A stretch of 57,777 nt of DNA from a virus (IMGVR_UViG_3300032320_001837:1-57777); one strand, 5' to 3'; counted from the stretch's first letter, positions 1 through 57,777 are shown. Translations and numbers: made by a program. The notes: generated by a model from the letters alone, not told the origin.

Positions 1-2
1 CA

Positions 3-416
3 CCAGTAACGCCACCACCACCACCACCACCACCACCGCCACCACCGCCACCACCGCCACCACCGCCACCACCAGAGCCAGAGCCTCAACCTCCCGCTCC
101 ACCTCCAGCCACATTGATTTCGTATGACGAATTAATAAATTCGCCAACAACTGTCGTTCCGGGCTATAACAATACTGATTCTCATTTCGGAATAAAAAAA
201 CATGTATCTATAGTAAATTATGAACTATTACGTGATAGTTTTCCAGAGTTATACGCAAATGACGTATCTTTTAATATATGGACTATTAGATTTGTAACCG
301 AGTGGTGGAAAGATCCTCCAGAATTAGTGGTTGTAAAGAAAAAGAAGGAAATCGATGGGGGTGGATATGAGAGATATAGATTAATAGATGGAAAATGGAC
401 CCAAGTAGATGAATAG
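3..416 (+). CDS. C-terminal part of a protein entering from the left edge, with a polyproline linker
   Basis: The frame of the 114..416 ORF is open back to base 3 and reads PVT-P21-EPEPQPPAPPPAT-LISYDEL; the TTG at 114 is probably internal. Confidence 0.75.
   Translation, partial: PVTPPPPPPPPPPPPPPPPPPPPPEPEPQPPAPPPATLISYDELINSPTTVVPGYNNTDSHFGIKKHVSIVNYELLRDSFPELYANDVSFNIWTIRFVTEWWKDPPELVVVKKKKEIDGGGYERYRLIDGKWTQVDE
12..74 (+). repeat. CCA/CCG trinucleotide repeat encoding 21 consecutive prolines
   Basis: Read directly from the sequence. Confidence 0.95.
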
Positions 417-427
417 CGAAAATAATT

Positions 428-3400
428 ATGACAAAATTTAATAAAAAGTTTCCATTAGGACAATATGGAATAGTTCCAGATTCTGGATACTTCGCACTAG
501 ATCCACAATTCAGTGGTGTTAGAAATCTTCCCGCAAACGCAGCATTTGTTTCGTCTGGTTCTTTTCCATCATCATTTTCTAACGCCACCTATGATTCATA
601 CGTACAGCAGACTTTCTTAGGAGCAACTATCTTAGATTTTTCAATATCTGCTGGATATGGAGACACAGCATCTCAATTGTCAGTTAGTGTTGTAAATGAT
701 GAATATAATAATTCTGACGGTACTCCACTTGGCAGTGGTGCTGATGTGTATCATTCTGGAAGTGGTGATAAATTCAATCCGCCGCCAATAGGCAGTCCAG
801 TATTTTTTACTTTTGGTAAGGGCAACTTAGTTCCGGTTGAAAATATATATCAGTGGCAAAGCAGTGGATTGCCATATATGGATAACTGGATGTCTAGTAT
901 GGGATTGTATTTTGAACCCCCAAATGAAAGTGGTAGATATCACTTTGCGTTTGGTGGAATATTACAAGGATGGACTCAGAATAGAAATATAAACGGTTTT
1001 ACATTCAATGTTAATGTTGTTGATCCAAGGCAAATTTTATCTAGCGTTAAATTAATACTTAATAACTACGCAGAGGGAACTTATAGAACAGAAAATTTAA
1101 TTAATGTATATGGATTTTTAGAACATAATCCTAGCACATCTCTATTAACCACACTTAGAGGTCATTATCCTGAGAGTGGTATATTAACTAAGTACTTTGT
1201 TGTTGGAGTGGATGGTCAATATACTGGTAAATTTACATATATGGGATCTCCTGTAAGCGGATTATATGATAACTATCATAAACCAAATTATCACGCAACT
1301 ATTGCTAATGGTCTACCGAGAAATTTTCCAATAACTGGTACTGGGATGTCTAGACGCTCCGCTGTAGGAATACCATTTTATAGGATTATAGACTCTATTT
1401 CTGCCCAAATGAGATTATTTGGAGATCTGCCACAAGAATATATAGATAATGGTTTTGAAGTTTTCATACGATTCCGTGGATATAATTATATTATAGATTT
1501 TGGTAGTTTACCCACAGAGTATATTCCTAGATTATATTATGTTGACTTTGAAGAAGTTTCATTACTAGATTTTATGCAGGAAATTTGTGAAATTGTTAAT
1601 CATGAATTATTTGTTTCATTACTTCCTGTTAACGGCCACCCAAGGTACCAATACATTAAAGCGTGGAACAAGCATTGCGCTGATAGTACAGATATAAACA
1701 TAAAAAATAAAATAGTGGCTGGCATTATAAGGATTGATGCTATAGATAAAACACCAGCGCAAACATATGGAAGAATTGCTGAATACATTCGTAATTTAGA
1801 TCAAGTATATAGAGACAATGGCACTTTAATAGATTGCAAAGCGACAAATTTAAGTGAAGAGGATCGCCAAAAATGTCTCGCAAAACAAACAGTGACAAGT
1901 TCTGATATCGGTTTTGAACTTACAGATGTTACAACAGAAAAATTCGTTGCTGGTGCCAATGAGGTAAATATGTATTTCTTTACTGGCAGTTGCGATAGAG
2001 ATACATATCAATCTACATCACAGAGAGCATTATTACAAGCAAGACAATACACTCACGATGAAATGATTACTCAACAAATTCTTCCATATTATGGAATGTT
2101 AGGATTTGGTGAAAATTCTGCCGTAACAATACCAAGAGGATTTGGCGCATATCAACAAATATTATTAGATGCTACATCTTTAAACGTTAATGGTGTAGGA
2201 AGTTATTACGTTGCAACAGAAATGGAATTAAGATGTGCTATTGTATCTTTTGAGAGATGGAAAGAGTTCTTGTTAATGTATAACGACGTATACATGGAAT
2301 CTGTTGAGGAAAACGATATTGTAGAAGGTGCTGCCCTTTTGGCTACACCTCAACGTGGTCAAGCGCTTAATCCAAATTTAAGTAATAATTACGCAGTTAC
2401 TGTTCCAAGATGTATATTTGAGTCTGATAGAAACTATTTAGAAATTGATGGATTACCAGCTAGTCCTTGTTCGCCACCTTACGGCTATCCATTATATTAT
2501 AAAAGAGCTATGAAAATAGGTATACCTGAAGGTGGTTTAACAAACGTAACAGCCAACTTAACACAGTTAGTAACTGACTTAGCTAAAATGAGACAAGAAG
2601 CTAGAGAAAATTTGAATAATAGTCAACAGATGCGCGGTAAAAATTGGCAACAGCAAATTACTTGGTGGAACGGCGCTTTTGATACAGCGCGTGATATTGT
2701 ATCATCGGTATCTAAAAGTACAAGATCTGATGGCGTTATTGATTCTATACAATCAAGTTTTGCTACATTTTTTAATACTATGCGGACTTTAGACGATGAT
2801 ATAAACAATAGAAACTCTCCATATCGTGAACATATAGCTTTAATAGATGATACTATGACAAGCGCATCTAAAGCTATTAGCATTATGCCAAGACTAGCTA
2901 GAAAGCAAAATGAAAACGCCAAAAAGGTATATGATTTTGTAAAAAATATAGCAGAAGAATGTTTAGGTAAAAAATTTCTAGTAAAAATACCTAAATACGC
3001 TAATTCTTTTTATCAAGATAAAGTTGAATTTTCTTCTAATAATCAAGAGTATAGAATTACTAAGGGGCCATTTGGATTTAAACCTAGATTAATGAATAGC
3101 AATTTTGAAATTAATGGTGTTAGATATAATACCTTTAACCCATTACAATCTTTAATGGCACAATGCCCACCAATGAAGAGTTATCTAACTAGTGGTACTT
3201 ATGATAATGTTCCTATTATTGGCTTATTGAAAGATGGAGCATTAAAATCTAACTATCAACCAATATCAGATACTATTGAGTTTAATTATGTTCCATCAAC
3301 AGAGGGTGGATTTTTTGATTTTGATTTATACGACAACGTATTTAAGTCTAATGAAATGTTATATATGATGAATAATTATCCAGATAAAGTACCAAGCGGG

Positions 3401-5215
3401 GTAAGAAATCTCTTAGTACCACAAGATTTAACACCGTTTATTTCTGAAAATGGCAGAGTGTCAGCTTATGTTAGATTTGATTGGAGTAACTATCTAAGCT
3501 TAGAAGGATTTTCTGCAAACGATTATACGCAACAGTCTATATCTACTGATGGATTATTACAAGGAATGATGCCAGATATAGCTAATAACTTAGATAATGT
3601 AGGTCAAGATTTATCTTTTGCTGAGACTAAGGGGCTAGAAAGTGGAGTAAATATAACCAATTGGACTTGTGCGTTTGTTAAGTGTGACCTTAGTGATAAA
3701 TTCTATATGCCACCAAAAGCAACTCGCAGACAAATCAAACGTTTTGCTAGAGAGGTAATTGATATAGGTACTTTTGCTAAACCTAGACAATTATTTAATG
3801 AAGAAACATGTGCGTATGAAAATAGTTTTTCTTACTATCTAGCAAAATACATTCCTAAACCAAACGATGTTGGTGAAATGATACCAGTAACTGATTTTAT
3901 TAAAATATATGAACCTATTTTTTCTGGTAATTTAATAGATACAAGAAAAGAAAATTTGGATTACGATAATGTATATGCTTTAATTACTTTACCCGGTCGC
4001 CCCGTACCTCTAAAAGATATGAGATTTAGAGATGCTATGTATTTTAGTCAAAATCCAGTTAAGATGAAGCACATTTTAACTCAAGACATTATAAAAGACC
4101 CTACCAATATGCTAGGACTTCAATTGCCAGCATTTGTGAAAAAACCCACTAATATACTCAAAGATTATTGTTCAGGGTTTAGTGCTAATACTTTAACACA
4201 ATCCTTTCACATGTACAAAGAAACAATGAAAGGAATGACATTTGGTTTGCCACAGAGAATGCATATTGCTGTTCCGTCGCCCGTCTATCCAGATTTAGTT
4301 TCGCTATCATTAGAGTCCAGAGAAAGATGTTACGGACCTTGGATTACAACATTAATGAATCCTGGTGACTTAACTCCACAATTGGCTCAAGAGTTTGGTC
4401 TTTCACAATATAGAAATATTGGGGGGAAGTTAGAATACATACGCGATGAGAATTTAGCACCTTGGAATTTTTTTGGTCACGACTTAATGAATGAGGCTGG
4501 TAGACTAAAAGCATCTTATGGAAATAGTCTAATGTTGCATTCTGAACGCGGTGGATTTGTTTATCCAGATGCTCCCAGTGGTATAAGTATTGGTAGAGCT
4601 TTAATGGAAAGTGGAGCATATGTAACAAGTATAGATGTAAGTGTCTCTACGGCTGGTGTACAAACAACAGTAAAACTGGATTCTTATACAGCACAATGGG
4701 GTAAATTAGACAGACAAAAAGAAATACAAATATCTCAAATAAGTCGTGAAAGACAAAAGTTAAGAGATACAAAAAACCAATTTATTAGAAGAGGAATTGG
4801 TAAGGCTCAAACTTCTGTAAATTATGGTAATATTATAGGTTCTTTAGAAAAGTCTATTAATGATTCTATGAATAGAACAAAGTATAAAATTGGCAGTATT
4901 CAAACACAAAGTCAAGATAGATATAGAACTTTACCAAACAATCCTTCTTCTACAATACAATTAAATAATCATCAATTTTATGTTGGAAATACTGACAATT
5001 TAGGTATAGTAGATGAACAACAGTTTTTCCAAGAATCTCAAAATGCTGTTATAGCACAAGAAAATCAACATGATATTATAGCAACTAGGAATCCGAATGC
5101 AAAAAATGGTGCTGTTAAAACTCAAATAGTCAATAATGAACATCGTCAATCACAATATAAAGTAGATAGTGACCTTGCTAGCGAACAAGGATGGACTACC
5201 CCAGTAATATCTTAG
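428..5215 (+). CDS. Large hypothetical protein (1595 aa), probable virion tail/baseplate component
   Basis: Long open frame; beta-rich segments with a central helical stretch; co-oriented with other large genes opposite the replication block; no enzyme motif recognised. Confidence 0.55.
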   Translation: MTKFNKKFPLGQYGIVPDSGYFALDPQFSGVRNLPANAAFVSSGSFPSSFSNATYDSYVQQTFLGATILDFSISAGYGDTASQLSVSVVNDEYNNSDGTPLGSGADVYHSGSGDKFNPPPIGSPVFFTFGKGNLVPVENIYQWQSSGLPYMDNWMSSMGLYFEPPNESGRYHFAFGGILQGWTQNRNINGFTFNVNVVDPRQILSSVKLILNNYAEGTYRTENLINVYGFLEHNPSTSLLTTLRGHYPESGILTKYFVVGVDGQYTGKFTYMGSPVSGLYDNYHKPNYHATIANGLPRNFPITGTGMSRRSAVGIPFYRIIDSISAQMRLFGDLPQEYIDNGFEVFIRFRGYNYIIDFGSLPTEYIPRLYYVDFEEVSLLDFMQEICEIVNHELFVSLLPVNGHPRYQYIKAWNKHCADSTDINIKNKIVAGIIRIDAIDKTPAQTYGRIAEYIRNLDQVYRDNGTLIDCKATNLSEEDRQKCLAKQTVTSSDIGFELTDVTTEKFVAGANEVNMYFFTGSCDRDTYQSTSQRALLQARQYTHDEMITQQILPYYGMLGFGENSAVTIPRGFGAYQQILLDATSLNVNGVGSYYVATEMELRCAIVSFERWKEFLLMYNDVYMESVEENDIVEGAALLATPQRGQALNPNLSNNYAVTVPRCIFESDRNYLEIDGLPASPCSPPYGYPLYYKRAMKIGIPEGGLTNVTANLTQLVTDLAKMRQEARENLNNSQQMRGKNWQQQITWWNGAFDTARDIVSSVSKSTRSDGVIDSIQSSFATFFNTMRTLDDDINNRNSPYREHIALIDDTMTSASKAISIMPRLARKQNENAKKVYDFVKNIAEECLGKKFLVKIPKYANSFYQDKVEFSSNNQEYRITKGPFGFKPRLMNSNFEINGVRYNTFNPLQSLMAQCPPMKSYLTSGTYDNVPIIGLLKDGALKSNYQPISDTIEFNYVPSTEGGFFDFDLYDNVFKSNEMLYMMNNYPDKVPSGVRNLLVPQDLTPFISENGRVSAYVRFDWSNYLSLEGFSANDYTQQSISTDGLLQGMMPDIANNLDNVGQDLSFAETKGLESGVNITNWTCAFVKCDLSDKFYMPPKATRRQIKRFAREVIDIGTFAKPRQLFNEETCAYENSFSYYLAKYIPKPNDVGEMIPVTDFIKIYEPIFSGNLIDTRKENLDYDNVYALITLPGRPVPLKDMRFRDAMYFSQNPVKMKHILTQDIIKDPTNMLGLQLPAFVKKPTNILKDYCSGFSANTLTQSFHMYKETMKGMTFGLPQRMHIAVPSPVYPDLVSLSLESRERCYGPWITTLMNPGDLTPQLAQEFGLSQYRNIGGKLEYIRDENLAPWNFFGHDLMNEAGRLKASYGNSLMLHSERGGFVYPDAPSGISIGRALMESGAYVTSIDVSVSTAGVQTTVKLDSYTAQWGKLDRQKEIQISQISRERQKLRDTKNQFIRRGIGKAQTSVNYGNIIGSLEKSINDSMNRTKYKIGSIQTQSQDRYRTLPNNPSSTIQLNNHQFYVGNTDNLGIVDEQQFFQESQNAVIAQENQHDIIATRNPNAKNGAVKTQIVNNEHRQSQYKVDSDLASEQGWTTPVIS

Positions 5216-5224
5216 GAACATAAA

Positions 5225-8200
5225 ATGAAAATTGGAATTCAAGCTCATGGTGAAAATGGCGCTCATTTATTTACTAATGATTCGCCAGAACTAGAATACG
5301 TTGGACTGTCTAGCTATAGCCTATATCAATTAAGTGGTATAGTTATGTCTAGCGCCGTTTTAAATCTTAAAGCTTCATCTAGAAATGTTATTTTTACAAC
5401 TTTGATGGGTGAAACAGCGGATGGTGATGCAAAATATTTAAAATTTAATAAAGATACTGGTGGATTTTCAGAAGTACAAATACCTAAAGCTAGAATAAAA
5501 AATCTTATTGAGTGGCACGAATATTTTAATGAAAATCCTAGATATATATCTACTCCAACTGGTGGATTTACTAGAACAGAAGCTAAAGATCACCTAGTTG
5601 ATATTTCTAATAGTTTATCTGGATGCTTAACATTTCTAGTTAGTGGTGCTAATATTCAGATTGATTATACTTTACCAGAAGGTAATGGTGGATGCCAAAA
5701 AGAATTTGCTACTTATATTAATTTACATTTCACTGCAAGGAATAATGACGATACTAATCAGATAGTACAGAAATTTCACTCAATGGCAGGCATACCAAGC
5801 ACTTCAGCCGGTACTACATATAGCTGGACAGGCACTCAAAAAGCTACATCTGATAATCATCCCGGCGTTTTATCTCCAGTTCAAGATGGTGGTGAAGACA
5901 ATACGGATAATATGATCGCTGCTCCTATCGCTAAATCTTATTGTTCTAATACTGGAAGGTGGGAATTTGGAACTCAGCAAATACTAGTAAAACTTTTAAC
6001 TAATGTTGATCCTGTCGAAGAAACAGTTTTAGATGCAGAAACTTTTGATAATTTATCTTTTGAAGAATTATCCAATCCCGGTTCTGCATTTTATTTAAGC
6101 AATTACAAAACAGGTTACGCATCTCCAATATACCCGCAGAATAAAAATCCTAACCTTGCAATGCCAGCATTTGTTACTAAGTCTTGCGACAATAAAAATA
6201 CAAAAGAAAAAATACAGGTTGTTAATAGAAGTACTAGACCATACGCTATTGGTGAAACCGCAAAAGCTTCATTAATATGTGGCGAGTGGTTATTATCACC
6301 ACTGTCAGAGCCAAAACCACAAGTATTTACTCCAGTTATTAATAGGTGGCGCTTTCAAAAATTTATAGTTGATTCCGACAGTTATTTTAAAAACTATGCA
6401 TACTATATGAATTTAGATTATGATGGTAAATTAAACAACCTCGAAGCAACACTTAGCAAGGACGTATCTCCAGAAACATATGAATTCAGTATGACAAGAA
6501 TGTTTTTTATAGATATGTCTACTGTTACAAGCTTTGGCGGTCCCGCTCACTTAAATACCGTCAACAACAAGACGAAAATAGCTAAAGCGAATTTAAATGC
6601 TGACAAGTCATTAGAAACATTACGATCTTGGACAGATGGTGAATGGAATGATTATACTATTCCAAATAAGCTTGAAGAATTTAATAAAGGTAGTATTATT
6701 ATACCATCAGATAGGTATTGGCAAAGTACTGCGGCAGATCAATTGGGGGATTGGATGGGTGGCAATGGTCCTTATAATATTATTGGTAGAACTAATATTG
6801 CGGTAAATAATAACCCTAGCGAGGAAGATAAAGATAGTTGGGCGTATAAGTTTAATCACTTTTGGGGACCAGTATTTAATGCTGGATATGATCCTAGTAA
6901 AATTGCTAGTATAAAAGATGGACAAGTATTTTTCAAATCTCATAAAAATAATTCTAAATATTTTAGTTCTTCTCCATCTCTATCTCTTGTATCAATACCA
7001 CCAATTAATGATAATACTGTAGAAAAAAACATACAATATGACAGCGGTAGATTTATGTTTGCTGATAGTCAAGATAGCAATTGGTCACAATTTCCAGCAG
7101 AAATGGCTCTTTTGGGTGGCCCTAATGCTAAGAATGGTGGGCCACAAGAGTGTTTTAATATAATTAGAAGTGGAATTTCACCCATATGCTCTGGCACTAG
7201 TAGTACTAGTCAAGCCAATAACTTTTATTCTTTAATGGGAACTGTTATGGGCTTGGATGCTAATGGTATTCCAGATCGTTGGGATTGGTTATATATTGAT
7301 GACGATAATGAGGACGATCCCCTCGTAAATGATCTTTATGACTTAAAACCTAATACTTTGCAGTTAACCTTCATGCCCTTATCGGCTGAAATGGTTGGTA
7401 GTTCAGATAAGTTTTCGCAAAGTTTGTTGGAAGTTACTCTTGGTAGTAGAGGCGATTTAAATCCAAGTATTAATATCTTAAGAAGATTATACATGACAGC
7501 TAGAGGTTTTGACGGCAATTTAGATTTAATTGCTGGTTTTGAGGCTGGATCTTTTTATAAATCCAAGTTTCCCTTTTTGAAAGAGGATTTCTGGTTAACT
7601 GGAACGGGTACTGATCAAACCTCAACATTACCTCATGTTTGGGGAACAAAGTTTTTCGAAAGAGAAAAGCAGCAAAATTTTAATAGCTTCAGATTAATGA
7701 AATCTTATAGTAATAGTAGTTCAGTAACAAGAATTTATGATGTTATTCCATACGATTATGCCGTGAAGCAAACTGCTGGTCATTCTGCCGGAAGTCCTGG
7801 CATTTGGTATGCAAGCAGTCTACTTAACCAAGATGACGATTTTAGGAAAACTGGCGGATCTAAGGGCAATGCTGACTGTGTTGGTGTTATATGTGCTAAA
7901 GTTAGTATGTCTTGGAATCAATCGTCTATACCAATTAAAATTTCAGAAAGATTTGGCTTAAACGGCGTGGGCGTTACATTGACACCAACTGCTAATAATA
8001 TGGTAACTTTTGGTATATTTGGACTAGTTAATCTACCAACCATTGGTCAATCAACAAGGGTAACAGAGCCACAATGGGGTAGCACAAGAGATAGCGTTGA
8101 TGGTTTGTATAGTTTTGCAACAAATGCTTTATATGCTAGAGTTTTTACACAGTGGCCTGAGAAGCAAACATTATTTGATGGTAGATATTTTGGAGTATTA

Positions 8201-9244
8201 CATTTTCTACCGGGAGCTTTAAGTGGTCACGTTAATATAGACACAGAGATAAAAGATACTGGTATTACGCCTACTGGTACTTGGACTCCTTCGGTTGGCA
8301 GAACTAGCGCTTACGCTAGCCAGAGAACAGCCACTTTGCCACCCTATCAGCGCGCAGTTGATAAAATAACATCAGCAGTAGATTTTAGAATTCCAACATA
8401 TGCCCATCCTAAAACTCCTTCCTCTGATAATATAATCTGTAGTGTCGGAACTAGTGACAGTATTGTTGATAGATGTGGCCCAGGTAGTAAAGTATTGCGC
8501 CCAGAGTCAGAGTGGCGAGTTAATCCTATTAGAAGGGGCCAGATGTTTGCTGTAGGAGCTAATACTCAGCGCGTATTTAGATATTTTAAGCGCGTAATAG
8601 GTGTTAGTAAAAATGTAACTCACTGGAAGTATGCACGTAAAGTTGATTCTAATGGAAGTACTGTTACGGGAGCTAGCGCCGATGATGGTCAAGGCAAAGA
8701 TTATTCAGTAAAAGATATAATAGGCATAACTGGTGGGGCTGGAGATGGTGCAAAAATAGAAATTACATCCGTTGACACTACTGGTAAAGTTACCGGATTT
8801 ATAGTTATTGATCAAGGAGAAGGTTATTTACCAGCCAATTTTAAGGATACTAGTTGGGATTCTGCTCTTGATAGAAAAGAAGACCCGTTAACAGTTCTTA
8901 CTTCTATAAATATAAAAGTAAGAAATGCTAAAGCTACTGGATTAAAAGTTGGACCTATTGTTGGTGAAGTCTATGATAGATTGATGGAAGATAAGGGTCC
9001 ATTAGAAGTTTGTAAAACGACAAGATTATCAACACCAAGTGCTGCTGGAGAAAATGGTATAATTCAGACAAATAGAACTACGCAACTTCCTATCAGTGCC
9101 TCAACTGGAGTCAAGCCTAATTATGATTTATTTTTTCATTATCATAATGATATAGGACATACTTTATCTGCTTGGAGAGAGTGGAGCGCACAAAAGGATA
9201 ATACTAATGGCTTGGCTCAATATTGTTCAATCAATATTGGATAA
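5225..9244 (+). CDS. Large hypothetical protein (1339 aa), probable virion structural protein
   Basis: Long ORF, G/S/T/N-rich; segment GKDYSVKDIIGITGGAGDGAKIEITSVDTTGKVTGFIVIDQGEGY resembles beta-rich modules of phage tail/baseplate proteins. Confidence 0.55.
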   Translation: MKIGIQAHGENGAHLFTNDSPELEYVGLSSYSLYQLSGIVMSSAVLNLKASSRNVIFTTLMGETADGDAKYLKFNKDTGGFSEVQIPKARIKNLIEWHEYFNENPRYISTPTGGFTRTEAKDHLVDISNSLSGCLTFLVSGANIQIDYTLPEGNGGCQKEFATYINLHFTARNNDDTNQIVQKFHSMAGIPSTSAGTTYSWTGTQKATSDNHPGVLSPVQDGGEDNTDNMIAAPIAKSYCSNTGRWEFGTQQILVKLLTNVDPVEETVLDAETFDNLSFEELSNPGSAFYLSNYKTGYASPIYPQNKNPNLAMPAFVTKSCDNKNTKEKIQVVNRSTRPYAIGETAKASLICGEWLLSPLSEPKPQVFTPVINRWRFQKFIVDSDSYFKNYAYYMNLDYDGKLNNLEATLSKDVSPETYEFSMTRMFFIDMSTVTSFGGPAHLNTVNNKTKIAKANLNADKSLETLRSWTDGEWNDYTIPNKLEEFNKGSIIIPSDRYWQSTAADQLGDWMGGNGPYNIIGRTNIAVNNNPSEEDKDSWAYKFNHFWGPVFNAGYDPSKIASIKDGQVFFKSHKNNSKYFSSSPSLSLVSIPPINDNTVEKNIQYDSGRFMFADSQDSNWSQFPAEMALLGGPNAKNGGPQECFNIIRSGISPICSGTSSTSQANNFYSLMGTVMGLDANGIPDRWDWLYIDDDNEDDPLVNDLYDLKPNTLQLTFMPLSAEMVGSSDKFSQSLLEVTLGSRGDLNPSINILRRLYMTARGFDGNLDLIAGFEAGSFYKSKFPFLKEDFWLTGTGTDQTSTLPHVWGTKFFEREKQQNFNSFRLMKSYSNSSSVTRIYDVIPYDYAVKQTAGHSAGSPGIWYASSLLNQDDDFRKTGGSKGNADCVGVICAKVSMSWNQSSIPIKISERFGLNGVGVTLTPTANNMVTFGIFGLVNLPTIGQSTRVTEPQWGSTRDSVDGLYSFATNALYARVFTQWPEKQTLFDGRYFGVLHFLPGALSGHVNIDTEIKDTGITPTGTWTPSVGRTSAYASQRTATLPPYQRAVDKITSAVDFRIPTYAHPKTPSSDNIICSVGTSDSIVDRCGPGSKVLRPESEWRVNPIRRGQMFAVGANTQRVFRYFKRVIGVSKNVTHWKYARKVDSNGSTVTGASADDGQGKDYSVKDIIGITGGAGDGAKIEITSVDTTGKVTGFIVIDQGEGYLPANFKDTSWDSALDRKEDPLTVLTSINIKVRNAKATGLKVGPIVGEVYDRLMEDKGPLEVCKTTRLSTPSAAGENGIIQTNRTTQLPISASTGVKPNYDLFFHYHNDIGHTLSAWREWSAQKDNTNGLAQYCSINIG

Positions 9245-9255
9245 TGTGTATAATA
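9244..9255 (+). promoter_or_regulatory. Putative phage promoter motif ATGTGTATAATA
   Basis: Intergenic, upstream of an AGGAG RBS; the identical 12-mer recurs at 29501-29512 on the - strand. Confidence 0.5.
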
Positions 9256-9286
9256 CAATGTATTTTACGTACAAAGGAGACAAATT

Positions 9287-10006
9287 ATGGCTGAAATATT
9301 GTTTTTTGCTAATGAAGTAGGATCAAATGGAGACTATCAGATAGCCCACACGGCTGGCTCTGGACTTGGATTCTACGGCTTGACATATGGCGCATCTGTA
9401 CCAATTGGTAATCAACAATCTACAACATTCGTTACTAATTCTAATGGTACATCAACAGAGAGAATAGAGCTAAACAATACTGCTAAAGTTTCTGTGGGTA
9501 ATACAACTACTCCCGGCCGCGTTGTAATAAATAGATCTTCTGAAGTAGCTTTAAATAATCTTCCAAACAATAAATGTCCTCTAAATGTTAGATTTGTGCA
9601 TAATGAGTCTGTTAGAGTACAAAATTGTAAGTTAAGAATATTCGATAGAAACAATATTAATAGTCATGCTTCTGGCGTAACAACATACGTATACGAAGCC
9701 AGACATCCATCCCCAGATCAAGGCGTGAATAATCTTGCATATCGCGGAAGAACAGCAAATACGTGGGTTGAATTTGACCCAACTGATGGTGGATCTCCAG
9801 TAGATATGTTATTTACAGATTCTCCAGGCATGAGTGGTAAAAATACTTCTCCCCAAGATACAAATATATCGTTAGGATATACAACTACTCAGGGTGCTGC
9901 CCATTCTTCACTTAGGCATGATTGGTATTTAGCCCTAAGTTCTGAGCCACAAAGCATAGGAAGTAAAACAAATTACGGACTCTATTTCACCGTAGAGTAT
10001 CTATAA
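9287..10006 (+). CDS. Hypothetical beta-rich protein (239 aa), probable virion protein
   Basis: AGGAG RBS upstream; last gene of the + strand block. Confidence 0.6.
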   Translation: MAEILFFANEVGSNGDYQIAHTAGSGLGFYGLTYGASVPIGNQQSTTFVTNSNGTSTERIELNNTAKVSVGNTTTPGRVVINRSSEVALNNLPNNKCPLNVRFVHNESVRVQNCKLRIFDRNNINSHASGVTTYVYEARHPSPDQGVNNLAYRGRTANTWVEFDPTDGGSPVDMLFTDSPGMSGKNTSPQDTNISLGYTTTQGAAHSSLRHDWYLALSSEPQSIGSKTNYGLYFTVEYL

Positions 10007-10009
10007 AAA

Positions 10010-10041
10010 TACTCGTAGCAAAATTTCTTCTGCTACGAGTA
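10010..10041. terminator. Hairpin between convergent transcription units, likely terminator
   Basis: TACTCGTAGCA-N10-TGCTACGAGTA perfect 11 bp inverted repeat; AAAAA to its left gives a U-tract on the - strand. Confidence 0.75.
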
Positions 10042-10059
10042 CCAAACTAACAACAACGA

Positions 10060-10395
10060 TCACTCTGATTGTTCAGTCTTTGGGTTCCACTTAACCCATC
10101 CATTGTCAGGTAGCCACTTGCCCTCAGAGTCTTTTCTCTTTGGGAAAAGTCCTCCACCCTTCTTATTTACCCCAAATGACAATCTAGCTCCGCAGTCTAA
10201 ACATCGTAGTTCATAGTATAGATTATCATCTACAGTCCTAACTACAAACCTTAGATTTTCAGAACTACACTTTCCGCAGACGCTCTCATCAAATACTTCT
10301 TGAAATTTAGATAGTGACTCAAAAACATCTTTTTGTGATTCACCCTCAATTTCTACCTTAAGCCTATTATTCTTTGTAGTATATGTAACTTTCAT
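10060..10395 (-). CDS. Hypothetical zinc-ribbon protein
   Basis: CGKC and CLDC motifs; ATG at 10395 overlaps the upstream stop (ATGA). Confidence 0.65.
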   Translation of the reverse strand: MKVTYTTKNNRLKVEIEGESQKDVFESLSKFQEVFDESVCGKCSSENLRFVVRTVDDNLYYELRCLDCGARLSFGVNKKGGGLFPKRKDSEGKWLPDNGWVKWNPKTEQSE

Positions 10396-11153
10396 GCATT
10401 TCTCCAATCTTCGTTATAGCCTAATAAATCACTCGGAATCGTATTTTTATCTCTCTGATATTCATTCAATTGATCTATAATATCACTTGCTATCTTCTTT
10501 GATATTTTTCTATTGTTATCCACCTTGAATACATCCTTGAATAACTTTGATCCATTGATATTTAACTGCTTGCACTTAACGTCTATGAAATTATACTGAG
10601 CATCACTCATTCTACCTTGGTCATCATAATCTCCGCTCGTTGACGTTTTCTGCTTAGATATATCACGAACTATTTTAGCAGTATCTTTCTTGGTTAATTC
10701 TTCTGCCGCAACACCCTTGATCTTAAGTGCTTTCCTTAATGCTCTAGCTTCTGCTCTTGTGCTTGCAATGGCAACAGCATACGCACAAAACATATCATCT
10801 GTATTGCCCTCCCAAGCGTCAGCAACCTCTGAATAGGTAGACCCGTTAGCGAATGTTACTGTAAATACCACCGTGGCTCTTCCGTGATGATCTGGCGTTT
10901 GAACTGGAAAGACCTGTGTAGGCCCGCTAAAAACAACTTGGCCTATTACAAGCTCTGCTACGCGCCTTAAACCCGCAACTAGAGGATGACCATCAACAAG
11001 TTCGTCCTCACTAAAAAGCTGCATCGCAAATTCGTGCCACTCCTTAGATAGCATACTTGGAGCATCAGTTAGTACTACATTCTTAACGGACGTATCTGTA
11101 TTAGAAGGTGTTTGTAGTTCTTCAACTTGTTCGAACAAATTTTCATCTGTCAT
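10392..11153 (-). CDS. Rad52/Rad22-like single-strand annealing protein
   Basis: Beta-beta-beta-alpha pattern ATVVFTVTF...EVADA...AIASTRAEARALRKAL and C-terminal MSDAQYNFI...SKKIASDIIDQL helical module typical of phage annealases. Confidence 0.55.
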   Translation of the reverse strand: MTDENLFEQVEELQTPSNTDTSVKNVVLTDAPSMLSKEWHEFAMQLFSEDELVDGHPLVAGLRRVAELVIGQVVFSGPTQVFPVQTPDHHGRATVVFTVTFANGSTYSEVADAWEGNTDDMFCAYAVAIASTRAEARALRKALKIKGVAAEELTKKDTAKIVRDISKQKTSTSGDYDDQGRMSDAQYNFIDVKCKQLNINGSKLFKDVFKVDNNRKISKKIASDIIDQLNEYQRDKNTIPSDLLGYNEDWRNA

Positions 11154-11164
11154 TAGTTTCCCTT

Positions 11165-11932
11165 TCATAATTCAATTTCAATATAGCGATTAGATTCCTC
11201 TGGATAATTATCCTCAATATTCTTGAGTACGCTTAATAGAGATTGCTTTAGCTTGTCTTTATTAGCATACGTTAGATTGTAGTTAAGGTGCTTGATCCTT
11301 ATCATAACAAAACCTTTACCTAAAACAAGCCCATTTTTTTCCATGTCAGACTTGATTTGTTTTCTTAACTTTTCTTCACCCCATATAGGCTCAAAGTGAG
11401 AAGGCCCGTCTACCTCTATTATAGCCTTGAGTGCAGGAATGTACATATCCACTTCCAGCTTATTGCCCGTCACAAGATTGTCAATATGGTATAGAGCATT
11501 GTATCCATTTTGTTTTAATATTGATCTCAGATATTTTTCTAACTTCGATCCCTCTTTACTTGCACGTTGTATTTCTACTAATGCTCTTTGACGCATTTTT
11601 TCTTTATCTATATCAGATAAATTATTCCATCTTTCACGCGCCTTATTGCATCGTTCTTCATATTTTTCTGAAGTTATATCTTCCCAACTTTTACTCAATC
11701 CTTTACTGATTTTTAATTTTTCTACATCAGTTCTTTTTCTACCAAGGGTTGGTATTACAGAAATTCCCTTTTCTAATGCAATTTTTTGAGCTTCGCTCTT
11801 ATCTCTAAGTTCTATACCTAGTTTCTTGAGCCTTCTCCTAACTTTATTAGGATATGTATTAAGAATCCTAGATATTTCATAAGGACTATTACCTTCATTA
11901 TACAGTTTAATCAAGTCACTATCTATTATCAT
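11165..11932 (-). CDS. Putative homing endonuclease: N-terminal HTH, basic linker, Vsr/DUF559-like nuclease domain
   Basis: LYNEGNSPYEISRILNTYPNKVRRRL HTH; SKLE...EVDMYIP...IIEVDGPSHF catalytic pattern. Confidence 0.65.
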   Translation of the reverse strand: MIIDSDLIKLYNEGNSPYEISRILNTYPNKVRRRLKKLGIELRDKSEAQKIALEKGISVIPTLGRKRTDVEKLKISKGLSKSWEDITSEKYEERCNKARERWNNLSDIDKEKMRQRALVEIQRASKEGSKLEKYLRSILKQNGYNALYHIDNLVTGNKLEVDMYIPALKAIIEVDGPSHFEPIWGEEKLRKQIKSDMEKNGLVLGKGFVMIRIKHLNYNLTYANKDKLKQSLLSVLKNIEDNYPEESNRYIEIEL

Positions 11933-12359
11933 AAACCACCTTTACTAGTCCAACTAAATCTTGACAAGGTTCTAGAGACTCATAACCAGTTAATCTGTGA
12001 AACTCTTTCTTATGCTCTTCTGTACTTGGGATAATCTTACATCCCCTATTGACAACATTAAATAGTGATAGGGTATTTCTAATATTTGCTGGTTCATAAT
12101 ACAAAAATGTCGTGAACTTATTAATTATTTTGTCCGTTTTTAACCATGAGTCTTCAGAAAAAACAATTAAGTTACCAGTAAATGACCATAGTTCAGTAGA
12201 ATTGAAAAGGGCAACATCGTAACCAAAAGGAAATGGTCCGACATTATCATAAAATATAGATATGTTTGATAGATACTTTTTATTTATTTGCGTTTCAGTC
12301 ACCACCTTGTTAACTAATTCTTGATCTTGCAGATTGTTTATGTAAAATCCTATGTTCAT
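11919..12359 (-). CDS. Hypothetical protein, possibly a glycosyltransferase-like Rossmann half-domain
   Basis: MNIGFYI start resembles GT-B N-termini; last gene of the coupled GT cluster. Confidence 0.45.
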   Translation of the reverse strand: MNIGFYINNLQDQELVNKVVTETQINKKYLSNISIFYDNVGPFPFGYDVALFNSTELWSFTGNLIVFSEDSWLKTDKIINKFTTFLYYEPANIRNTLSLFNVVNRGCKIIPSTEEHKKEFHRLTGYESLEPCQDLVGLVKVVYDNR

Positions 12360-13174
12360 AGATATTCTTCTCCAAATGTTACTAATTCTTTAATATGGTT
12401 ATTCTTTACATAATCCTTGTATTTTTTGACTTTTTCTATATCGTCATAAATTAAAGGATCTATCTCTATTCCATCATAAATTTCTAACGGTGTGTCAATT
12501 TCACAAAAATCTAAATTGTTAACAACTGGATCATAGCGTGAGTTTATATACGGTATTGGGTATTTGTATTCATGAAATTCAAAGTGTTTATACCAAAGTT
12601 GTTTGAGGGCATAAAACTTTTTATTAATCGCCTGTAAATGTATAAATCCAATATCTTTTGTCTGTTTGGTGGGTAGATTTATATTTGGCGTTCTTGGCGT
12701 ATGCATCAACATATTACAATTATATCTATCTGTTTGATTCATTGGAGCTATAAAAGACTTATAATTGCTATGATAGCAAGGATCATTTCTCACTTTACTT
12801 ATGCCCCCAACGACGTTAAACCAAAAGCATTGTAAATTATAATCTAAGTTTTCTAATAGTATTGATCTTAAATTTTTTTGAAAATTGGATGATAACAATT
12901 CATCAGCGTCTATACAAATAGATACATCAGCTTTATTATCTCTAGAATATTCTAACATTCTATTTCTAATATATGTTTCATTAAAAAATTCTAATTTGTC
13001 ATTTATAATTATTGACTTATCTCCAAGTTCACGATTGATTATATCTAACGAGTCATCGGTTGAATTATCATTATAAAAAATCCACTTATCAATATCATAA
13101 TCCTTCCAATACTTAATTACTTCATTCAAGATTATGGCTTCATTTTTAAATGTAACATTTGCATGAATAATCAT
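12356..13174 (-). CDS. Glycosyltransferase, GT-A fold (family 2-like)
   Basis: FKNE...NDNSTDDS and CIDADE DxD motif. Confidence 0.85.
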   Translation of the reverse strand: MIIHANVTFKNEAIILNEVIKYWKDYDIDKWIFYNDNSTDDSLDIINRELGDKSIIINDKLEFFNETYIRNRMLEYSRDNKADVSICIDADELLSSNFQKNLRSILLENLDYNLQCFWFNVVGGISKVRNDPCYHSNYKSFIAPMNQTDRYNCNMLMHTPRTPNINLPTKQTKDIGFIHLQAINKKFYALKQLWYKHFEFHEYKYPIPYINSRYDPVVNNLDFCEIDTPLEIYDGIEIDPLIYDDIEKVKKYKDYVKNNHIKELVTFGEEYL

Positions 13175-13209
13175 TAGTTTTCCAATCTATATCTCTTGTG
13201 TTACTGAAT

Positions 13210-13956
13210 TTAGAGTAAGTCTTTATTTGCCCAAAAAAAACTTTCTATTGTATATTGATTTGGCGTTCTACTTTGACATATTAGAGGCATATTTGTTGTT
13301 CCATGTATTTTTCCATTTTTCATATCAACTAAATATTTATTTCTAAACATAAATTGTCTATTAAAAGTTGAATATTTACCATAAACAGTCTGCATATTCT
13401 TACAAGCTCCATTATATTCGATATGATTTATGACATTATCTATCTGTATTGATGGAAACTCTTTATTATATTTTTCTCCCCATCTAAATTCCATATCTCC
13501 ATCCTCTTCTCCAATTCCCAAGAATCTCTCGTCAAACCAACCTAATTCGTTTATAATAGCCCTATCTACAAAATAGTGACTCCAACTTCCATTAATTTTA
13601 AATGTGTTATTATGATTATGATTTTCTAGATCATCAAAGAACTTTTCGCTTGTAATAGAGATGTCATCGTTTAATATGAGCATTTTATCACAAGGAGAAT
13701 GTATAAGCAGTGTATTCCAAAGCTTAGATAATCCCCTAAACACAGGGAATATAATTGGGAATACTTTATTTACTTTTGAGCAATAGTCTAAAATATTTGC
13801 TCTGTATTCTTCGTTAAAATTTTCTTTATAATTTCCATTAATGGTGACAACAATAGGAATATCTGGTCTATATTCTTTGATGCTATTAACCAGTTTAACG
13901 AAATAACTATTGAATCTATAATCATAAGTTGTTATACCAATACAATATTTAGTCAT
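13210..13956 (-). CDS. Glycosyltransferase family 2
   Basis: IGITTY, ILNDDI, GWFDERFLGIGEEDGDMEFR motifs; start moved to MTKYC at 13956. Confidence 0.85.
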   Translation of the reverse strand: MTKYCIGITTYDYRFNSYFVKLVNSIKEYRPDIPIVVTINGNYKENFNEEYRANILDYCSKVNKVFPIIFPVFRGLSKLWNTLLIHSPCDKMLILNDDISITSEKFFDDLENHNHNNTFKINGSWSHYFVDRAIINELGWFDERFLGIGEEDGDMEFRWGEKYNKEFPSIQIDNVINHIEYNGACKNMQTVYGKYSTFNRQFMFRNKYLVDMKNGKIHGTTNMPLICQSRTPNQYTIESFFWANKDLL

Positions 13957-14647
13957 TTGTAATTTTTTCTGTAGGAAAACCCAAAGCCTTTCTCTTATTA
14001 TATACCTCTCCATCTCTTCCAGAAAAGAATAAAGTCTTTTTTGCAGAGAAATCTAGATCTCCAGAATTAATATTACCTTCTCTAGAATAATGTTCATGCT
14101 TTATAATGATATCTGGCAAGTACTTTACTTTGCTCAAAGCCTTGACAACTTCTGTGAATTCATTATCACAATATAGACTTTTATAGTCTGGATGATATAT
14201 ATAACCAAAATAATCGTATAATTTTTTGCCTAGTATAGACAGTGTGATCAAATTGTTTTCCGTATACCCATCATTAAAATGCAAAGCTCCATCCAGATTT
14301 GGGAAGTATTCTTGCATAGCACAACATATGTATTCATCCCACTTGTCAACCACTGGTATCATATCATCAGAAGCACATAATACAACGTCAAAATCTACAT
14401 CAATTTTATCGTTTATAGCACTTATTTTGTTGGACTTTTCTAAGTAGTTAATTCTATATGTGGCTTTATTGATTACGCTTTTGATTGACTGCCTTGTAGA
14501 ATCATTATTCATCGATCCATCATCTATATCACAGTTGATATTAAAAAATATATCATTGTGATCACCGCACAAATTATCATATTTTGCTATACAGTTTAAG
14601 AACTTTTCTTTTCTGCACAGCGTGGGAAATTGTACTAATAATTTCAT
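13949..14647 (-). CDS. Glycosyltransferase, GT-A fold (family 2-like)
   Basis: LLVQFPT, CASDDM, YCDNEF and IKHEH motifs. Confidence 0.8.
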   Translation of the reverse strand: MKLLVQFPTLCRKEKFLNCIAKYDNLCGDHNDIFFNINCDIDDGSMNNDSTRQSIKSVINKATYRINYLEKSNKISAINDKIDVDFDVVLCASDDMIPVVDKWDEYICCAMQEYFPNLDGALHFNDGYTENNLITLSILGKKLYDYFGYIYHPDYKSLYCDNEFTEVVKALSKVKYLPDIIIKHEHYSREGNINSGDLDFSAKKTLFFSGRDGEVYNKRKALGFPTEKITND

Positions 14648-15486
14648 AGTGTTTCTATCTTAGTTGCAATCTCATGGTTAAAATTTGAAAATATCGCTTT
14701 TACTCTATTCGCACCCGTATGCTTATTCTTAATGTGTTCCTGTATATCTTTCCACTGGTAATCTTCTTTATTATTAATATCAAAAGTATTTTCTGATTTA
14801 GTTATATTTTTAATAGCCTGCTTAATCTTTTCATTATTTGTCTGGTAATACGTTGGCACTCCATGATATAAGCTAGTATAAAAAGCTTGAGACACTATAT
14901 TACTATCATCATAAATGGCAAAATTTCTATATTTAGTACATAGAGTTGGTACTTCTAATATAGTACTCTTTATGTCGGAGTTTTGCGATGTTCCAATGAT
15001 GTGATATGTTGAAAAATCAGAAGGAACTTTTACTTCTTTGTTTATACTATAGCAACCTAGATCTATCTTGTATTCAGGAATTTGATTAATAATTGGGTTA
15101 TATGGATCAAAACCTAATGGTATATATTGTAGATTGATTTTTGACTTTAGATTTTTGTTTATCTCATTAGTATATAATAGTGGGCAATTAATATTTTGAT
15201 CTTTGACAAGATTATTGATATTGTTTATGACATCTTGATTGAGTCCAGTTACATTAAATACGCACTCTATATTCTTGTTACTGGATATATATTCTACAGT
15301 ATCTTTTTTCAAGAATGAAGCATGTGTAAAAAATACATCTGGTTTTACGGTATCAAAAATATCATATGCACTTATATTATTCTTCCAATATGCTGCACTA
15401 CACCCACTAATTCTATTTATAGTTTCTGTAATATACATAGACTCAGTACTAAATGCTGTGACATAATTTTGTACAATAGCCTTCAT
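14644..15486 (-). CDS. Divergent GT-B-like protein
   Basis: KPDVFF and C-terminal KNKHTGANRV resemble CgeB-like GT-B proteins; no clear E-x7-E motif. Confidence 0.45.
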   Translation of the reverse strand: MKAIVQNYVTAFSTESMYITETINRISGCSAAYWKNNISAYDIFDTVKPDVFFTHASFLKKDTVEYISSNKNIECVFNVTGLNQDVINNINNLVKDQNINCPLLYTNEINKNLKSKINLQYIPLGFDPYNPIINQIPEYKIDLGCYSINKEVKVPSDFSTYHIIGTSQNSDIKSTILEVPTLCTKYRNFAIYDDSNIVSQAFYTSLYHGVPTYYQTNNEKIKQAIKNITKSENTFDINNKEDYQWKDIQEHIKNKHTGANRVKAIFSNFNHEIATKIETL

Positions 15487-16184
15487 TAAATTCCTCCAAA
15501 ATTATTGATAAAGTGTGTGTGTAGTTTGTGTTTCTTTAATTCTATTAGATCGTTTAGTGCTTCGAATATAAACTTTTTCTTATAAGCTTTACTAGATACT
15601 ATGCTTCTTAATGTATTTATGCTATGTATATTATTTATCCAAAACACTTCCATCCATGAGTTATTTAGACCAAACCCTAAGTGGTCTAAGTTTTGTTTCT
15701 CATTAGATATTACTCCAACTTCGAATCTTTGGTCTAGTGGCCCAATAATAATTCCAGATTTAGAAAAGTCTATTTTTGAAAGATTGTGAAGCGGAAATAA
15801 GGTTCCCCCTTTAATAACAACCACTCTGTCGTTATTTATGTTATTTAGGCACAATCTAAGACTCTCTGAATCATTAGTATCATTAGCAGAGTAATTTTCT
15901 ACAAATCTTATATTCTTTGAGCTATGTGTTTCTTTAATGTGACTCAATAAATCATGCTGTTCGTTATTTATCGATATGATAATCTCTGTCATCTTGAAGT
16001 TTTCTAGTATATATGATAGCTGTATATCAATTATAGACTTGTTCTTTACAGTAGATAAATATGAGATATTTGTAGATTTTTTATCTCTATTTATTTTATC
16101 TGCTAGAATAATGACGCTAATGAGACGATCCTTAGTAACGTTCTCATTTTTTATTATATGTATGTGTTTTTTTGTTACACTCAT
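15486..16184 (-). CDS. Sugar-nucleotidyltransferase-like (GT-A) protein with degenerate motifs
   Basis: SVIILA...KSIIDIQL...EIIISI...IRFVEN...ESLRL layout matches NTP transferases but the LAAGxGxR loop is absent. Confidence 0.55.
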   Translation of the reverse strand: MSVTKKHIHIIKNENVTKDRLISVIILADKINRDKKSTNISYLSTVKNKSIIDIQLSYILENFKMTEIIISINNEQHDLLSHIKETHSSKNIRFVENYSANDTNDSESLRLCLNNINNDRVVVIKGGTLFPLHNLSKIDFSKSGIIIGPLDQRFEVGVISNEKQNLDHLGFGLNNSWMEVFWINNIHSINTLRSIVSSKAYKKKFIFEALNDLIELKKHKLHTHFINNFGGI

Positions 16185-16933
16185 AGTTTTTTGTAATATC
16201 CTACATCTTTAGATATTTGTATGAAATTGTCTAATGAAATCCAGTAACTTGGGCATGTATTAAGATAATCCCTAAAGCCTTTGGTTAGAGCAAATACATT
16301 CTTGTCCGCTTCAATGACAGAAAGTTTTTCCATTTTACTAGTTACTAAATCATTTATAGTGTGCAGAATAGACAAATCAAATAGATTTATATCAGTCACA
16401 GTGTAATATAGAAAATTATTAGCTATATCGTGTTTCATGACTTGTCTAACAAATGAATTGAACGAATCATCTACATAGTTCATTGTAATAGTTTTAATCG
16501 GCACACTTGTAAGCTTATGAAATAAATACAACACATTATGTATATTCTTAGAAGTTACTGCGCTGGCTAATACTATAGTCAACTTAGATGTTTCATAGTT
16601 AGATGAAATTATTCTGTCGAAGATTTTATCAGCAATTTCTTTGGTCATATTGTTTGTATCTATTATAATACCAAAAGTCAATGCCACTTCCTTTAATACT
16701 AAACTAGTATCTAATACGCCATTGTTCCATTCTTGATTTCTATAACCATTACATATTCTAGTTATGATATATGATTTTTTTTCTTCTTGTTGAAGTTCAT
16801 ACGCTTCATTTCTTGCTATAAAATGATCTAATCGCTTTATTGCGCAATCAGTTTGCTCATTGTTTTTATAAATTGCACAAATGCAATCTAAGCAGTTAGT
16901 TTGATAACGCTTTTCTTCTTGACGAGATTTCAT
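16181..16933 (-). CDS. Hypothetical protein with Cys-rich N-terminus and possible GT-A-like region
   Basis: CLDCIC...C...C; coupled within the GT cluster. Confidence 0.5.
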   Translation of the reverse strand: MKSRQEEKRYQTNCLDCICAIYKNNEQTDCAIKRLDHFIARNEAYELQQEEKKSYIITRICNGYRNQEWNNGVLDTSLVLKEVALTFGIIIDTNNMTKEIADKIFDRIISSNYETSKLTIVLASAVTSKNIHNVLYLFHKLTSVPIKTITMNYVDDSFNSFVRQVMKHDIANNFLYYTVTDINLFDLSILHTINDLVTSKMEKLSVIEADKNVFALTKGFRDYLNTCPSYWISLDNFIQISKDVGYYKKL

Positions 16934-17324
16934 AATATATGTCCTTCATGGTAATTTTTTCTACTGTTATTCCAGACGATTTAAGTATGTGTCGTATTTC
17001 CGACAAGTCAGATATGAAGACTTTATCTTCTATGATATTAGCATATTGTTCCATATTGATATTTCCACTTAGTACATACTGTGATAAAGTGCGCAAATCT
17101 ATTCCACTTAACACTAATTTGCACCCATATCGCATCTTAGAAAGTATGGAGTTAAATGCTTCAGATAAGTCAGCCAGCTTAATTTTTTCAAGCCCATCGA
17201 TAAAGATAATTTCTTCACATGAATTATTAGATATATCTTCAAGGTTAAACTTCCCATTATTTACTGCTATTGTTTCATAGCCACTTATATTTTTACCTAC
17301 ATCGCTCGTAATATATAGTTTCAT
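16896..17324 (-). CDS. Truncated class I SAM-methyltransferase-like protein
   Basis: LEDISNNSCEEIIFIDGLE...SKMRYGCKLVLSGID parallels the FxDNSxDxI...LKPGGxL pattern; motif I GxGxG missing. Confidence 0.5.
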   Translation of the reverse strand: MKLYITSDVGKNISGYETIAVNNGKFNLEDISNNSCEEIIFIDGLEKIKLADLSEAFNSILSKMRYGCKLVLSGIDLRTLSQYVLSGNINMEQYANIIEDKVFISDLSEIRHILKSSGITVEKITMKDIYYEISSRRKALSN

Positions 17325-18310
17325 GTTTGTTCCTCATAAGTTTCATCAAATACATTATTCCAACTGCTTATAAATGCTGATAAAGAAAATCTATTTTCAA
17401 TAGTTTGTCTAGCATTGTTTCCAATAGTATTTCTTAATTCTTTGTCTGCTAATAGCTTAACGATATATGATCTTAGTTCAGATTCATCGTTAGATATAAA
17501 TCCATTTACGCCATTATCTATGATTTCTGGAATCATACATGTCGCAGTAGATACAACTGCACAGCCACAAGACATTGCCTCTAACAATGACATGGGTATA
17601 GGACTTAGTGTAGAAGTGTTGAGATACACTCCACACTCATTATACGCTTTGACAAGCTCTTCTGTATCCTTTGCTGGTTGGGATAAGCCTTTAGTATCTC
17701 CAATCAGTTTAGCGAATAATCCACTTGTTATTCTTTCCCACCCAGAATAATTAAGACAATAGTCTCTCTTTATAAAATCATTAGCTACTGTAAGTGTATG
17801 ATCCTGTTTTACAGAATTGTTATCCTTAAATGTCTCTGTATCTAAGCCATGATGTATTATCTTTGTGTTATATGTAATACCCCAAGCGTTTTTAGAATAT
17901 TCAGATATAAATACATTTTTGTTGCCAATCATCTGCCTCATTTGATCAAATTGTTCTTTACTAATAGTCTGTGGCGTTGGCACGGTGTGTTCTAAAACGA
18001 TAATGGGCAACTGTAGCCTCTCGTTTATTTGTTGAGCCACTTGATACTGCCAGAATTTACTTTGAACTAATATAAAGTCAAAATCAAGATAACTTGAAAC
18101 TTCATTTTCTGGTAAAATGTGATAATTGGCTGGAACATCCACCTGTTCCTTATTCCATTTTTTGCTTCCCTTAAGATGGAATGAATAAAACTCATGCCCA
18201 GTTTTACATAGCTGAGTCTCATACCTTTCGTGCGTAGGGAATGTTAATATCCTATACTTCTCTGGCTTTGCACTATTAGCCAGACTAATTATCTTGCCTA
18301 ATTTACTCAT
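17321..18310 (-). CDS. Glycosyltransferase family 4 (GT-B)
   Basis: YLNTSTLSPIPMSLLEAMSCGCAVVST...EIIDNGVNGF; start moved to MSKLG at 18310. Confidence 0.9.
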   Translation of the reverse strand: MSKLGKIISLANSAKPEKYRILTFPTHERYETQLCKTGHEFYSFHLKGSKKWNKEQVDVPANYHILPENEVSSYLDFDFILVQSKFWQYQVAQQINERLQLPIIVLEHTVPTPQTISKEQFDQMRQMIGNKNVFISEYSKNAWGITYNTKIIHHGLDTETFKDNNSVKQDHTLTVANDFIKRDYCLNYSGWERITSGLFAKLIGDTKGLSQPAKDTEELVKAYNECGVYLNTSTLSPIPMSLLEAMSCGCAVVSTATCMIPEIIDNGVNGFISNDESELRSYIVKLLADKELRNTIGNNARQTIENRFSLSAFISSWNNVFDETYEEQT

Positions 18311-19415
18311 TGATATAATCCTTAATAAGTTTTCCAATATTTTCATATGAGAACTTTTTACCTTGCTCAAAACCACAGTCTTTATTGATATTATCTCTAT
18401 TCTCATAGTAATATCTCATTGCGGCTTTTATTTCTCTTTCGCTAGGAACAAACCACTCTTCTTTTCCTGTAAAGATAAAATCAAAAGCTGCATCTTGTTG
18501 GCAACAGACCGAATAAACACCATTGACTAATGTGCCACAATTTTTATCATTACTTATGTATTCTTTTGGGCCACCTTCATTGCAAGCAATTGGGGTATTT
18601 CCAAAACACATTGCGTCAAATGTAGGTATAGACCACGCTTCTCCGTGCGATACGTTTATAAAGCAATTACATGAACTGTGAAGGCTTAAGATTTGTTCTT
18701 CTTTAAGCGAACCACATATAATAATCTCTTGCTTGTATCTATTTAGATCTTTATGTATTCTTAACTTCTTTTTTATATCAGAACAAAATTCGTTTACATA
18801 TCTAAAAAGTACTTCGTCACTAACGCCATACTTCTTTACTTTTAATACCAAGTCTACGTTGTCATTTTCTTGAAACTCTGAGTGGAAAGACTTGATTATA
18901 CTCTCTAAATTCTTACGCTCATTTAGATCTAAAATGGTATAGAACTTAAATGTAGATAGGTCTGGAAATGCTATATTATTGTAGAATCCCCTGTACTTTA
19001 TCATATCAAATGTATGTGGAACTACTTTAACATTAACTAGACCGTCTGATATTAATCTGTTTTTTGCATCAGTGTTAGGAACCCAGACTTCATCCATTTG
19101 TTTGAGTACACCCAACCACGGTACATGCTTAATTGTACTTGACTCAAAAACAAAGTACGCAATATTCTTATTGAATTTTTCTGTAGGTACTAAGTGGTGT
19201 GGCAAAACGTGTTGAATGCAAACATCTATATCTTGCGCATGTTTTTGCTCAAGTTCCAAAATTCGTTTAGGTAAATTTTCAACACTATCATTTGTAAGCG
19301 TGATATTTCTACAAACCACATTTTCTCCCGCCGCATCTAAAGCTAGAATATAATCTATCGCTGCTTGTGACCAACCACTACTCTCTTTGTAATGTCCAAT
19401 GTATAATATATTCAT
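18303..19415 (-). CDS. Glycosyltransferase family 4 (GT-B)
   Basis: MNILYIG, ERKN, INVSHGEAWSIPTFDAMCFG motifs. Confidence 0.85.
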   Translation of the reverse strand: MNILYIGHYKESSGWSQAAIDYILALDAAGENVVCRNITLTNDSVENLPKRILELEQKHAQDIDVCIQHVLPHHLVPTEKFNKNIAYFVFESSTIKHVPWLGVLKQMDEVWVPNTDAKNRLISDGLVNVKVVPHTFDMIKYRGFYNNIAFPDLSTFKFYTILDLNERKNLESIIKSFHSEFQENDNVDLVLKVKKYGVSDEVLFRYVNEFCSDIKKKLRIHKDLNRYKQEIIICGSLKEEQILSLHSSCNCFINVSHGEAWSIPTFDAMCFGNTPIACNEGGPKEYISNDKNCGTLVNGVYSVCCQQDAAFDFIFTGKEEWFVPSEREIKAAMRYYYENRDNINKDCGFEQGKKFSYENIGKLIKDYINE

Positions 19416-20044
19416 TTGATAAGATTCCTTAGTACTTCTTCTTTTAATTTAACTTGATCTTTTAAATTTCCATGAGTTGAGCTAATATTACACGCATGAT
19501 ATATAAACTTGCCTTCGTGATTAAAAGCTTGTGCTGGAAATATTTCTGTATGTTCTAAAATGTCATGATGATTACATTTCAACATACGCTGTAGTATTGG
19601 TTGTTCATATGATACAAATCCTGTATTTTTTCCCTGTTGGATCATTTCGTTAATAATTTCTAAGCTATAAGAACTGTTTTTGAAAATTACAGAACCAATA
19701 TTAATATTCCAATATCTTTCTCGCGGGTCACAATTGGTATGGCATAGTAATATATCAGCTTTTTCCCTTGACATACTAATGATGTTCCTTATGTCGATAC
19801 TTTGATCTACTACAATAGCATCAATATCAAGTAAAAAAATCCAATCGTGGGTTTTTTCTTCTAGTAATTGTTTAACTAAGAAGATCTTGTCCCAATATTT
19901 TTTACTTATAGATTCCTCGCTAGATGTCTTTACTACCTTATAGTCTATCCCATGCTTATCAAAATAAACTTTATTATGTGGATATACTATATTGTATATG
20001 TCTTGAAAATTATCTTCATAATTAGAAATACATATCAGCTTCAT
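19412..20044 (-). CDS. Glycosyltransferase resembling GT34 (GMA12/MNN10-like)
   Basis: WDKIFLVKQLL, DWIFLLDIDAIV, NIGSVIFKN and YEQ motifs; ATG at 20044 overlaps the upstream stop. Confidence 0.7.
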   Translation of the reverse strand: MKLICISNYEDNFQDIYNIVYPHNKVYFDKHGIDYKVVKTSSEESISKKYWDKIFLVKQLLEEKTHDWIFLLDIDAIVVDQSIDIRNIISMSREKADILLCHTNCDPRERYWNINIGSVIFKNSSYSLEIINEMIQQGKNTGFVSYEQPILQRMLKCNHHDILEHTEIFPAQAFNHEGKFIYHACNISSTHGNLKDQVKLKEEVLRNLIK

Positions 20045-21702
20045 ATATTCATTGCCCTTATTCTTTTTTGCTCCCAGTGATTTCTTCTTTCGCATAAAGA
20101 AACAAAGTGCTTATAAGCATCTTCAAACGAAAATGGACTTAAACGCTTACCGTCAAATGCAGCTGAACTTTCATTATAATACATTCCACCAGTATTAGAA
20201 GTAGACGTTTTATATGTTAAGTCTCTTGTTAACCTAGCCTCCATAAACGTATTCAACTTTTCTGGCTCTCTTAAAACTTCAGCTATTAACCACTGAGCTA
20301 ATTGTTGGTAATTAGATACGCTCTTTAATTGATCTTCTGTTAGTGGTGGAGCAGATTGAGCAATTCTAGGTGGAGACTTCCAAGATTTTTCATCTGGAAT
20401 AATATCTATACTATCGAAATACTTCTCCCACTGCCCGCCGCTTATATGCCACTGGAAATTCTTTTCAAATAATTCCCTTGTTCTCTTACCAAGCTCTTCT
20501 CGTTCTTCCTTGGTTTTATTGAAGAATTCTAGAAATTTTTGGGCTGCAAAATCATTGTCTGGAACTGCTCTCATGCACCCAGTTTCTAATTCTTTATACA
20601 AAGCCTTTGGTGTTAGTGGAGTTCCACCAAGTTGTCTTATTACGCTTTCCATAGCTGAGTAATCTGTAGACATAACTGGTATACCACAAGCCGCTGCCTC
20701 TACTTGTGGTAGTCCAAAACCTTCACAGTTAGCATATTGAACATATAGATCAAAAAGATTCATTATCATAGATAGATGTTCATAGCTTGCACCATTTTTG
20801 ACGCTAGAAATAGTTGCTCCGTACTTTTGAGTAAATGGAGAAACTGTTACAGCACCCCTAAATAAGCTAGGAAATGGCTGTTTAGTTTCTGGGCATATGT
20901 ATGTAAAATATACCTTACTAGCTAATTCGTTTGCTTGAATTAATTCTGGTAAATCCCATCCTAGATCTGGATAACTTGTGTGACAGTATAGAAAATAATT
21001 TTCTGGATCTGGCACTAATGACAAGAACTTCTTAAAAGCTACAAATAGATCTGGATAAAGTTTTCTACGCTGATTTCTCATTACAGTGCCGATAATCTTA
21101 GCATTAGGACTTAATCCCAAGCTTTGCCTTAATGCTTCCTTATTTTCGATAGGCTTATATGCAGGATCAGCAGAGGGCGGAGAACTTCCTAAGTAATTAA
21201 TTCTACCACCAGATTGTTCAGTTAATACCTTACCAGCCCAATCTGAATAAGTAAAGCAAGCGTCAGCATTTGCGTAAGTTGCAATCCATTGACGCGCCTG
21301 TGGAGCGGCATCCACTGTAGGCATGATTGCCCACTTAAAGAAATTTCTAAATGGAGATCTTTCAACAAAGTCTAACATCCAAAAGTCTCGTATGTCGCAT
21401 ACAACGTCTGGTTTAAAATCTAGACAAACATCGTTGAATATAAATTCACCAAACTGATTTGTTGGAAGTGAATTGTATGCATCATGCTCTTCTTTTGAAC
21501 ACTTATCATCTGGAGCTACGCCATAGTATTTCCAAGGTAAATTTAAACCCCTTGGGTCATGCCTATGTCCATACGAAGCCATTTCTGCAATTTCATACTT
21601 ATTTGTACTATGTAGATACTTCAGTATTTCTCTAGTATAAGTGGCATACCCGGTATTTAAAAATGTAGCTTCACTACAAAATAATATTCTTTTTTTTCTC
21701 AT
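20041..21702 (-). CDS. Glycosyltransferase family 4 (GT-B) with C-terminal extension
   Basis: TGYA, RNQRRK, EGFGLPQVEAAACGIPV (E-x7-E). Confidence 0.9.
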   Translation of the reverse strand: MRKKRILFCSEATFLNTGYATYTREILKYLHSTNKYEIAEMASYGHRHDPRGLNLPWKYYGVAPDDKCSKEEHDAYNSLPTNQFGEFIFNDVCLDFKPDVVCDIRDFWMLDFVERSPFRNFFKWAIMPTVDAAPQARQWIATYANADACFTYSDWAGKVLTEQSGGRINYLGSSPPSADPAYKPIENKEALRQSLGLSPNAKIIGTVMRNQRRKLYPDLFVAFKKFLSLVPDPENYFLYCHTSYPDLGWDLPELIQANELASKVYFTYICPETKQPFPSLFRGAVTVSPFTQKYGATISSVKNGASYEHLSMIMNLFDLYVQYANCEGFGLPQVEAAACGIPVMSTDYSAMESVIRQLGGTPLTPKALYKELETGCMRAVPDNDFAAQKFLEFFNKTKEEREELGKRTRELFEKNFQWHISGGQWEKYFDSIDIIPDEKSWKSPPRIAQSAPPLTEDQLKSVSNYQQLAQWLIAEVLREPEKLNTFMEARLTRDLTYKTSTSNTGGMYYNESSAAFDGKRLSPFSFEDAYKHFVSLCERRNHWEQKRIRAMNI

Positions 21703-21706
21703 AGTA

Positions 21707-22021
21707 TTATTCTCTATTTTCTATATTACAAATGTCAAATTCATTGATTCTAAATACTATTCTATCATCGTTTTTTTCTACTTGTCTTGCGCTAGCATTG
21801 ATAGTTATTTTAGTTCCTTTATTAGCAAACTTTGCAATAGTCTCAGCACCGGTATGCCAAGCCTCACAGTAAATATGTGTAGCCAACTTTGTTTTTTCCC
21901 CAGTACTTTTAGCTTTTCTATAAGAATATACCACTAATATAAATTCTGCTAAAGTTACTCCATCCATTTTACTTATGATTGGATCTTCTGTTAAGTATCC
22001 AGTAAATAAACAAGAATTCAT
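21707..22021 (-). CDS. ssb: Single-stranded DNA-binding protein (short OB fold)
   Basis: MNSCLFTGYLTEDP...CEAW...AETIAKFANKGTKI SSB pattern. Confidence 0.8.
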   Translation of the reverse strand: MNSCLFTGYLTEDPIISKMDGVTLAEFILVVYSYRKAKSTGEKTKLATHIYCEAWHTGAETIAKFANKGTKITINASARQVEKNDDRIVFRINEFDICNIENRE

Positions 22022-22022
22022 T

Positions 22023-23582
22023 CTATGTCTCCATTATTTTTTCAATTATTAACGAATCGTTTTTACCCTTGGTATTACAACACAAGACTAAATTATTACC
22101 TTCATAAAGAACGTACTTATACTTTTCTTTGATTGACGGAAAAGCTACAACATTATCTAGTATGCAAGTATCATCTTCAATAGTCAAAAATGCCATTTTT
22201 TGTCCTTTAGATTCTCCATTTTTTATAGTGTATTCTGATATGAGTTTTATATTGGCTACTATGCAAATATTACCACCCTTTTTGCCATTTACAATTTCTT
22301 TACACGTTGTATTAGCTAAAGAAGTGTCGGCTGTTTCTACTTTTGTTAAAGTAATAGGGCAACCTAGAAATTTGATTTCTTGATCAATAATCCACTTAAT
22401 ACTATCTTCTAGAATGTATGGTGGATTAAGCAGTAGTTGAATTTCATTTTCTACAACTTGCTGCCTTTCTTTTTTACTAGTTCCCCCACCAAGCTTTTTC
22501 ATTGGTGCTAATGATTTAAGGGCTTCTAGTAAATTAGGCCATAGTATTGTATTATACTCCTGTGATAACCATTTTTGCTCTGCCGAAGTCAAAGTTCTAA
22601 AAATTTCATATTCATATAATGCCCTTGTTCTACTAATAGACCCATTAAAGTCTCTAAAAAATCCTACAGAAGCTAAAGACTTAAATGCTGTAGAGCTTAT
22701 CTTTTCCCCCAGATATAGCAATATTTCCAGCCATGTAAACTTTGTTATCTTCTTACCCTTTTCTAATTCCGCCGAATTTATTGCCGCTATTACAGCATCC
22801 CCAGTTTTACCAGAAAGAGATTTAATATCTTTGATGCCAAAGAAAACTTTTCCGTCTTTTATGTTAAACTTTTCTTCGAAATTGTTTAGACTAGGAGTTG
22901 CTGCTTGAATATCAAATAGTTTTGCTTCTGAGACTAATTCATATATTTCTTGATGTGGATCTTGTTTTTCTATAGCGTGATACAAATATGATAAGAAAAA
23001 TTCTTTTGTATTATGAGCTTTATAGTAGGCACTCCAATATGAACAAACTGCGTATGAAACGCTGTGAGATTTATTAAAGGCATATCTTGATGACTTTTCG
23101 ATCCATCCGAATATCTGCTCTGCCTCTTCCTTAGAAACGATCCCAACGCGCTCTGCGCCCGCTATAAATGATTTTTTTACTTCATTCATGAGATCGGCTT
23201 TCTTTTTTCCAATGGCCTTACGAAGAACGTCAGCTTCTTGTAGGTTAAATCCCGCTATTTTCTCTGCAATACGCATGGACTGTTCTTGATAAACTAAAAC
23301 TCCATATGTTGGCTTTAGTATATCTTCTAATGATGAATGTAGGTATGTAACTTCTTCTCTACCATGTTTTCTATCTACGTAGTGTTGAGTCATAGACTTT
23401 CCATCTAACATAGACTTAAGAGTTCCGGGTCTGATGATGGCTATAAGTGCTGATAACTCTTCTATATTATTTGGTGCTAATTTTTTTGACCAAGATTTAC
23501 CTAGATTGCTTTCAAGCTGAAAGACGCCTTTGGTTCTTCCTTCAGCAAAAAGCTTCCAAGTTTTTTCATCATTATATTCCAT
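22023..23582 (-). CDS. dnaE: DNA polymerase III alpha, C-terminal fragment (fingers, HhH, OB)
   Basis: GVFQLES, IRPG, TYGVLVYQEQ, ADVLRKAIGKKK, YAFNKSHSVSY, MAFLTIED motifs; no intein motif at the N-terminus. Confidence 0.95.
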   Translation of the reverse strand: MEYNDEKTWKLFAEGRTKGVFQLESNLGKSWSKKLAPNNIEELSALIAIIRPGTLKSMLDGKSMTQHYVDRKHGREEVTYLHSSLEDILKPTYGVLVYQEQSMRIAEKIAGFNLQEADVLRKAIGKKKADLMNEVKKSFIAGAERVGIVSKEEAEQIFGWIEKSSRYAFNKSHSVSYAVCSYWSAYYKAHNTKEFFLSYLYHAIEKQDPHQEIYELVSEAKLFDIQAATPSLNNFEEKFNIKDGKVFFGIKDIKSLSGKTGDAVIAAINSAELEKGKKITKFTWLEILLYLGEKISSTAFKSLASVGFFRDFNGSISRTRALYEYEIFRTLTSAEQKWLSQEYNTILWPNLLEALKSLAPMKKLGGGTSKKERQQVVENEIQLLLNPPYILEDSIKWIIDQEIKFLGCPITLTKVETADTSLANTTCKEIVNGKKGGNICIVANIKLISEYTIKNGESKGQKMAFLTIEDDTCILDNVVAFPSIKEKYKYVLYEGNNLVLCCNTKGKNDSLIIEKIMET

Positions 23583-23917
23583 TATTTTTTTCCTAGTAAA
23601 TAATTCAAAGCGTTTACCACACCCTCTATATTATCTCCAAGCTTACCAAGTCCAGTATTACAACGCTCACATATCCACCCTCTGAACCTATCGGTTTCGT
23701 GATCATGATCTAAACACCATTTAAGTGGAACCTTTTTACAACACTCACACAATTCTGGCTTATCTGGCGCATTTTTATGCAAATCTCTCCTAATAGAAGA
23801 ATGTTTCTTTATGCAACTCCTACATCGCATATCCAACTTATCTTTGTACATGCTATGTTTAGGAAATTGATCTAAAGACTTTTTTAATTTACAGTAAATG
23901 CATACTTTATTTGACAT
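23582..23917 (-). CDS. Endonuclease VII-like His-Me nuclease with N-terminal zinc finger
   Basis: CIYC...CRSC then CECC...LDHDHETDRFRGWICERCNTGLG. Confidence 0.85.
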   Translation of the reverse strand: MSNKVCIYCKLKKSLDQFPKHSMYKDKLDMRCRSCIKKHSSIRRDLHKNAPDKPELCECCKKVPLKWCLDHDHETDRFRGWICERCNTGLGKLGDNIEGVVNALNYLLGKK

Positions 23918-24587
23918 AAAGATTACCATTAGCAAAAGCTTTGTCAAATTCTATATTTTGATAAACGGCTCTATGAGTTTTTAGCAACTTAATGAATATA
24001 TTTGCAGTGTCTTTTACGTCTTGTAGTGCATCGTGAGCATTTTCTGAACTCAATCCCATCTTTTCTCTTAGTGAATCCATGCTAATAGATTTAATACTAG
24101 GGTCTGCTTCCGTCCACATAAAAACATTATCCATTAAATCTACTTTGTAAACTTTACTAAATAACTTTTGTTGATCTTTGGTCTTATCCCAAGGCCCAAA
24201 TTCTTGACATAGCCTATTAACAATAATCAAGTCGAAGCCTATGATATTATAGCCAACTGGTATAGGATTAAAAAATGGCTCACCTTTCCAATTGTATTGA
24301 TCTACAAACTTTGTGAATTTTGTCCACACAGATTTTAAAGCTGGTGCTTCTGCTAGCTTTTCTCTATTTTTACCAGTTATCTTTAACGCCCCATCTTCAA
24401 TTGGGTCTACGCCAGCCGCCACTGCTTCCTCATCATCAAGTATTGGTTTTATCTCACTATTAAATGTACCCTTTACGGATAAATTTCTACCGTCTAGTGC
24501 AATAGCAGCAATTTGTGTAGGTTGAGTTTTATGAGGATTTCTACTACCCGTTTCAAAATCAAAAATGATATAGTCCCTGTTAGCCAT
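23907..24587 (-). CDS. DEDDh 3'-5' exonuclease, DnaQ/epsilon-like
   Basis: ExoI FDFETG, ExoII GYNIIGFD, ExoIII AHDALQD. Confidence 0.9.
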   Translation of the reverse strand: MANRDYIIFDFETGSRNPHKTQPTQIAAIALDGRNLSVKGTFNSEIKPILDDEEAVAAGVDPIEDGALKITGKNREKLAEAPALKSVWTKFTKFVDQYNWKGEPFFNPIPVGYNIIGFDLIIVNRLCQEFGPWDKTKDQQKLFSKVYKVDLMDNVFMWTEADPSIKSISMDSLREKMGLSSENAHDALQDVKDTANIFIKLLKTHRAVYQNIEFDKAFANGNLYVK

Positions 24588-24596
24588 ATTTATCTC

Positions 24597-25250
24597 CTAT
24601 TGTAAATTTTGTGAATCTTCTATTATTTTCTTACAGTCCTTATAGGAGCATTCTATCTTTTCAATCCTATTGTCAAGCATATTTTTGTGAATATACCAAT
24701 CTTCAATAGAATTATGCCCATTCAATAAAACGTCTGCACATAATAATTTATATCCATTAGAAACAAATTTTTCTCTTGAAATTTCACGCAGTAGTTTAGA
24801 TTCTTTTTGACTCTTTTCATTAGACCAAGCTGGTTTCGATTCGTAATGAAAGTAATTATGTTCAAATGTTATGACATTAAATTGACATAATGACAAATCC
24901 ATATCATGAAGCACCTTCATTGTTGCATCGTCTACATCAAATGATAAGTAATCTATAACTTGTGGAGCCTTACATTCTCTTAGTATATCATTGATATTTT
25001 TATTAAATAAGTCGGCATGAATTAACTTACATTTTCTGTATATTGAAGCTTCATTTATGTAATCAATATCACAGTCTATTGCAATACCATTCCAACCAAG
25101 ATGTTCAAAATAATATGTATTACTATAAAAGCCATTATATTGACCTCTTAAGCCACCTGTTCCAGCACCTATGTCTAGAAAATATCCATTCTTTTTATTT
25201 TTAGTAATGATATCTACAAAATTATCCTGACACACTTGAGCGTTATACAT
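24597..25250 (-). CDS. FkbM-like SAM methyltransferase
   Basis: QDNFV...GYFLDIGA...SNTYYFE..GWNGIAID...IDYLSFDVD...ITFEH. Confidence 0.8.
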   Translation of the reverse strand: MYNAQVCQDNFVDIITKNKKNGYFLDIGAGTGGLRGQYNGFYSNTYYFEHLGWNGIAIDCDIDYINEASIYRKCKLIHADLFNKNINDILRECKAPQVIDYLSFDVDDATMKVLHDMDLSLCQFNVITFEHNYFHYESKPAWSNEKSQKESKLLREISREKFVSNGYKLLCADVLLNGHNSIEDWYIHKNMLDNRIEKIECSYKDCKKIIEDSQNLQ

Positions 25251-26061
25251 GTTGTACCTTTTTTATATACATGATTTTATCTAGCAAAGTCAAACCTAAT
25301 ACATCAAACTTTACATGACCTAGAGCTTCTAGGTCTACCATTTCTAATCCTGCAATTTTTTCTGATGAACCCTTTTGTTTGACCATAGGACATACTTTGT
25401 ATAGTGGCTCTTTAGATATGACAACACCAGCAGCGTGTTTACCTTGAGTTTTAAACGTGCCTTCTAACTTAATTGCCTGTTCGAAGTATTCAGCATAGTC
25501 TCCATCTAATGATCCATCATCATTTATTCTACAAAAATCTTGAAGCTCATCTGCGTTATTTATCAACGCCCACCTAATAATAGACCTATCATCGTCATCC
25601 ATTTCTGCCAACTGATCTGATATTTCTGCTTCATTTGGTATAATTTTTGTTATTGCATTCATTTCCGCAAAAGAACAAGCTTCATTTACTCTCAATACTT
25701 CTTTTATGGCACTTCTGCCCTGTAGTCTCCCAAACGTAATCATCTGACTAACCTTATCGTGACCATACTTATCTTTAAGATATTTGATGACATCATCTCT
25801 ATGATTAGCGGGAACATCCATGTCTATATCTGGCAAAGAAATATGATCTTCTGTGTTTCTACCAGCATTATAGAATCTAGCAAACAAGAGATCAAATTCT
25901 ATGGGGTCTATTTGAGTAATACCAATTAAATATGATATTAAACAACCAGCCGCTGAATTATGCACACCAAGACCTTCTACATTATATGTGTGGCTATTTT
26001 CAACAGATAAGTCGTGAACTTTTCCTTTGTATTTAATTATTTGTTTTTTTGTAAGTTTCAT
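25243..26061 (-). CDS. dnaE: Split-intein C half fused to the DnaE palm/thumb fragment
   Basis: 35 aa IntC ending VHN, then SAAGCLISYLIGIT...LLFARF...PDIDMD...HAAGVVI...KFDVLGL. Confidence 0.95.
   Translation of the reverse strand: MKLTKKQIIKYKGKVHDLSVENSHTYNVEGLGVHNSAAGCLISYLIGITQIDPIEFDLLFARFYNAGRNTEDHISLPDIDMDVPANHRDDVIKYLKDKYGHDKVSQMITFGRLQGRSAIKEVLRVNEACSFAEMNAITKIIPNEAEISDQLAEMDDDDRSIIRWALINNADELQDFCRINDDGSLDGDYAEYFEQAIKLEGTFKTQGKHAAGVVISKEPLYKVCPMVKQKGSSEKIAGLEMVDLEALGHVKFDVLGLTLLDKIMYIKKVQHV
25957..26061 (-). mobile_element. Split intein, C-terminal half (35 aa)
   Basis: Block F VHDLSVENSHTYNVEG and block G VHN followed by Ser+1; Lys-rich. Confidence 0.9.
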
Positions 26062-26833
26062 TGTGAATATTCCTAGCTGTTTTGTAAAAAATTTTTACAG
26101 CATCATCATTATCAAAAATAACTATGTAACTATCAAATTGTTGTCGTGCGGCTTCAATCTTTAAGATATTTCTTGCATAGTTTTTTCTATACCAAAGTCC
26201 ACTCCCTTTAATTTCAACAATATCATTTTGATTAATAATAAAATCTGGATAATATTTTCTATCAACCCCACTCTCATCTACATATTTTACTGGATCAAGA
26301 TCATATCTTTTTACCAATATGTTTTCATGCTCACACCATAATACGAACGACAATTCTAATGCGCTATCATAATATATATTATTATAAACACCCTTTAAGC
26401 CTCCACGCCCAAATCCAATCTTAACATTGTTGATATTATTTAAATTATTTTGAGCTTTTTTGGCAAAAGCTTCATCATTTTTCCATTTTTCTTTTAAAAG
26501 CGACGATGCTAAATTGCGCCTTTCATGATTCCAGCTTCTTCTTACCCCATTTCTGTTTTTTTGTAGTTGCTCTGGTCTATTTTGTGCAATTTTTTGTGAT
26601 TGTGAATTTTTTATTATCCATTTGTCATCTTCTTTGGTGTTAATAATTAACCAGCATTTACCACAAGTTTGCCATAGGTGCTTTTTATCTAATTTATTTT
26701 TCCTATTTCTCATAAATTTTTTAACAGATGAATACTCAAAGTTAGTGCCACACTTTGTGCAATAGCCACTAATGGGTACATTGCTAATAGATTTAGTATT
26801 AAACTGTATTTTTTCTAGCTCTGTATAATTCAT
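26033..26833 (-). CDS. Free-standing PD-(D/E)xK (TnsA-like) homing endonuclease between the split intein halves
   Basis: CTKC...CGKC zinc motifs, basic linker, YDSALE...YYPDFII...VEIKG; AGGAGG RBS before ATG 26833. Confidence 0.8.
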   Translation of the reverse strand: MNYTELEKIQFNTKSISNVPISGYCTKCGTNFEYSSVKKFMRNRKNKLDKKHLWQTCGKCWLIINTKEDDKWIIKNSQSQKIAQNRPEQLQKNRNGVRRSWNHERRNLASSLLKEKWKNDEAFAKKAQNNLNNINNVKIGFGRGGLKGVYNNIYYDSALELSFVLWCEHENILVKRYDLDPVKYVDESGVDRKYYPDFIINQNDIVEIKGSGLWYRKNYARNILKIEAARQQFDSYIVIFDNDDAVKIFYKTARNIHNETYKKTNN

Positions 26834-26835
26834 AT

Positions 26836-26878
26836 AGCCCTCCTGTGTCTTTATACATATAAAGTCCTTGGCGGGGCT
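26836..26878 (-). promoter_or_regulatory. Putative RBS-sequestering hairpin of the endonuclease gene
   Basis: mRNA AGCCC-CG-CC...CUUUAU-AUGU-AUAAAG...GG-A-GGGCU pairs over AGGAGG. Confidence 0.5.
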
Positions 26879-26885
26879 TCTTTTA

Positions 26886-28007
26886 TTATATCTCACACAC
26901 ATTGTCACTTTCTGTAAGATATTGAGCTTCCACCCAACCCCTGTTGGTGGTTAGAAATTTATGATCTTTAGTGCATCTTATTACAACATCACCAAACCAT
27001 AGCTCCAAAATATCTTCATCAATATCATAGACAAGAGTATCGTACACAGTTTCAGCATTTCCATTACAATCAATAATCTTGTCATTGATTTGAATGTCAC
27101 ATATGTTTTTCATTAAACCATTTGACATCTTTACTCTTGTATCTGGTAAAAAACAGCCTCTTCCCGGCCCAGACAACCAACCATTGTCATGAACGTGTTT
27201 TATTATGTCTTGCACGATTAAGAAATATCCGAAGAGATTTGCGTTTTTGATTACGTCAAACTCTTCTTTGAATCTATCTAGATACTTCTGTTTGTTTACT
27301 TCGTCAGACACTTTCCCCTTATCAATTAGTAATGATTTCCAGCCTTTTCTACATAGCTCTTTTAAATACTCTTCTTCTGACAAATTATTTGGGCATTTGA
27401 ATTTTGGCAGAACTGGCTTATTTAGGATATCATAATCTTCGCACTGATCGTAAACATCTTCAAGGACGCGAGACATTTTACCAGCTACTACGTATTTATT
27501 CTCATCTGTAAAAAACTGAGACACGTTAGGATCAAGCTCATTCTTGCGTATTTGCTTTGCAATACTTGGCAGTGTACTCTTTAGTTCTGAGCATATTAAT
27601 ATTCTATGCAAATTGGCTTGATCTTTGTAGCAATAGAAACTTGTAGGTATGCCAATATCATGCTCAAGATATATAAGATTATTCTGTTTTAATAACCCCT
27701 TAATGTGTTTAATATCTATGTTATTGTCATCATCTATTAATGACATAATTTCAATGAGATTATTCCAGCCGTTCTTATTTTTGGCGTATAAGTTATAGCC
27801 GTCGAATGAACAACCCAAAATAGGTTTAATCCCAACTTCTTTGCAAGCTTTATAAAAAGCTACACATCCAGATATGGTTTTATAGTCAGTAATACCACAA
27901 GCTGGATAACCATTCTCTTTACAAAGCTTGGCTAGTTCTTTGGGCTTAGAAAAGCCTTTCAGCAAACTGTAATGCGTATAATTATTTAATGGAAACCAAT
28001 TCAACAT
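26886..28007 (-). CDS. dnaE: DnaE N-terminal fragment (degenerate PHP domain to GPGRG) fused to split-intein N half
   Basis: THYSLLKG, GITD, GIKPILG, YLDRFKEEFDVI...FGYFLIVQDII...GPGRG then CFLPDT intein start. Confidence 0.95.
   Translation of the reverse strand: MLNWFPLNNYTHYSLLKGFSKPKELAKLCKENGYPACGITDYKTISGCVAFYKACKEVGIKPILGCSFDGYNLYAKNKNGWNNLIEIMSLIDDDNNIDIKHIKGLLKQNNLIYLEHDIGIPTSFYCYKDQANLHRILICSELKSTLPSIAKQIRKNELDPNVSQFFTDENKYVVAGKMSRVLEDVYDQCEDYDILNKPVLPKFKCPNNLSEEEYLKELCRKGWKSLLIDKGKVSDEVNKQKYLDRFKEEFDVIKNANLFGYFLIVQDIIKHVHDNGWLSGPGRGCFLPDTRVKMSNGLMKNICDIQINDKIIDCNGNAETVYDTLVYDIDEDILELWFGDVVIRCTKDHKFLTTNRGWVEAQYLTESDNVCEI
26889..27155 (-). mobile_element. Split intein, N-terminal half (89 aa)
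   Basis: Block A CFLPDTRVKM, block B IRCTKDHKFLT..GWVEA, then a stop codon with no blocks F/G. Confidence 0.9.
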
Positions 28008-28020
28008 ATAACCTCAATAT

Positions 28021-28046
28021 AAAAACGGGGGGATATTTCACCCCCC
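28021..28046 (-). terminator. Probable intrinsic terminator
   Basis: On the - strand GGGGGG-TGAAATAT-CCCCCC followed by GTTTTT, just after the stop at 28059. Confidence 0.7.
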
Positions 28047-28058
28047 TTACGAATCAAT

Positions 28059-28349
28059 TTATTCTTCACGCACCAACTTAACATCTAGACCGGGAACTGA
28101 TGGAGCGATTGTATCATTCGCAACGAATTCTACAACTGCTGGATCGCTCACGTTACCAACATCATCTACGTCTACAAAAGAGAGTGAAACAATATCACCT
28201 TGAACGAATGTTCTCTCTCCTAAGTTAGTAACGTCACCGGCATAAACGTCTGTAGCAACTGAAACGCCGTTTACTGTGACTGTTAATCTACGCTCAACGA
28301 CATCAGTATCAACTGGTGACGCACACGTTACTTCATATACTAAACCCAT
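28059..28349 (-). CDS. Small acidic Val-rich protein, possible Ig-like fold
   Basis: AGGAG RBS before MGLVYEV at 28349; alternating beta-strand pattern, DDVGNVS motif. Confidence 0.6.
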   Translation of the reverse strand: MGLVYEVTCASPVDTDVVERRLTVTVNGVSVATDVYAGDVTNLGERTFVQGDIVSLSFVDVDDVGNVSDPAVVEFVANDTIAPSVPGLDVKLVREE

Positions 28350-28523
28350 ATCTATCTCCTTTTTAAGAAATTTATACTTTATGAATAGTGGGCGTAATTC
28401 TAATTTACGCTTCCATTTCATAGAGTAATACGATAAAACAACAAAACTACATTCTAGTAGAATAAATAATACGACACAAAATAGCAAATAATTTTCCATT
28501 AACAATCCTTTTGGTGCAAACTA

Positions 28524-28766
28524 TTATAGCTCTGTTCGCCCATTATTGCAGTTTCTAGATTTTCTGTACTGATCAAAAGATTCATTAAGTTTTCTAATCA
28601 ATAATGTTCCAGCCTCTTCAAAAAAGCAAGGGAAAAATCCGTGAATAATTAGTAACAATCCAGCTTCTAAACATACCAGACCATGACCTACCGCAAACTT
28701 TAAATGTTCACAATAAGTCATATTATTATCTTTTAGGTGCTTAGTCCAGTCTTTGTAAAGCTTCAT
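28524..28766 (-). CDS. Small membrane protein, DUF6356-like
   Basis: HLKDNNMTYCEHL...LIIHGFFPCFF pattern; ATGA overlap with the upstream gene. Confidence 0.6.
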   Translation of the reverse strand: MKLYKDWTKHLKDNNMTYCEHLKFAVGHGLVCLEAGLLLIIHGFFPCFFEEAGTLLIRKLNESFDQYRKSRNCNNGRTEL

Positions 28767-29482
28767 ATTATCCATAATCTATATACTATAGCCTTGCTTT
28801 GACTTATAGTTAATCCAGACTTTAGAGAGTATTCATTAATTATATCTTGTTTTTTTCTTGTATCTTTATTTGCAATAGATTTAAATATCTCACTTTTTCT
28901 TCTTTTTGTTAAGCCTATATATTGCGGCCTATACAGTCTAATCCAATCTTTTAACTTCGATCTTGATATTCCGTTCCTGTTCGCAAAATCTTGCTGTGAC
29001 TCCAGTGGATTTTTAGCCCAATCTTCTATTAATTTTATTATTTCATCATATGGTTTAGTTAAATTTCTATCTCTATTAGCTAATCTTACGTCTTTTTGCT
29101 CGTTAATTTTTTTTAAAGCCTTTGATATTTTCTGTTTAGTTGTATCAGTTTTTGGTCTATGGCATAGAGAAAGATCATATGTAGACGATAAAATATTTGT
29201 TAATGTACCTCCCTCTGACTTTTTTCCAAACCATCTTATTAAGAATTCTTCTCTATCTTTTGATTCTTGACTATTTTCTGTTGTCCATAATATTTTTAAT
29301 TCAAAATCATATTTAGCTATTATATTTAATTTGAATGGATTAGATTTATCTAATTTATGATTTTTGCTTCTGTGATATAAATTTTTTTCGTTACTAGCTA
29401 TTCCTATATAAAATAAATGTTCATCTATAGTATTAGTAGCATAAGTTATGTTCTTTTTGTATAGGCCATAAATATAGTTCAT
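28763..29482 (-). CDS. GIY-YIG-like homing endonuclease with DNA-binding tail
   Basis: YIYGLY...FYIGIA...R...EEFLI...LTN, NUMOD3-like TKQKISKAL, C-terminal HTH; GGAGG RBS before ATG 29482. Confidence 0.7.
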   Translation of the reverse strand: MNYIYGLYKKNITYATNTIDEHLFYIGIASNEKNLYHRSKNHKLDKSNPFKLNIIAKYDFELKILWTTENSQESKDREEFLIRWFGKKSEGGTLTNILSSTYDLSLCHRPKTDTTKQKISKALKKINEQKDVRLANRDRNLTKPYDEIIKLIEDWAKNPLESQQDFANRNGISRSKLKDWIRLYRPQYIGLTKRRKSEIFKSIANKDTRKKQDIINEYSLKSGLTISQSKAIVYRLWII

Positions 29483-29485
29483 TTT

Positions 29486-29527
29486 GGTGATCCTCCAGTT
29501 TATTATACACATAATTGAAGGATCGCC
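29486..29527 (-). promoter_or_regulatory. RBS-sequestering hairpin with ATGTGTATAATA motif in its loop
   Basis: mRNA GAUCCUUCA pairs with UGGAGGAUC (9 bp including one G-U), covering GGAGG. Confidence 0.6.
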
Positions 29528-29539
29528 TAAAATAACCAA

Positions 29540-30532
29540 TTAGTCTTCTACTGGTGAGCTTGCTCTCCACTGCCTGCAACTCCAGTATCTTGCTTTATAT
29601 TTTGGACCCGGATTTTCATCGCATCCATGTCTCGCTCTAAAACTTTTACGCCTCGCTGGATCATCTCTTTTAATTTCCATGTCTGGGCTTCCAAAATTTA
29701 CTTTAACCACATTACCCTTTTCATTCTTAACATAAACACTCATTTTCTTTGGACCCTTTGGAGTCCTAAATGGCTTATTAAGAGTAACTTTTCTTCCTTG
29801 ATATTCACTTGCCTCTCCAACGTATATTAAAGTATTGCCATCTTTTTCATAATAGCCCTTTTTTCTATACGTATAAATTTCTCCACTATCTGGATCTCTA
29901 TATTGATATTTGGCTTCTGATGTATATTCGTCTTCATATTTCCCCGGCTCATAATATTTTACAAAGTCATAGACATTTTGAATATATATTTCGGCCTTAG
30001 AAATCATGTCTTTTGTCCACTCTTCAAACTCGATATCCATAGTCGAGTCTTTTACTTTCATAGCTACTTCCATTAACTGGTCGTGCATCTTCTGAATTTG
30101 CTCTACAGCCATTGCACTATCTCCAGATTGAGCTTTCTTCCAAGCGTCTTTTTTTGGCCTATCTTTATCCCCCGGCTTTGCTGGCCTATAGTTCTTACCT
30201 TCGCGTTCCTTCTTTTTTCTTATGTTTTCCCAAAGCCCCGGTTTAGCCATAGAAATATCATATTCTTCTGTCTCTTCGCCAAAATCTACATAATCTGCTT
30301 CTGCTGGAACTTCAAAATTATCTTCTGTAATTTCTTCTTCATATCCATATGTATTGATATTAAATTCAAAATCAGCAGCTTCTATTTTATCACAGAACTC
30401 AGTAGCTTGTGCTATACAGATTGCTGTTCTTTGGTCAACATTTGGGTATTCTTTATTCATTACGCCATCAGACATACAGCGTGACATAAAGGTACTTTTA
30501 TCTTCATTTTCTTTTTTTGACGGTATTGGCAT
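29540..30532 (-). CDS. Modular phage protein with C-terminal DUF6321-like domain
   Basis: YQGRKVTLNKP...VKVNFG...RKSFRARHGC...ARYWSCRQW; AGGAG RBS before MPIP at 30532. Confidence 0.6.
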   Translation of the reverse strand: MPIPSKKENEDKSTFMSRCMSDGVMNKEYPNVDQRTAICIAQATEFCDKIEAADFEFNINTYGYEEEITEDNFEVPAEADYVDFGEETEEYDISMAKPGLWENIRKKKEREGKNYRPAKPGDKDRPKKDAWKKAQSGDSAMAVEQIQKMHDQLMEVAMKVKDSTMDIEFEEWTKDMISKAEIYIQNVYDFVKYYEPGKYEDEYTSEAKYQYRDPDSGEIYTYRKKGYYEKDGNTLIYVGEASEYQGRKVTLNKPFRTPKGPKKMSVYVKNEKGNVVKVNFGSPDMEIKRDDPARRKSFRARHGCDENPGPKYKARYWSCRQWRASSPVED

Positions 30533-30545
30533 TGAATTCTCCTTA

Positions 30546-31571
30546 TTATCCTGGGGCTTCATAAAAGCCTATATTAAAGTTTTCTCTAGTACAATTGGCA
30601 ACAGTTTGTTCCATACCATGTTTTTTAATGTGGTTCTCTATATACATACACATACTTTCATCAGTGTCTTTCCACTTGTTCTTGCAAAAATGGCATAGCT
30701 TGGTACATTTCCAGTTACTTCTATCTACGGATATTGGTCTGGGCTTATTATTCTCTTGAATATCCTTAAATCTTACTCTTAGCATATCAAGAAATTTGCT
30801 ACGATCTGATTTGTCAAAGCACATTGAAAATGGCCCGCCGTCTTTAATGAAAAATATAGACATAATAGCTTGATCATACTCAGGAAATAGTTTAGAAATG
30901 GCATAATTGTATAGTAATAATTGTGGATCTGAACATAGCTTTTCATAATCTTTCTCTGCTCCTGTTGCCCAATCTAGTCTTCTTCCAGTTTTATAGTCTA
31001 CAACCTCAATTATTTTTTCATCTACTTTTGTTACTAAGTCTATAGTTCCTTTAATTGCTAATTGTCCATTAACAACTTGTCCATCTGGTAACGTGTAAGT
31101 ATATTTAGCCCAATCTTCTTCAATTGGAATATCAAAATGTGGCTCTGCCGCTACAATGTTTCTATTCCTAGGATCAAACTGTCCATTGTTAAACTCTAGT
31201 GTAGTCCAAACTAAACTTTCACACATTTCTTTGTCGAGCTTGGTAAAGTCATGATGTGAATTAGCTGAATAATATCCAAAACTTTTATCTAGTAATTCTG
31301 GAACTATCTTATCTGAGAATAGGTGTTGTTTATCTATACTAATCTTACCAATATTATCATCAACGAACAGTAACTTCTTTGCTTTACTGCTAGTGTCTTG
31401 ATGAGTTTTTTTCAAAGATGCTAATAATTCTAAAGTCTTATGAACAATTGTGCCAATGTCTGCCTTCTTACCACTTATAGCTTGATGACCAAGCACATAG
31501 GTGATAAAATACTGCATTTGGCAATAATCGTAATTATTATAACTAGATGATCTGATATATGTTACTAGCAT
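30546..31571 (-). CDS. PD-(D/E)xK exonuclease, Cas4/RecB-like
   Basis: SSYNNYDYC, GTIVH, GTIDL, VDYKTG, QLLLY, CTKLCHFC. Confidence 0.85.
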   Translation of the reverse strand: MLVTYIRSSSYNNYDYCQMQYFITYVLGHQAISGKKADIGTIVHKTLELLASLKKTHQDTSSKAKKLLFVDDNIGKISIDKQHLFSDKIVPELLDKSFGYYSANSHHDFTKLDKEMCESLVWTTLEFNNGQFDPRNRNIVAAEPHFDIPIEEDWAKYTYTLPDGQVVNGQLAIKGTIDLVTKVDEKIIEVVDYKTGRRLDWATGAEKDYEKLCSDPQLLLYNYAISKLFPEYDQAIMSIFFIKDGGPFSMCFDKSDRSKFLDMLRVRFKDIQENNKPRPISVDRSNWKCTKLCHFCKNKWKDTDESMCMYIENHIKKHGMEQTVANCTRENFNIGFYEAPG

Positions 31572-32311
31572 TATGATTTCCAGATGTGGTTAATTTTGTC
31601 TAATTCTTTACAAGTATCTGTAATAGAAAAGTTTTCATTGTCTATTACATAGTCAAAAAGCGACCAATCAAACTTGTCTTTATCTAGTGCTGACTCACAC
31701 TCTACTGTAGATTTACATACGTTTCTTGTTAATCTAATTACTACGCCGCCATTGTCTTTAATTGCCTGAACTTCATTTGGAAATCTAATATCTGGTATGA
31801 TAGCTAGATTAGAGTTCTCATTAAATATTTTTGTAATGGTCGTATTAACCCACGCATCATTCTTAATCTTTCTAACAATGCTGGTTCCAAAATATTCTAA
31901 AAATTCTCTATATGTTAGATAGCCAGACTTTTTTTCTTGTGTGGGCAAATCTTCCCACTGTATTTTAGTCTTTGCATTCTTTTGCTTATCAGTACCATAA
32001 AGGTTTTCAATTTTTAGGCCAAAAAGCGATGCGGACATATCCTTCAAAGAGTCTGCAAAATGATATACTTTAACATAAGGCCACAACTCATATTCTGCGT
32101 AGTTTGTAAATTCCTTGTCCTTTCTACAGACATCAAATATGCCCCAATCTTTTTGCATATTCTTATCAGTAGTCAAGATTTCCAAAGCTCCGTCAGTGTT
32201 AACCTTGAAATCTTCCACCATGCCTCTTTCTTTTAAAACTAAGCCATTTATGTAGTTTGCTGCTGTATTTTTACCAGACTGCTTTCTTCCAGATATGCCA
32301 ACAATTTTCAT
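31571..32311 (-). CDS. Deoxynucleoside monophosphate kinase
   Basis: GISGRKQSGKNT, FADSLK, DIRFPNE. Confidence 0.85.
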   Translation of the reverse strand: MKIVGISGRKQSGKNTAANYINGLVLKERGMVEDFKVNTDGALEILTTDKNMQKDWGIFDVCRKDKEFTNYAEYELWPYVKVYHFADSLKDMSASLFGLKIENLYGTDKQKNAKTKIQWEDLPTQEKKSGYLTYREFLEYFGTSIVRKIKNDAWVNTTITKIFNENSNLAIIPDIRFPNEVQAIKDNGGVVIRLTRNVCKSTVECESALDKDKFDWSLFDYVIDNENFSITDTCKELDKINHIWKS

Positions 32312-33324
32312 ATTAAATCCTTAATTTGTGGAATAAATTCTTTTCTTATTAACTCTACGCTCATCTCTCCAATGTCCTTACAAGATATTTGTGGAAAAAT
32401 AAGATTATAGCTGCGATTAAACTTACGAAAAATTTCTATCTTGCACTCATTTCCAGCTTGATCATTATCAGTTACTACTACGATATTAATAATAGGCAGT
32501 TTGTGCAAAAGTTCTTCGTGAGATTCTATAATAGACTTGCCAAAAATACCAACAGCATTTTCTATACCGGCCTCATAAAGTCTCCAAATATCACTTTGCC
32601 CCTCAGTAATGATGACAGTTTTGGTGCTACATATTTTATTATACGCTCTATGGTAGTTGTAGAGGTATTTGTTTTTGTTAAAACCGCTTGGGTAAAATAA
32701 AAACTTGGGGTCTTTATACTCCTTAATAGATCTTCCTAGTAATCCTACTATACTGCTACCATCTTGATTATGTATTGGTATAATAGATCTGTCTTTTAAG
32801 TTTTCGTGCTTACAACAATCACTGACACCAAAATAACTCAAGGTGTTTTCCAAAAATCCTCTACTTATAAAGTATTTTGACGCCTTTGTATACTGATATT
32901 CTACAACGCTATCGTTTTCACTTGTATTTTTATCAGTAAATATTCTTACAATGTCAAAGAATTCATCGTTTACAACTTTATCTTTTTTGACTGACGCATT
33001 GGTTGATCTATCTAACTGCTTAATATTTGTATTAACCCACTTTAATACTTCTTTGAATTCAACATTATATCCACACCTTTTAGATAAGGCTCCCCTTATT
33101 AATCCAAAAACATCATTACTAAAATCTTGCTGACAATCTCTAGTCCAACATTTCCATATATGCTTTTTAGTAGAAAAGGAAAACCCTCTTGGGTTGTCAC
33201 TCTCTTCGTGTGCTGGACAATTAGAATAAATATTGTCAGAAAACTTTTCATAATCCATGTCAAGTTTCTGAAGAACTAATTCTATATTTGTATTCAGTTC
33301 AGCTTTCAGGTTCTGCAAGTTCAT
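32308..33324 (-). CDS. dnaG: DNA primase (DnaG-type)
   Basis: CPAH...CWTRDC zinc motif, YFISRG, IIPI, TEGQSD and DNDQAG TOPRIM motifs. Confidence 0.9.
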   Translation of the reverse strand: MNLQNLKAELNTNIELVLQKLDMDYEKFSDNIYSNCPAHEESDNPRGFSFSTKKHIWKCWTRDCQQDFSNDVFGLIRGALSKRCGYNVEFKEVLKWVNTNIKQLDRSTNASVKKDKVVNDEFFDIVRIFTDKNTSENDSVVEYQYTKASKYFISRGFLENTLSYFGVSDCCKHENLKDRSIIPIHNQDGSSIVGLLGRSIKEYKDPKFLFYPSGFNKNKYLYNYHRAYNKICSTKTVIITEGQSDIWRLYEAGIENAVGIFGKSIIESHEELLHKLPIINIVVVTDNDQAGNECKIEIFRKFNRSYNLIFPQISCKDIGEMSVELIRKEFIPQIKDLI

Positions 33325-34759
33325 TTATTATCTTCTTCATTGTGTCTTTGTCTAATAATCCAGAATCACCAACAGGCTGATTTTTAAATTCGTTTCTAGT
33401 TTTTAACTCTGTCAATTTGGCGTGTGATCCATCCATCTGCACATTAATGTAATCACCGTCGTTTAATCCAGCACCATGCCTAGTAACAACTGTAACTAGT
33501 TTTCTATTTCCAGCTTTCGGCCCATCTTCTGCTAATTCTTCTGGAGACTTAATCTTAAATATACTAAAAGATGTGCATAGCCATATTAATCTGTCTGATC
33601 CGCTTACCGCGTCCGTACTCTCTTTAGTTATACCATCACGATTTAACTGAACGAATGATAGGCAGGGTATATCAAGCTTAACGCATAGATTATGAAGTGA
33701 TGTAATTTGAAATCCTAATGCTTGATATTCTTGCATGTTACTATTAATTGATTCAGAAGACATGAGCTTCAAGTAATCATATATTATTAGACATTCATTT
33801 GTTTGTCCACTATCATTTGTTTTGACTTCTTGGGTTACCCACCTTTTAATCAAATTGATTATTTGCTCAAACGGTTTTCCAGCTACACTGATGTAGCTAT
33901 AGGGTATAGATGATAATTTTTTTACAGCTTCCTGTACCTTTTCGTTCTTCTCTCTGTTGTCAACAAACTTACCAGTAGCAACTTCATTGATTGGCACCCC
34001 ACTCAAATTAGCTATTAATCTATTCAAATGGTCTTCTTTAGACATTTCTGTATCTAGCATAAGCACTGGGATATTCTTAGATGAAACGTTTAATGCCACA
34101 TTGTCAGCAAAAACGGATTTACCCACTTTTGGCCTAGCAGATACTAAGTCTACGCATTTTCTCCTAAGACCTCCACCAATTGCTTCGTCGTATTTTTGAA
34201 ATCCAGTTGGTATTCCTATGATGTCGCATTTATTTTCTGATAAGAATTGAATGTAATCATCTATATTACTTCCTATCTTTTCTGGATGTTCTCCACCATC
34301 ATCTTCTCTTAAGAAGTCAGTCACTGGATTCTCTAATATTCCTATAATATCTGAAATTTTTTCAGTACCATCTATCTTTTCTATATCTTGATGAATTTTT
34401 TGAGTAAGCTTATGTATCTTTCTAGCAAACTCAAACTTCTTTATCTGTGCAGCGAATGGTAATATGTTATCTGCATTGATTGGGAATACCATTAATGATT
34501 TTATATACTTTAATTCTTGCTCTGTATTTATGGCATCTTCTAGACCTAAGTATTTAGCTGAAGCAAAAATTGATGGTATGTCTATTTTCTGATCGTTACT
34601 TATAATATTCTCTAAGCACCTATAGATAATTTGATTGTTTGTGTGATCAAACGTATCAACAGATATTAGATCGGAAACTGTTACGTATCCATCAATACCA
34701 TGCTGGAGTATGCCAGCTAATACTGCCCTCTCTGCCCCAATATCATTTAGTTTTACCAT
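33299..34759 (-). CDS. dnaB: Replicative DNA helicase (DnaB family)
   Basis: AERAVL, GIPTGF, ARPKVGKS Walker A, DTEM, YDYLKL, QLNR. Confidence 0.92.
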   Translation of the reverse strand: MVKLNDIGAERAVLAGILQHGIDGYVTVSDLISVDTFDHTNNQIIYRCLENIISNDQKIDIPSIFASAKYLGLEDAINTEQELKYIKSLMVFPINADNILPFAAQIKKFEFARKIHKLTQKIHQDIEKIDGTEKISDIIGILENPVTDFLREDDGGEHPEKIGSNIDDYIQFLSENKCDIIGIPTGFQKYDEAIGGGLRRKCVDLVSARPKVGKSVFADNVALNVSSKNIPVLMLDTEMSKEDHLNRLIANLSGVPINEVATGKFVDNREKNEKVQEAVKKLSSIPYSYISVAGKPFEQIINLIKRWVTQEVKTNDSGQTNECLIIYDYLKLMSSESINSNMQEYQALGFQITSLHNLCVKLDIPCLSFVQLNRDGITKESTDAVSGSDRLIWLCTSFSIFKIKSPEELAEDGPKAGNRKLVTVVTRHGAGLNDGDYINVQMDGSHAKLTELKTRNEFKNQPVGDSGLLDKDTMKKIINELAEPES

Positions 34760-34761
34760 TT

Positions 34762-35130
34762 TTACCCCGTGCAGTTATTGCATCTATAAAATTCGCCACA
34801 CACAAACCTACTATCTACTTCAGTTGTTCTTGCACATATATGACACTTGATTTTTACTTTTTCTGGAGCTTCTCTATTTCTTGGAACTGGGGTAAATTCT
34901 GGAGTAACAACATCTCTTTTTTCACCAGTGTCACTCCAAGTATTTTCTTTGGCCCTAACCGCCTCTTTCCTCTTACGATTATTATCTACAGACCTTTTCA
35001 TCTGAAAACTATTTTTGTCTTCCTCTATAGGCTCTTGTTCAGCTTTAGCTTGCTGCGTGTTAATAAGTGCTAATTTAAGTGCCTCTATTTGTTCTGGACT
35101 TAATGTTTGTATAAACTTGTCTATATTCAT
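34762..35130 (-). CDS. Hypothetical protein with C-terminal zinc finger
   Basis: CHIC...CNNC; coupled to neighbours. Confidence 0.6.
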   Translation of the reverse strand: MNIDKFIQTLSPEQIEALKLALINTQQAKAEQEPIEEDKNSFQMKRSVDNNRKRKEAVRAKENTWSDTGEKRDVVTPEFTPVPRNREAPEKVKIKCHICARTTEVDSRFVCGEFYRCNNCTG

Positions 35131-35588
35131 GATCTCTTGCCCTTCTCTAATAATATGTCAGCCTTACGCTTTAATTCATATACTTTACCGTCAAGGCTTT
35201 GTAGTCTAGCATGTGCTATGCTTCGATAATTATCTATGGATTTAGCGTACTCGTTATCATTGACTATTAACTGTATCTTTGCTTCATGCTTAGTATATTT
35301 GCTAAAATCTTCACTGTGTTGTGCTACAAGTTTTTCTAGCTGATCTGTACACAAGTCATAAACAATTTTCTGTTTATTTATTTGGTCCTGTATGTATGAA
35401 GCATAGCTATAGAGCATATATGATGCGTCAAATAATTCTTCTTTTGTTAACTTCTTTAACTTCTCTTCAGATAAATCAGAAACTATCAAAAATTCTTCTC
35501 TAAAATGAGAAAAGTTAGTATTAGTTTGATGTATAAAATCGTCTAAAGACTTTAGAAAATGCTCAACTGTTTCTTTAGCTGTTTTCAA
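35127..35588 (-). CDS. Helical protein, possibly a UvsY-like recombination mediator
   Basis: Coiled-coil pattern, size and position near recA; no diagnostic motif. Confidence 0.4.
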   Translation of the reverse strand: MKTAKETVEHFLKSLDDFIHQTNTNFSHFREEFLIVSDLSEEKLKKLTKEELFDASYMLYSYASYIQDQINKQKIVYDLCTDQLEKLVAQHSEDFSKYTKHEAKIQLIVNDNEYAKSIDNYRSIAHARLQSLDGKVYELKRKADILLEKGKRS

Positions 35589-35997
35589 TTTGTTGTCTCC
35601 ACTCTTCGTCAGTGTTTGAGTATTTTAATACTACTATGTCTATATTGTTCAGCTTGCACCACTCTATTTTATCTTCGTCTTTGGCTTTTGCAATAGTAAA
35701 ATCCGCTAGGTTCTTATGGAAAAAATTGCAGAACTCATAGTGCTGTTGACCATGTACTTCTATAGCTTTCATAATTTGTGGGATATAAAAATCTAAATAA
35801 AGCACACCTTTTCTATGAGTAGCTGTGCTTCCCGGCAACTTAACTTCTTCTAAAATTCTGTAGCTGTGATATATTTCTTTTAATAAGCTTCTAGCTCTTA
35901 AGTGATACTTAGATCTTTTTCTGTTATCGTCAGCCTTTACATCATAGCCAGTTAAGTTCCAAGCGTATACTTTGCCATTTAGGCCAGTAATCTTCAT
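35575..35997 (-). CDS. Vsr/DUF559-like endonuclease
   Basis: YLDFYIP...AIEVHGQQHY...DEDKIEWCKLNNI. Confidence 0.7.
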   Translation of the reverse strand: MKITGLNGKVYAWNLTGYDVKADDNRKRSKYHLRARSLLKEIYHSYRILEEVKLPGSTATHRKGVLYLDFYIPQIMKAIEVHGQQHYEFCNFFHKNLADFTIAKAKDEDKIEWCKLNNIDIVVLKYSNTDEEWRQQIENS

Positions 35998-37103
35998 TAG
36001 TATAATTCCTTGATTTTCTCATAAACAAAATTGGCTAAAGCATCATGCTTTGTTAAAAACTCATATAGATTGTTAGCACCTTGAAACTTGAAGAATTTTT
36101 CTATATCTTCTGGAGTATCTGGTACATTATTAGACTTTAAAATACTTTGCACTACTTCATTGTCTTTATTATCTACTGCGCATTGTATAGTATACCAAGC
36201 TCCAGAAGTTTTTATCAATCTAAATTCACAAGCTATTTGGGTGATCTCTTGAACTTCATCTACGCCCACCCCATACCTTATCCAACTTTCTGCCGCACTG
36301 TTTGGCTTACCACCGGCACAAGATGTTTTTATATTCCAATTAGCTATCTGACCAACGTGTGGGCCAGTATCTTTAGGAACTTGCCACTTGCCTCTATGTG
36401 TTATTACCATATTAGTTCCAGCTTGGTACTGTAACATATTCCCGCAGTCTGCCATTTTTGCTGGTGCATATGGCGATCCACCAGTGTTTGCTATATTATG
36501 TGTTATACAAATTAATATTGTTTGGTTCTTCATAAGAGTCCCGCTAATCCTTTTGAAGAACATTGATAATAATCTAGGTAAAGCGTTTCTTACCCCCGTT
36601 CTTACTTCTCCCTCTAATTCACAGGCTGGCACCATGTTTGATATTGAGTCAGTAATAATAACGCAGCCGGGATCATTGTTGATATAATATTCCAAGATGT
36701 TAAGAAAATCTTCAGCCGTCAAAACTCTATCATCAGTTGATTCTACTATTAGGATTTTATCTGCATCTAAACCTTTTATGCCTTCAAAGTTCTGCTTGGA
36801 AAGTCTACCCTCAGTATTAACATATACAACCTTTTTATTCAGCTTTTGACATTTAGAAGCAAAATGGAGAGCAGTTGTTGTTTTTCCACTCTTTGGATCA
36901 CCCGTCATAACAACTACTGACCCTTCTCTTAGACCGCCCCCCAAGGCTATATCTAGTGCTGGAGACATACCAATAACTTTTAAGCTATTTATTGACTCTA
37001 ATACTTCTGTGCCACTGCGTACAATATCTCCATACTTGTTTAATATTGAGCTTGTTATTGTATCTTCTGAAAATTTACTTGGGCCGTCCTTTTTCTTTTT
37101 CAT
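35997..37103 (-). CDS. recA: RecA/UvsX-family recombinase
   Basis: LDIALGGGL..G, GDPKSGKTT Walker A, NTE, IITDSI Walker B, SGAWY. Confidence 0.9.
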   Translation of the reverse strand: MKKKKDGPSKFSEDTITSSILNKYGDIVRSGTEVLESINSLKVIGMSPALDIALGGGLREGSVVVMTGDPKSGKTTTALHFASKCQKLNKKVVYVNTEGRLSKQNFEGIKGLDADKILIVESTDDRVLTAEDFLNILEYYINNDPGCVIITDSISNMVPACELEGEVRTGVRNALPRLLSMFFKRISGTLMKNQTILICITHNIANTGGSPYAPAKMADCGNMLQYQAGTNMVITHRGKWQVPKDTGPHVGQIANWNIKTSCAGGKPNSAAESWIRYGVGVDEVQEITQIACEFRLIKTSGAWYTIQCAVDNKDNEVVQSILKSNNVPDTPEDIEKFFKFQGANNLYEFLTKHDALANFVYEKIKELY

Positions 37104-37633
37104 AAATCCCTCAGTTTGTTTATCATTGACTTTGTTTTAAATGTGGATTGAGTGCGTCTAATTCTAGTGTCTTCTACATTTTGAACTACATCTAATTCAT
37201 TTGCTTGTTTTTCTATCTCTTTAGACTTACTTAAGGCTTTTACTTCCTTCTTATAGTTCTCTATAGCCTTGATGGCTAGCTGATTATACTTCCAACCGCG
37301 AGGACCGTAACACTTCAAGCCAACGTGATAAATTTTATCAAAATGCTTAGACTTTACAGCTTCAAGGATTAACTTCTCTTCAAATTTATTTTTCAAACCT
37401 TTAGAGGCTTTCATATTCCTCATGAACATGTCATGATATTTATCTCCAACTGTCCAGAATTTATAAGACGGTTTATCCATCTTAAAAGCATCTGTCCATC
37501 TCAATATCAAAAGCTCTGCTAAGTACGCTTCAAAAGTGCAATGTTCACCAGTGTGAATATGTTTATAGCTATACTCTTCAGACCACTCTTTTTGAAATTC
37601 TTTGCTAAATAGTCTCGGTTTTTTGTTTGTCAT
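37100..37633 (-). CDS. Hypothetical protein
   Basis: ORF tiling the operon; probable start MTNKK. Confidence 0.6.
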   Translation of the reverse strand: MTNKKPRLFSKEFQKEWSEEYSYKHIHTGEHCTFEAYLAELLILRWTDAFKMDKPSYKFWTVGDKYHDMFMRNMKASKGLKNKFEEKLILEAVKSKHFDKIYHVGLKCYGPRGWKYNQLAIKAIENYKKEVKALSKSKEIEKQANELDVVQNVEDTRIRRTQSTFKTKSMINKLRDL

Positions 37634-38042
37634 TATAAATGATTGCTTCTTCAAAACAGTTTTCAATTACATCATGATCATTTAATTGCTCAACTAACTC
37701 TGGAACAACCCACATAGTCTTGTATACTATTTTATTATACAATTTACCTATGGTGATAGTCTGCTTAGTGACTTCACCCATTGCACCAAGTGCTGATCTT
37801 ATCAAGTATACCCCATCGGCATCTATAGTATCAACATTGCATGAATTTGATTTATATTGTAGACCTATAGAAATGACATTGAGTTTATTTGATTCACAAA
37901 TGCGCTTAATATCAGCCCAATCTGAATAATTACTAAAATAGTAATCCAGTTTATCAGATAGGGTCACTTTAAACCAAGTCAAAGTTTTATCTTTTTTGTA
38001 CTCTATCAACCAATCGTTGTGAGTATGTATAAACTGTTTCAT
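37605..38042 (-). CDS. Hypothetical protein
   Basis: ORF tiling the operon, ATGA overlap. Confidence 0.6.
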   Translation of the reverse strand: MKQFIHTHNDWLIEYKKDKTLTWFKVTLSDKLDYYFSNYSDWADIKRICESNKLNVISIGLQYKSNSCNVDTIDADGVYLIRSALGAMGEVTKQTITIGKLYNKIVYKTMWVVPELVEQLNDHDVIENCFEEAIIYNDKQKTETI

Positions 38043-38335
38043 TTCTTAATCTTAGTAACACAAGGGGGCTGTTTACGATTTAATTTCTTTGTACTATCAG
38101 CAAGCGAAGACGCATTTTCTGTCATTATGGTTGCACCATTTTGACTAATAAACTGACTGCCAACATTGAATGGATTAGTATTGCTAGGCTTATTGTAGTG
38201 CTTATCAATATAGTTCTTAACAGTACTCATATTTCTATTCAAATCTGTAGCAATTTGATCTAAGCTTACGCCTAGCTCTATATTTTTCTCTAGATAGAAT
38301 ATTTCAACCTTACCAAGTGGACCCTTTTTAACCAT
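38039..38335 (-). CDS. Small protein with probable HTH
   Basis: SLDQIATDLNRNMSTVKNYI. Confidence 0.55.
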   Translation of the reverse strand: MVKKGPLGKVEIFYLEKNIELGVSLDQIATDLNRNMSTVKNYIDKHYNKPSNTNPFNVGSQFISQNGATIMTENASSLADSTKKLNRKQPPCVTKIKK

Positions 38336-38651
38336 TTATAAAACTCCTTTGCGCTTTAGTCAAATATGTACTATTTCTGCTATTCAAATATGCTATGTAC
38401 AAATCAAATGTTTGCTTAGAAACATCTTTATACTGTAGATCTAAATAGGTTTCTCTATGAGAATCTATTCCATATGGATCATATATAATATTTCTGAATG
38501 TCTGTACAAAGTATTTTCCGCTACCATTTATAAAAACAGTCTTAGCAAATGAATCTTTTTCACTATCAATAATTTTACCTACTTTGTCATAATGTATTTT
38601 TGTTATATCTTCCTTGAAATCATTCTTGTTGTATTCGTTTATATATTTCAT
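38328..38651 (-). CDS. Hypothetical protein
   Basis: ORF tiling the operon. Confidence 0.6.
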   Translation of the reverse strand: MKYINEYNKNDFKEDITKIHYDKVGKIIDSEKDSFAKTVFINGSGKYFVQTFRNIIYDPYGIDSHRETYLDLQYKDVSKQTFDLYIAYLNSRNSTYLTKAQRSFING

Positions 38652-38983
38652 GTTCCACCTTTAAGAATGTAGTTCTTTTTTTGATCTGCGGTCATTGCGT
38701 TAATATCTCTCATCAATTTACGCTTTTTGCCGCTATCTGATAAATTATTATTTTTAGATTCAATTTCTGAGCGTTTGTAAGACCCCATGTTCTTCCAATT
38801 TCTATCAGCAAGTTGTCCCACAGTTTTTACGTCTTTTACAAACAATCCTAGCCCACCATATACTACTCTGTCTAGGCTATCTTTGCTACATGATGGGCAT
38901 TTTGTCAGTGCGTCCTCTTTTATAGATTGATAAATATCTTCCATAAAATACCCACACTCATTACACTTATAATCGTATAACAT
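38648..38983 (-). CDS. FmdB-like zinc-ribbon protein
   Basis: YDYKCNECG...CPSC...L.R. Confidence 0.75.
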   Translation of the reverse strand: MLYDYKCNECGYFMEDIYQSIKEDALTKCPSCSKDSLDRVVYGGLGLFVKDVKTVGQLADRNWKNMGSYKRSEIESKNNNLSDSGKKRKLMRDINAMTADQKKNYILKGGT

Positions 38984-39660
38984 TATTTCTCCAAGGCATA
39001 TAAAACAGCTCCTAGTATTCCATTCCTCTGTATGTCATTATAGTCTAATTTGCATATACCAACACCTGGAACTTGAGATAATCTATCTATACAGAAGTTT
39101 AATCCACTATCTCTATATAAGTCCGTCTGTTTAATGTCTCCATTAATAAGAACTTTAGAGTCTTTTCCCATTCTTGTAATGAACATTTTTATTTGTTCTA
39201 ATGTGCAATTCTGAGCTTCGTCTAATATCATATATGAATTATGAAATGTAGCACCCCTCATTGTTTCTAATGGCTCAAACCTAATTCTACGTTGATTAAA
39301 ATATAAACCAAACTTATCTCGTCCTAGGAAGTATTTTAAATTCTCTTCCATAGGTTGTAAGTATGGCTTAATCTTATCTCCTAGTTCTCCCGGTAATGAA
39401 CCAATGTCTTTACCAGTACATACTAATGGTCTAGTAATGATTAATGTATCTATCTCATCTCTTAGTAATCTTTGTGATGCTAATCCAGCAGCAATAAAAG
39501 ATTTACCGCTTCCAGACGGACCAGAACAAAAAATAATATCATTTTCTATAGTTAGTCTTATGTATTGTTTTTGATTCTCTGTCTTGGCTTCCAGTTGGTT
39601 TTGTTTAGGTTTTTTTTCTTCTTGACGCTTTTTTCTGTTGTTATGTGCCTGTGCTGCCAA
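38983..39660 (-). CDS. phoH: PhoH-family ATPase
   Basis: GPSGSGKS, TRP, GSLPG, MRGATF, ILDEAQN, TRMG, GDIKQTD. Confidence 0.93.
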   Translation of the reverse strand: MAAQAHNNRKKRQEEKKPKQNQLEAKTENQKQYIRLTIENDIIFCSGPSGSGKSFIAAGLASQRLLRDEIDTLIITRPLVCTGKDIGSLPGELGDKIKPYLQPMEENLKYFLGRDKFGLYFNQRRIRFEPLETMRGATFHNSYMILDEAQNCTLEQIKMFITRMGKDSKVLINGDIKQTDLYRDSGLNFCIDRLSQVPGVGICKLDYNDIQRNGILGAVLYALEK

Positions 39661-40069
39661 AGCCGTTACTCCCGCGTTGCGAGGAACCTAGTGATTCATG
39701 AGCCGTCATAATTACATGAGGAACCTCTTGGAATATAATCTGAGCGATTCTATCCCCGGTACGTATTACTACATCGTAATCTGATGTATTATACAAACAT
39801 ACCATGATCTCTCCCCTATACCCACTATCTATTACTCCTGCTAAAACATCTATACCTTGTCTAACAGATAAGCCAGATCTTGGCCATATTAAACCAGCTA
39901 AATTATCTGGCATTTGTAATGCTATCCCAGTACTAACGGTCTTTCTTTGTTTTGGCGTAATGATAGTGTCAATAGTAGAATATAAGTCAAATCCAGCATC
40001 ATTATTATTTGCCTTTGTTGGCATTTGTGCTAATACGTCTATTAGCTTTACTTGTACTCCGTATATCAT
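39641..40069 (-). CDS. dut: Trimeric dUTPase
   Basis: AGFDL, PRSGL, GVIDSGYRGE, DRIAQ, RGSNGFGSTG. Confidence 0.95.
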   Translation of the reverse strand: MIYGVQVKLIDVLAQMPTKANNNDAGFDLYSTIDTIITPKQRKTVSTGIALQMPDNLAGLIWPRSGLSVRQGIDVLAGVIDSGYRGEIMVCLYNTSDYDVVIRTGDRIAQIIFQEVPHVIMTAHESLGSSQRGSNGFGSTGT

Positions 40070-41145
40070 AGCTCAAATTCTCCAAGGTCAATTTGTTCAA
40101 GATCATTCGTACTTGCACCAATTTTATAAGATGTAATTTCGTGTTCTTGTGGTGCAACTTGTACCGCTTCGCTATTCATCCAAGGGTCAGTCCATCCAGA
40201 TATAGGATTCTTCTTACCCTTTTCATATGGTAATCCTATATTTTTACGTCTACTCATACATAGCCAATCAACATATTCACATAAAACTTTTTCGTTTAAT
40301 CCTATAATAGATCCATCTTTAAACAAGTATGCCGCCCAAGCTTTTTCTTCATTAGCAGCAGAGTCAAACATCTTGCAAGCTTCTTCTTCGCATTCCCATG
40401 CGATTTCTAGGAAGCCCTCTTCTGGAACTGTTCTTAAGATTTTAATTATTTCTTGAGTATTGTACAAATGCAAAGCCTCGTCGCGTTTGATTAACTTTAT
40501 TATATCTGCATTACCTGACATTTTCTTATTTTCAGCGAAAGCAAATGAACAGATGAATGATACATAAAATCTTATTGCCTCTAATATGTTTACACTAATC
40601 AATGTAAGATATATTTGTTTTTTAATATCACTTTCCTTACCAGAGTAACCGATATTTCTAAGGGCATTATATTCTCTGACGGCAACTTCAGATCTCTTTA
40701 AAATCTCTTTATTAATTAAGCAACTATCTAGAACTTCTGTTGGGTTGCTATATACATTTTTAATGATATATGTATAACTATAGCTGTGAATTTGCTCAAA
40801 GAATTGCCACACGTTCATACACGCTTCTAATTCTGGATTAGATACGTGCTGTAGTAACGTTGGTACTCCGCGACATATAACGCTATCTAAAGCAGTTTGA
40901 TACAATAGATTAGAAGTAAAAATAAATTTCTCATTTTCACTCATTACGTCTTCATTTTTGAAGTCGTTTCTATCTTTTTTAAGCTCAATTTCTTCTGGCC
41001 TCCAAAAGAATTCAAGTTGCTTCTTGTATAGATCGAAGAAAACTGGATACTTAAATCTGTCGTATCTTTGTAATGAAAGGTCTTCGCCCATGAAGAGTGG
41101 TTGTAATGTATAATCTACATTGTTTTTATTTAATATAGTCTTCAT
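40066..41145 (-). CDS. nrdB: Ribonucleotide reductase class Ia beta subunit
   Basis: FWRPEE, DSV, EQIHSYSY, EAIRFY, DEALH, APQE; ATG 41145 overlaps the nrdA stop. Confidence 0.95.
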   Translation of the reverse strand: MKTILNKNNVDYTLQPLFMGEDLSLQRYDRFKYPVFFDLYKKQLEFFWRPEEIELKKDRNDFKNEDVMSENEKFIFTSNLLYQTALDSVICRGVPTLLQHVSNPELEACMNVWQFFEQIHSYSYTYIIKNVYSNPTEVLDSCLINKEILKRSEVAVREYNALRNIGYSGKESDIKKQIYLTLISVNILEAIRFYVSFICSFAFAENKKMSGNADIIKLIKRDEALHLYNTQEIIKILRTVPEEGFLEIAWECEEEACKMFDSAANEEKAWAAYLFKDGSIIGLNEKVLCEYVDWLCMSRRKNIGLPYEKGKKNPISGWTDPWMNSEAVQVAPQEHEITSYKIGASTNDLEQIDLGEFEL

Positions 41146-43382
41146 ATAGCGCATGAACCTCCTTCGCAAGTTTCTTTCTTGTGCATATCTTTTTCTGTAT
41201 CACCATCAGAGTCTGGAGTATTACAGTAATAAAAATTTTTGACTCCATATTTAAAACCGTACAACTGATCTTTAATTAATACACTCAATGGGATATTTCC
41301 TTCTGGATAATGTGCGTAATTATAATACAAATTAACGCTAATACTCATATCTACAAACTTCTGTAAAATTGCACAAATATTAAGTATTGCTTTATTATCT
41401 TTCATGTCCCAAGCTAAAGTGTAATAGCTTTTTCGACTAGAATAATTTGGCACTAGTTGTTTTAATATCCCATTCTTTGCCTTCTTGTATGACATCAAAC
41501 TTCTTACTGGCTCAATGCCATTGGTGCTATTCTGAATCACGCTGGATGACTCACAGGGCATGATCGCTGTTAAAGTGGAATGGCGTAGGCCAAACTTTTT
41601 AATTCTCTCTCTAAGTCCTTCCCAATCCATAGTATACTCTGGAGACACTAGTTCGTCAACTGTTTTTTTGTACCAATCTATTGGTAACAATCCACGAGAA
41701 TACTTTGTCTCTGAAAACTTGCTGCATGGTCCTAATTTTTCAGCAAGCTTGCAAGACTCATTAAGCAGATTCCATTGAATTTTTTCCATAGTTTTATGTG
41801 TCAATTTTAATGTTTCTGAATCATCGTACTTAAGCTTATTTTTAGCTAGAAAAGCAGCAAAGTTAGTTATTCCAATACCTAAAGATCTACGGTTCTTAGT
41901 AAAATTTTCTCCAGCTAAAATTGGATAATCTTGATAATCAATGATGGATTCTAACATTTTTACAGCCATGCAGCAAGCATTTTCTATACTTTCATCACTA
42001 TTTAATTCTAACAGATTAAGTGCTGATAAAATGCAGATTCCGATCTCACCCTCTTTATCATCAATAGATGAAATAGGTTTTGTTGGATGAATAATTTCTT
42101 GACATAGATTACTCATATATACAGGGGCGTCCCAAGACCCATGCTCATTAGCATTATCTATATTCATCACGTAGATACGCCCAGTTTCTAGTCTTTCTTT
42201 AGTAAATATTTCTGCTAATTTTCTAGCATTAATCTTTTTCTTCATTTTGATTTGGCGACTATTCTCATACTTTTCATATAGCTTTTTAAAGTCTTCATTA
42301 TTATTCATTGAGCTATAAAGACCGCCTGTTTCTTCTGGACTAAAAAGCGTAATGTCTTCATTTTTGATGAATCGTTCATAGAACAATTTATTAAACTGAA
42401 TTGAGTAATCTAGCTTACGCACTCTATTATCGTCAGTTCCAGCATTGTTTTTTAGAACGATAATGTCCTCAATTTCATAATGCCAAAATGGCACATGTAC
42501 TGTAGCTGAACCGCCACGTATTCCATTCTGGCTTGTTGCCTTTACGGTAGACTCAAAGATTTTCAGATAAGGAATTAATCCAGTGTGTATTACTTCTCCA
42601 CCACGAATTTCTGAGTTGATTGGTCTAACTCTTCCAATATTTAGACCTATGCCAGCCCTACGTGCCGTGTACTTTCCAACTGCGTGTACGCTAGAAAAAA
42701 TAGAAGCAAGATTGTCTTCTACATCTACTAAAACACAGCTAGCAAACTGCTTAATCTTTGTTCTTACGCCAGCCATGATCGGTGTGGGTAAGTTAATCTT
42801 GAATGTAGAAAAACACTCATATGCCTCTTTAACTTCGTCTACAGAATCAAAAAGAGCCATTGCTATACACACGTAAGCAAACTGTGGGGTTTCATACATC
42901 TTTCCAGTAATTCTATTCTTGACAAGATATTTGTCAATTAACTGCTGCAACCCAGCATATGTAAAAAGATAATCTCTATTGTGATCAATGCACTGTTCAA
43001 TTGAGACTATATCTTCCTTTGTCCATTTACTTAATAAGTTATCGTCGTATACTGCATACTCAATATTCTTTTTAATATGATCACATAGTGGGGGCGGGCA
43101 ATCATACTTATCCCACAAATCTTTTCTTAAAGACATATTCAATAGTCTTGATGCCACATATTGATAATTTGGATTTTGCGGGGATGTTAAATCATTTGCT
43201 GACTTAATAAGAATCTGATGTATCTCTTTAGTAGTAATGCCATCTCTGATAGATAGATTAGCATTCATCTCTATTTCTGACAAAGATACGTTATTTAAGC
43301 CGCGAATCGCCCAATCTACAACCTTGTGAATCTTTTCCACATTATATATTTCAATATTTCCATTACGCTTAGTTACATTCAT
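41142..43382 (-). CDS. nrdA: Ribonucleotide reductase class Ia alpha subunit with ATP cone
   Basis: VTKRNG ATP cone, PTP, FASCVL, SNLCQEI, NGIEP, YY pair, C-terminal CEGGSC. Confidence 0.96.
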   Translation of the reverse strand: MNVTKRNGNIEIYNVEKIHKVVDWAIRGLNNVSLSEIEMNANLSIRDGITTKEIHQILIKSANDLTSPQNPNYQYVASRLLNMSLRKDLWDKYDCPPPLCDHIKKNIEYAVYDDNLLSKWTKEDIVSIEQCIDHNRDYLFTYAGLQQLIDKYLVKNRITGKMYETPQFAYVCIAMALFDSVDEVKEAYECFSTFKINLPTPIMAGVRTKIKQFASCVLVDVEDNLASIFSSVHAVGKYTARRAGIGLNIGRVRPINSEIRGGEVIHTGLIPYLKIFESTVKATSQNGIRGGSATVHVPFWHYEIEDIIVLKNNAGTDDNRVRKLDYSIQFNKLFYERFIKNEDITLFSPEETGGLYSSMNNNEDFKKLYEKYENSRQIKMKKKINARKLAEIFTKERLETGRIYVMNIDNANEHGSWDAPVYMSNLCQEIIHPTKPISSIDDKEGEIGICILSALNLLELNSDESIENACCMAVKMLESIIDYQDYPILAGENFTKNRRSLGIGITNFAAFLAKNKLKYDDSETLKLTHKTMEKIQWNLLNESCKLAEKLGPCSKFSETKYSRGLLPIDWYKKTVDELVSPEYTMDWEGLRERIKKFGLRHSTLTAIMPCESSSVIQNSTNGIEPVRSLMSYKKAKNGILKQLVPNYSSRKSYYTLAWDMKDNKAILNICAILQKFVDMSISVNLYYNYAHYPEGNIPLSVLIKDQLYGFKYGVKNFYYCNTPDSDGDTEKDMHKKETCEGGSCAI

Positions 43383-43401
43383 TATTTATCCTATGTTTTA
43401 T

Positions 43402-44022
43402 TCAACTATATAATCTACTTAAAATTTTCGCAACAACCCACTTAATAATCATCGGAAGTGCTATGTAAATAAATAGCCAAGTTAGTATGACTGAGCCATA
43501 CTCTTTTTCAAGTTCTTTATGTACGTTTTCTTCTACGAATGAATAGCACTCTCTTTTTAGCTTTCTTCGCGTCTTGATATCAGCATTACTAAAATCTACA
43601 CCAGACGATTGACATATTGTAGCCCACTCATTAGCAAATTGCAAGCACATCTTTGCGACTTCACGATCTTGCTTGTTTCCATACTTATTATCAATTTCTA
43701 AATACATTGGATCAAGACTTACACATTGATCACATTCACTGAAAACCTTGTCGTATGAAAATCTAATAATTGGAAAATATTTAAACTTTATGTAACCGCC
43801 AGTAGTTTCTAAACATATTTGTTCAACATTAACAGATAGTGTTATAATCTTTTTTATAGATGCTTTAGGAGTATTGCCATTGAAGGTAATAAGAATATTA
43901 TTGTCTTTGGTTTCTATTTTAGTATCTAGTGGCGTATTGCACTTAATATTAAATCCATTCAATATGAATCCATTTGGTGAAAATATACTATTTAAAGCAG
44001 ACTTTAATTCTTCTGGCTTCAT
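43402..44022 (-). CDS. Hypothetical protein with C-terminal transmembrane helix
   Basis: YGSVILTWLFIYIALPMIIKWVV. Confidence 0.6.
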   Translation of the reverse strand: MKPEELKSALNSIFSPNGFILNGFNIKCNTPLDTKIETKDNNILITFNGNTPKASIKKIITLSVNVEQICLETTGGYIKFKYFPIIRFSYDKVFSECDQCVSLDPMYLEIDNKYGNKQDREVAKMCLQFANEWATICQSSGVDFSNADIKTRRKLKRECYSFVEENVHKELEKEYGSVILTWLFIYIALPMIIKWVVAKILSRLYS

Positions 44023-44023
44023 A

Positions 44024-44494
44024 TCATTTCCTTTGTATTAGAACCCAAGCAACGCCATCAAAATATGCGCTGACTGTATTTTTTTCTTCTTCTGTTAATA
44101 TGTGATTCTCGTCAGTCAATAGTTCTTTTAATAAGTCGGTAATGTTTGTAGACAACCCGCTATATTTATTGACTAAAGAATCTTGAAAAAATATTTTACC
44201 AGCTAATGTATATACGTCGTTTACTTGTTGATTATTTGTTTTCCAGGTTTTTATCCTGTTCGCAAAATCATTATTAAATATAGCTATCTTTGCTCTATCA
44301 GTTGGGTCTGTAATTAAGTTAGAGAAAACTTGTACTCTAGCTATAATACTATCAGTTGGCCTATCTATATTTAGTATTGCTACAGGCTTTGGCTCTGGTG
44401 ATGGTTTTGGTATGATGTTCTTTAAAACGTCTGACAATCCACCCCCAAAAAGAGCATACAAAATAAGCACTAATGCAATGAGATTCTTATACAT
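44024..44494 (-). CDS. Membrane-anchored or secreted protein with Pro-rich linker
   Basis: LIALVLILYALFGG then PKPSPEPKP. Confidence 0.6.
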   Translation of the reverse strand: MYKNLIALVLILYALFGGGLSDVLKNIIPKPSPEPKPVAILNIDRPTDSIIARVQVFSNLITDPTDRAKIAIFNNDFANRIKTWKTNNQQVNDVYTLAGKIFFQDSLVNKYSGLSTNITDLLKELLTDENHILTEEEKNTVSAYFDGVAWVLIQRK

Positions 44495-44738
44495 TTTCTT
44501 CCTCTTTATTCAACAGTGGAAAAGTCTCATCTAGCTTTATTACCGCATCTTTTAAATTTGCTTGTTCGCACTTATCTCTTAGGATATGCCATAAATTAAC
44601 AATTTCAATAAAAGTGTCTGTTTTACCCTTTAGTTTTTGTGATAAAAATTGGTATGCAGACATTAAGTTTACGCTTGATAGCATCAATAATATGGCAGCT
44701 AAAACAGCAACAGTTCTTAAAATATTATCAATATTCAT
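44487..44738 (-). CDS. Small membrane protein
   Basis: N-terminal hydrophobic helix TVAVLAAILLMLSSV. Confidence 0.6.
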   Translation of the reverse strand: MNIDNILRTVAVLAAILLMLSSVNLMSAYQFLSQKLKGKTDTFIEIVNLWHILRDKCEQANLKDAVIKLDETFPLLNKEEENV

Positions 44739-45124
44739 TTGTTCTCCAGTATTATAAGTGGCTTAAATTTTAAATCTTTTTCCTTGAGTATTTGTTTGTT
44801 TACTCCATGATATTGACATGGGGTTTTATGACCGTCTCCATGTACTATTATACCCGTACCCTTACAAATACATTTTGCTGGATCTGGATCTTCCATAGGT
44901 ATTACAACTACTGGAGGTTTAGGTACAATAAATATTTTAGCTTCTGCCTCATCGAAAGCCTTTTTGGATTGTAGCTTCCAATCTTCTACATAGTTTTTGT
45001 ACATATCAGTAATATCTTTTGTTTCAAGATTATAGCAAGTGCGATCTTGCAAAGTCATATTAAAACATGAAAATATTAAACTGATACCTATTAGAGAAAA
45101 TAGCAATATATCTTTTTTTTTCAT
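44735..45124 (-). CDS. Exported or possible lipoprotein with Cys/His metal motif
   Basis: MKKK plus hydrophobic core ending IFSC; CICKGTG...HGDGH..PC..H. Confidence 0.55.
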   Translation of the reverse strand: MKKKDILLFSLIGISLIFSCFNMTLQDRTCYNLETKDITDMYKNYVEDWKLQSKKAFDEAEAKIFIVPKPPVVVIPMEDPDPAKCICKGTGIIVHGDGHKTPCQYHGVNKQILKEKDLKFKPLIILENK

Positions 45125-46953
45125 TATTCGTCCTCGTTTGATTTTGCAATAAATAAATATTGTAGTTCTTGTATTCCAGAATCGCTTGTCAGACCGCTAA
45201 GAGCAACGCCGTTTGGTAGAGTTGTATATATTGGGCTGAATATTAAGCCACCATCAACTCTATTAGTACCTAGAACACCGCTTCTCAACGGTAAGCCACT
45301 ACCTTGTTGTAATACAGAATATTCCACATAATCATTTGCGTTTATAGAAAATCCATATGTAGTATTTTGAATAGCAATTACTTCTTCTTTAATCCCACTT
45401 TCGGATGATGAGAATGATGTGTTTCTAAATACACCGCTTTGTTCTAAGCGGTCAAAAATAATAGAATCAAGCAAACTCGTAACTCCAGCAAATGTTTCTG
45501 ATGCTTGAGCTAAAGTTCCACTTCCAGCAGTATTTGTTATTGTCGTATTAAAATTTGTTTTTCTACAAGCAATCGGGCCTAAAAATCCAGAAGGGGATAA
45601 TCCATCTTCACAATCTATAATGTATATGTCATCTATGAGTGTTGAGTATGTCTGGCTATGTGGGTGTATACTAGGATAAAATTTCATTTGACCAAAAGCA
45701 ATATTTGATAAAGTTCTACTTCTTGGTTGATAATTAGTTACCGATGCTGTAACTGAGTAATTCCAAATGCTATTGGTATATCCTCCAATTTTTGTGCCTT
45801 TTCTTATTGGTAATTTAAGTCTTAAGTAACCTATATCATTTTCACCGTCACTATAAAAACCGCCGCCACGATTGTCACTGCTGTATAAAATATCGTTAAT
45901 ATAACCAAAAGATTTACTAAAATCACCTACATTTCCAGTGAAATCTATCATTCCATCTTGTAATACAGTAAAACTATTACCACCACCAGATACAGTTGCG
46001 GGATTTGAAATAGTGCCACTCTGGGCAACGCCAGAAACAAGCGGTAAACCAGACATGAATGGCCCAAAAGATCCGTCTATCTTTCTGCTGGTTTCATTTC
46101 TATTGATTCTGATCTTAAATTGTTCTCTATTATTTCTTAAATCAAATTCAATTTCTATATAGTTCCAATAATTAAAATACAATCTGTTATTTGTGTTTGG
46201 TGTTATTGTTAAAATTGGTGCTATTAAATCGTTATAATTTCCTTGGTTAGCATGACCATTAAAAAAACTTGTGTTTAAAGAATTGGATACGAGTGATGGT
46301 GTTACACTTCCTGCTAAATTTTTAGGATTTCCATTTTGATCAAACAAATTGCTGCCATCGCCTTGAAAAGCTGCTGTATTAGTTTGTATGTTAAATAAAG
46401 TTATTCCGTATGGAGTAATGATATTATACATATCTGTTCTATTAGTAGCAAACAGAGTGCTAGAGTTATAATGGGATAATATTACTTGTCCACTAGTATT
46501 GAGCGATAATACTAATCCTGGTAAATAATTACTATCTGTTAACAAAGCTATAGGCGCAAATTCTAATTCATTACCTAAAGCACCATATGTTCCACTGCTT
46601 GGTAAAGCAGGAAATATAGAAAATCCTATTATTCCATGTTCAATATTTTTTTTGAACGGAACATTAGCTAAAGGCGTGAAGTACTTATTAAGATTGTAAC
46701 GAGAAGGGTCACTTTCATTACTATTAATTGAAGCGTATAGTGATGATGATGCTGTATCTACTTTGAGAAATTTTAAATTGGGTAAATTATTTTTATTACT
46801 AACATTTTGGCCATACAATAAAGTAGAACTCGTCACAGATATAGGAAGATTTGATGTGCCTGGAAATAAATTTCCAGTAGGCATATTAAGTAATCTACCA
46901 ACATCTTTATAAGATGAATATCCCTCAAAACCTTCAAAATTTGTTAAACCCAT
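45124..46953 (-). CDS. Beta-rich protein (609 aa), possible lectin/LamG-like virion protein
   Basis: FEGFEGY start, WNYIEI and IDDIYI segments; AGGAG RBS. Confidence 0.5.
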   Translation of the reverse strand: MGLTNFEGFEGYSSYKDVGRLLNMPTGNLFPGTSNLPISVTSSTLLYGQNVSNKNNLPNLKFLKVDTASSSLYASINSNESDPSRYNLNKYFTPLANVPFKKNIEHGIIGFSIFPALPSSGTYGALGNELEFAPIALLTDSNYLPGLVLSLNTSGQVILSHYNSSTLFATNRTDMYNIITPYGITLFNIQTNTAAFQGDGSNLFDQNGNPKNLAGSVTPSLVSNSLNTSFFNGHANQGNYNDLIAPILTITPNTNNRLYFNYWNYIEIEFDLRNNREQFKIRINRNETSRKIDGSFGPFMSGLPLVSGVAQSGTISNPATVSGGGNSFTVLQDGMIDFTGNVGDFSKSFGYINDILYSSDNRGGGFYSDGENDIGYLRLKLPIRKGTKIGGYTNSIWNYSVTASVTNYQPRSRTLSNIAFGQMKFYPSIHPHSQTYSTLIDDIYIIDCEDGLSPSGFLGPIACRKTNFNTTITNTAGSGTLAQASETFAGVTSLLDSIIFDRLEQSGVFRNTSFSSSESGIKEEVIAIQNTTYGFSINANDYVEYSVLQQGSGLPLRSGVLGTNRVDGGLIFSPIYTTLPNGVALSGLTSDSGIQELQYLFIAKSNEDE

Positions 46954-46965
46954 TTTATCTCCTAA

Positions 46966-47169
46966 TTATGCGCCAACAATTGTTGTAACGTCATCAAACC
47001 TATTAGTTAATTTGTTTTCCAAGTTATTATATGTAATACTCGTCTCAAAAACTGAGTCAATTTTTTTATATGAACCTGTTGGTAGGCATGAAACAATAAT
47101 AGTAGCATTACTACTAACTTCATTACCAGCTACTACGTTTGTGCATACATCTGTGGTTGTAATTGCCAT
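46966..47169 (-). CDS. Small hypothetical protein
   Basis: AAAGG RBS; fills the gap in the operon. Confidence 0.55.
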   Translation of the reverse strand: MAITTTDVCTNVVAGNEVSSNATIIVSCLPTGSYKKIDSVFETSITYNNLENKLTNRFDDVTTIVGA

Positions 47170-47181
47170 ATTGTGCCTTTC

Positions 47182-49119
47182 TTAAAAGACTGTATTTATA
47201 GTCCAGTTTACTTTGCGTGGTGGAAAACCATCAACATCGCTAAATACCCAAGAGCCATTACCGGAAAGCATTTCTGCTGCATCTTTTTCTCTAATCCAAA
47301 AACTGCCATCTGGTTGATCATGTCTTTTAGGGCCATTATTCCAAATTCCCCACGAATTTTGTACCAAGAATAAAGTTTCTTTGTAAATCTCATGAGTATC
47401 GTCCATGCCCACCCAAGCCATCGCGTGCGCCCAAGACCCAGAGCGTGAAGCAATACCATGCTTATCTCTGCGACTAGAAAAGCCAGACATAGAACATACA
47501 CTAATACCATAACCATTAGCAATAGCGTCTCTTGCTTGCTCTATTGTGCTAATGAGTGAGATTGTTTTTACTGGATTCTTTTTTGCTTCATTAATTAATT
47601 CTTGTGGAATTCCAGTTCTACCCCATTTGCCCCCAATACCAGAGTATGTAGATAAGTCTATATCTCCATACGCTTTACGTATTAATAATCCGCCCACTTT
47701 ATTAACAAATCGTGCGGCTACAGAGCATGACATTCCTTCTCCACCATGACCTCTAGAGCCATAAATGGCTTCCACGGCACCCCTAGCGATAAATTCTTCT
47801 CTATCCCCATTAACTATTTCGCAAGAGCGCGTTACATCTACAGCGTTTCGTGTTGAATGGCTAACACAATTATGTGCCACACACCCATTAGCAAGAAATG
47901 CGTGTTCTTTGCAGGCCACTCCAATGTCATATACAGTATGTGGTCCCTCTTTAATCTCAATTTTGCGTACTCTAATAAATAGCTGATTATCTTGTTTAAT
48001 AGAATAATTTTTCTTTTTATGAAGAATATTTGTTACTCTATAAGACTGCTTACCATTTGCATAAGCTCCCTTTTTTGATCTATGAAACTTATTAATAGTT
48101 GGTAAAAATCCGTTAGCAAGATATGAATAATAAACACCATACGCTAATGATTTTGAAGACGAGTTAAACATATATCCTTCAGCATTACTCGTAGTAAACC
48201 CGTCAGAATCAATAAGTCCAGATATTACGTCTAAATTGCCAATAGCCCAGTTGGGGAATACTTTATTTTTAGAATTGTCGTAGCAAACTGATCTTAAAAA
48301 GGTTGATAATTCTCTGGAAGAACATCGTAATCGAAAAGCCGTTGTTGTTTTGGTTTTCCCGCTATAATATTCTTTTCGTGGATTAAGACCAACAATCTTT
48401 AAGAATGAGAAACATCGTTCATATAGCTTCTCTTGATGCTCTGCAAATGTTATTTCTAAATTAGTTGCATTGCACCATCCATCCCCCAAGAAATATCCTA
48501 AAAACCAACCAAAATCATGTGCGGCAGTGAACTTGTTATCTGGCACACTCTCACAAATTTCTAGCGAGGTAGGAGTGATAACATAGTCACCAACACGAAC
48601 ATCTTGTGCTGCCACCCAGTGTTTTACCAGCGTTTTAGTCGCCACATTACCACTATCGCCTGTTTCTTTTCTTCCTATTAAAACCTTATGATCTGAAGTT
48701 ACGGATAACGGTACGCTTCCCAATGTATGTATAGTAACTAGTTGGTTGTGTGATAACTTAACTTGCTTACTAATAACTGTAGTAATTTTACCATTACTAT
48801 CATATACTTTATCGCCTATTTCCACATCTTTAATAGCTTTACAGTATTTGCTAATAACAATAGAGTCTTCGTGGAAACAATCTCCTTGAACTTGTTTTTC
48901 AGATGGTCCAAAATTAGGATCAAATGTTAACAAGTTTTTGAATGGTAGAGACAATTTACCCTTTCCACTTCCATAAAGATTATATGCAGCGGCACCGAAT
49001 AATGGATGTGGAAGTTCTCCTAAAAGCTTATCTGTATCCTTGGGATCACACCATGAACCCATGAATCCTTCACGATAAGCTTTTAAAAGATCGCTTGGCT
49101 TATTAAAAATATCGCTCAT
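47182..49119 (-). CDS. Papain-like (C1) cysteine peptidase interrupted by an intein
   Basis: After removing the intein: QVQGD-CVSH, HAMAWVG, QNSWG, DGSFWI (Gln, Cys, His, Asn catalytic set); ATG 49119 overlaps the upstream stop. Confidence 0.85.
   Translation of the reverse strand: MSDIFNKPSDLLKAYREGFMGSWCDPKDTDKLLGELPHPLFGAAAYNLYGSGKGKLSLPFKNLLTFDPNFGPSEKQVQGDCFHEDSIVISKYCKAIKDVEIGDKVYDSNGKITTVISKQVKLSHNQLVTIHTLGSVPLSVTSDHKVLIGRKETGDSGNVATKTLVKHWVAAQDVRVGDYVITPTSLEICESVPDNKFTAAHDFGWFLGYFLGDGWCNATNLEITFAEHQEKLYERCFSFLKIVGLNPRKEYYSGKTKTTTAFRLRCSSRELSTFLRSVCYDNSKNKVFPNWAIGNLDVISGLIDSDGFTTSNAEGYMFNSSSKSLAYGVYYSYLANGFLPTINKFHRSKKGAYANGKQSYRVTNILHKKKNYSIKQDNQLFIRVRKIEIKEGPHTVYDIGVACKEHAFLANGCVAHNCVSHSTRNAVDVTRSCEIVNGDREEFIARGAVEAIYGSRGHGGEGMSCSVAARFVNKVGGLLIRKAYGDIDLSTYSGIGGKWGRTGIPQELINEAKKNPVKTISLISTIEQARDAIANGYGISVCSMSGFSSRRDKHGIASRSGSWAHAMAWVGMDDTHEIYKETLFLVQNSWGIWNNGPKRHDQPDGSFWIREKDAAEMLSGNGSWVFSDVDGFPPRKVNWTINTVF
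47869..48879 (-). mobile_element. Contiguous intein (337 aa) with LAGLIDADG endonuclease
   Basis: Block A CFHEDS, B VTSDHKVL, C LGYFLGDG, E SGLIDSDG, F VYDIGV, G AHN followed by Cys+1. Confidence 0.92.
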
Positions 49120-49328
49120 TTTGGGCCTTTTATCCACTTAACAACAGTATCTAGAAGTAAAGTAACAACTGGTACTAACAAGACTCCAGTTGAACCCCAA
49201 TCTAAAGTGTTGATATGTTCCATTAAGTACGTTAATACTGAACCAGCCCCAACTAGTAAGGCGTCTTTGCCTAAATTAACTAAATCATTTGCATTTAAAG
49301 AAAACCTGTGTGATTGTTCCTGTTTCAT
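49116..49328 (-). CDS. Holin-like small membrane protein
   Basis: 70 aa, two hydrophobic segments, basic C-terminus; GAGG RBS; coupled to the peptidase. Confidence 0.55.
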   Translation of the reverse strand: MKQEQSHRFSLNANDLVNLGKDALLVGAGSVLTYLMEHINTLDWGSTGVLLVPVVTLLLDTVVKWIKGPK

Positions 49329-49339
49329 ATTGTTACCTC

Positions 49340-49921
49340 TTATGTTTCGGATACGCTTACTAAAAACCCACCATGTTCTTCATCACTAATTTTATAGGGA
49401 TAACCAATTAATCTTAACTTTTTTCCATCTAAAGTGCGTGTTACTTTATTAAACCTTCTATTCATTTCTATGCAAGATTTAAATTCTTGCAACACACTAT
49501 TTCTATCTTCTTCATTTACTATATTTATCCAATCGTATCCCTCTAAGAATAGATTATTGTCACCTATAAACTTATGAAGATGCATATTATTCCATATTAA
49601 TCTTCCTTCGTGATCTGTTTCAAACAATGCCATTTCATTATAGTGCATATAAGCTCTTGTTCTTTGCTCTATAATTCTCTGTCTGTTATCTATTACTTTA
49701 CATATTTTTTTGAGTTCGATAATAGAATCTTTTAGACTATTACCACCATTGGTCATTAATTCTTTACGTAATTCTTTGACTGACTCAGTAAAAAGATCTT
49801 GATTTTTGACCAATTTTAGTACAGGTCTAAGAAATTTTATCCATAGCAGACTACCAAGTGTGAATAATCCACCGATTATAGTTAAAAAAATAGTTATATA
49901 TTCTGGATCAAAATTGAGCAT
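49340..49921 (-). CDS. Membrane-anchored PAS-domain protein without output domain
   Basis: N-terminal TM, coiled coil, then ALFETDHEGRLIWNN...LEGYDWINIVNEEDR PAS signature; protein ends after the PAC strands. Confidence 0.7.
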   Translation of the reverse strand: MLNFDPEYITIFLTIIGGLFTLGSLLWIKFLRPVLKLVKNQDLFTESVKELRKELMTNGGNSLKDSIIELKKICKVIDNRQRIIEQRTRAYMHYNEMALFETDHEGRLIWNNMHLHKFIGDNNLFLEGYDWINIVNEEDRNSVLQEFKSCIEMNRRFNKVTRTLDGKKLRLIGYPYKISDEEHGGFLVSVSET

Positions 49922-49940
49922 ATAGTACTCCTAAGTATCT

Positions 49941-49960
49941 TAGCCCCCCGTAGGGGGCTA
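49941..49960. terminator. GC-rich intergenic hairpin
   Basis: TAGCCCCC-CGTA-GGGGGCTA; C(UACG)G tetraloop on the - strand; weak U-tract. Confidence 0.55.
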
Positions 49961-49974
49961 GGATTTATAAGATA

Positions 49975-50616
49975 TTAAGCTTCGTAAGAATCTTGGGCTT
50001 TGTAAGTTGTACTAAATGGCTTTGCTAAACCACCAAAATGATAAGTTAATTCACCGGGAACTGCTCTAGTTGGACTTGCAGCGTCATCCGTAGCTGCTGT
50101 AGAACCATTCTTTTGAACAAACGTTGAACTAACACCAGCATTTGCTCCGCGTGTTCTTCCCGGCACAATTCCACTGGAAGGTGGTGCCAAGAGATCAAAC
50201 TTAGTAGTTGCATATTCACCAACTCTCATTGTCTTAACGGTCTTATGTATATTATCACGACTTACTCCAGCATAATGTGAGCCTGGAATATTTAATAGAT
50301 TACTGTCTACATTATTAATCTTTGAAGATGCTTCGCCAGCAGTCTTCAGTAGAAAATTTCTTTCGCCAGTTCTTGCGTTTGGAAAATAAGCGAATGTACC
50401 ACTTGTTTTTGCCTTTGTTACGCCAGCTGGATCTGAATATCCATCACTTACAGCGTTATTCTGTAATACTTTGGAACCATAGTCATTTGATTGAGTTAGT
50501 TCATTTAGGTTAACATTTTTTGTAATGGGTGTACCAGCTTCTACTGTGCCACCATTCACAACTGTGCCACCATTGTTTTTGACTGCGTTTGCGGACTTTG
50601 CCTTTGTTGTAGCCAT
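49975..50616 (-). CDS. Hypothetical G/T/N/A-rich protein, possible virion protein
   Basis: GGAG RBS; upstream AT-rich leader with GTGTATTAAATA. Confidence 0.55.
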   Translation of the reverse strand: MATTKAKSANAVKNNGGTVVNGGTVEAGTPITKNVNLNELTQSNDYGSKVLQNNAVSDGYSDPAGVTKAKTSGTFAYFPNARTGERNFLLKTAGEASSKINNVDSNLLNIPGSHYAGVSRDNIHKTVKTMRVGEYATTKFDLLAPPSSGIVPGRTRGANAGVSSTFVQKNGSTAATDDAASPTRAVPGELTYHFGGLAKPFSTTYKAQDSYEA

Positions 50617-50691
50617 ATTATTTCTCCATTATTCAAATATAGTTTATTCCTTATTTTCCTTGCAAAATCCAAACTCCTAATATTTAATACA

Positions 50692-51165
50692 CTATCCTGC
50701 TAGTTTTTCTATTATCTTATTTATCTTTTTTCTTATCTTCTCCCTATTGGTATTCTTAGATAGTGCTATTTCATTGATGGTCATTCTTGATATAAATCTA
50801 TCTACTAATAGGTGGAAATCTTCTTCATTTCCTAGTTCGTCTTTGAGTTCTAATATCTCTTGATTAAAGTAACTTTGGGGTATATTTTCATGCAGCTTTC
50901 CAGCAAACTTCTTGCCCTTATTATATATCTTGATCTCTTTCATACATTCTATAAATACCCCCTTGTATAAGAATGTAGTAAACTTCACGTTCTTAGACTC
51001 ATCGAAGGATTGCATGGCTTTCCACAGTGCTGTAAGTTGGCATGAATAGATAATATCTTTATCTAATTGATTACTAAATCTCTGAGAAGACTTGTTCATA
51101 ATCCTTACGTAATCCTTGTTTTTAGCAGCTTTTTCAAAATCTATATTTTCAACAGTTTTTTTCAT
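50692..51165 (-). CDS. Phage sigma-70-family factor (regions 2 and 4 only)
   Basis: ALWKAMQSFDESKNVKFTTFLY region 2; MTINEIA...REKIRKKI region 4 HTH. Confidence 0.8.
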   Translation of the reverse strand: MKKTVENIDFEKAAKNKDYVRIMNKSSQRFSNQLDKDIIYSCQLTALWKAMQSFDESKNVKFTTFLYKGVFIECMKEIKIYNKGKKFAGKLHENIPQSYFNQEILELKDELGNEEDFHLLVDRFISRMTINEIALSKNTNREKIRKKINKIIEKLAG

Positions 51166-51166
51166 T

Positions 51167-51574
51167 TTATTCCTCTATGAGTGTTTTTTCAATATTCTTT
51201 CTGACTTCTTTGAAATTAAACATGTGACCTATACCTATTAAAAACCTATATCTACTATAGATTTTTAGAAGTTCAATACCATCAATCTTATTGAGTTTAT
51301 CCTTTATTGAATTAGTAATATCAAAGTTTGTGTGACCAATCCAACAATCGAAAGTGCTTATGACTTGTATATCATTAATAAGCTGTGGGGAAATTGGCAT
51401 CATAATATTTTGATTCGACTCATCTATTTCTTCACTCTCTACATCTTCATCTTCATTTTCATCATCTATAAATCTATTAGACATTAGTTTCATCATAATG
51501 TTTTGTAAGAATGGAGAAGAAACTTGTTTATCTAAGTGGTCTTCATATTTTTGCCACCCAATGTTTTTTTTCAT
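51167..51574 (-). CDS. Hypothetical protein with acidic tract
   Basis: GGAG RBS; tiling ORF. Confidence 0.6.
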   Translation of the reverse strand: MKKNIGWQKYEDHLDKQVSSPFLQNIMMKLMSNRFIDDENEDEDVESEEIDESNQNIMMPISPQLINDIQVISTFDCWIGHTNFDITNSIKDKLNKIDGIELLKIYSRYRFLIGIGHMFNFKEVRKNIEKTLIEE

Positions 51575-51584
51575 AAGGACTCCT

Positions 51585-51968
51585 TTATTTCATCATATCC
51601 GAAGGTTTTATACAAGGTTCGTCCTTTAGTTTGTCCTTTGCATACCTTTCTAGCTTTGACTGCTTTTGTTGGCTAATGTGACTAAGAATTCTAATTAATT
51701 TCTCTTCTTCACCATCTTTGAGCATAGCATTTTTAATAATATCTATTACTTGTAGATAGCAGTTTTCTCCATTCAATACATCTAGTAGTTTACATAAAGA
51801 ATTTAATGTATTTTCATCATATTCTTCTAGAACAATATCAACAAAAGGCACAGAATCTTTATCTACATAAAATGTAATAGCAACTATGCCACTTTCCTCT
51901 TTTGCTACAGTCTCTATTTTTTCTTGCTCAGTTTTTTTGAGCCATTTATCTATGAATTCTTTAAACAT
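51585..51968 (-). CDS. Hypothetical protein
   Basis: Tiling ORF overlapping the upstream stop. Confidence 0.6.
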   Translation of the reverse strand: MFKEFIDKWLKKTEQEKIETVAKEESGIVAITFYVDKDSVPFVDIVLEEYDENTLNSLCKLLDVLNGENCYLQVIDIIKNAMLKDGEEEKLIRILSHISQQKQSKLERYAKDKLKDEPCIKPSDMMK

Positions 51969-53022
51969 ATTTTTCTATCTTTTCAACAGAGTTATTCCAC
52001 GTAAATTCATTCGATGTATCTATTCCAGCAATATTTACACCCAATGAGCCATTTTGTTTTTGGTTATGAATATTTCTCATGTGATATACGCATTGTTCTA
52101 TTTGATCATCACCTATATTAGCCCAATTACCTTGATTAAAAAACCACTTATTATCAAAGGCTTTTTCTAGTGACATTATATTGATAAGTAAACTATTAGC
52201 ATTATTACAGAATTCTGTGTGTGCTGAATAATTTGTAGCTATCACATGTTTTCCACAAGCCATTACCTCCAATACTTCTAAATTCCAGCCTTCTGCCCTA
52301 GATGGAAAAACGCCACAATCAATTTGAGATATAGTATTATACACTTCTTGTTGAGTATTCTTTTTTGGTATAAACCTTATCTTACTACCCAGCTTTGTAT
52401 TTATATACTTTCTTTGCCACTCTTTCGTCTCTTCGTCTGATAGAAATGGGTTGCTATTCATCATCCATAGCTCTACATTATCATTTACTTCAAAGGCTTT
52501 ATTAAAAATTGCTGGAAGTACGTCGTGTCCTTTTCTTATTTCCCACTTCCCGCAATTAAAAAATACAGTTTTTGGATTATTGTTAGGTTCACATGGTTTG
52601 AAAATATTTTGATCTACTCCAAGTGGAACTACATGTATTTCTTTATTTATATTGTTATTAAGTAAAACATCTTTTGCCCACTTTGAGCAAACGAATATTT
52701 TATCTGGATAAGAAAGGTGATGCCTTTCTAAAGGATCAAGAGTATCAAGTTCAAATATTGGAAATCCTATATGGCTACCGCGACCAACAAATTGGGCCAT
52801 ATCGTTTTGATGCCATATCCTAATGCAAGGGGCGTTATAATCGAAAAATTTACTGTTTTTTATACATTCAGAGATTATGTCAGCGTCTTCTTGATTGGTG
52901 ACTTGCGGTTGCCCTATGACAAACAATGACACTTTATTATTTTTATGTAGTGACTTTGTAATATTGAGAGCAGTAATGCCATAACCAAGTTGATTTATGG
53001 GGCCAATAATATTGAAGTTCAT
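51961..53022 (-). CDS. Glycosyltransferase family 4 (GT-B)
   Basis: GYG, VPLGVD, RKGHD, PSRAEGWNLEVLEVMACG. Confidence 0.9.
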   Translation of the reverse strand: MNFNIIGPINQLGYGITALNITKSLHKNNKVSLFVIGQPQVTNQEDADIISECIKNSKFFDYNAPCIRIWHQNDMAQFVGRGSHIGFPIFELDTLDPLERHHLSYPDKIFVCSKWAKDVLLNNNINKEIHVVPLGVDQNIFKPCEPNNNPKTVFFNCGKWEIRKGHDVLPAIFNKAFEVNDNVELWMMNSNPFLSDEETKEWQRKYINTKLGSKIRFIPKKNTQQEVYNTISQIDCGVFPSRAEGWNLEVLEVMACGKHVIATNYSAHTEFCNNANSLLINIMSLEKAFDNKWFFNQGNWANIGDDQIEQCVYHMRNIHNQKQNGSLGVNIAGIDTSNEFTWNNSVEKIEKYV

Positions 53023-53576
53023 AGTTTACCTATTATATATTGTTTAAAAAAGAACCATCTATTAAGATTAGAAGTGTCTTGTATAGTGTCTATATGCTTA
53101 AGATAGTTTAGTAATTCTTCCATTGTGCCAAAGATGTGTTCGTGTGGCAACATAAAAAACAACCAGTTTGGAGCATGTTTTTTACCTTGTTCACACCAAA
53201 TTAAAACTGGCTTTTTTTGCCTGTTTGCAGTAACAATTTCTTCATATGTTCCACAGGCATGAATAGAGATATCAATGTGGCAGACTATGAAATCTGATAT
53301 ATCCACACACCGTAGATCTGCATTTCTAATATTTCCATATGTTTGTCTTATTGTGTCATATTGTTCTAAGTTTTTGAGATTATCAATATTCTTGCGAGTC
53401 TCTTCGTCTTCTATTACTGAATAAATTGGTTTACTACAAGGGTTAATAACATTTACATTCATTTTCTCAAGAAGTGGAGTTATCTTCTCTCTCCACTGTA
53501 TACCACCGTCTGGCACTCTATCCATAGCACCAACCAGATATGTTCTCATTCCTTGCAGATTATTTATCAAATCCAT
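53019..53576 (-). CDS. Nucleoside 2-deoxyribosyltransferase / nucleotide N-glycosidase-like protein
   Basis: YLVGAM..WR...NP...DLRCVDISDFIV...GTYEEI...KKPV NDT-superfamily pattern. Confidence 0.75.
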   Translation of the reverse strand: MDLINNLQGMRTYLVGAMDRVPDGGIQWREKITPLLEKMNVNVINPCSKPIYSVIEDEETRKNIDNLKNLEQYDTIRQTYGNIRNADLRCVDISDFIVCHIDISIHACGTYEEIVTANRQKKPVLIWCEQGKKHAPNWLFFMLPHEHIFGTMEELLNYLKHIDTIQDTSNLNRWFFFKQYIIGKL

Positions 53577-53970
53577 TATCTATACTCCACCATACTTTGT
53601 TAATACCTAAAGACTTAATTATCTCATCGCATCTTTCACACGGCTTGCTACATCGTAAAGCCCCACGCTTATTTAATCTAACTATAACTAATTTGATTGT
53701 GTTGTCTATATAGTATCTTCCCCAAAGTTTAGAAATAACATCCGTTTCTGCGTGAAGGTATGGGTAGTCTGTTGCTTCGTTTAAAAATCTTTTAGAAAGC
53801 ATCAATGCTTGAGTATGGGTCTTCTCAGGATTATTTTGTCCTATTCCCAATAACTTGTTTTTCTTATAGGCGAATGCAAAGTGAAAAAACTTGTTTTTAG
53901 TATTTCTTGACTCTTTAGCTTTTGGGAGCAAATCTAATGCAATATTATATGATTGTTCAATTATATTCAT
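53560..53970 (-). CDS. Zinc-dependent cytidine-deaminase-superfamily protein (divergent)
   Basis: HAE and SKPCERC motifs, G.N strand. Confidence 0.8.
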   Translation of the reverse strand: MNIIEQSYNIALDLLPKAKESRNTKNKFFHFAFAYKKNKLLGIGQNNPEKTHTQALMLSKRFLNEATDYPYLHAETDVISKLWGRYYIDNTIKLVIVRLNKRGALRCSKPCERCDEIIKSLGINKVWWSIDNGFDK

Positions 53971-54437
53971 TTTTTAGGTACTATTAGTGCAATTTGTAGA
54001 AATTCTTGTACAGTTTTAATGTCAACCTTATTGAAAGTAGAGTTTACTACATATGTAGCTTCTTTCTTCTTCATACCAAGAGCAATTAGAGAATCGTAGC
54101 AATCTTGCTGTAAAGCGTTGTAGCCTATTGCGACCTTTTTTGCTACTTTTTTTACTTGCTCTATTTCTTTCTCCTGCTTTATGGGCTTGACGGGCTTGGG
54201 AGTCCTTATGGGATGGTGCGACTCTTTATGCTTGTGTTTCTTTGGTTGGACAGTTTGGCAAGGATGACTTACAGTATTTTGTTGTTGACTGTTATCATAA
54301 ATATATCCTAATTCATATACATCACTAAAACCTTTAACATTTGGGTTCTGACTATATTTAACAAAATTGTATAATGTGTACAAAATAAAAACAGAAGCTA
54401 GGAATTGAGTCAATCCCTCAAATGGTTGTTGGTGCAT
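53967..54437 (-). CDS. Membrane protein with RuvA C-terminal-like helical domain
   Basis: N-terminal TM; DCYDSLIALGMKKKEA...VQEFLQIAL; GAGGA RBS before ATG 54437. Confidence 0.5.
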   Translation of the reverse strand: MHQQPFEGLTQFLASVFILYTLYNFVKYSQNPNVKGFSDVYELGYIYDNSQQQNTVSHPCQTVQPKKHKHKESHHPIRTPKPVKPIKQEKEIEQVKKVAKKVAIGYNALQQDCYDSLIALGMKKKEATYVVNSTFNKVDIKTVQEFLQIALIVPKK

Positions 54438-54456
54438 AAAAAGTATCCTCGCTTGC

Positions 54457-54484
54457 ATTATACCAGAGTATCGTCATTTGTCAA
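54457..54484 (-). promoter_or_regulatory. Consensus sigma-70 promoter
   Basis: TTGACA-16 nt-TATAAT with extended -10 TGn, intergenic. Confidence 0.8.
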
Positions 54485-54503
54485 GCATCGCCTTTAAACA
54501 AAA

Positions 54504-54537
54504 CAATCCACCCCCACCGATTGATAGGGATGGATTG
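54504..54537 (-). terminator. Probable terminator after ssb
   Basis: CAATCCA...TGGATTG inverted repeat with inner CCC/GGG; followed by TTTTGTTT on the - strand. Confidence 0.6.
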
Positions 54538-54556
54538 CGTTGCTAAACTAAAACAA

Positions 54557-54904
54557 TCATTCTTCTACGGAACTATCTTCGCTAGTAACTGTTGAATTAT
54601 TAGCTGGACCAAGAGAAATATCATCTGCCATTACGCAGACAGAATTTCTAGGATTACCATTCTTATCTTGATAATCCTCTACCTTGATCTTACCTTGAAC
54701 GCCAACCAATCTACCCTTAGTCAGATGAGTCTTTAAAGATTCAGCCATCTTACCAAAACATAGGACGTTTAGATATAGAGTTTCATCGTTTCTACGATCA
54801 TTAACAGCCATTCTAAACTTTGCCATAGATGTACCCTTTTGGGTAACATTAAAATCGGCATCCTTAGTTAATCTTCCACAACCAAGCCAAGTATTAATAT
54901 TCAT
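54557..54904 (-). CDS. ssb: Single-stranded DNA-binding protein
   Basis: GRLTKD, FRMAVN, FGKMAE, KGRLVGVQG; acidic tail. Confidence 0.9.
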   Translation of the reverse strand: MNINTWLGCGRLTKDADFNVTQKGTSMAKFRMAVNDRRNDETLYLNVLCFGKMAESLKTHLTKGRLVGVQGKIKVEDYQDKNGNPRNSVCVMADDISLGPANNSTVTSEDSSVEE

Positions 54905-55221
54905 CAGACCTCCAATGTAGAGCGAATACGACCTCTAACTACTTGAATATTACCATGATTAAAACTGCCAAGAGTGGCACTGTAAATTGAACGAGCTTCA
55001 TGACGCGACAAACCTAGGAAGCTAGCTGCAAACTCAGTACCCTCTCTTGTGTTGTCAAATAATCCAAAACCAGACTTGTGAGCAAGAGCGGTGATTGGAT
55101 TAAGTGTAAAACCGCGTAGTGGGCCACTTTGAATTGTGGCTAATACCTTCTTGTTATTGACTGACCACTTGTATGATCCAGCAATATTATAAAGACGATC
55201 CAAAAAATCTGATGTGTTCAT
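54904..55221 (-). CDS. Hypothetical protein
   Basis: AGGAG RBS before MNTSDF at 55221. Confidence 0.6.
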   Translation of the reverse strand: MNTSDFLDRLYNIAGSYKWSVNNKKVLATIQSGPLRGFTLNPITALAHKSGFGLFDNTREGTEFAASFLGLSRHEARSIYSATLGSFNHGNIQVVRGRIRSTLEV

Positions 55222-55257
55222 ATCTATCTCCTTTTGCTTTTTAAAATTATTCACTTA

Positions 55258-55425
55258 CTACATTACCTTACTAATCATTTCATTAGAAAGTTCTGATTGA
55301 CAGTCTTTCAAATAATTACTGAGTTTTACAATTTCTGTTTCTATCATATTTTTTTGTGCCTGTAGTTCAATGATTTTCTGTTTTACATTTTCTACATGAG
55401 CTTCTGCCATAGCTAATATTGACAT
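55258..55425 (-). CDS. Small coiled-coil protein (55 aa), missing from the ORF track
   Basis: Hand translation MSILAMAEAHVENVKQKIIELQAQKNMIETEIVKLSNYLKDCQSELSNEMISKVM; AAGGA upstream. Confidence 0.6.
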   Translation of the reverse strand: MSILAMAEAHVENVKQKIIELQAQKNMIETEIVKLSNYLKDCQSELSNEMISKVM

Positions 55426-55434
55426 TTTTTTTCC

Positions 55435-55638
55435 TTATGAATATGTTAAATAGTCTAATACTTCTTCGTGCGTCCAATTTCTATTATACGCTCCATCGGT
55501 CGATAATTCTGCTAATTCAATATAATCATGTTCTAATTTGAATATTAGTTCGGCTAATATAACATCATTATGACTAACAAAACAATCATTAACTAATTTT
55601 CGTATCGACTCAAGCCTTACCTCTTTATTATACTCCAT
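55435..55638 (-). CDS. Hypothetical protein
   Basis: Tiling ORF; probable start MEYNK after GGAG. Confidence 0.55.
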   Translation of the reverse strand: MEYNKEVRLESIRKLVNDCFVSHNDVILAELIFKLEHDYIELAELSTDGAYNRNWTHEEVLDYLTYS

Positions 55639-56062
55639 CGTAGTACTCCATGACAATGTTGGCTTCTTTGAAAAGATGTCTAGTTATTTTAAAATCTTCT
55701 TCCCACCTGTCAATAGTATTTACTAAAGAAACAACTCTCTTAATACCAGATTGAATTATTAGCCCAGCACATCTTGGGCATGGCTCAAACGGTATAGTAT
55801 ATAAAGTACAACCTTTTAATGATCTATTAGCGAATAATATAGCATTTATCTCACCATGCACTATTATTTTGTATTTTGTGTCTCTATCATTTAACCGTTC
55901 ATCATCTTCTATTTTCTGAGGAAATCCATTATATCCTACAGAAACTATACGATTATCTTCATCAACAATAACAGCCCCTACTTGAGTGGACGGGTCTTTT
56001 GACCATGATCCTACTAGTTTGGCTAAAACTAAAAACCTATGATCCCAACTTTGAATACTCAT
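55628..56062 (-). CDS. dCMP deaminase
   Basis: SKDPSTQVGAVIV, GYNGFP, HGEINA, PCPRCA. Confidence 0.9.
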   Translation of the reverse strand: MSIQSWDHRFLVLAKLVGSWSKDPSTQVGAVIVDEDNRIVSVGYNGFPQKIEDDERLNDRDTKYKIIVHGEINAILFANRSLKGCTLYTIPFEPCPRCAGLIIQSGIKRVVSLVNTIDRWEEDFKITRHLFKEANIVMEYYDGV

Positions 56063-56195
56063 ACCATAATAATCCTAAATTGGCAAAAACATATCCAGCC
56101 CACATTACACCATGCGGATGATCCTTTTGGGCGAAACAACTAATACATGTGAATAAATAGCACATTGTTGATATTATTATTGCAGATATAGCCAC
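56037..56195 (-). CDS. Small two-helix membrane protein (52 aa), missing from the ORF track
   Basis: GTG directly after the guaC stop; MAISAIIISTMCYLFTCISCFAQKDHPHGVMWAGYVFANLGLLWYEYSKLGS. Confidence 0.55.
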   Translation of the reverse strand: MAISAIIISTMCYLFTCISCFAQKDHPHGVMWAGYVFANLGLLWYEYSKLGS

Positions 56196-57353
56196 TTAAA
56201 CGCCTAAAGTTGGATTCTTATTATTGTGTAATGTATTAACTATGCAAAATTCTGCACACCTTGGCATATTCTTAATAGAATCTGATCCTATGTAGCAGCA
56301 GCATGATCTTATGCCACCTAAAAGTTCTTGAATAACTTGTTTTAGTTCTCCTTTATATTTTACCACAATTTTAGTACCTTCGCTTGCTCTGTAATTTTTG
56401 ATATTTTTTTCGTATGTATCTTGAGCTACGTGGGTACTCATACCATAATATGTGAATTTTACTTTTCTTTTATCTGTGTCATATCCTGGGTCTATTGGTT
56501 GCCACCAATCAAATGTTTCCTTGTAATTATCTATATCTTTTGTAATTTTCATTCTAGATTTATACTCGTACTCCCATTCACCTTCACATTCTTCTGTTCC
56601 AGCAAAGTATCCACCTAGCATTACAAAGTCTGCACCAGCACAAAGAGCTTTTGCTACATCTCCAGAGTTTTTATGCCCACCGTCAGAACATACGAGGCCC
56701 AGTTTTTTAATTCCACTCTGTAGCCCATGAGCAACGTATGAATTTTCTAAACAGGCAGACAATTGAGGTATGCCGCATCCAGTGACGAATCTTGTGCTAC
56801 ACGCAGACCCTCCACCGATACCAACTTTTACAATATCAACCCCTCCATAGATCAATAACTCTTGTGTTGATGATAGATTAGTAACATTGCCCGCTATTAT
56901 AATTGATTCTGGAAAATTATCTCTTACCTTCTTGCAATATTTAACAAATACATCCATATGCCCATTAGGAACATCTATACATATATTTGGTTGCTTACCA
57001 AGCTTTTCCTTTATCTCTAACAGATGATTGATTTCACTGTTTTTATAACCAATGGATACAAAAGTATAATCTAAATTGTCTGGACATTGCTGAAAATATT
57101 TTACAATATCATCAACTTTATGATACTTGTGTAGACATGCTATCATTTTATATCGTGCCAAAGTTTTTGCAATATTAAAACTACAAAAACTCATATTGGC
57201 ACAAATAATTGGTATTCCTGTCCAAAATTTAGGACTGTGATAAAATTGAAGAGTTTTTTCAAGTTGAATTTCTGATCGACTAGTTAAAGTAGACCTTTGT
57301 GGCACTATCAAAACATCATCAAAGTCTAGCTTTGTTTCTTGTATAATTTTCAT
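56196..57353 (-). CDS. guaC: GMP reductase
   Basis: LDFDDVLIVP.RSTL.SR, DVPNG, AGNV, VKVGIGGGSACSTR, SDGG, YGMST, YRASEG; no CBS domains. Confidence 0.88.
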   Translation of the reverse strand: MKIIQETKLDFDDVLIVPQRSTLTSRSEIQLEKTLQFYHSPKFWTGIPIICANMSFCSFNIAKTLARYKMIACLHKYHKVDDIVKYFQQCPDNLDYTFVSIGYKNSEINHLLEIKEKLGKQPNICIDVPNGHMDVFVKYCKKVRDNFPESIIIAGNVTNLSSTQELLIYGGVDIVKVGIGGGSACSTRFVTGCGIPQLSACLENSYVAHGLQSGIKKLGLVCSDGGHKNSGDVAKALCAGADFVMLGGYFAGTEECEGEWEYEYKSRMKITKDIDNYKETFDWWQPIDPGYDTDKRKVKFTYYGMSTHVAQDTYEKNIKNYRASEGTKIVVKYKGELKQVIQELLGGIRSCCCYIGSDSIKNMPRCAEFCIVNTLHNNKNPTLGV

Positions 57354-57377
57354 GTAATCTCCATAATATATGAGCAA

Positions 57378-57395
57378 TGGGGTATTTCTACCCCA
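57378..57395 (-). terminator. Intergenic hairpin
   Basis: TGGGGTA-GAAA-TACCCCA on the - strand; no strong U-tract. Confidence 0.45.
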
Positions 57396-57410
57396 CTACC
57401 CATTAATCAA

Positions 57411-57776
57411 TCAGACGTTTACTAGTTCTCTCTTCTTAAGAACTTTATTTACACGCTCAAGTTTTGCTGTTACTTCAACAACCCACTCACGATTACGCTT
57501 CTTGAGATTTTCATGTGTGATATCATCTTTAGTCATATGAACCACAGTCTTGAACAAATCTTCAAATTCACTAACAACCTCGTATCGGCAACAACGAAGC
57601 TTTTGGAATCGATGGTCGCTTGGAACACTTACAACGTCGCGTGGATTTACCTTGCAAATCATAAGCTTATTACCACTACCACCTTCATCATCATCAAGAT
57701 CAATTCCACCATAGGACTTAGCATAATCAAATGCTCCAACGTGCAAACCTTTTCCGCAACCGTTATTACGATTACT
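57411..57776 (-). CDS. rIIB-like protein, C-terminal part (runs off the right edge)
   Basis: Frame open to the edge: CGKGLHVG...KVNPRDVVSVP.D...KLRCCRYEV matches the T4 rIIB-type C-terminal motif. Confidence 0.75.
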   Translation of the reverse strand, partial: SNRNNGCGKGLHVGAFDYAKSYGGIDLDDDEGGSGNKLMICKVNPRDVVSVPSDHRFQKLRCCRYEVVSEFEDLFKTVVHMTKDDITHENLKKRNREWVVEVTAKLERVNKVLKKRELVNV

Positions 57777-57777
57777 A

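Follow-up and report, generated by a model that had tools for sequence, protein, structure and literature searches.

The window analysed here is a 57.8-kb fragment (57,777 nt; IMGVR_UViG_3300032320_001837) of an uncultured phage from freshwater lake water, which by the CheckV estimate makes up about 36% of the full genome. Three open reading frames (ORFs) encoding DnaE are found on its minus strand, as are all features described below. They lie at 26886-28007 (piece 1, 373 aa), 25243-26061 (piece 2, 272 aa) and 22023-23582 (piece 3, 519 aa), where an earlier, sequence-only reading had placed them, and the motifs named in that reading were all recovered in the translations, namely GPGRG/C, VHN/SAAG, PDIDMD and FNKSH (a slash marks a splice or insertion point). 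DnaE is not encoded as a single continuous polypeptide; it is divided among three ORFs, and the split is kept in relatives. A consensus scan placed a terminator-like hairpin at 28027-28046, immediately 5' of piece 1. The same scan gave no further minus-strand terminator-like site down to 21707, so the whole gene set may form one transcription unit. Among the runs listed as containing this stretch, none was an RNA run.

Piece 1 contributes a 284-aa N-extein (27156-28007), in which a shortened PHP domain is followed by the beginning of the palm; it ends in GPGRG. The PHP domain (Pfam E 1.4e-18, residues 10-108) is shorter in alignment than its E. coli counterpart. Residues 213-284 cover positions 1-65 of the Pfam DNA_pol3_alpha profile, weak Hint/intein matches begin at residue 283, and the alignment to E. 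coli DnaE reaches G363. The 237-aa C-extein of piece 2 (25243-25956) starts with SAAG and supplies the remaining palm and the thumb, followed by a short variable tail. It covers profile positions 66-260 (E 1.4e-50), so the palm model is cut exactly between positions 65 and 66, and it aligns to residues 363-565 of the E. coli protein and 424-626 of the Taq protein. PDIDMD and the FDVLGL aspartate, both carried by piece 2, can be aligned to the equivalent segments of the Taq and E. coli proteins; their aspartates are presumably the three catalytic residues of the palm. The two exteins add up to 521 aa (284 + 237), the sum given earlier.

Piece 3, the C-half, had been described as fingers, HhH and OB. 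The fingers stood: the Pfam DNA_pol3_finger model matches with E 1.1e-47, and the alignment to E. coli DnaE (592-855) takes in both the RRAMGKK-like motif, here LRKAIGKKK, and FNKSH, which is intact as claimed. The HhH region matches HHH_6 with E 6.4e-4 and 20.3 bits, under the Pfam cut-off of 25.6. The OB fold was not recovered by Pfam in the C-terminal, OB-like region; at the homologous end of a fused relative (P0121, 47% identical) an OB match (E 8.7e-6) reaches 26.0 bits, just short of the threshold of 27. On the solved E. coli DnaE, the intein position falls at G363/S364, and at the second break piece 2 ends at about residue 574 and piece 3 begins at about 589. P0121, though fused, also first matches the finger model at profile position 21. 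The sequence-only reading had held that large conserved segments missing at the junctions would tell against it; alignment to E. coli DnaE revealed no large one.

Pieces 1 and 2 are separated by a 1,199-nt element made up of IntN, an endonuclease gene and IntC. IntN (89 aa, 26886-27155) is the N-terminal half of a split class-1 intein with weak Pfam Hint matches and a weak match to the NrdJ-1 intein (8ubs, E 0.0023). It begins with Cys1, contains the block B stretch RCTKDHKFLT and is followed by a TAATAA double stop; its 17 acidic and 8 basic residues give a net charge of -9. IntC (35 aa, 25957-26061) has a Lys-rich start, with 6 Lys within the first 15 residues, followed by block F (VHD) and a terminal HN, and at its start it shares 29 nt with the endonuclease gene. 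IntN and the endonuclease gene are 52 nt apart (26834-26885), and in this spacer a hairpin pairs AGCCCC with the ribosome-binding site of the endonuclease. The fold of 26822-26892 has a dG of -13.8 kcal/mol (z -2.89) and was equalled by 3 of 200 shuffles.

The acidic IntN and basic IntC would associate and then trans-splice, which would give a 521-aa N-half (PHP, palm and thumb) laid out like the uninterrupted N-half of near-identical phages. Trans-splicing of pieces 1 and 2 is inferred from the sequence: Cys1, TxxH, the block F Asp, the terminal HN and the +1 Ser are invariant in all five copies of the intein, as are RCTKDHKFLT and VHD...VHN/SAAG, and these copies span lineages only about 45% identical in their C-halves. 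The earlier proposal that splicing rebuilds GPGRG-SAAG is thus supported, with every canonical splicing residue kept, and the predicted product is exactly the intein-free allele of relatives. Split intein halves bind tightly through charge complementarity, and the same complementarity in IntN and IntC would equally suit a dimerisation module that never splices, leaving a polymerase of three non-covalent chains. This is improbable, however, given the invariance of the chemistry residues across such distant lineages and the dN/dS of 0.04-0.11 in the intein halves (IntN 0.108 and IntC 0.043, both against locus L004). Moreover, the insertion lies inside the GPGRG/SAAG loop, at the modelled active-site interface, where a bulky unspliced intein is hard to square with function.

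The putative homing endonuclease (266 aa, 26033-26833) contains an N-terminal four-Cys module, a helical middle and a C-terminal PD-(D/E)xK nuclease domain. Its start is most likely the ATG at 26833, which has an AGGAGG ribosome-binding site and agrees with 266-aa homologues; a GTG at 26908 was rejected in its favour. The fold is that of restriction endonucleases and the catalytic residues are of the E, D and ExK type; E159, D196, E206 and K208 (265-aa numbering) are invariant across 48 sequences. The AF2 model (pLDDT 89.8) was closest to TnsA (1t0f, Z 7.3, rmsd 3.5 over 122 aligned residues; Foldseek E 0.023), followed by I-Bth0305I (3r3p, Z 5.9) and Vsr (1cw0, Z 5.5); all matches are below Z 8, and the last two are too low to tell relatedness from a shared fold. 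Pfam matches were to DUF7487 and a TnsA-like N domain, the score against PF08722 being 20.7 bits, under the 26.5-bit cut-off, and membership of the TnsA family proper is uncertain. [quoted passage not shown]

The endonuclease presumably cuts intein-free alleles, by which the element would spread. The intein is sporadic: it is present at 5 of the 80 close relatives (group 1+2 loci) and missing from the other 75. Both the split intein and an endonuclease gene are kept at L046, L053 and L054; L004 and L056 have the split intein and lack the endonuclease gene. Two relatives with 98% protein identity (L001 and L002) are intein-free, and L001 reads GPGRGSAAG. In the study from which the sample likely came, intein-containing and intein-free alleles coexist. 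In contigs from two sequencing runs (X2 and X3), four letters separate 25953 from 27157, a net loss of 1,199 nt that corresponds exactly to the element. From these near-identical relatives and source-study contigs it follows that the requirement for trans-splicing is facultative at the population level.

Coexisting alleles could also have led assembly to merge strains with and without the intein into a chimeric three-gene layout, and misassembly had been named beforehand as grounds for rejecting the layout. That origin has next to no probability, since the layout was found in contigs from three studies. A 13.5-kb contig from another study (X6) spans 25259-28007 unbroken, and it and contigs from a third (X5) bridge the IntN/endonuclease/IntC junctions. 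Furthermore, the same architecture occurs at five IMG/VR loci, and a 98%-identical 266-aa endonuclease is encoded on three contigs in Logan assemblies.

The second break, between palm and fingers, holds three genes. The first is an FkbM-like methyltransferase (217 aa, 24597-25250; Pfam Methyltransf_21 E 9.8e-8) in the slot between N-half and exonuclease, where no homologue was found at any of the 80 group 1+2 loci; it is also missing from the 13.5-kb contig. It is followed by a DEDDh 3'-5' exonuclease (226 aa, 23907-24587; Pfam RNase_T E 4.7e-14; PHROG 'DNA polymerase exonuclease subunit' E 4.9e-25), which among solved structures is closest to the exonuclease domain of PolC (2p1j, E 7.3e-5). 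Its translation shows DFET, NIIGFD and HDALQD (Exo I, II and III, the last as HxxxxD), and it is likely the proofreading subunit. The third is an Endonuclease VII-like gene (121 aa, 23582-23947; Pfam Endonuclease_7 E 1.5e-12; PHROG endonuclease VII E 9.2e-23) in the slot between exonuclease and C-half. An ORF of 120-141 aa occupies that slot at 25 of the 38 group 1 loci, and most of these ORFs, not all, are EndoVII-like.

The order N-half, DEDDh exonuclease gene, C-half is found at 135 of 137 related viral loci (80/80 and 55/57), a proportion that is not an unbiased frequency because the loci were retrieved with DnaE-derived queries. The survey of related phages that had been proposed thus showed the two-gene split to be clade-wide, with only the exonuclease, not all three genes of the break, conserved; the methyltransferase and EndoVII-like genes are optional cargo and the exonuclease is the constant occupant. 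The palm/fingers split also appears in thousands of metagenomic protein clusters. Fused relatives exist (1,052-1,146 aa, 43-47% identity), and split and fused forms are interleaved on the tree. The break is not an intein, and the split is a clade-wide trait, not peculiar to this genome. The old split would fall about 15-30 residues past the start of the fingers, in a loop, always with the DEDDh exonuclease gene inside.

Group I introns are frequent in phage polymerase genes, and HNH, EndoVII-like and other nuclease genes occur in the break, endonuclease genes being present there at many loci. An intron carrying the exonuclease ORF, or a ribosomal bypass, might then heal the break into a single full-length chain. 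This is very improbable. No Rfam match was found over 21500-28600 at E up to 1. At 10 of the 38 group 1 loci neither slot holds a gene and the homology segments meet with gaps of -1 to 14 nt, too little space for a ribozyme; at these loci the called ORFs of the N-half and the exonuclease overlap by 8-11 nt. In addition, the N-half ends with a stop codon, the C-half begins at a conserved start, and the exonuclease ORF is itself conserved (dN/dS 0.03-0.05).

With no Hint domain in the third piece, no fitting intron and halves that model as one polymerase, the earlier claim of an intein-free third piece joining non-covalently was supported. In multimer prediction, chosen beforehand as a check, both halves were placed around one active site. 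The N-half with C-half residues 1-330 gave an ipSAE of 0.82 (best of three controls, 0.00). Solved complexes attain this value in 58 of 80 cases and mismatched pairs in 2 of 110. The score was obtained with author-made alignments and may reflect model memory of single-chain Pol III alpha structures. The runs shared at least 89% of contacts, with a partner pLDDT of at least 86. The modelled interface includes N-half residues 280-288 (GPGRGSAAG) and 506-522 and C-half residues 170-205 (the FNKSH helix). From this comparison and model we infer that the two halves assemble non-covalently as one polymerase. Its active site would be composite: the N-half would supply the three catalytic aspartates, and the C-half would supply LRKAIGKKK and FNKSH, the motifs that bind the triphosphate. 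As the intein site lies within the modelled interface, splicing should precede productive docking.

All three DnaE pieces are under strong purifying selection (dN/dS 0.025-0.091), with 0.04-0.09 for the piece 1 N-extein (against L001, L003 and L004), 0.025-0.046 for the piece 2 C-extein and 0.049-0.064 for piece 3. Such values argue against the pieces being decaying remnants in a genome that another polymerase, of phage or host, replicates, as do the intact catalytic and dNTP-binding motifs. The window covers only about a third of the genome, the remainder of which might encode a second polymerase, and one related locus (L041) has a broken N-half without the PDIDVD stretch. Nevertheless, ORFs are intact at 79 of the 80 group 1+2 loci, neither PolA nor PolB was found in four of four related records, and each of three relatives searched has one DnaE palm. 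These include a complete (100%) 161-kb genome, in which the separate intact polymerase that would have spoken against the sequence-only reading was not found; decay accordingly has only a slight probability. The preferred reading, to which we assign a probability of roughly 0.85, is that the phage's only replicative polymerase is a family-C DnaE built from three polypeptides by two unrelated routes. Pieces 1 and 2 would be joined by trans-splicing of a mobile split intein, and the resulting N-half would bind the C-half without a covalent link.

Dassa et al. (2009; PMC2677866) described fractured genes with a split intein and a free-standing homing endonuclease. Their set includes DnaE at three loci, of which one is from a freshwater lake. 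Sequence elements of such a fracture are present here: IntN, IntC, an endonuclease gene between them and an uninterrupted allele. As in the cases set out in the sections of that paper used here, the host N-part with IntN, the endonuclease and IntC with the host C-part are adjacent on one strand, reading frames overlap, a hairpin precedes the endonuclease start, and variants without the endonuclease occur (gp41-7 there, L004 and L056 here). The endonucleases described in those sections are GIY-YIG or Vsr-like, whereas the present one has canonical E/D/ExK residues and is closest to TnsA, and the short reads of that study could not reveal a second, intein-free break. The suggestion that the three-piece layout had not been described may hold for the combination, of which we found no account in the literature, and does not hold for the intein-fractured DnaE; nor was an account found of a clade-wide two-gene DnaE.

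The cyanobacterial Ssp and Npu DnaE inteins share the host protein, a naturally split class-1 intein and, as predicted here, trans-splicing, yet according to the parts of the sources consulted they sit in the fingers next to FNKSH, with genes at separate loci and without an endonuclease (PMC2677866; PMC4760082). Here the intein is in the palm (E. coli G363/S364), the genes are adjacent and FNKSH is intact. The cyanobacterial intein inserts right before CFNKSH. Five relatives (L083, L119, L123, L134 and L138) have a split intein at FNK/SH, a site we take to be close to the cyanobacterial one, and so form a second three-piece layout.

Taken jointly, an abundant aquatic-phage clade with an active site built at an interface, an exonuclease in the break, a mobile split and intein attack on two faces is a tentative picture, and on balance an unlikely one. 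If it is true, these highly abundant aquatic phages copy their genomes with a family-C active site that spans a subunit interface, and the split state is mobile, the break being a place where nuclease genes (HNH, EndoVII-like and others) settle. Given this and the interleaving on the tree, the split-plus-exonuclease cassette may spread between co-infecting phages, which would run by endonuclease-driven gene conversion. Split inteins would then hit both faces of the interface (GPGRG/S and FNK/SH), giving three-piece and possibly four-piece polymerases.

Intein-less split genes include the family-B polymerase gp43 of T4-like Aeromonas phages (cited in PMC2677866; also PMC3045599) and phage Aeh1 NrdA, interrupted by an HNH endonuclease (cited in PMC2677866). 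As these partial accounts have it, an essential replication enzyme is likewise encoded in two collinear ORFs with genes between, endonuclease genes among them, and non-covalent assembly is expected. Here, by contrast, the polymerase is of family C, the constant insert is a proofreading exonuclease and not a homing endonuclease, and the split occurs at 135 of 137 related loci instead of in single phages. In T4-like jumbo phages a minimal split Pol III alpha has been described, in which the catalytic module is likewise made as two proteins that presumably come together as a single enzyme (Iyer et al., 2021; PMC7824862). In the portion of that paper used here, this version is without PHP and other domains, its genes are far apart and it is found alongside a family-B polymerase; the present DnaE probably has the full domain set, its genes are adjacent, and no other polymerase was found in the records searched.

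The likely pairing of a DnaE-type polymerase with a DEDDh exonuclease is shared with the bacterial Pol III core (alpha and epsilon) and with PolC, in which the exonuclease is a domain within the polymerase chain. Solved bacterial alpha is a single chain, whereas here the exonuclease gene lies between the two alpha halves.

The complete IMG/VR virus record that forms the window (57,777 bases; completeness estimate 36%) contains eight ORFs between 21707 and 28007, all on the minus strand. They overlap by 1 to 41 nt at four of their seven junctions, are separated by gaps of 1 and 9 nt at two, and leave a 52-nt spacer after IntN. In gene order, Pfam searches identified piece 1 of DnaE (26886-28007, 373 aa; PHP, palm profile positions 1-65 and weak Hint matches from residue 283), a 291-aa ORF with DUF7487 and TnsA-like matches, piece 2 (25243-26061, 272 aa; palm profile positions 66-260), an FkbM-like methyltransferase gene (24597-25250), an RNase_T-type exonuclease gene (23907-24587), an endonuclease VII-like gene, piece 3 (22023-23582, 519 aa; finger domain and a subthreshold HhH) and, last, an SSB gene. 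The division between pieces 1 and 2 falls exactly at 65|66 of the Pfam palm model. In the alignment with the E. coli DnaE structure, G363 is the last residue covered by piece 1 and S364 the first covered by piece 2, while residue 263 of piece 2 corresponds to E. coli 565 and residue 4 of piece 3 to E. coli 592. This places break 2 in a loop of the fingers, some 15-30 residues past the start of that domain, with at most about 14 residues unaccounted for; the finger model match begins at profile position 21 in the fused relative P0121 versus 26 in the window. The ORF check, the Pfam matches and the alignment bear out the coordinates and motifs of the sequence-only reading and its sum of 284 + 237 = 521 aa for the joined exteins (the N-half), and no large conserved segment is lost at the junctions.

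Some features of the window stand apart from the break sites. The first PHP motif at the start of piece 1 (27980-28007) is NNYTHYS versus RVHSDYS in E. coli, and the PHP domain lacks about 80 residues relative to that of E. coli; its role may be structural only. The only long plus-strand genes are two ORFs of 1,595 and 1,339 aa (428-5215 and 5225-9244), for which a PHROG search at E 1e-5 gave no match. Sigma-70-like promoters were uninformative (35 seen, 35.6 expected), and no RNA run was found among the listed runs with a stretch of the window.

Break 1, at GPGRG|SAAG in the palm, is occupied by a mobile split intein. IntN (89 aa) has Cys as its first residue and contains RCTKDHKFLT, and IntC (35 aa) contains VHD and a terminal HN directly before SAAG; none of these features varies among the five copies found. 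IntN is acidic (17 D/E versus 8 K/R) and IntC has a basic start (six lysines within 15 residues), the charge pattern reported for natural split inteins (Dassa et al., 2009; PMC2677866). Compared with the related IMG/VR locus L004, dN/dS is 0.108 for IntN and 0.043 for IntC. From Cys1 to the terminal Asn the element measures 1,199 nt, and in a tblastn survey it was absent from 75 of the 80 IMG/VR loci with a piece 3 relative. The loci L001 and L002 (98% protein identity) are intein-free, with an uninterrupted N-half that reads GPGRGSAAG.

Logan contigs of four public runs were mapped on the region, of which X2 and X3 are further samples of one study, possibly that of the source sample, X6 belongs to a second and X5 to a third. 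In the X2 and X3 contigs 25953 is joined to 27157 through four intervening letters, which removes exactly 1,199 nt net and keeps the frame. The occupied allele was found in a 13.5-kb contig of X6 and in X5 contigs, which span both junctions. The three-gene layout is therefore not a misassembly, an explanation which the sequence-only reading had named as a possible refutation and which these contigs from other studies rule out. Moreover, both alleles coexist in nature, since occupied and intein-free contigs were both recovered. Three relatives (L046, L053, and L054) carry IntN, a 264-aa endonuclease gene and IntC, and in two others (L004 and L056) the halves of the split intein lie just 50 or 87 nt apart without an endonuclease gene. 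The survey for intermediate states proposed earlier thus yielded intein-free, endonuclease-bearing and endonuclease-free alleles. The latter two arrangements match stages in the model of gene breaking of Dassa et al. (2009; PMC2677866), where 26 "fractured" loci were reported, and the putative trans-splicing part of the window system is a further member of this published kind. GPGRG|S may be one of the three DnaE integration points of that paper, and PMC4760082 may list a palm site.

The endonuclease gene within the element was assigned a start at ATG 26833, because its homologues are 251-286 aa long (the closest having 266 aa and 98% identity) and AGGAGG lies seven bases upstream; a start at GTG 26908, giving the 291-aa ORF (HE291), was rejected. 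The spacer between IntN and this gene folds into a hairpin in which the ribosome-binding site is base-paired (dG -13.8 kcal/mol, z -2.89); of 200 shuffled sequences, 3 reached an equally stable fold. This is similar to the fractured loci of Dassa et al. (2009), comparable hairpins being reported there in 15 of 16 (PMC2677866). Among 48 aligned members E159, D196, E206, K208, and three cysteines are invariant, and a fourth Cys is conserved in at least 90%. The predicted structure (pLDDT 89.8) has a C-terminal domain with a restriction-endonuclease fold. It was matched to TnsA (Z 7.3, rmsd 3.5, 122 residues aligned), I-Bth0305I (Z 5.9), and Vsr (Z 5.5), all under the safe level, and TnsA was also the best Foldseek match (E 0.023). 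No sequence similarity was found to PDB chains or to the Vsr-like endonuclease of the relatives (E 0.70), and a peptide-pattern search for relatives in IMG/VR matched four stretches, none of which was confirmed. The protein is a PD-(D/E)xK nuclease, possibly representing a new class of intein-associated PD-(D/E)xK endonuclease. Such an endonuclease is of practical interest for protein engineering, as is a natural split intein of 89 + 35 aa with Ser at +1.

Break 2, between palm and fingers, is old and clade-wide. The order N-half, exonuclease gene, C-half was found in all 80 loci with a piece 3 relative (group 1, 38 loci at 70-98% identity; group 2, 42 loci at 43-47%) and in 55 of 57 loci fetched with the fused P0121, counts which come from retrieval by DnaE queries and cannot be read as unbiased frequencies. 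In the other two of the 57, L083 and L123, the exonuclease gene lies upstream of a fused DnaE gene. C-halves that stand alone occur very commonly: among 8,000 candidates scored, 2,938 protein clusters of stand-alone C-halves reach E 1e-20, and the best 120 of these are all 519-531 aa long. Cultured relatives were sought by tblastn with piece 3 in 50,697 phage records, where no named clade member was found and all 30 matches listed had less than 30% identity; the NCBI-sourced clusters had no organism-named members, a distant bacterial MAG excepted. Partial DnaE profiles of 171-823 positions were seen among PHROG 'DNA polymerase' families (queries L001:5423-7000 and window 22023-23582), some ending or starting near the breaks of the window region, and therefore pieced DnaE may also occur in deposited phage genomes.

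The exonuclease gene is flanked by two slots, both of which are empty in 10 of 38 group 1 loci. In these the homology segments adjoin each other, with gaps of -1 to 14 nt, and where the N-half meets the exonuclease gene the called ORFs share 8-11 nt. The N-half/exonuclease slot holds an optional gene in 14/38 group 1 loci (FkbM-like methyltransferases, HNH-like, and others), and the exonuclease/C-half slot a 120-141-aa ORF, mostly EndoVII-like, in 25/38. The window methyltransferase (24597-25250) has no counterpart in the same slot in any of the 80 loci and is missing from the X6 contig. Its homologues are located elsewhere in L086-L088 and L119, and unrelated FkbM-like genes recur in this slot (L002:6320-7003, L010:6286-6960, L024:6392-6991). 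Pfam detected no Hint domain at break 2, in line with the earlier statement that the third piece has no intein. An Rfam search of the breaks for a group I intron or other RNA gave no match at E up to 1, and the minimal loci leave no room for a ribozyme. This leaves non-covalent assembly of the two halves as the probable mechanism.

In group 2 (L038-L080) the break always holds an ORF of 58-70 aa in which a CC pair is conserved (e.g., L046:7024-7215), and for which no Pfam or PHROG match was found; a conserved CGC motif and about 20 extra residues stand at the start of the C-halves (e.g., L046:7890-9506). Together these could make up a small bridge that binds metal and links the halves. The C-terminal tail of the exonuclease (window 23907-23960), F(D/E)KAFANGxLYVK, is conserved in group 1 and marine-type loci and could be a docking peptide for polymerase or clamp. 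In six loci (L084:6837-7520, L092, L095, L116, L130, and L137) the exonuclease frame is open without ATG, GTG or TTG near the conserved INYRDIIVFDFET start, which hints at an unusual start codon.

Compared with L001, L003, and L004, dN/dS was 0.040-0.091 for the piece 1 extein, 0.025-0.046 for the piece 2 extein, 0.049-0.064 for piece 3 and 0.028-0.048 for the exonuclease; on these sequence comparisons the DnaE pieces would be functional. The sequence-only reading had held that a separate intact polymerase would speak against this. None was found in four records, the window and three relatives, including a 100%-complete genome of 161 kb bearing terminal repeats: family A and family B polymerases were absent from all four, and each of the three relatives has exactly one DnaE palm. 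A search for the beta clamp (PF00712) was also negative in the four records, which is a weak negative. The catalytic aspartate stretches lie on the N-half and LRKAIGKKK and FNKSH on the C-half, so the active site would be composite.

Following the earlier proposal of a multimer prediction, residues 1-330 of piece 3 were modeled in complex with the N-half of L001, which is naturally free of the intein. The complex reached an ipSAE of 0.82 versus 0.00 for the best control, although this pass may reflect likeness only, because single-chain Pol III alpha structures have been solved. The ipSAE mark is reached by 58 of 80 solved complexes and by 2 of 110 mismatched pairs; the runs have 89% or more of their contacts in common, and the partner pLDDT is 86 or higher. 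In the predicted interface, C-half residues 170-205 contact the intein site (N-half 280-288), N-half residues 298-316 and the tail helix at 506-522. One locus, L041, has a deletion with a frameshift (L041:4300-4950) in which the palm PDIDVD stretch is lost, and the near-identical L042 and L045 are intact; either a defective genome or an error of assembly may explain this.

Fused DnaE relatives are 1,052-1,146 aa long with 43-47% identity. A quick LG+G4 tree of the C-half region was built from 66 rows (the window, 11 of 38 group 1, 11 of 42 group 2 and 16 of 57 P0121-fetched loci, 19 fused proteins, and 8 outgroup proteins); the loci left out included the five with an intein in the C-half. One fused clade is sister to group 2 and another to most of the P0121-fetched set (SH-aLRT 98 for both). 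Descent of all split forms from one split was rejected by an AU test (p 0.00016, log-likelihood difference 101.6), in which the split group was named after viewing the LG+G4 tree and the tree branches are long. The sequences thus point to more than one event of either re-fusion or split spread. For gene order near the fused forms sister to group 2, a query with the protein P0131 gave only two weak loci. In comparison with L001, dS is 1.17 for the exonuclease gene (23907-24587 versus L001:6996-7676) and 0.15-0.24 for the DnaE pieces, which suggests recombination inside break 2.

A second fractured site was found in relatives. In L119, L134, and L138 the N-half and exonuclease gene are followed by a first part of the C-half with IntN after YAFNK, a Vsr-like endonuclease gene (301-314 aa, motif IE[IV]DGDY[FY]HSNP), and IntC ending in SN before SH and the C-half remainder; with the fused relatives included, the endonuclease spans 295-314 aa. 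This split intein (L119:3530-6443, L134:8515-11340, L138:7931-10787) yields a three-piece DnaE, and in L083 (5001-9687) and L123 it turns a fused gene into a two-piece DnaE. In the complex model the FNK|SH site and GPGRG|S are predicted to touch each other. Some stand-alone C-halves contain contiguous LAGLIDADG inteins.

Split gp43 and NrdA of T4-like phages are cited in PMC2677866. Break 2 of the window would likewise be bridged non-covalently, but it concerns a family-C polymerase, is clade-wide and holds a proofreader gene. The split Pol III alpha of jumbo phages, as described by Iyer (2021; PMC7824862), is a different, minimal enzyme. In open-access papers and preprints no description was found of a two-gene DnaE in the order N-half, exonuclease, C-half, or of the three-piece combination. 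To our knowledge, polymerases of family C are regarded as enzymes of one chain. A two-chain form that is natural and widespread would be a ready-made system for the study of palm-fingers communication, because its catalytic aspartates and its nucleotide-binding motifs belong to different chains, and it would bear on the tolerance of replicases to fracture by selfish elements. Several stages of the 2009 model are found in one gene family, namely intein-free genes and split inteins with or without an endonuclease, and in lake samples intein-free and intein-bearing dnaE alleles coexist.
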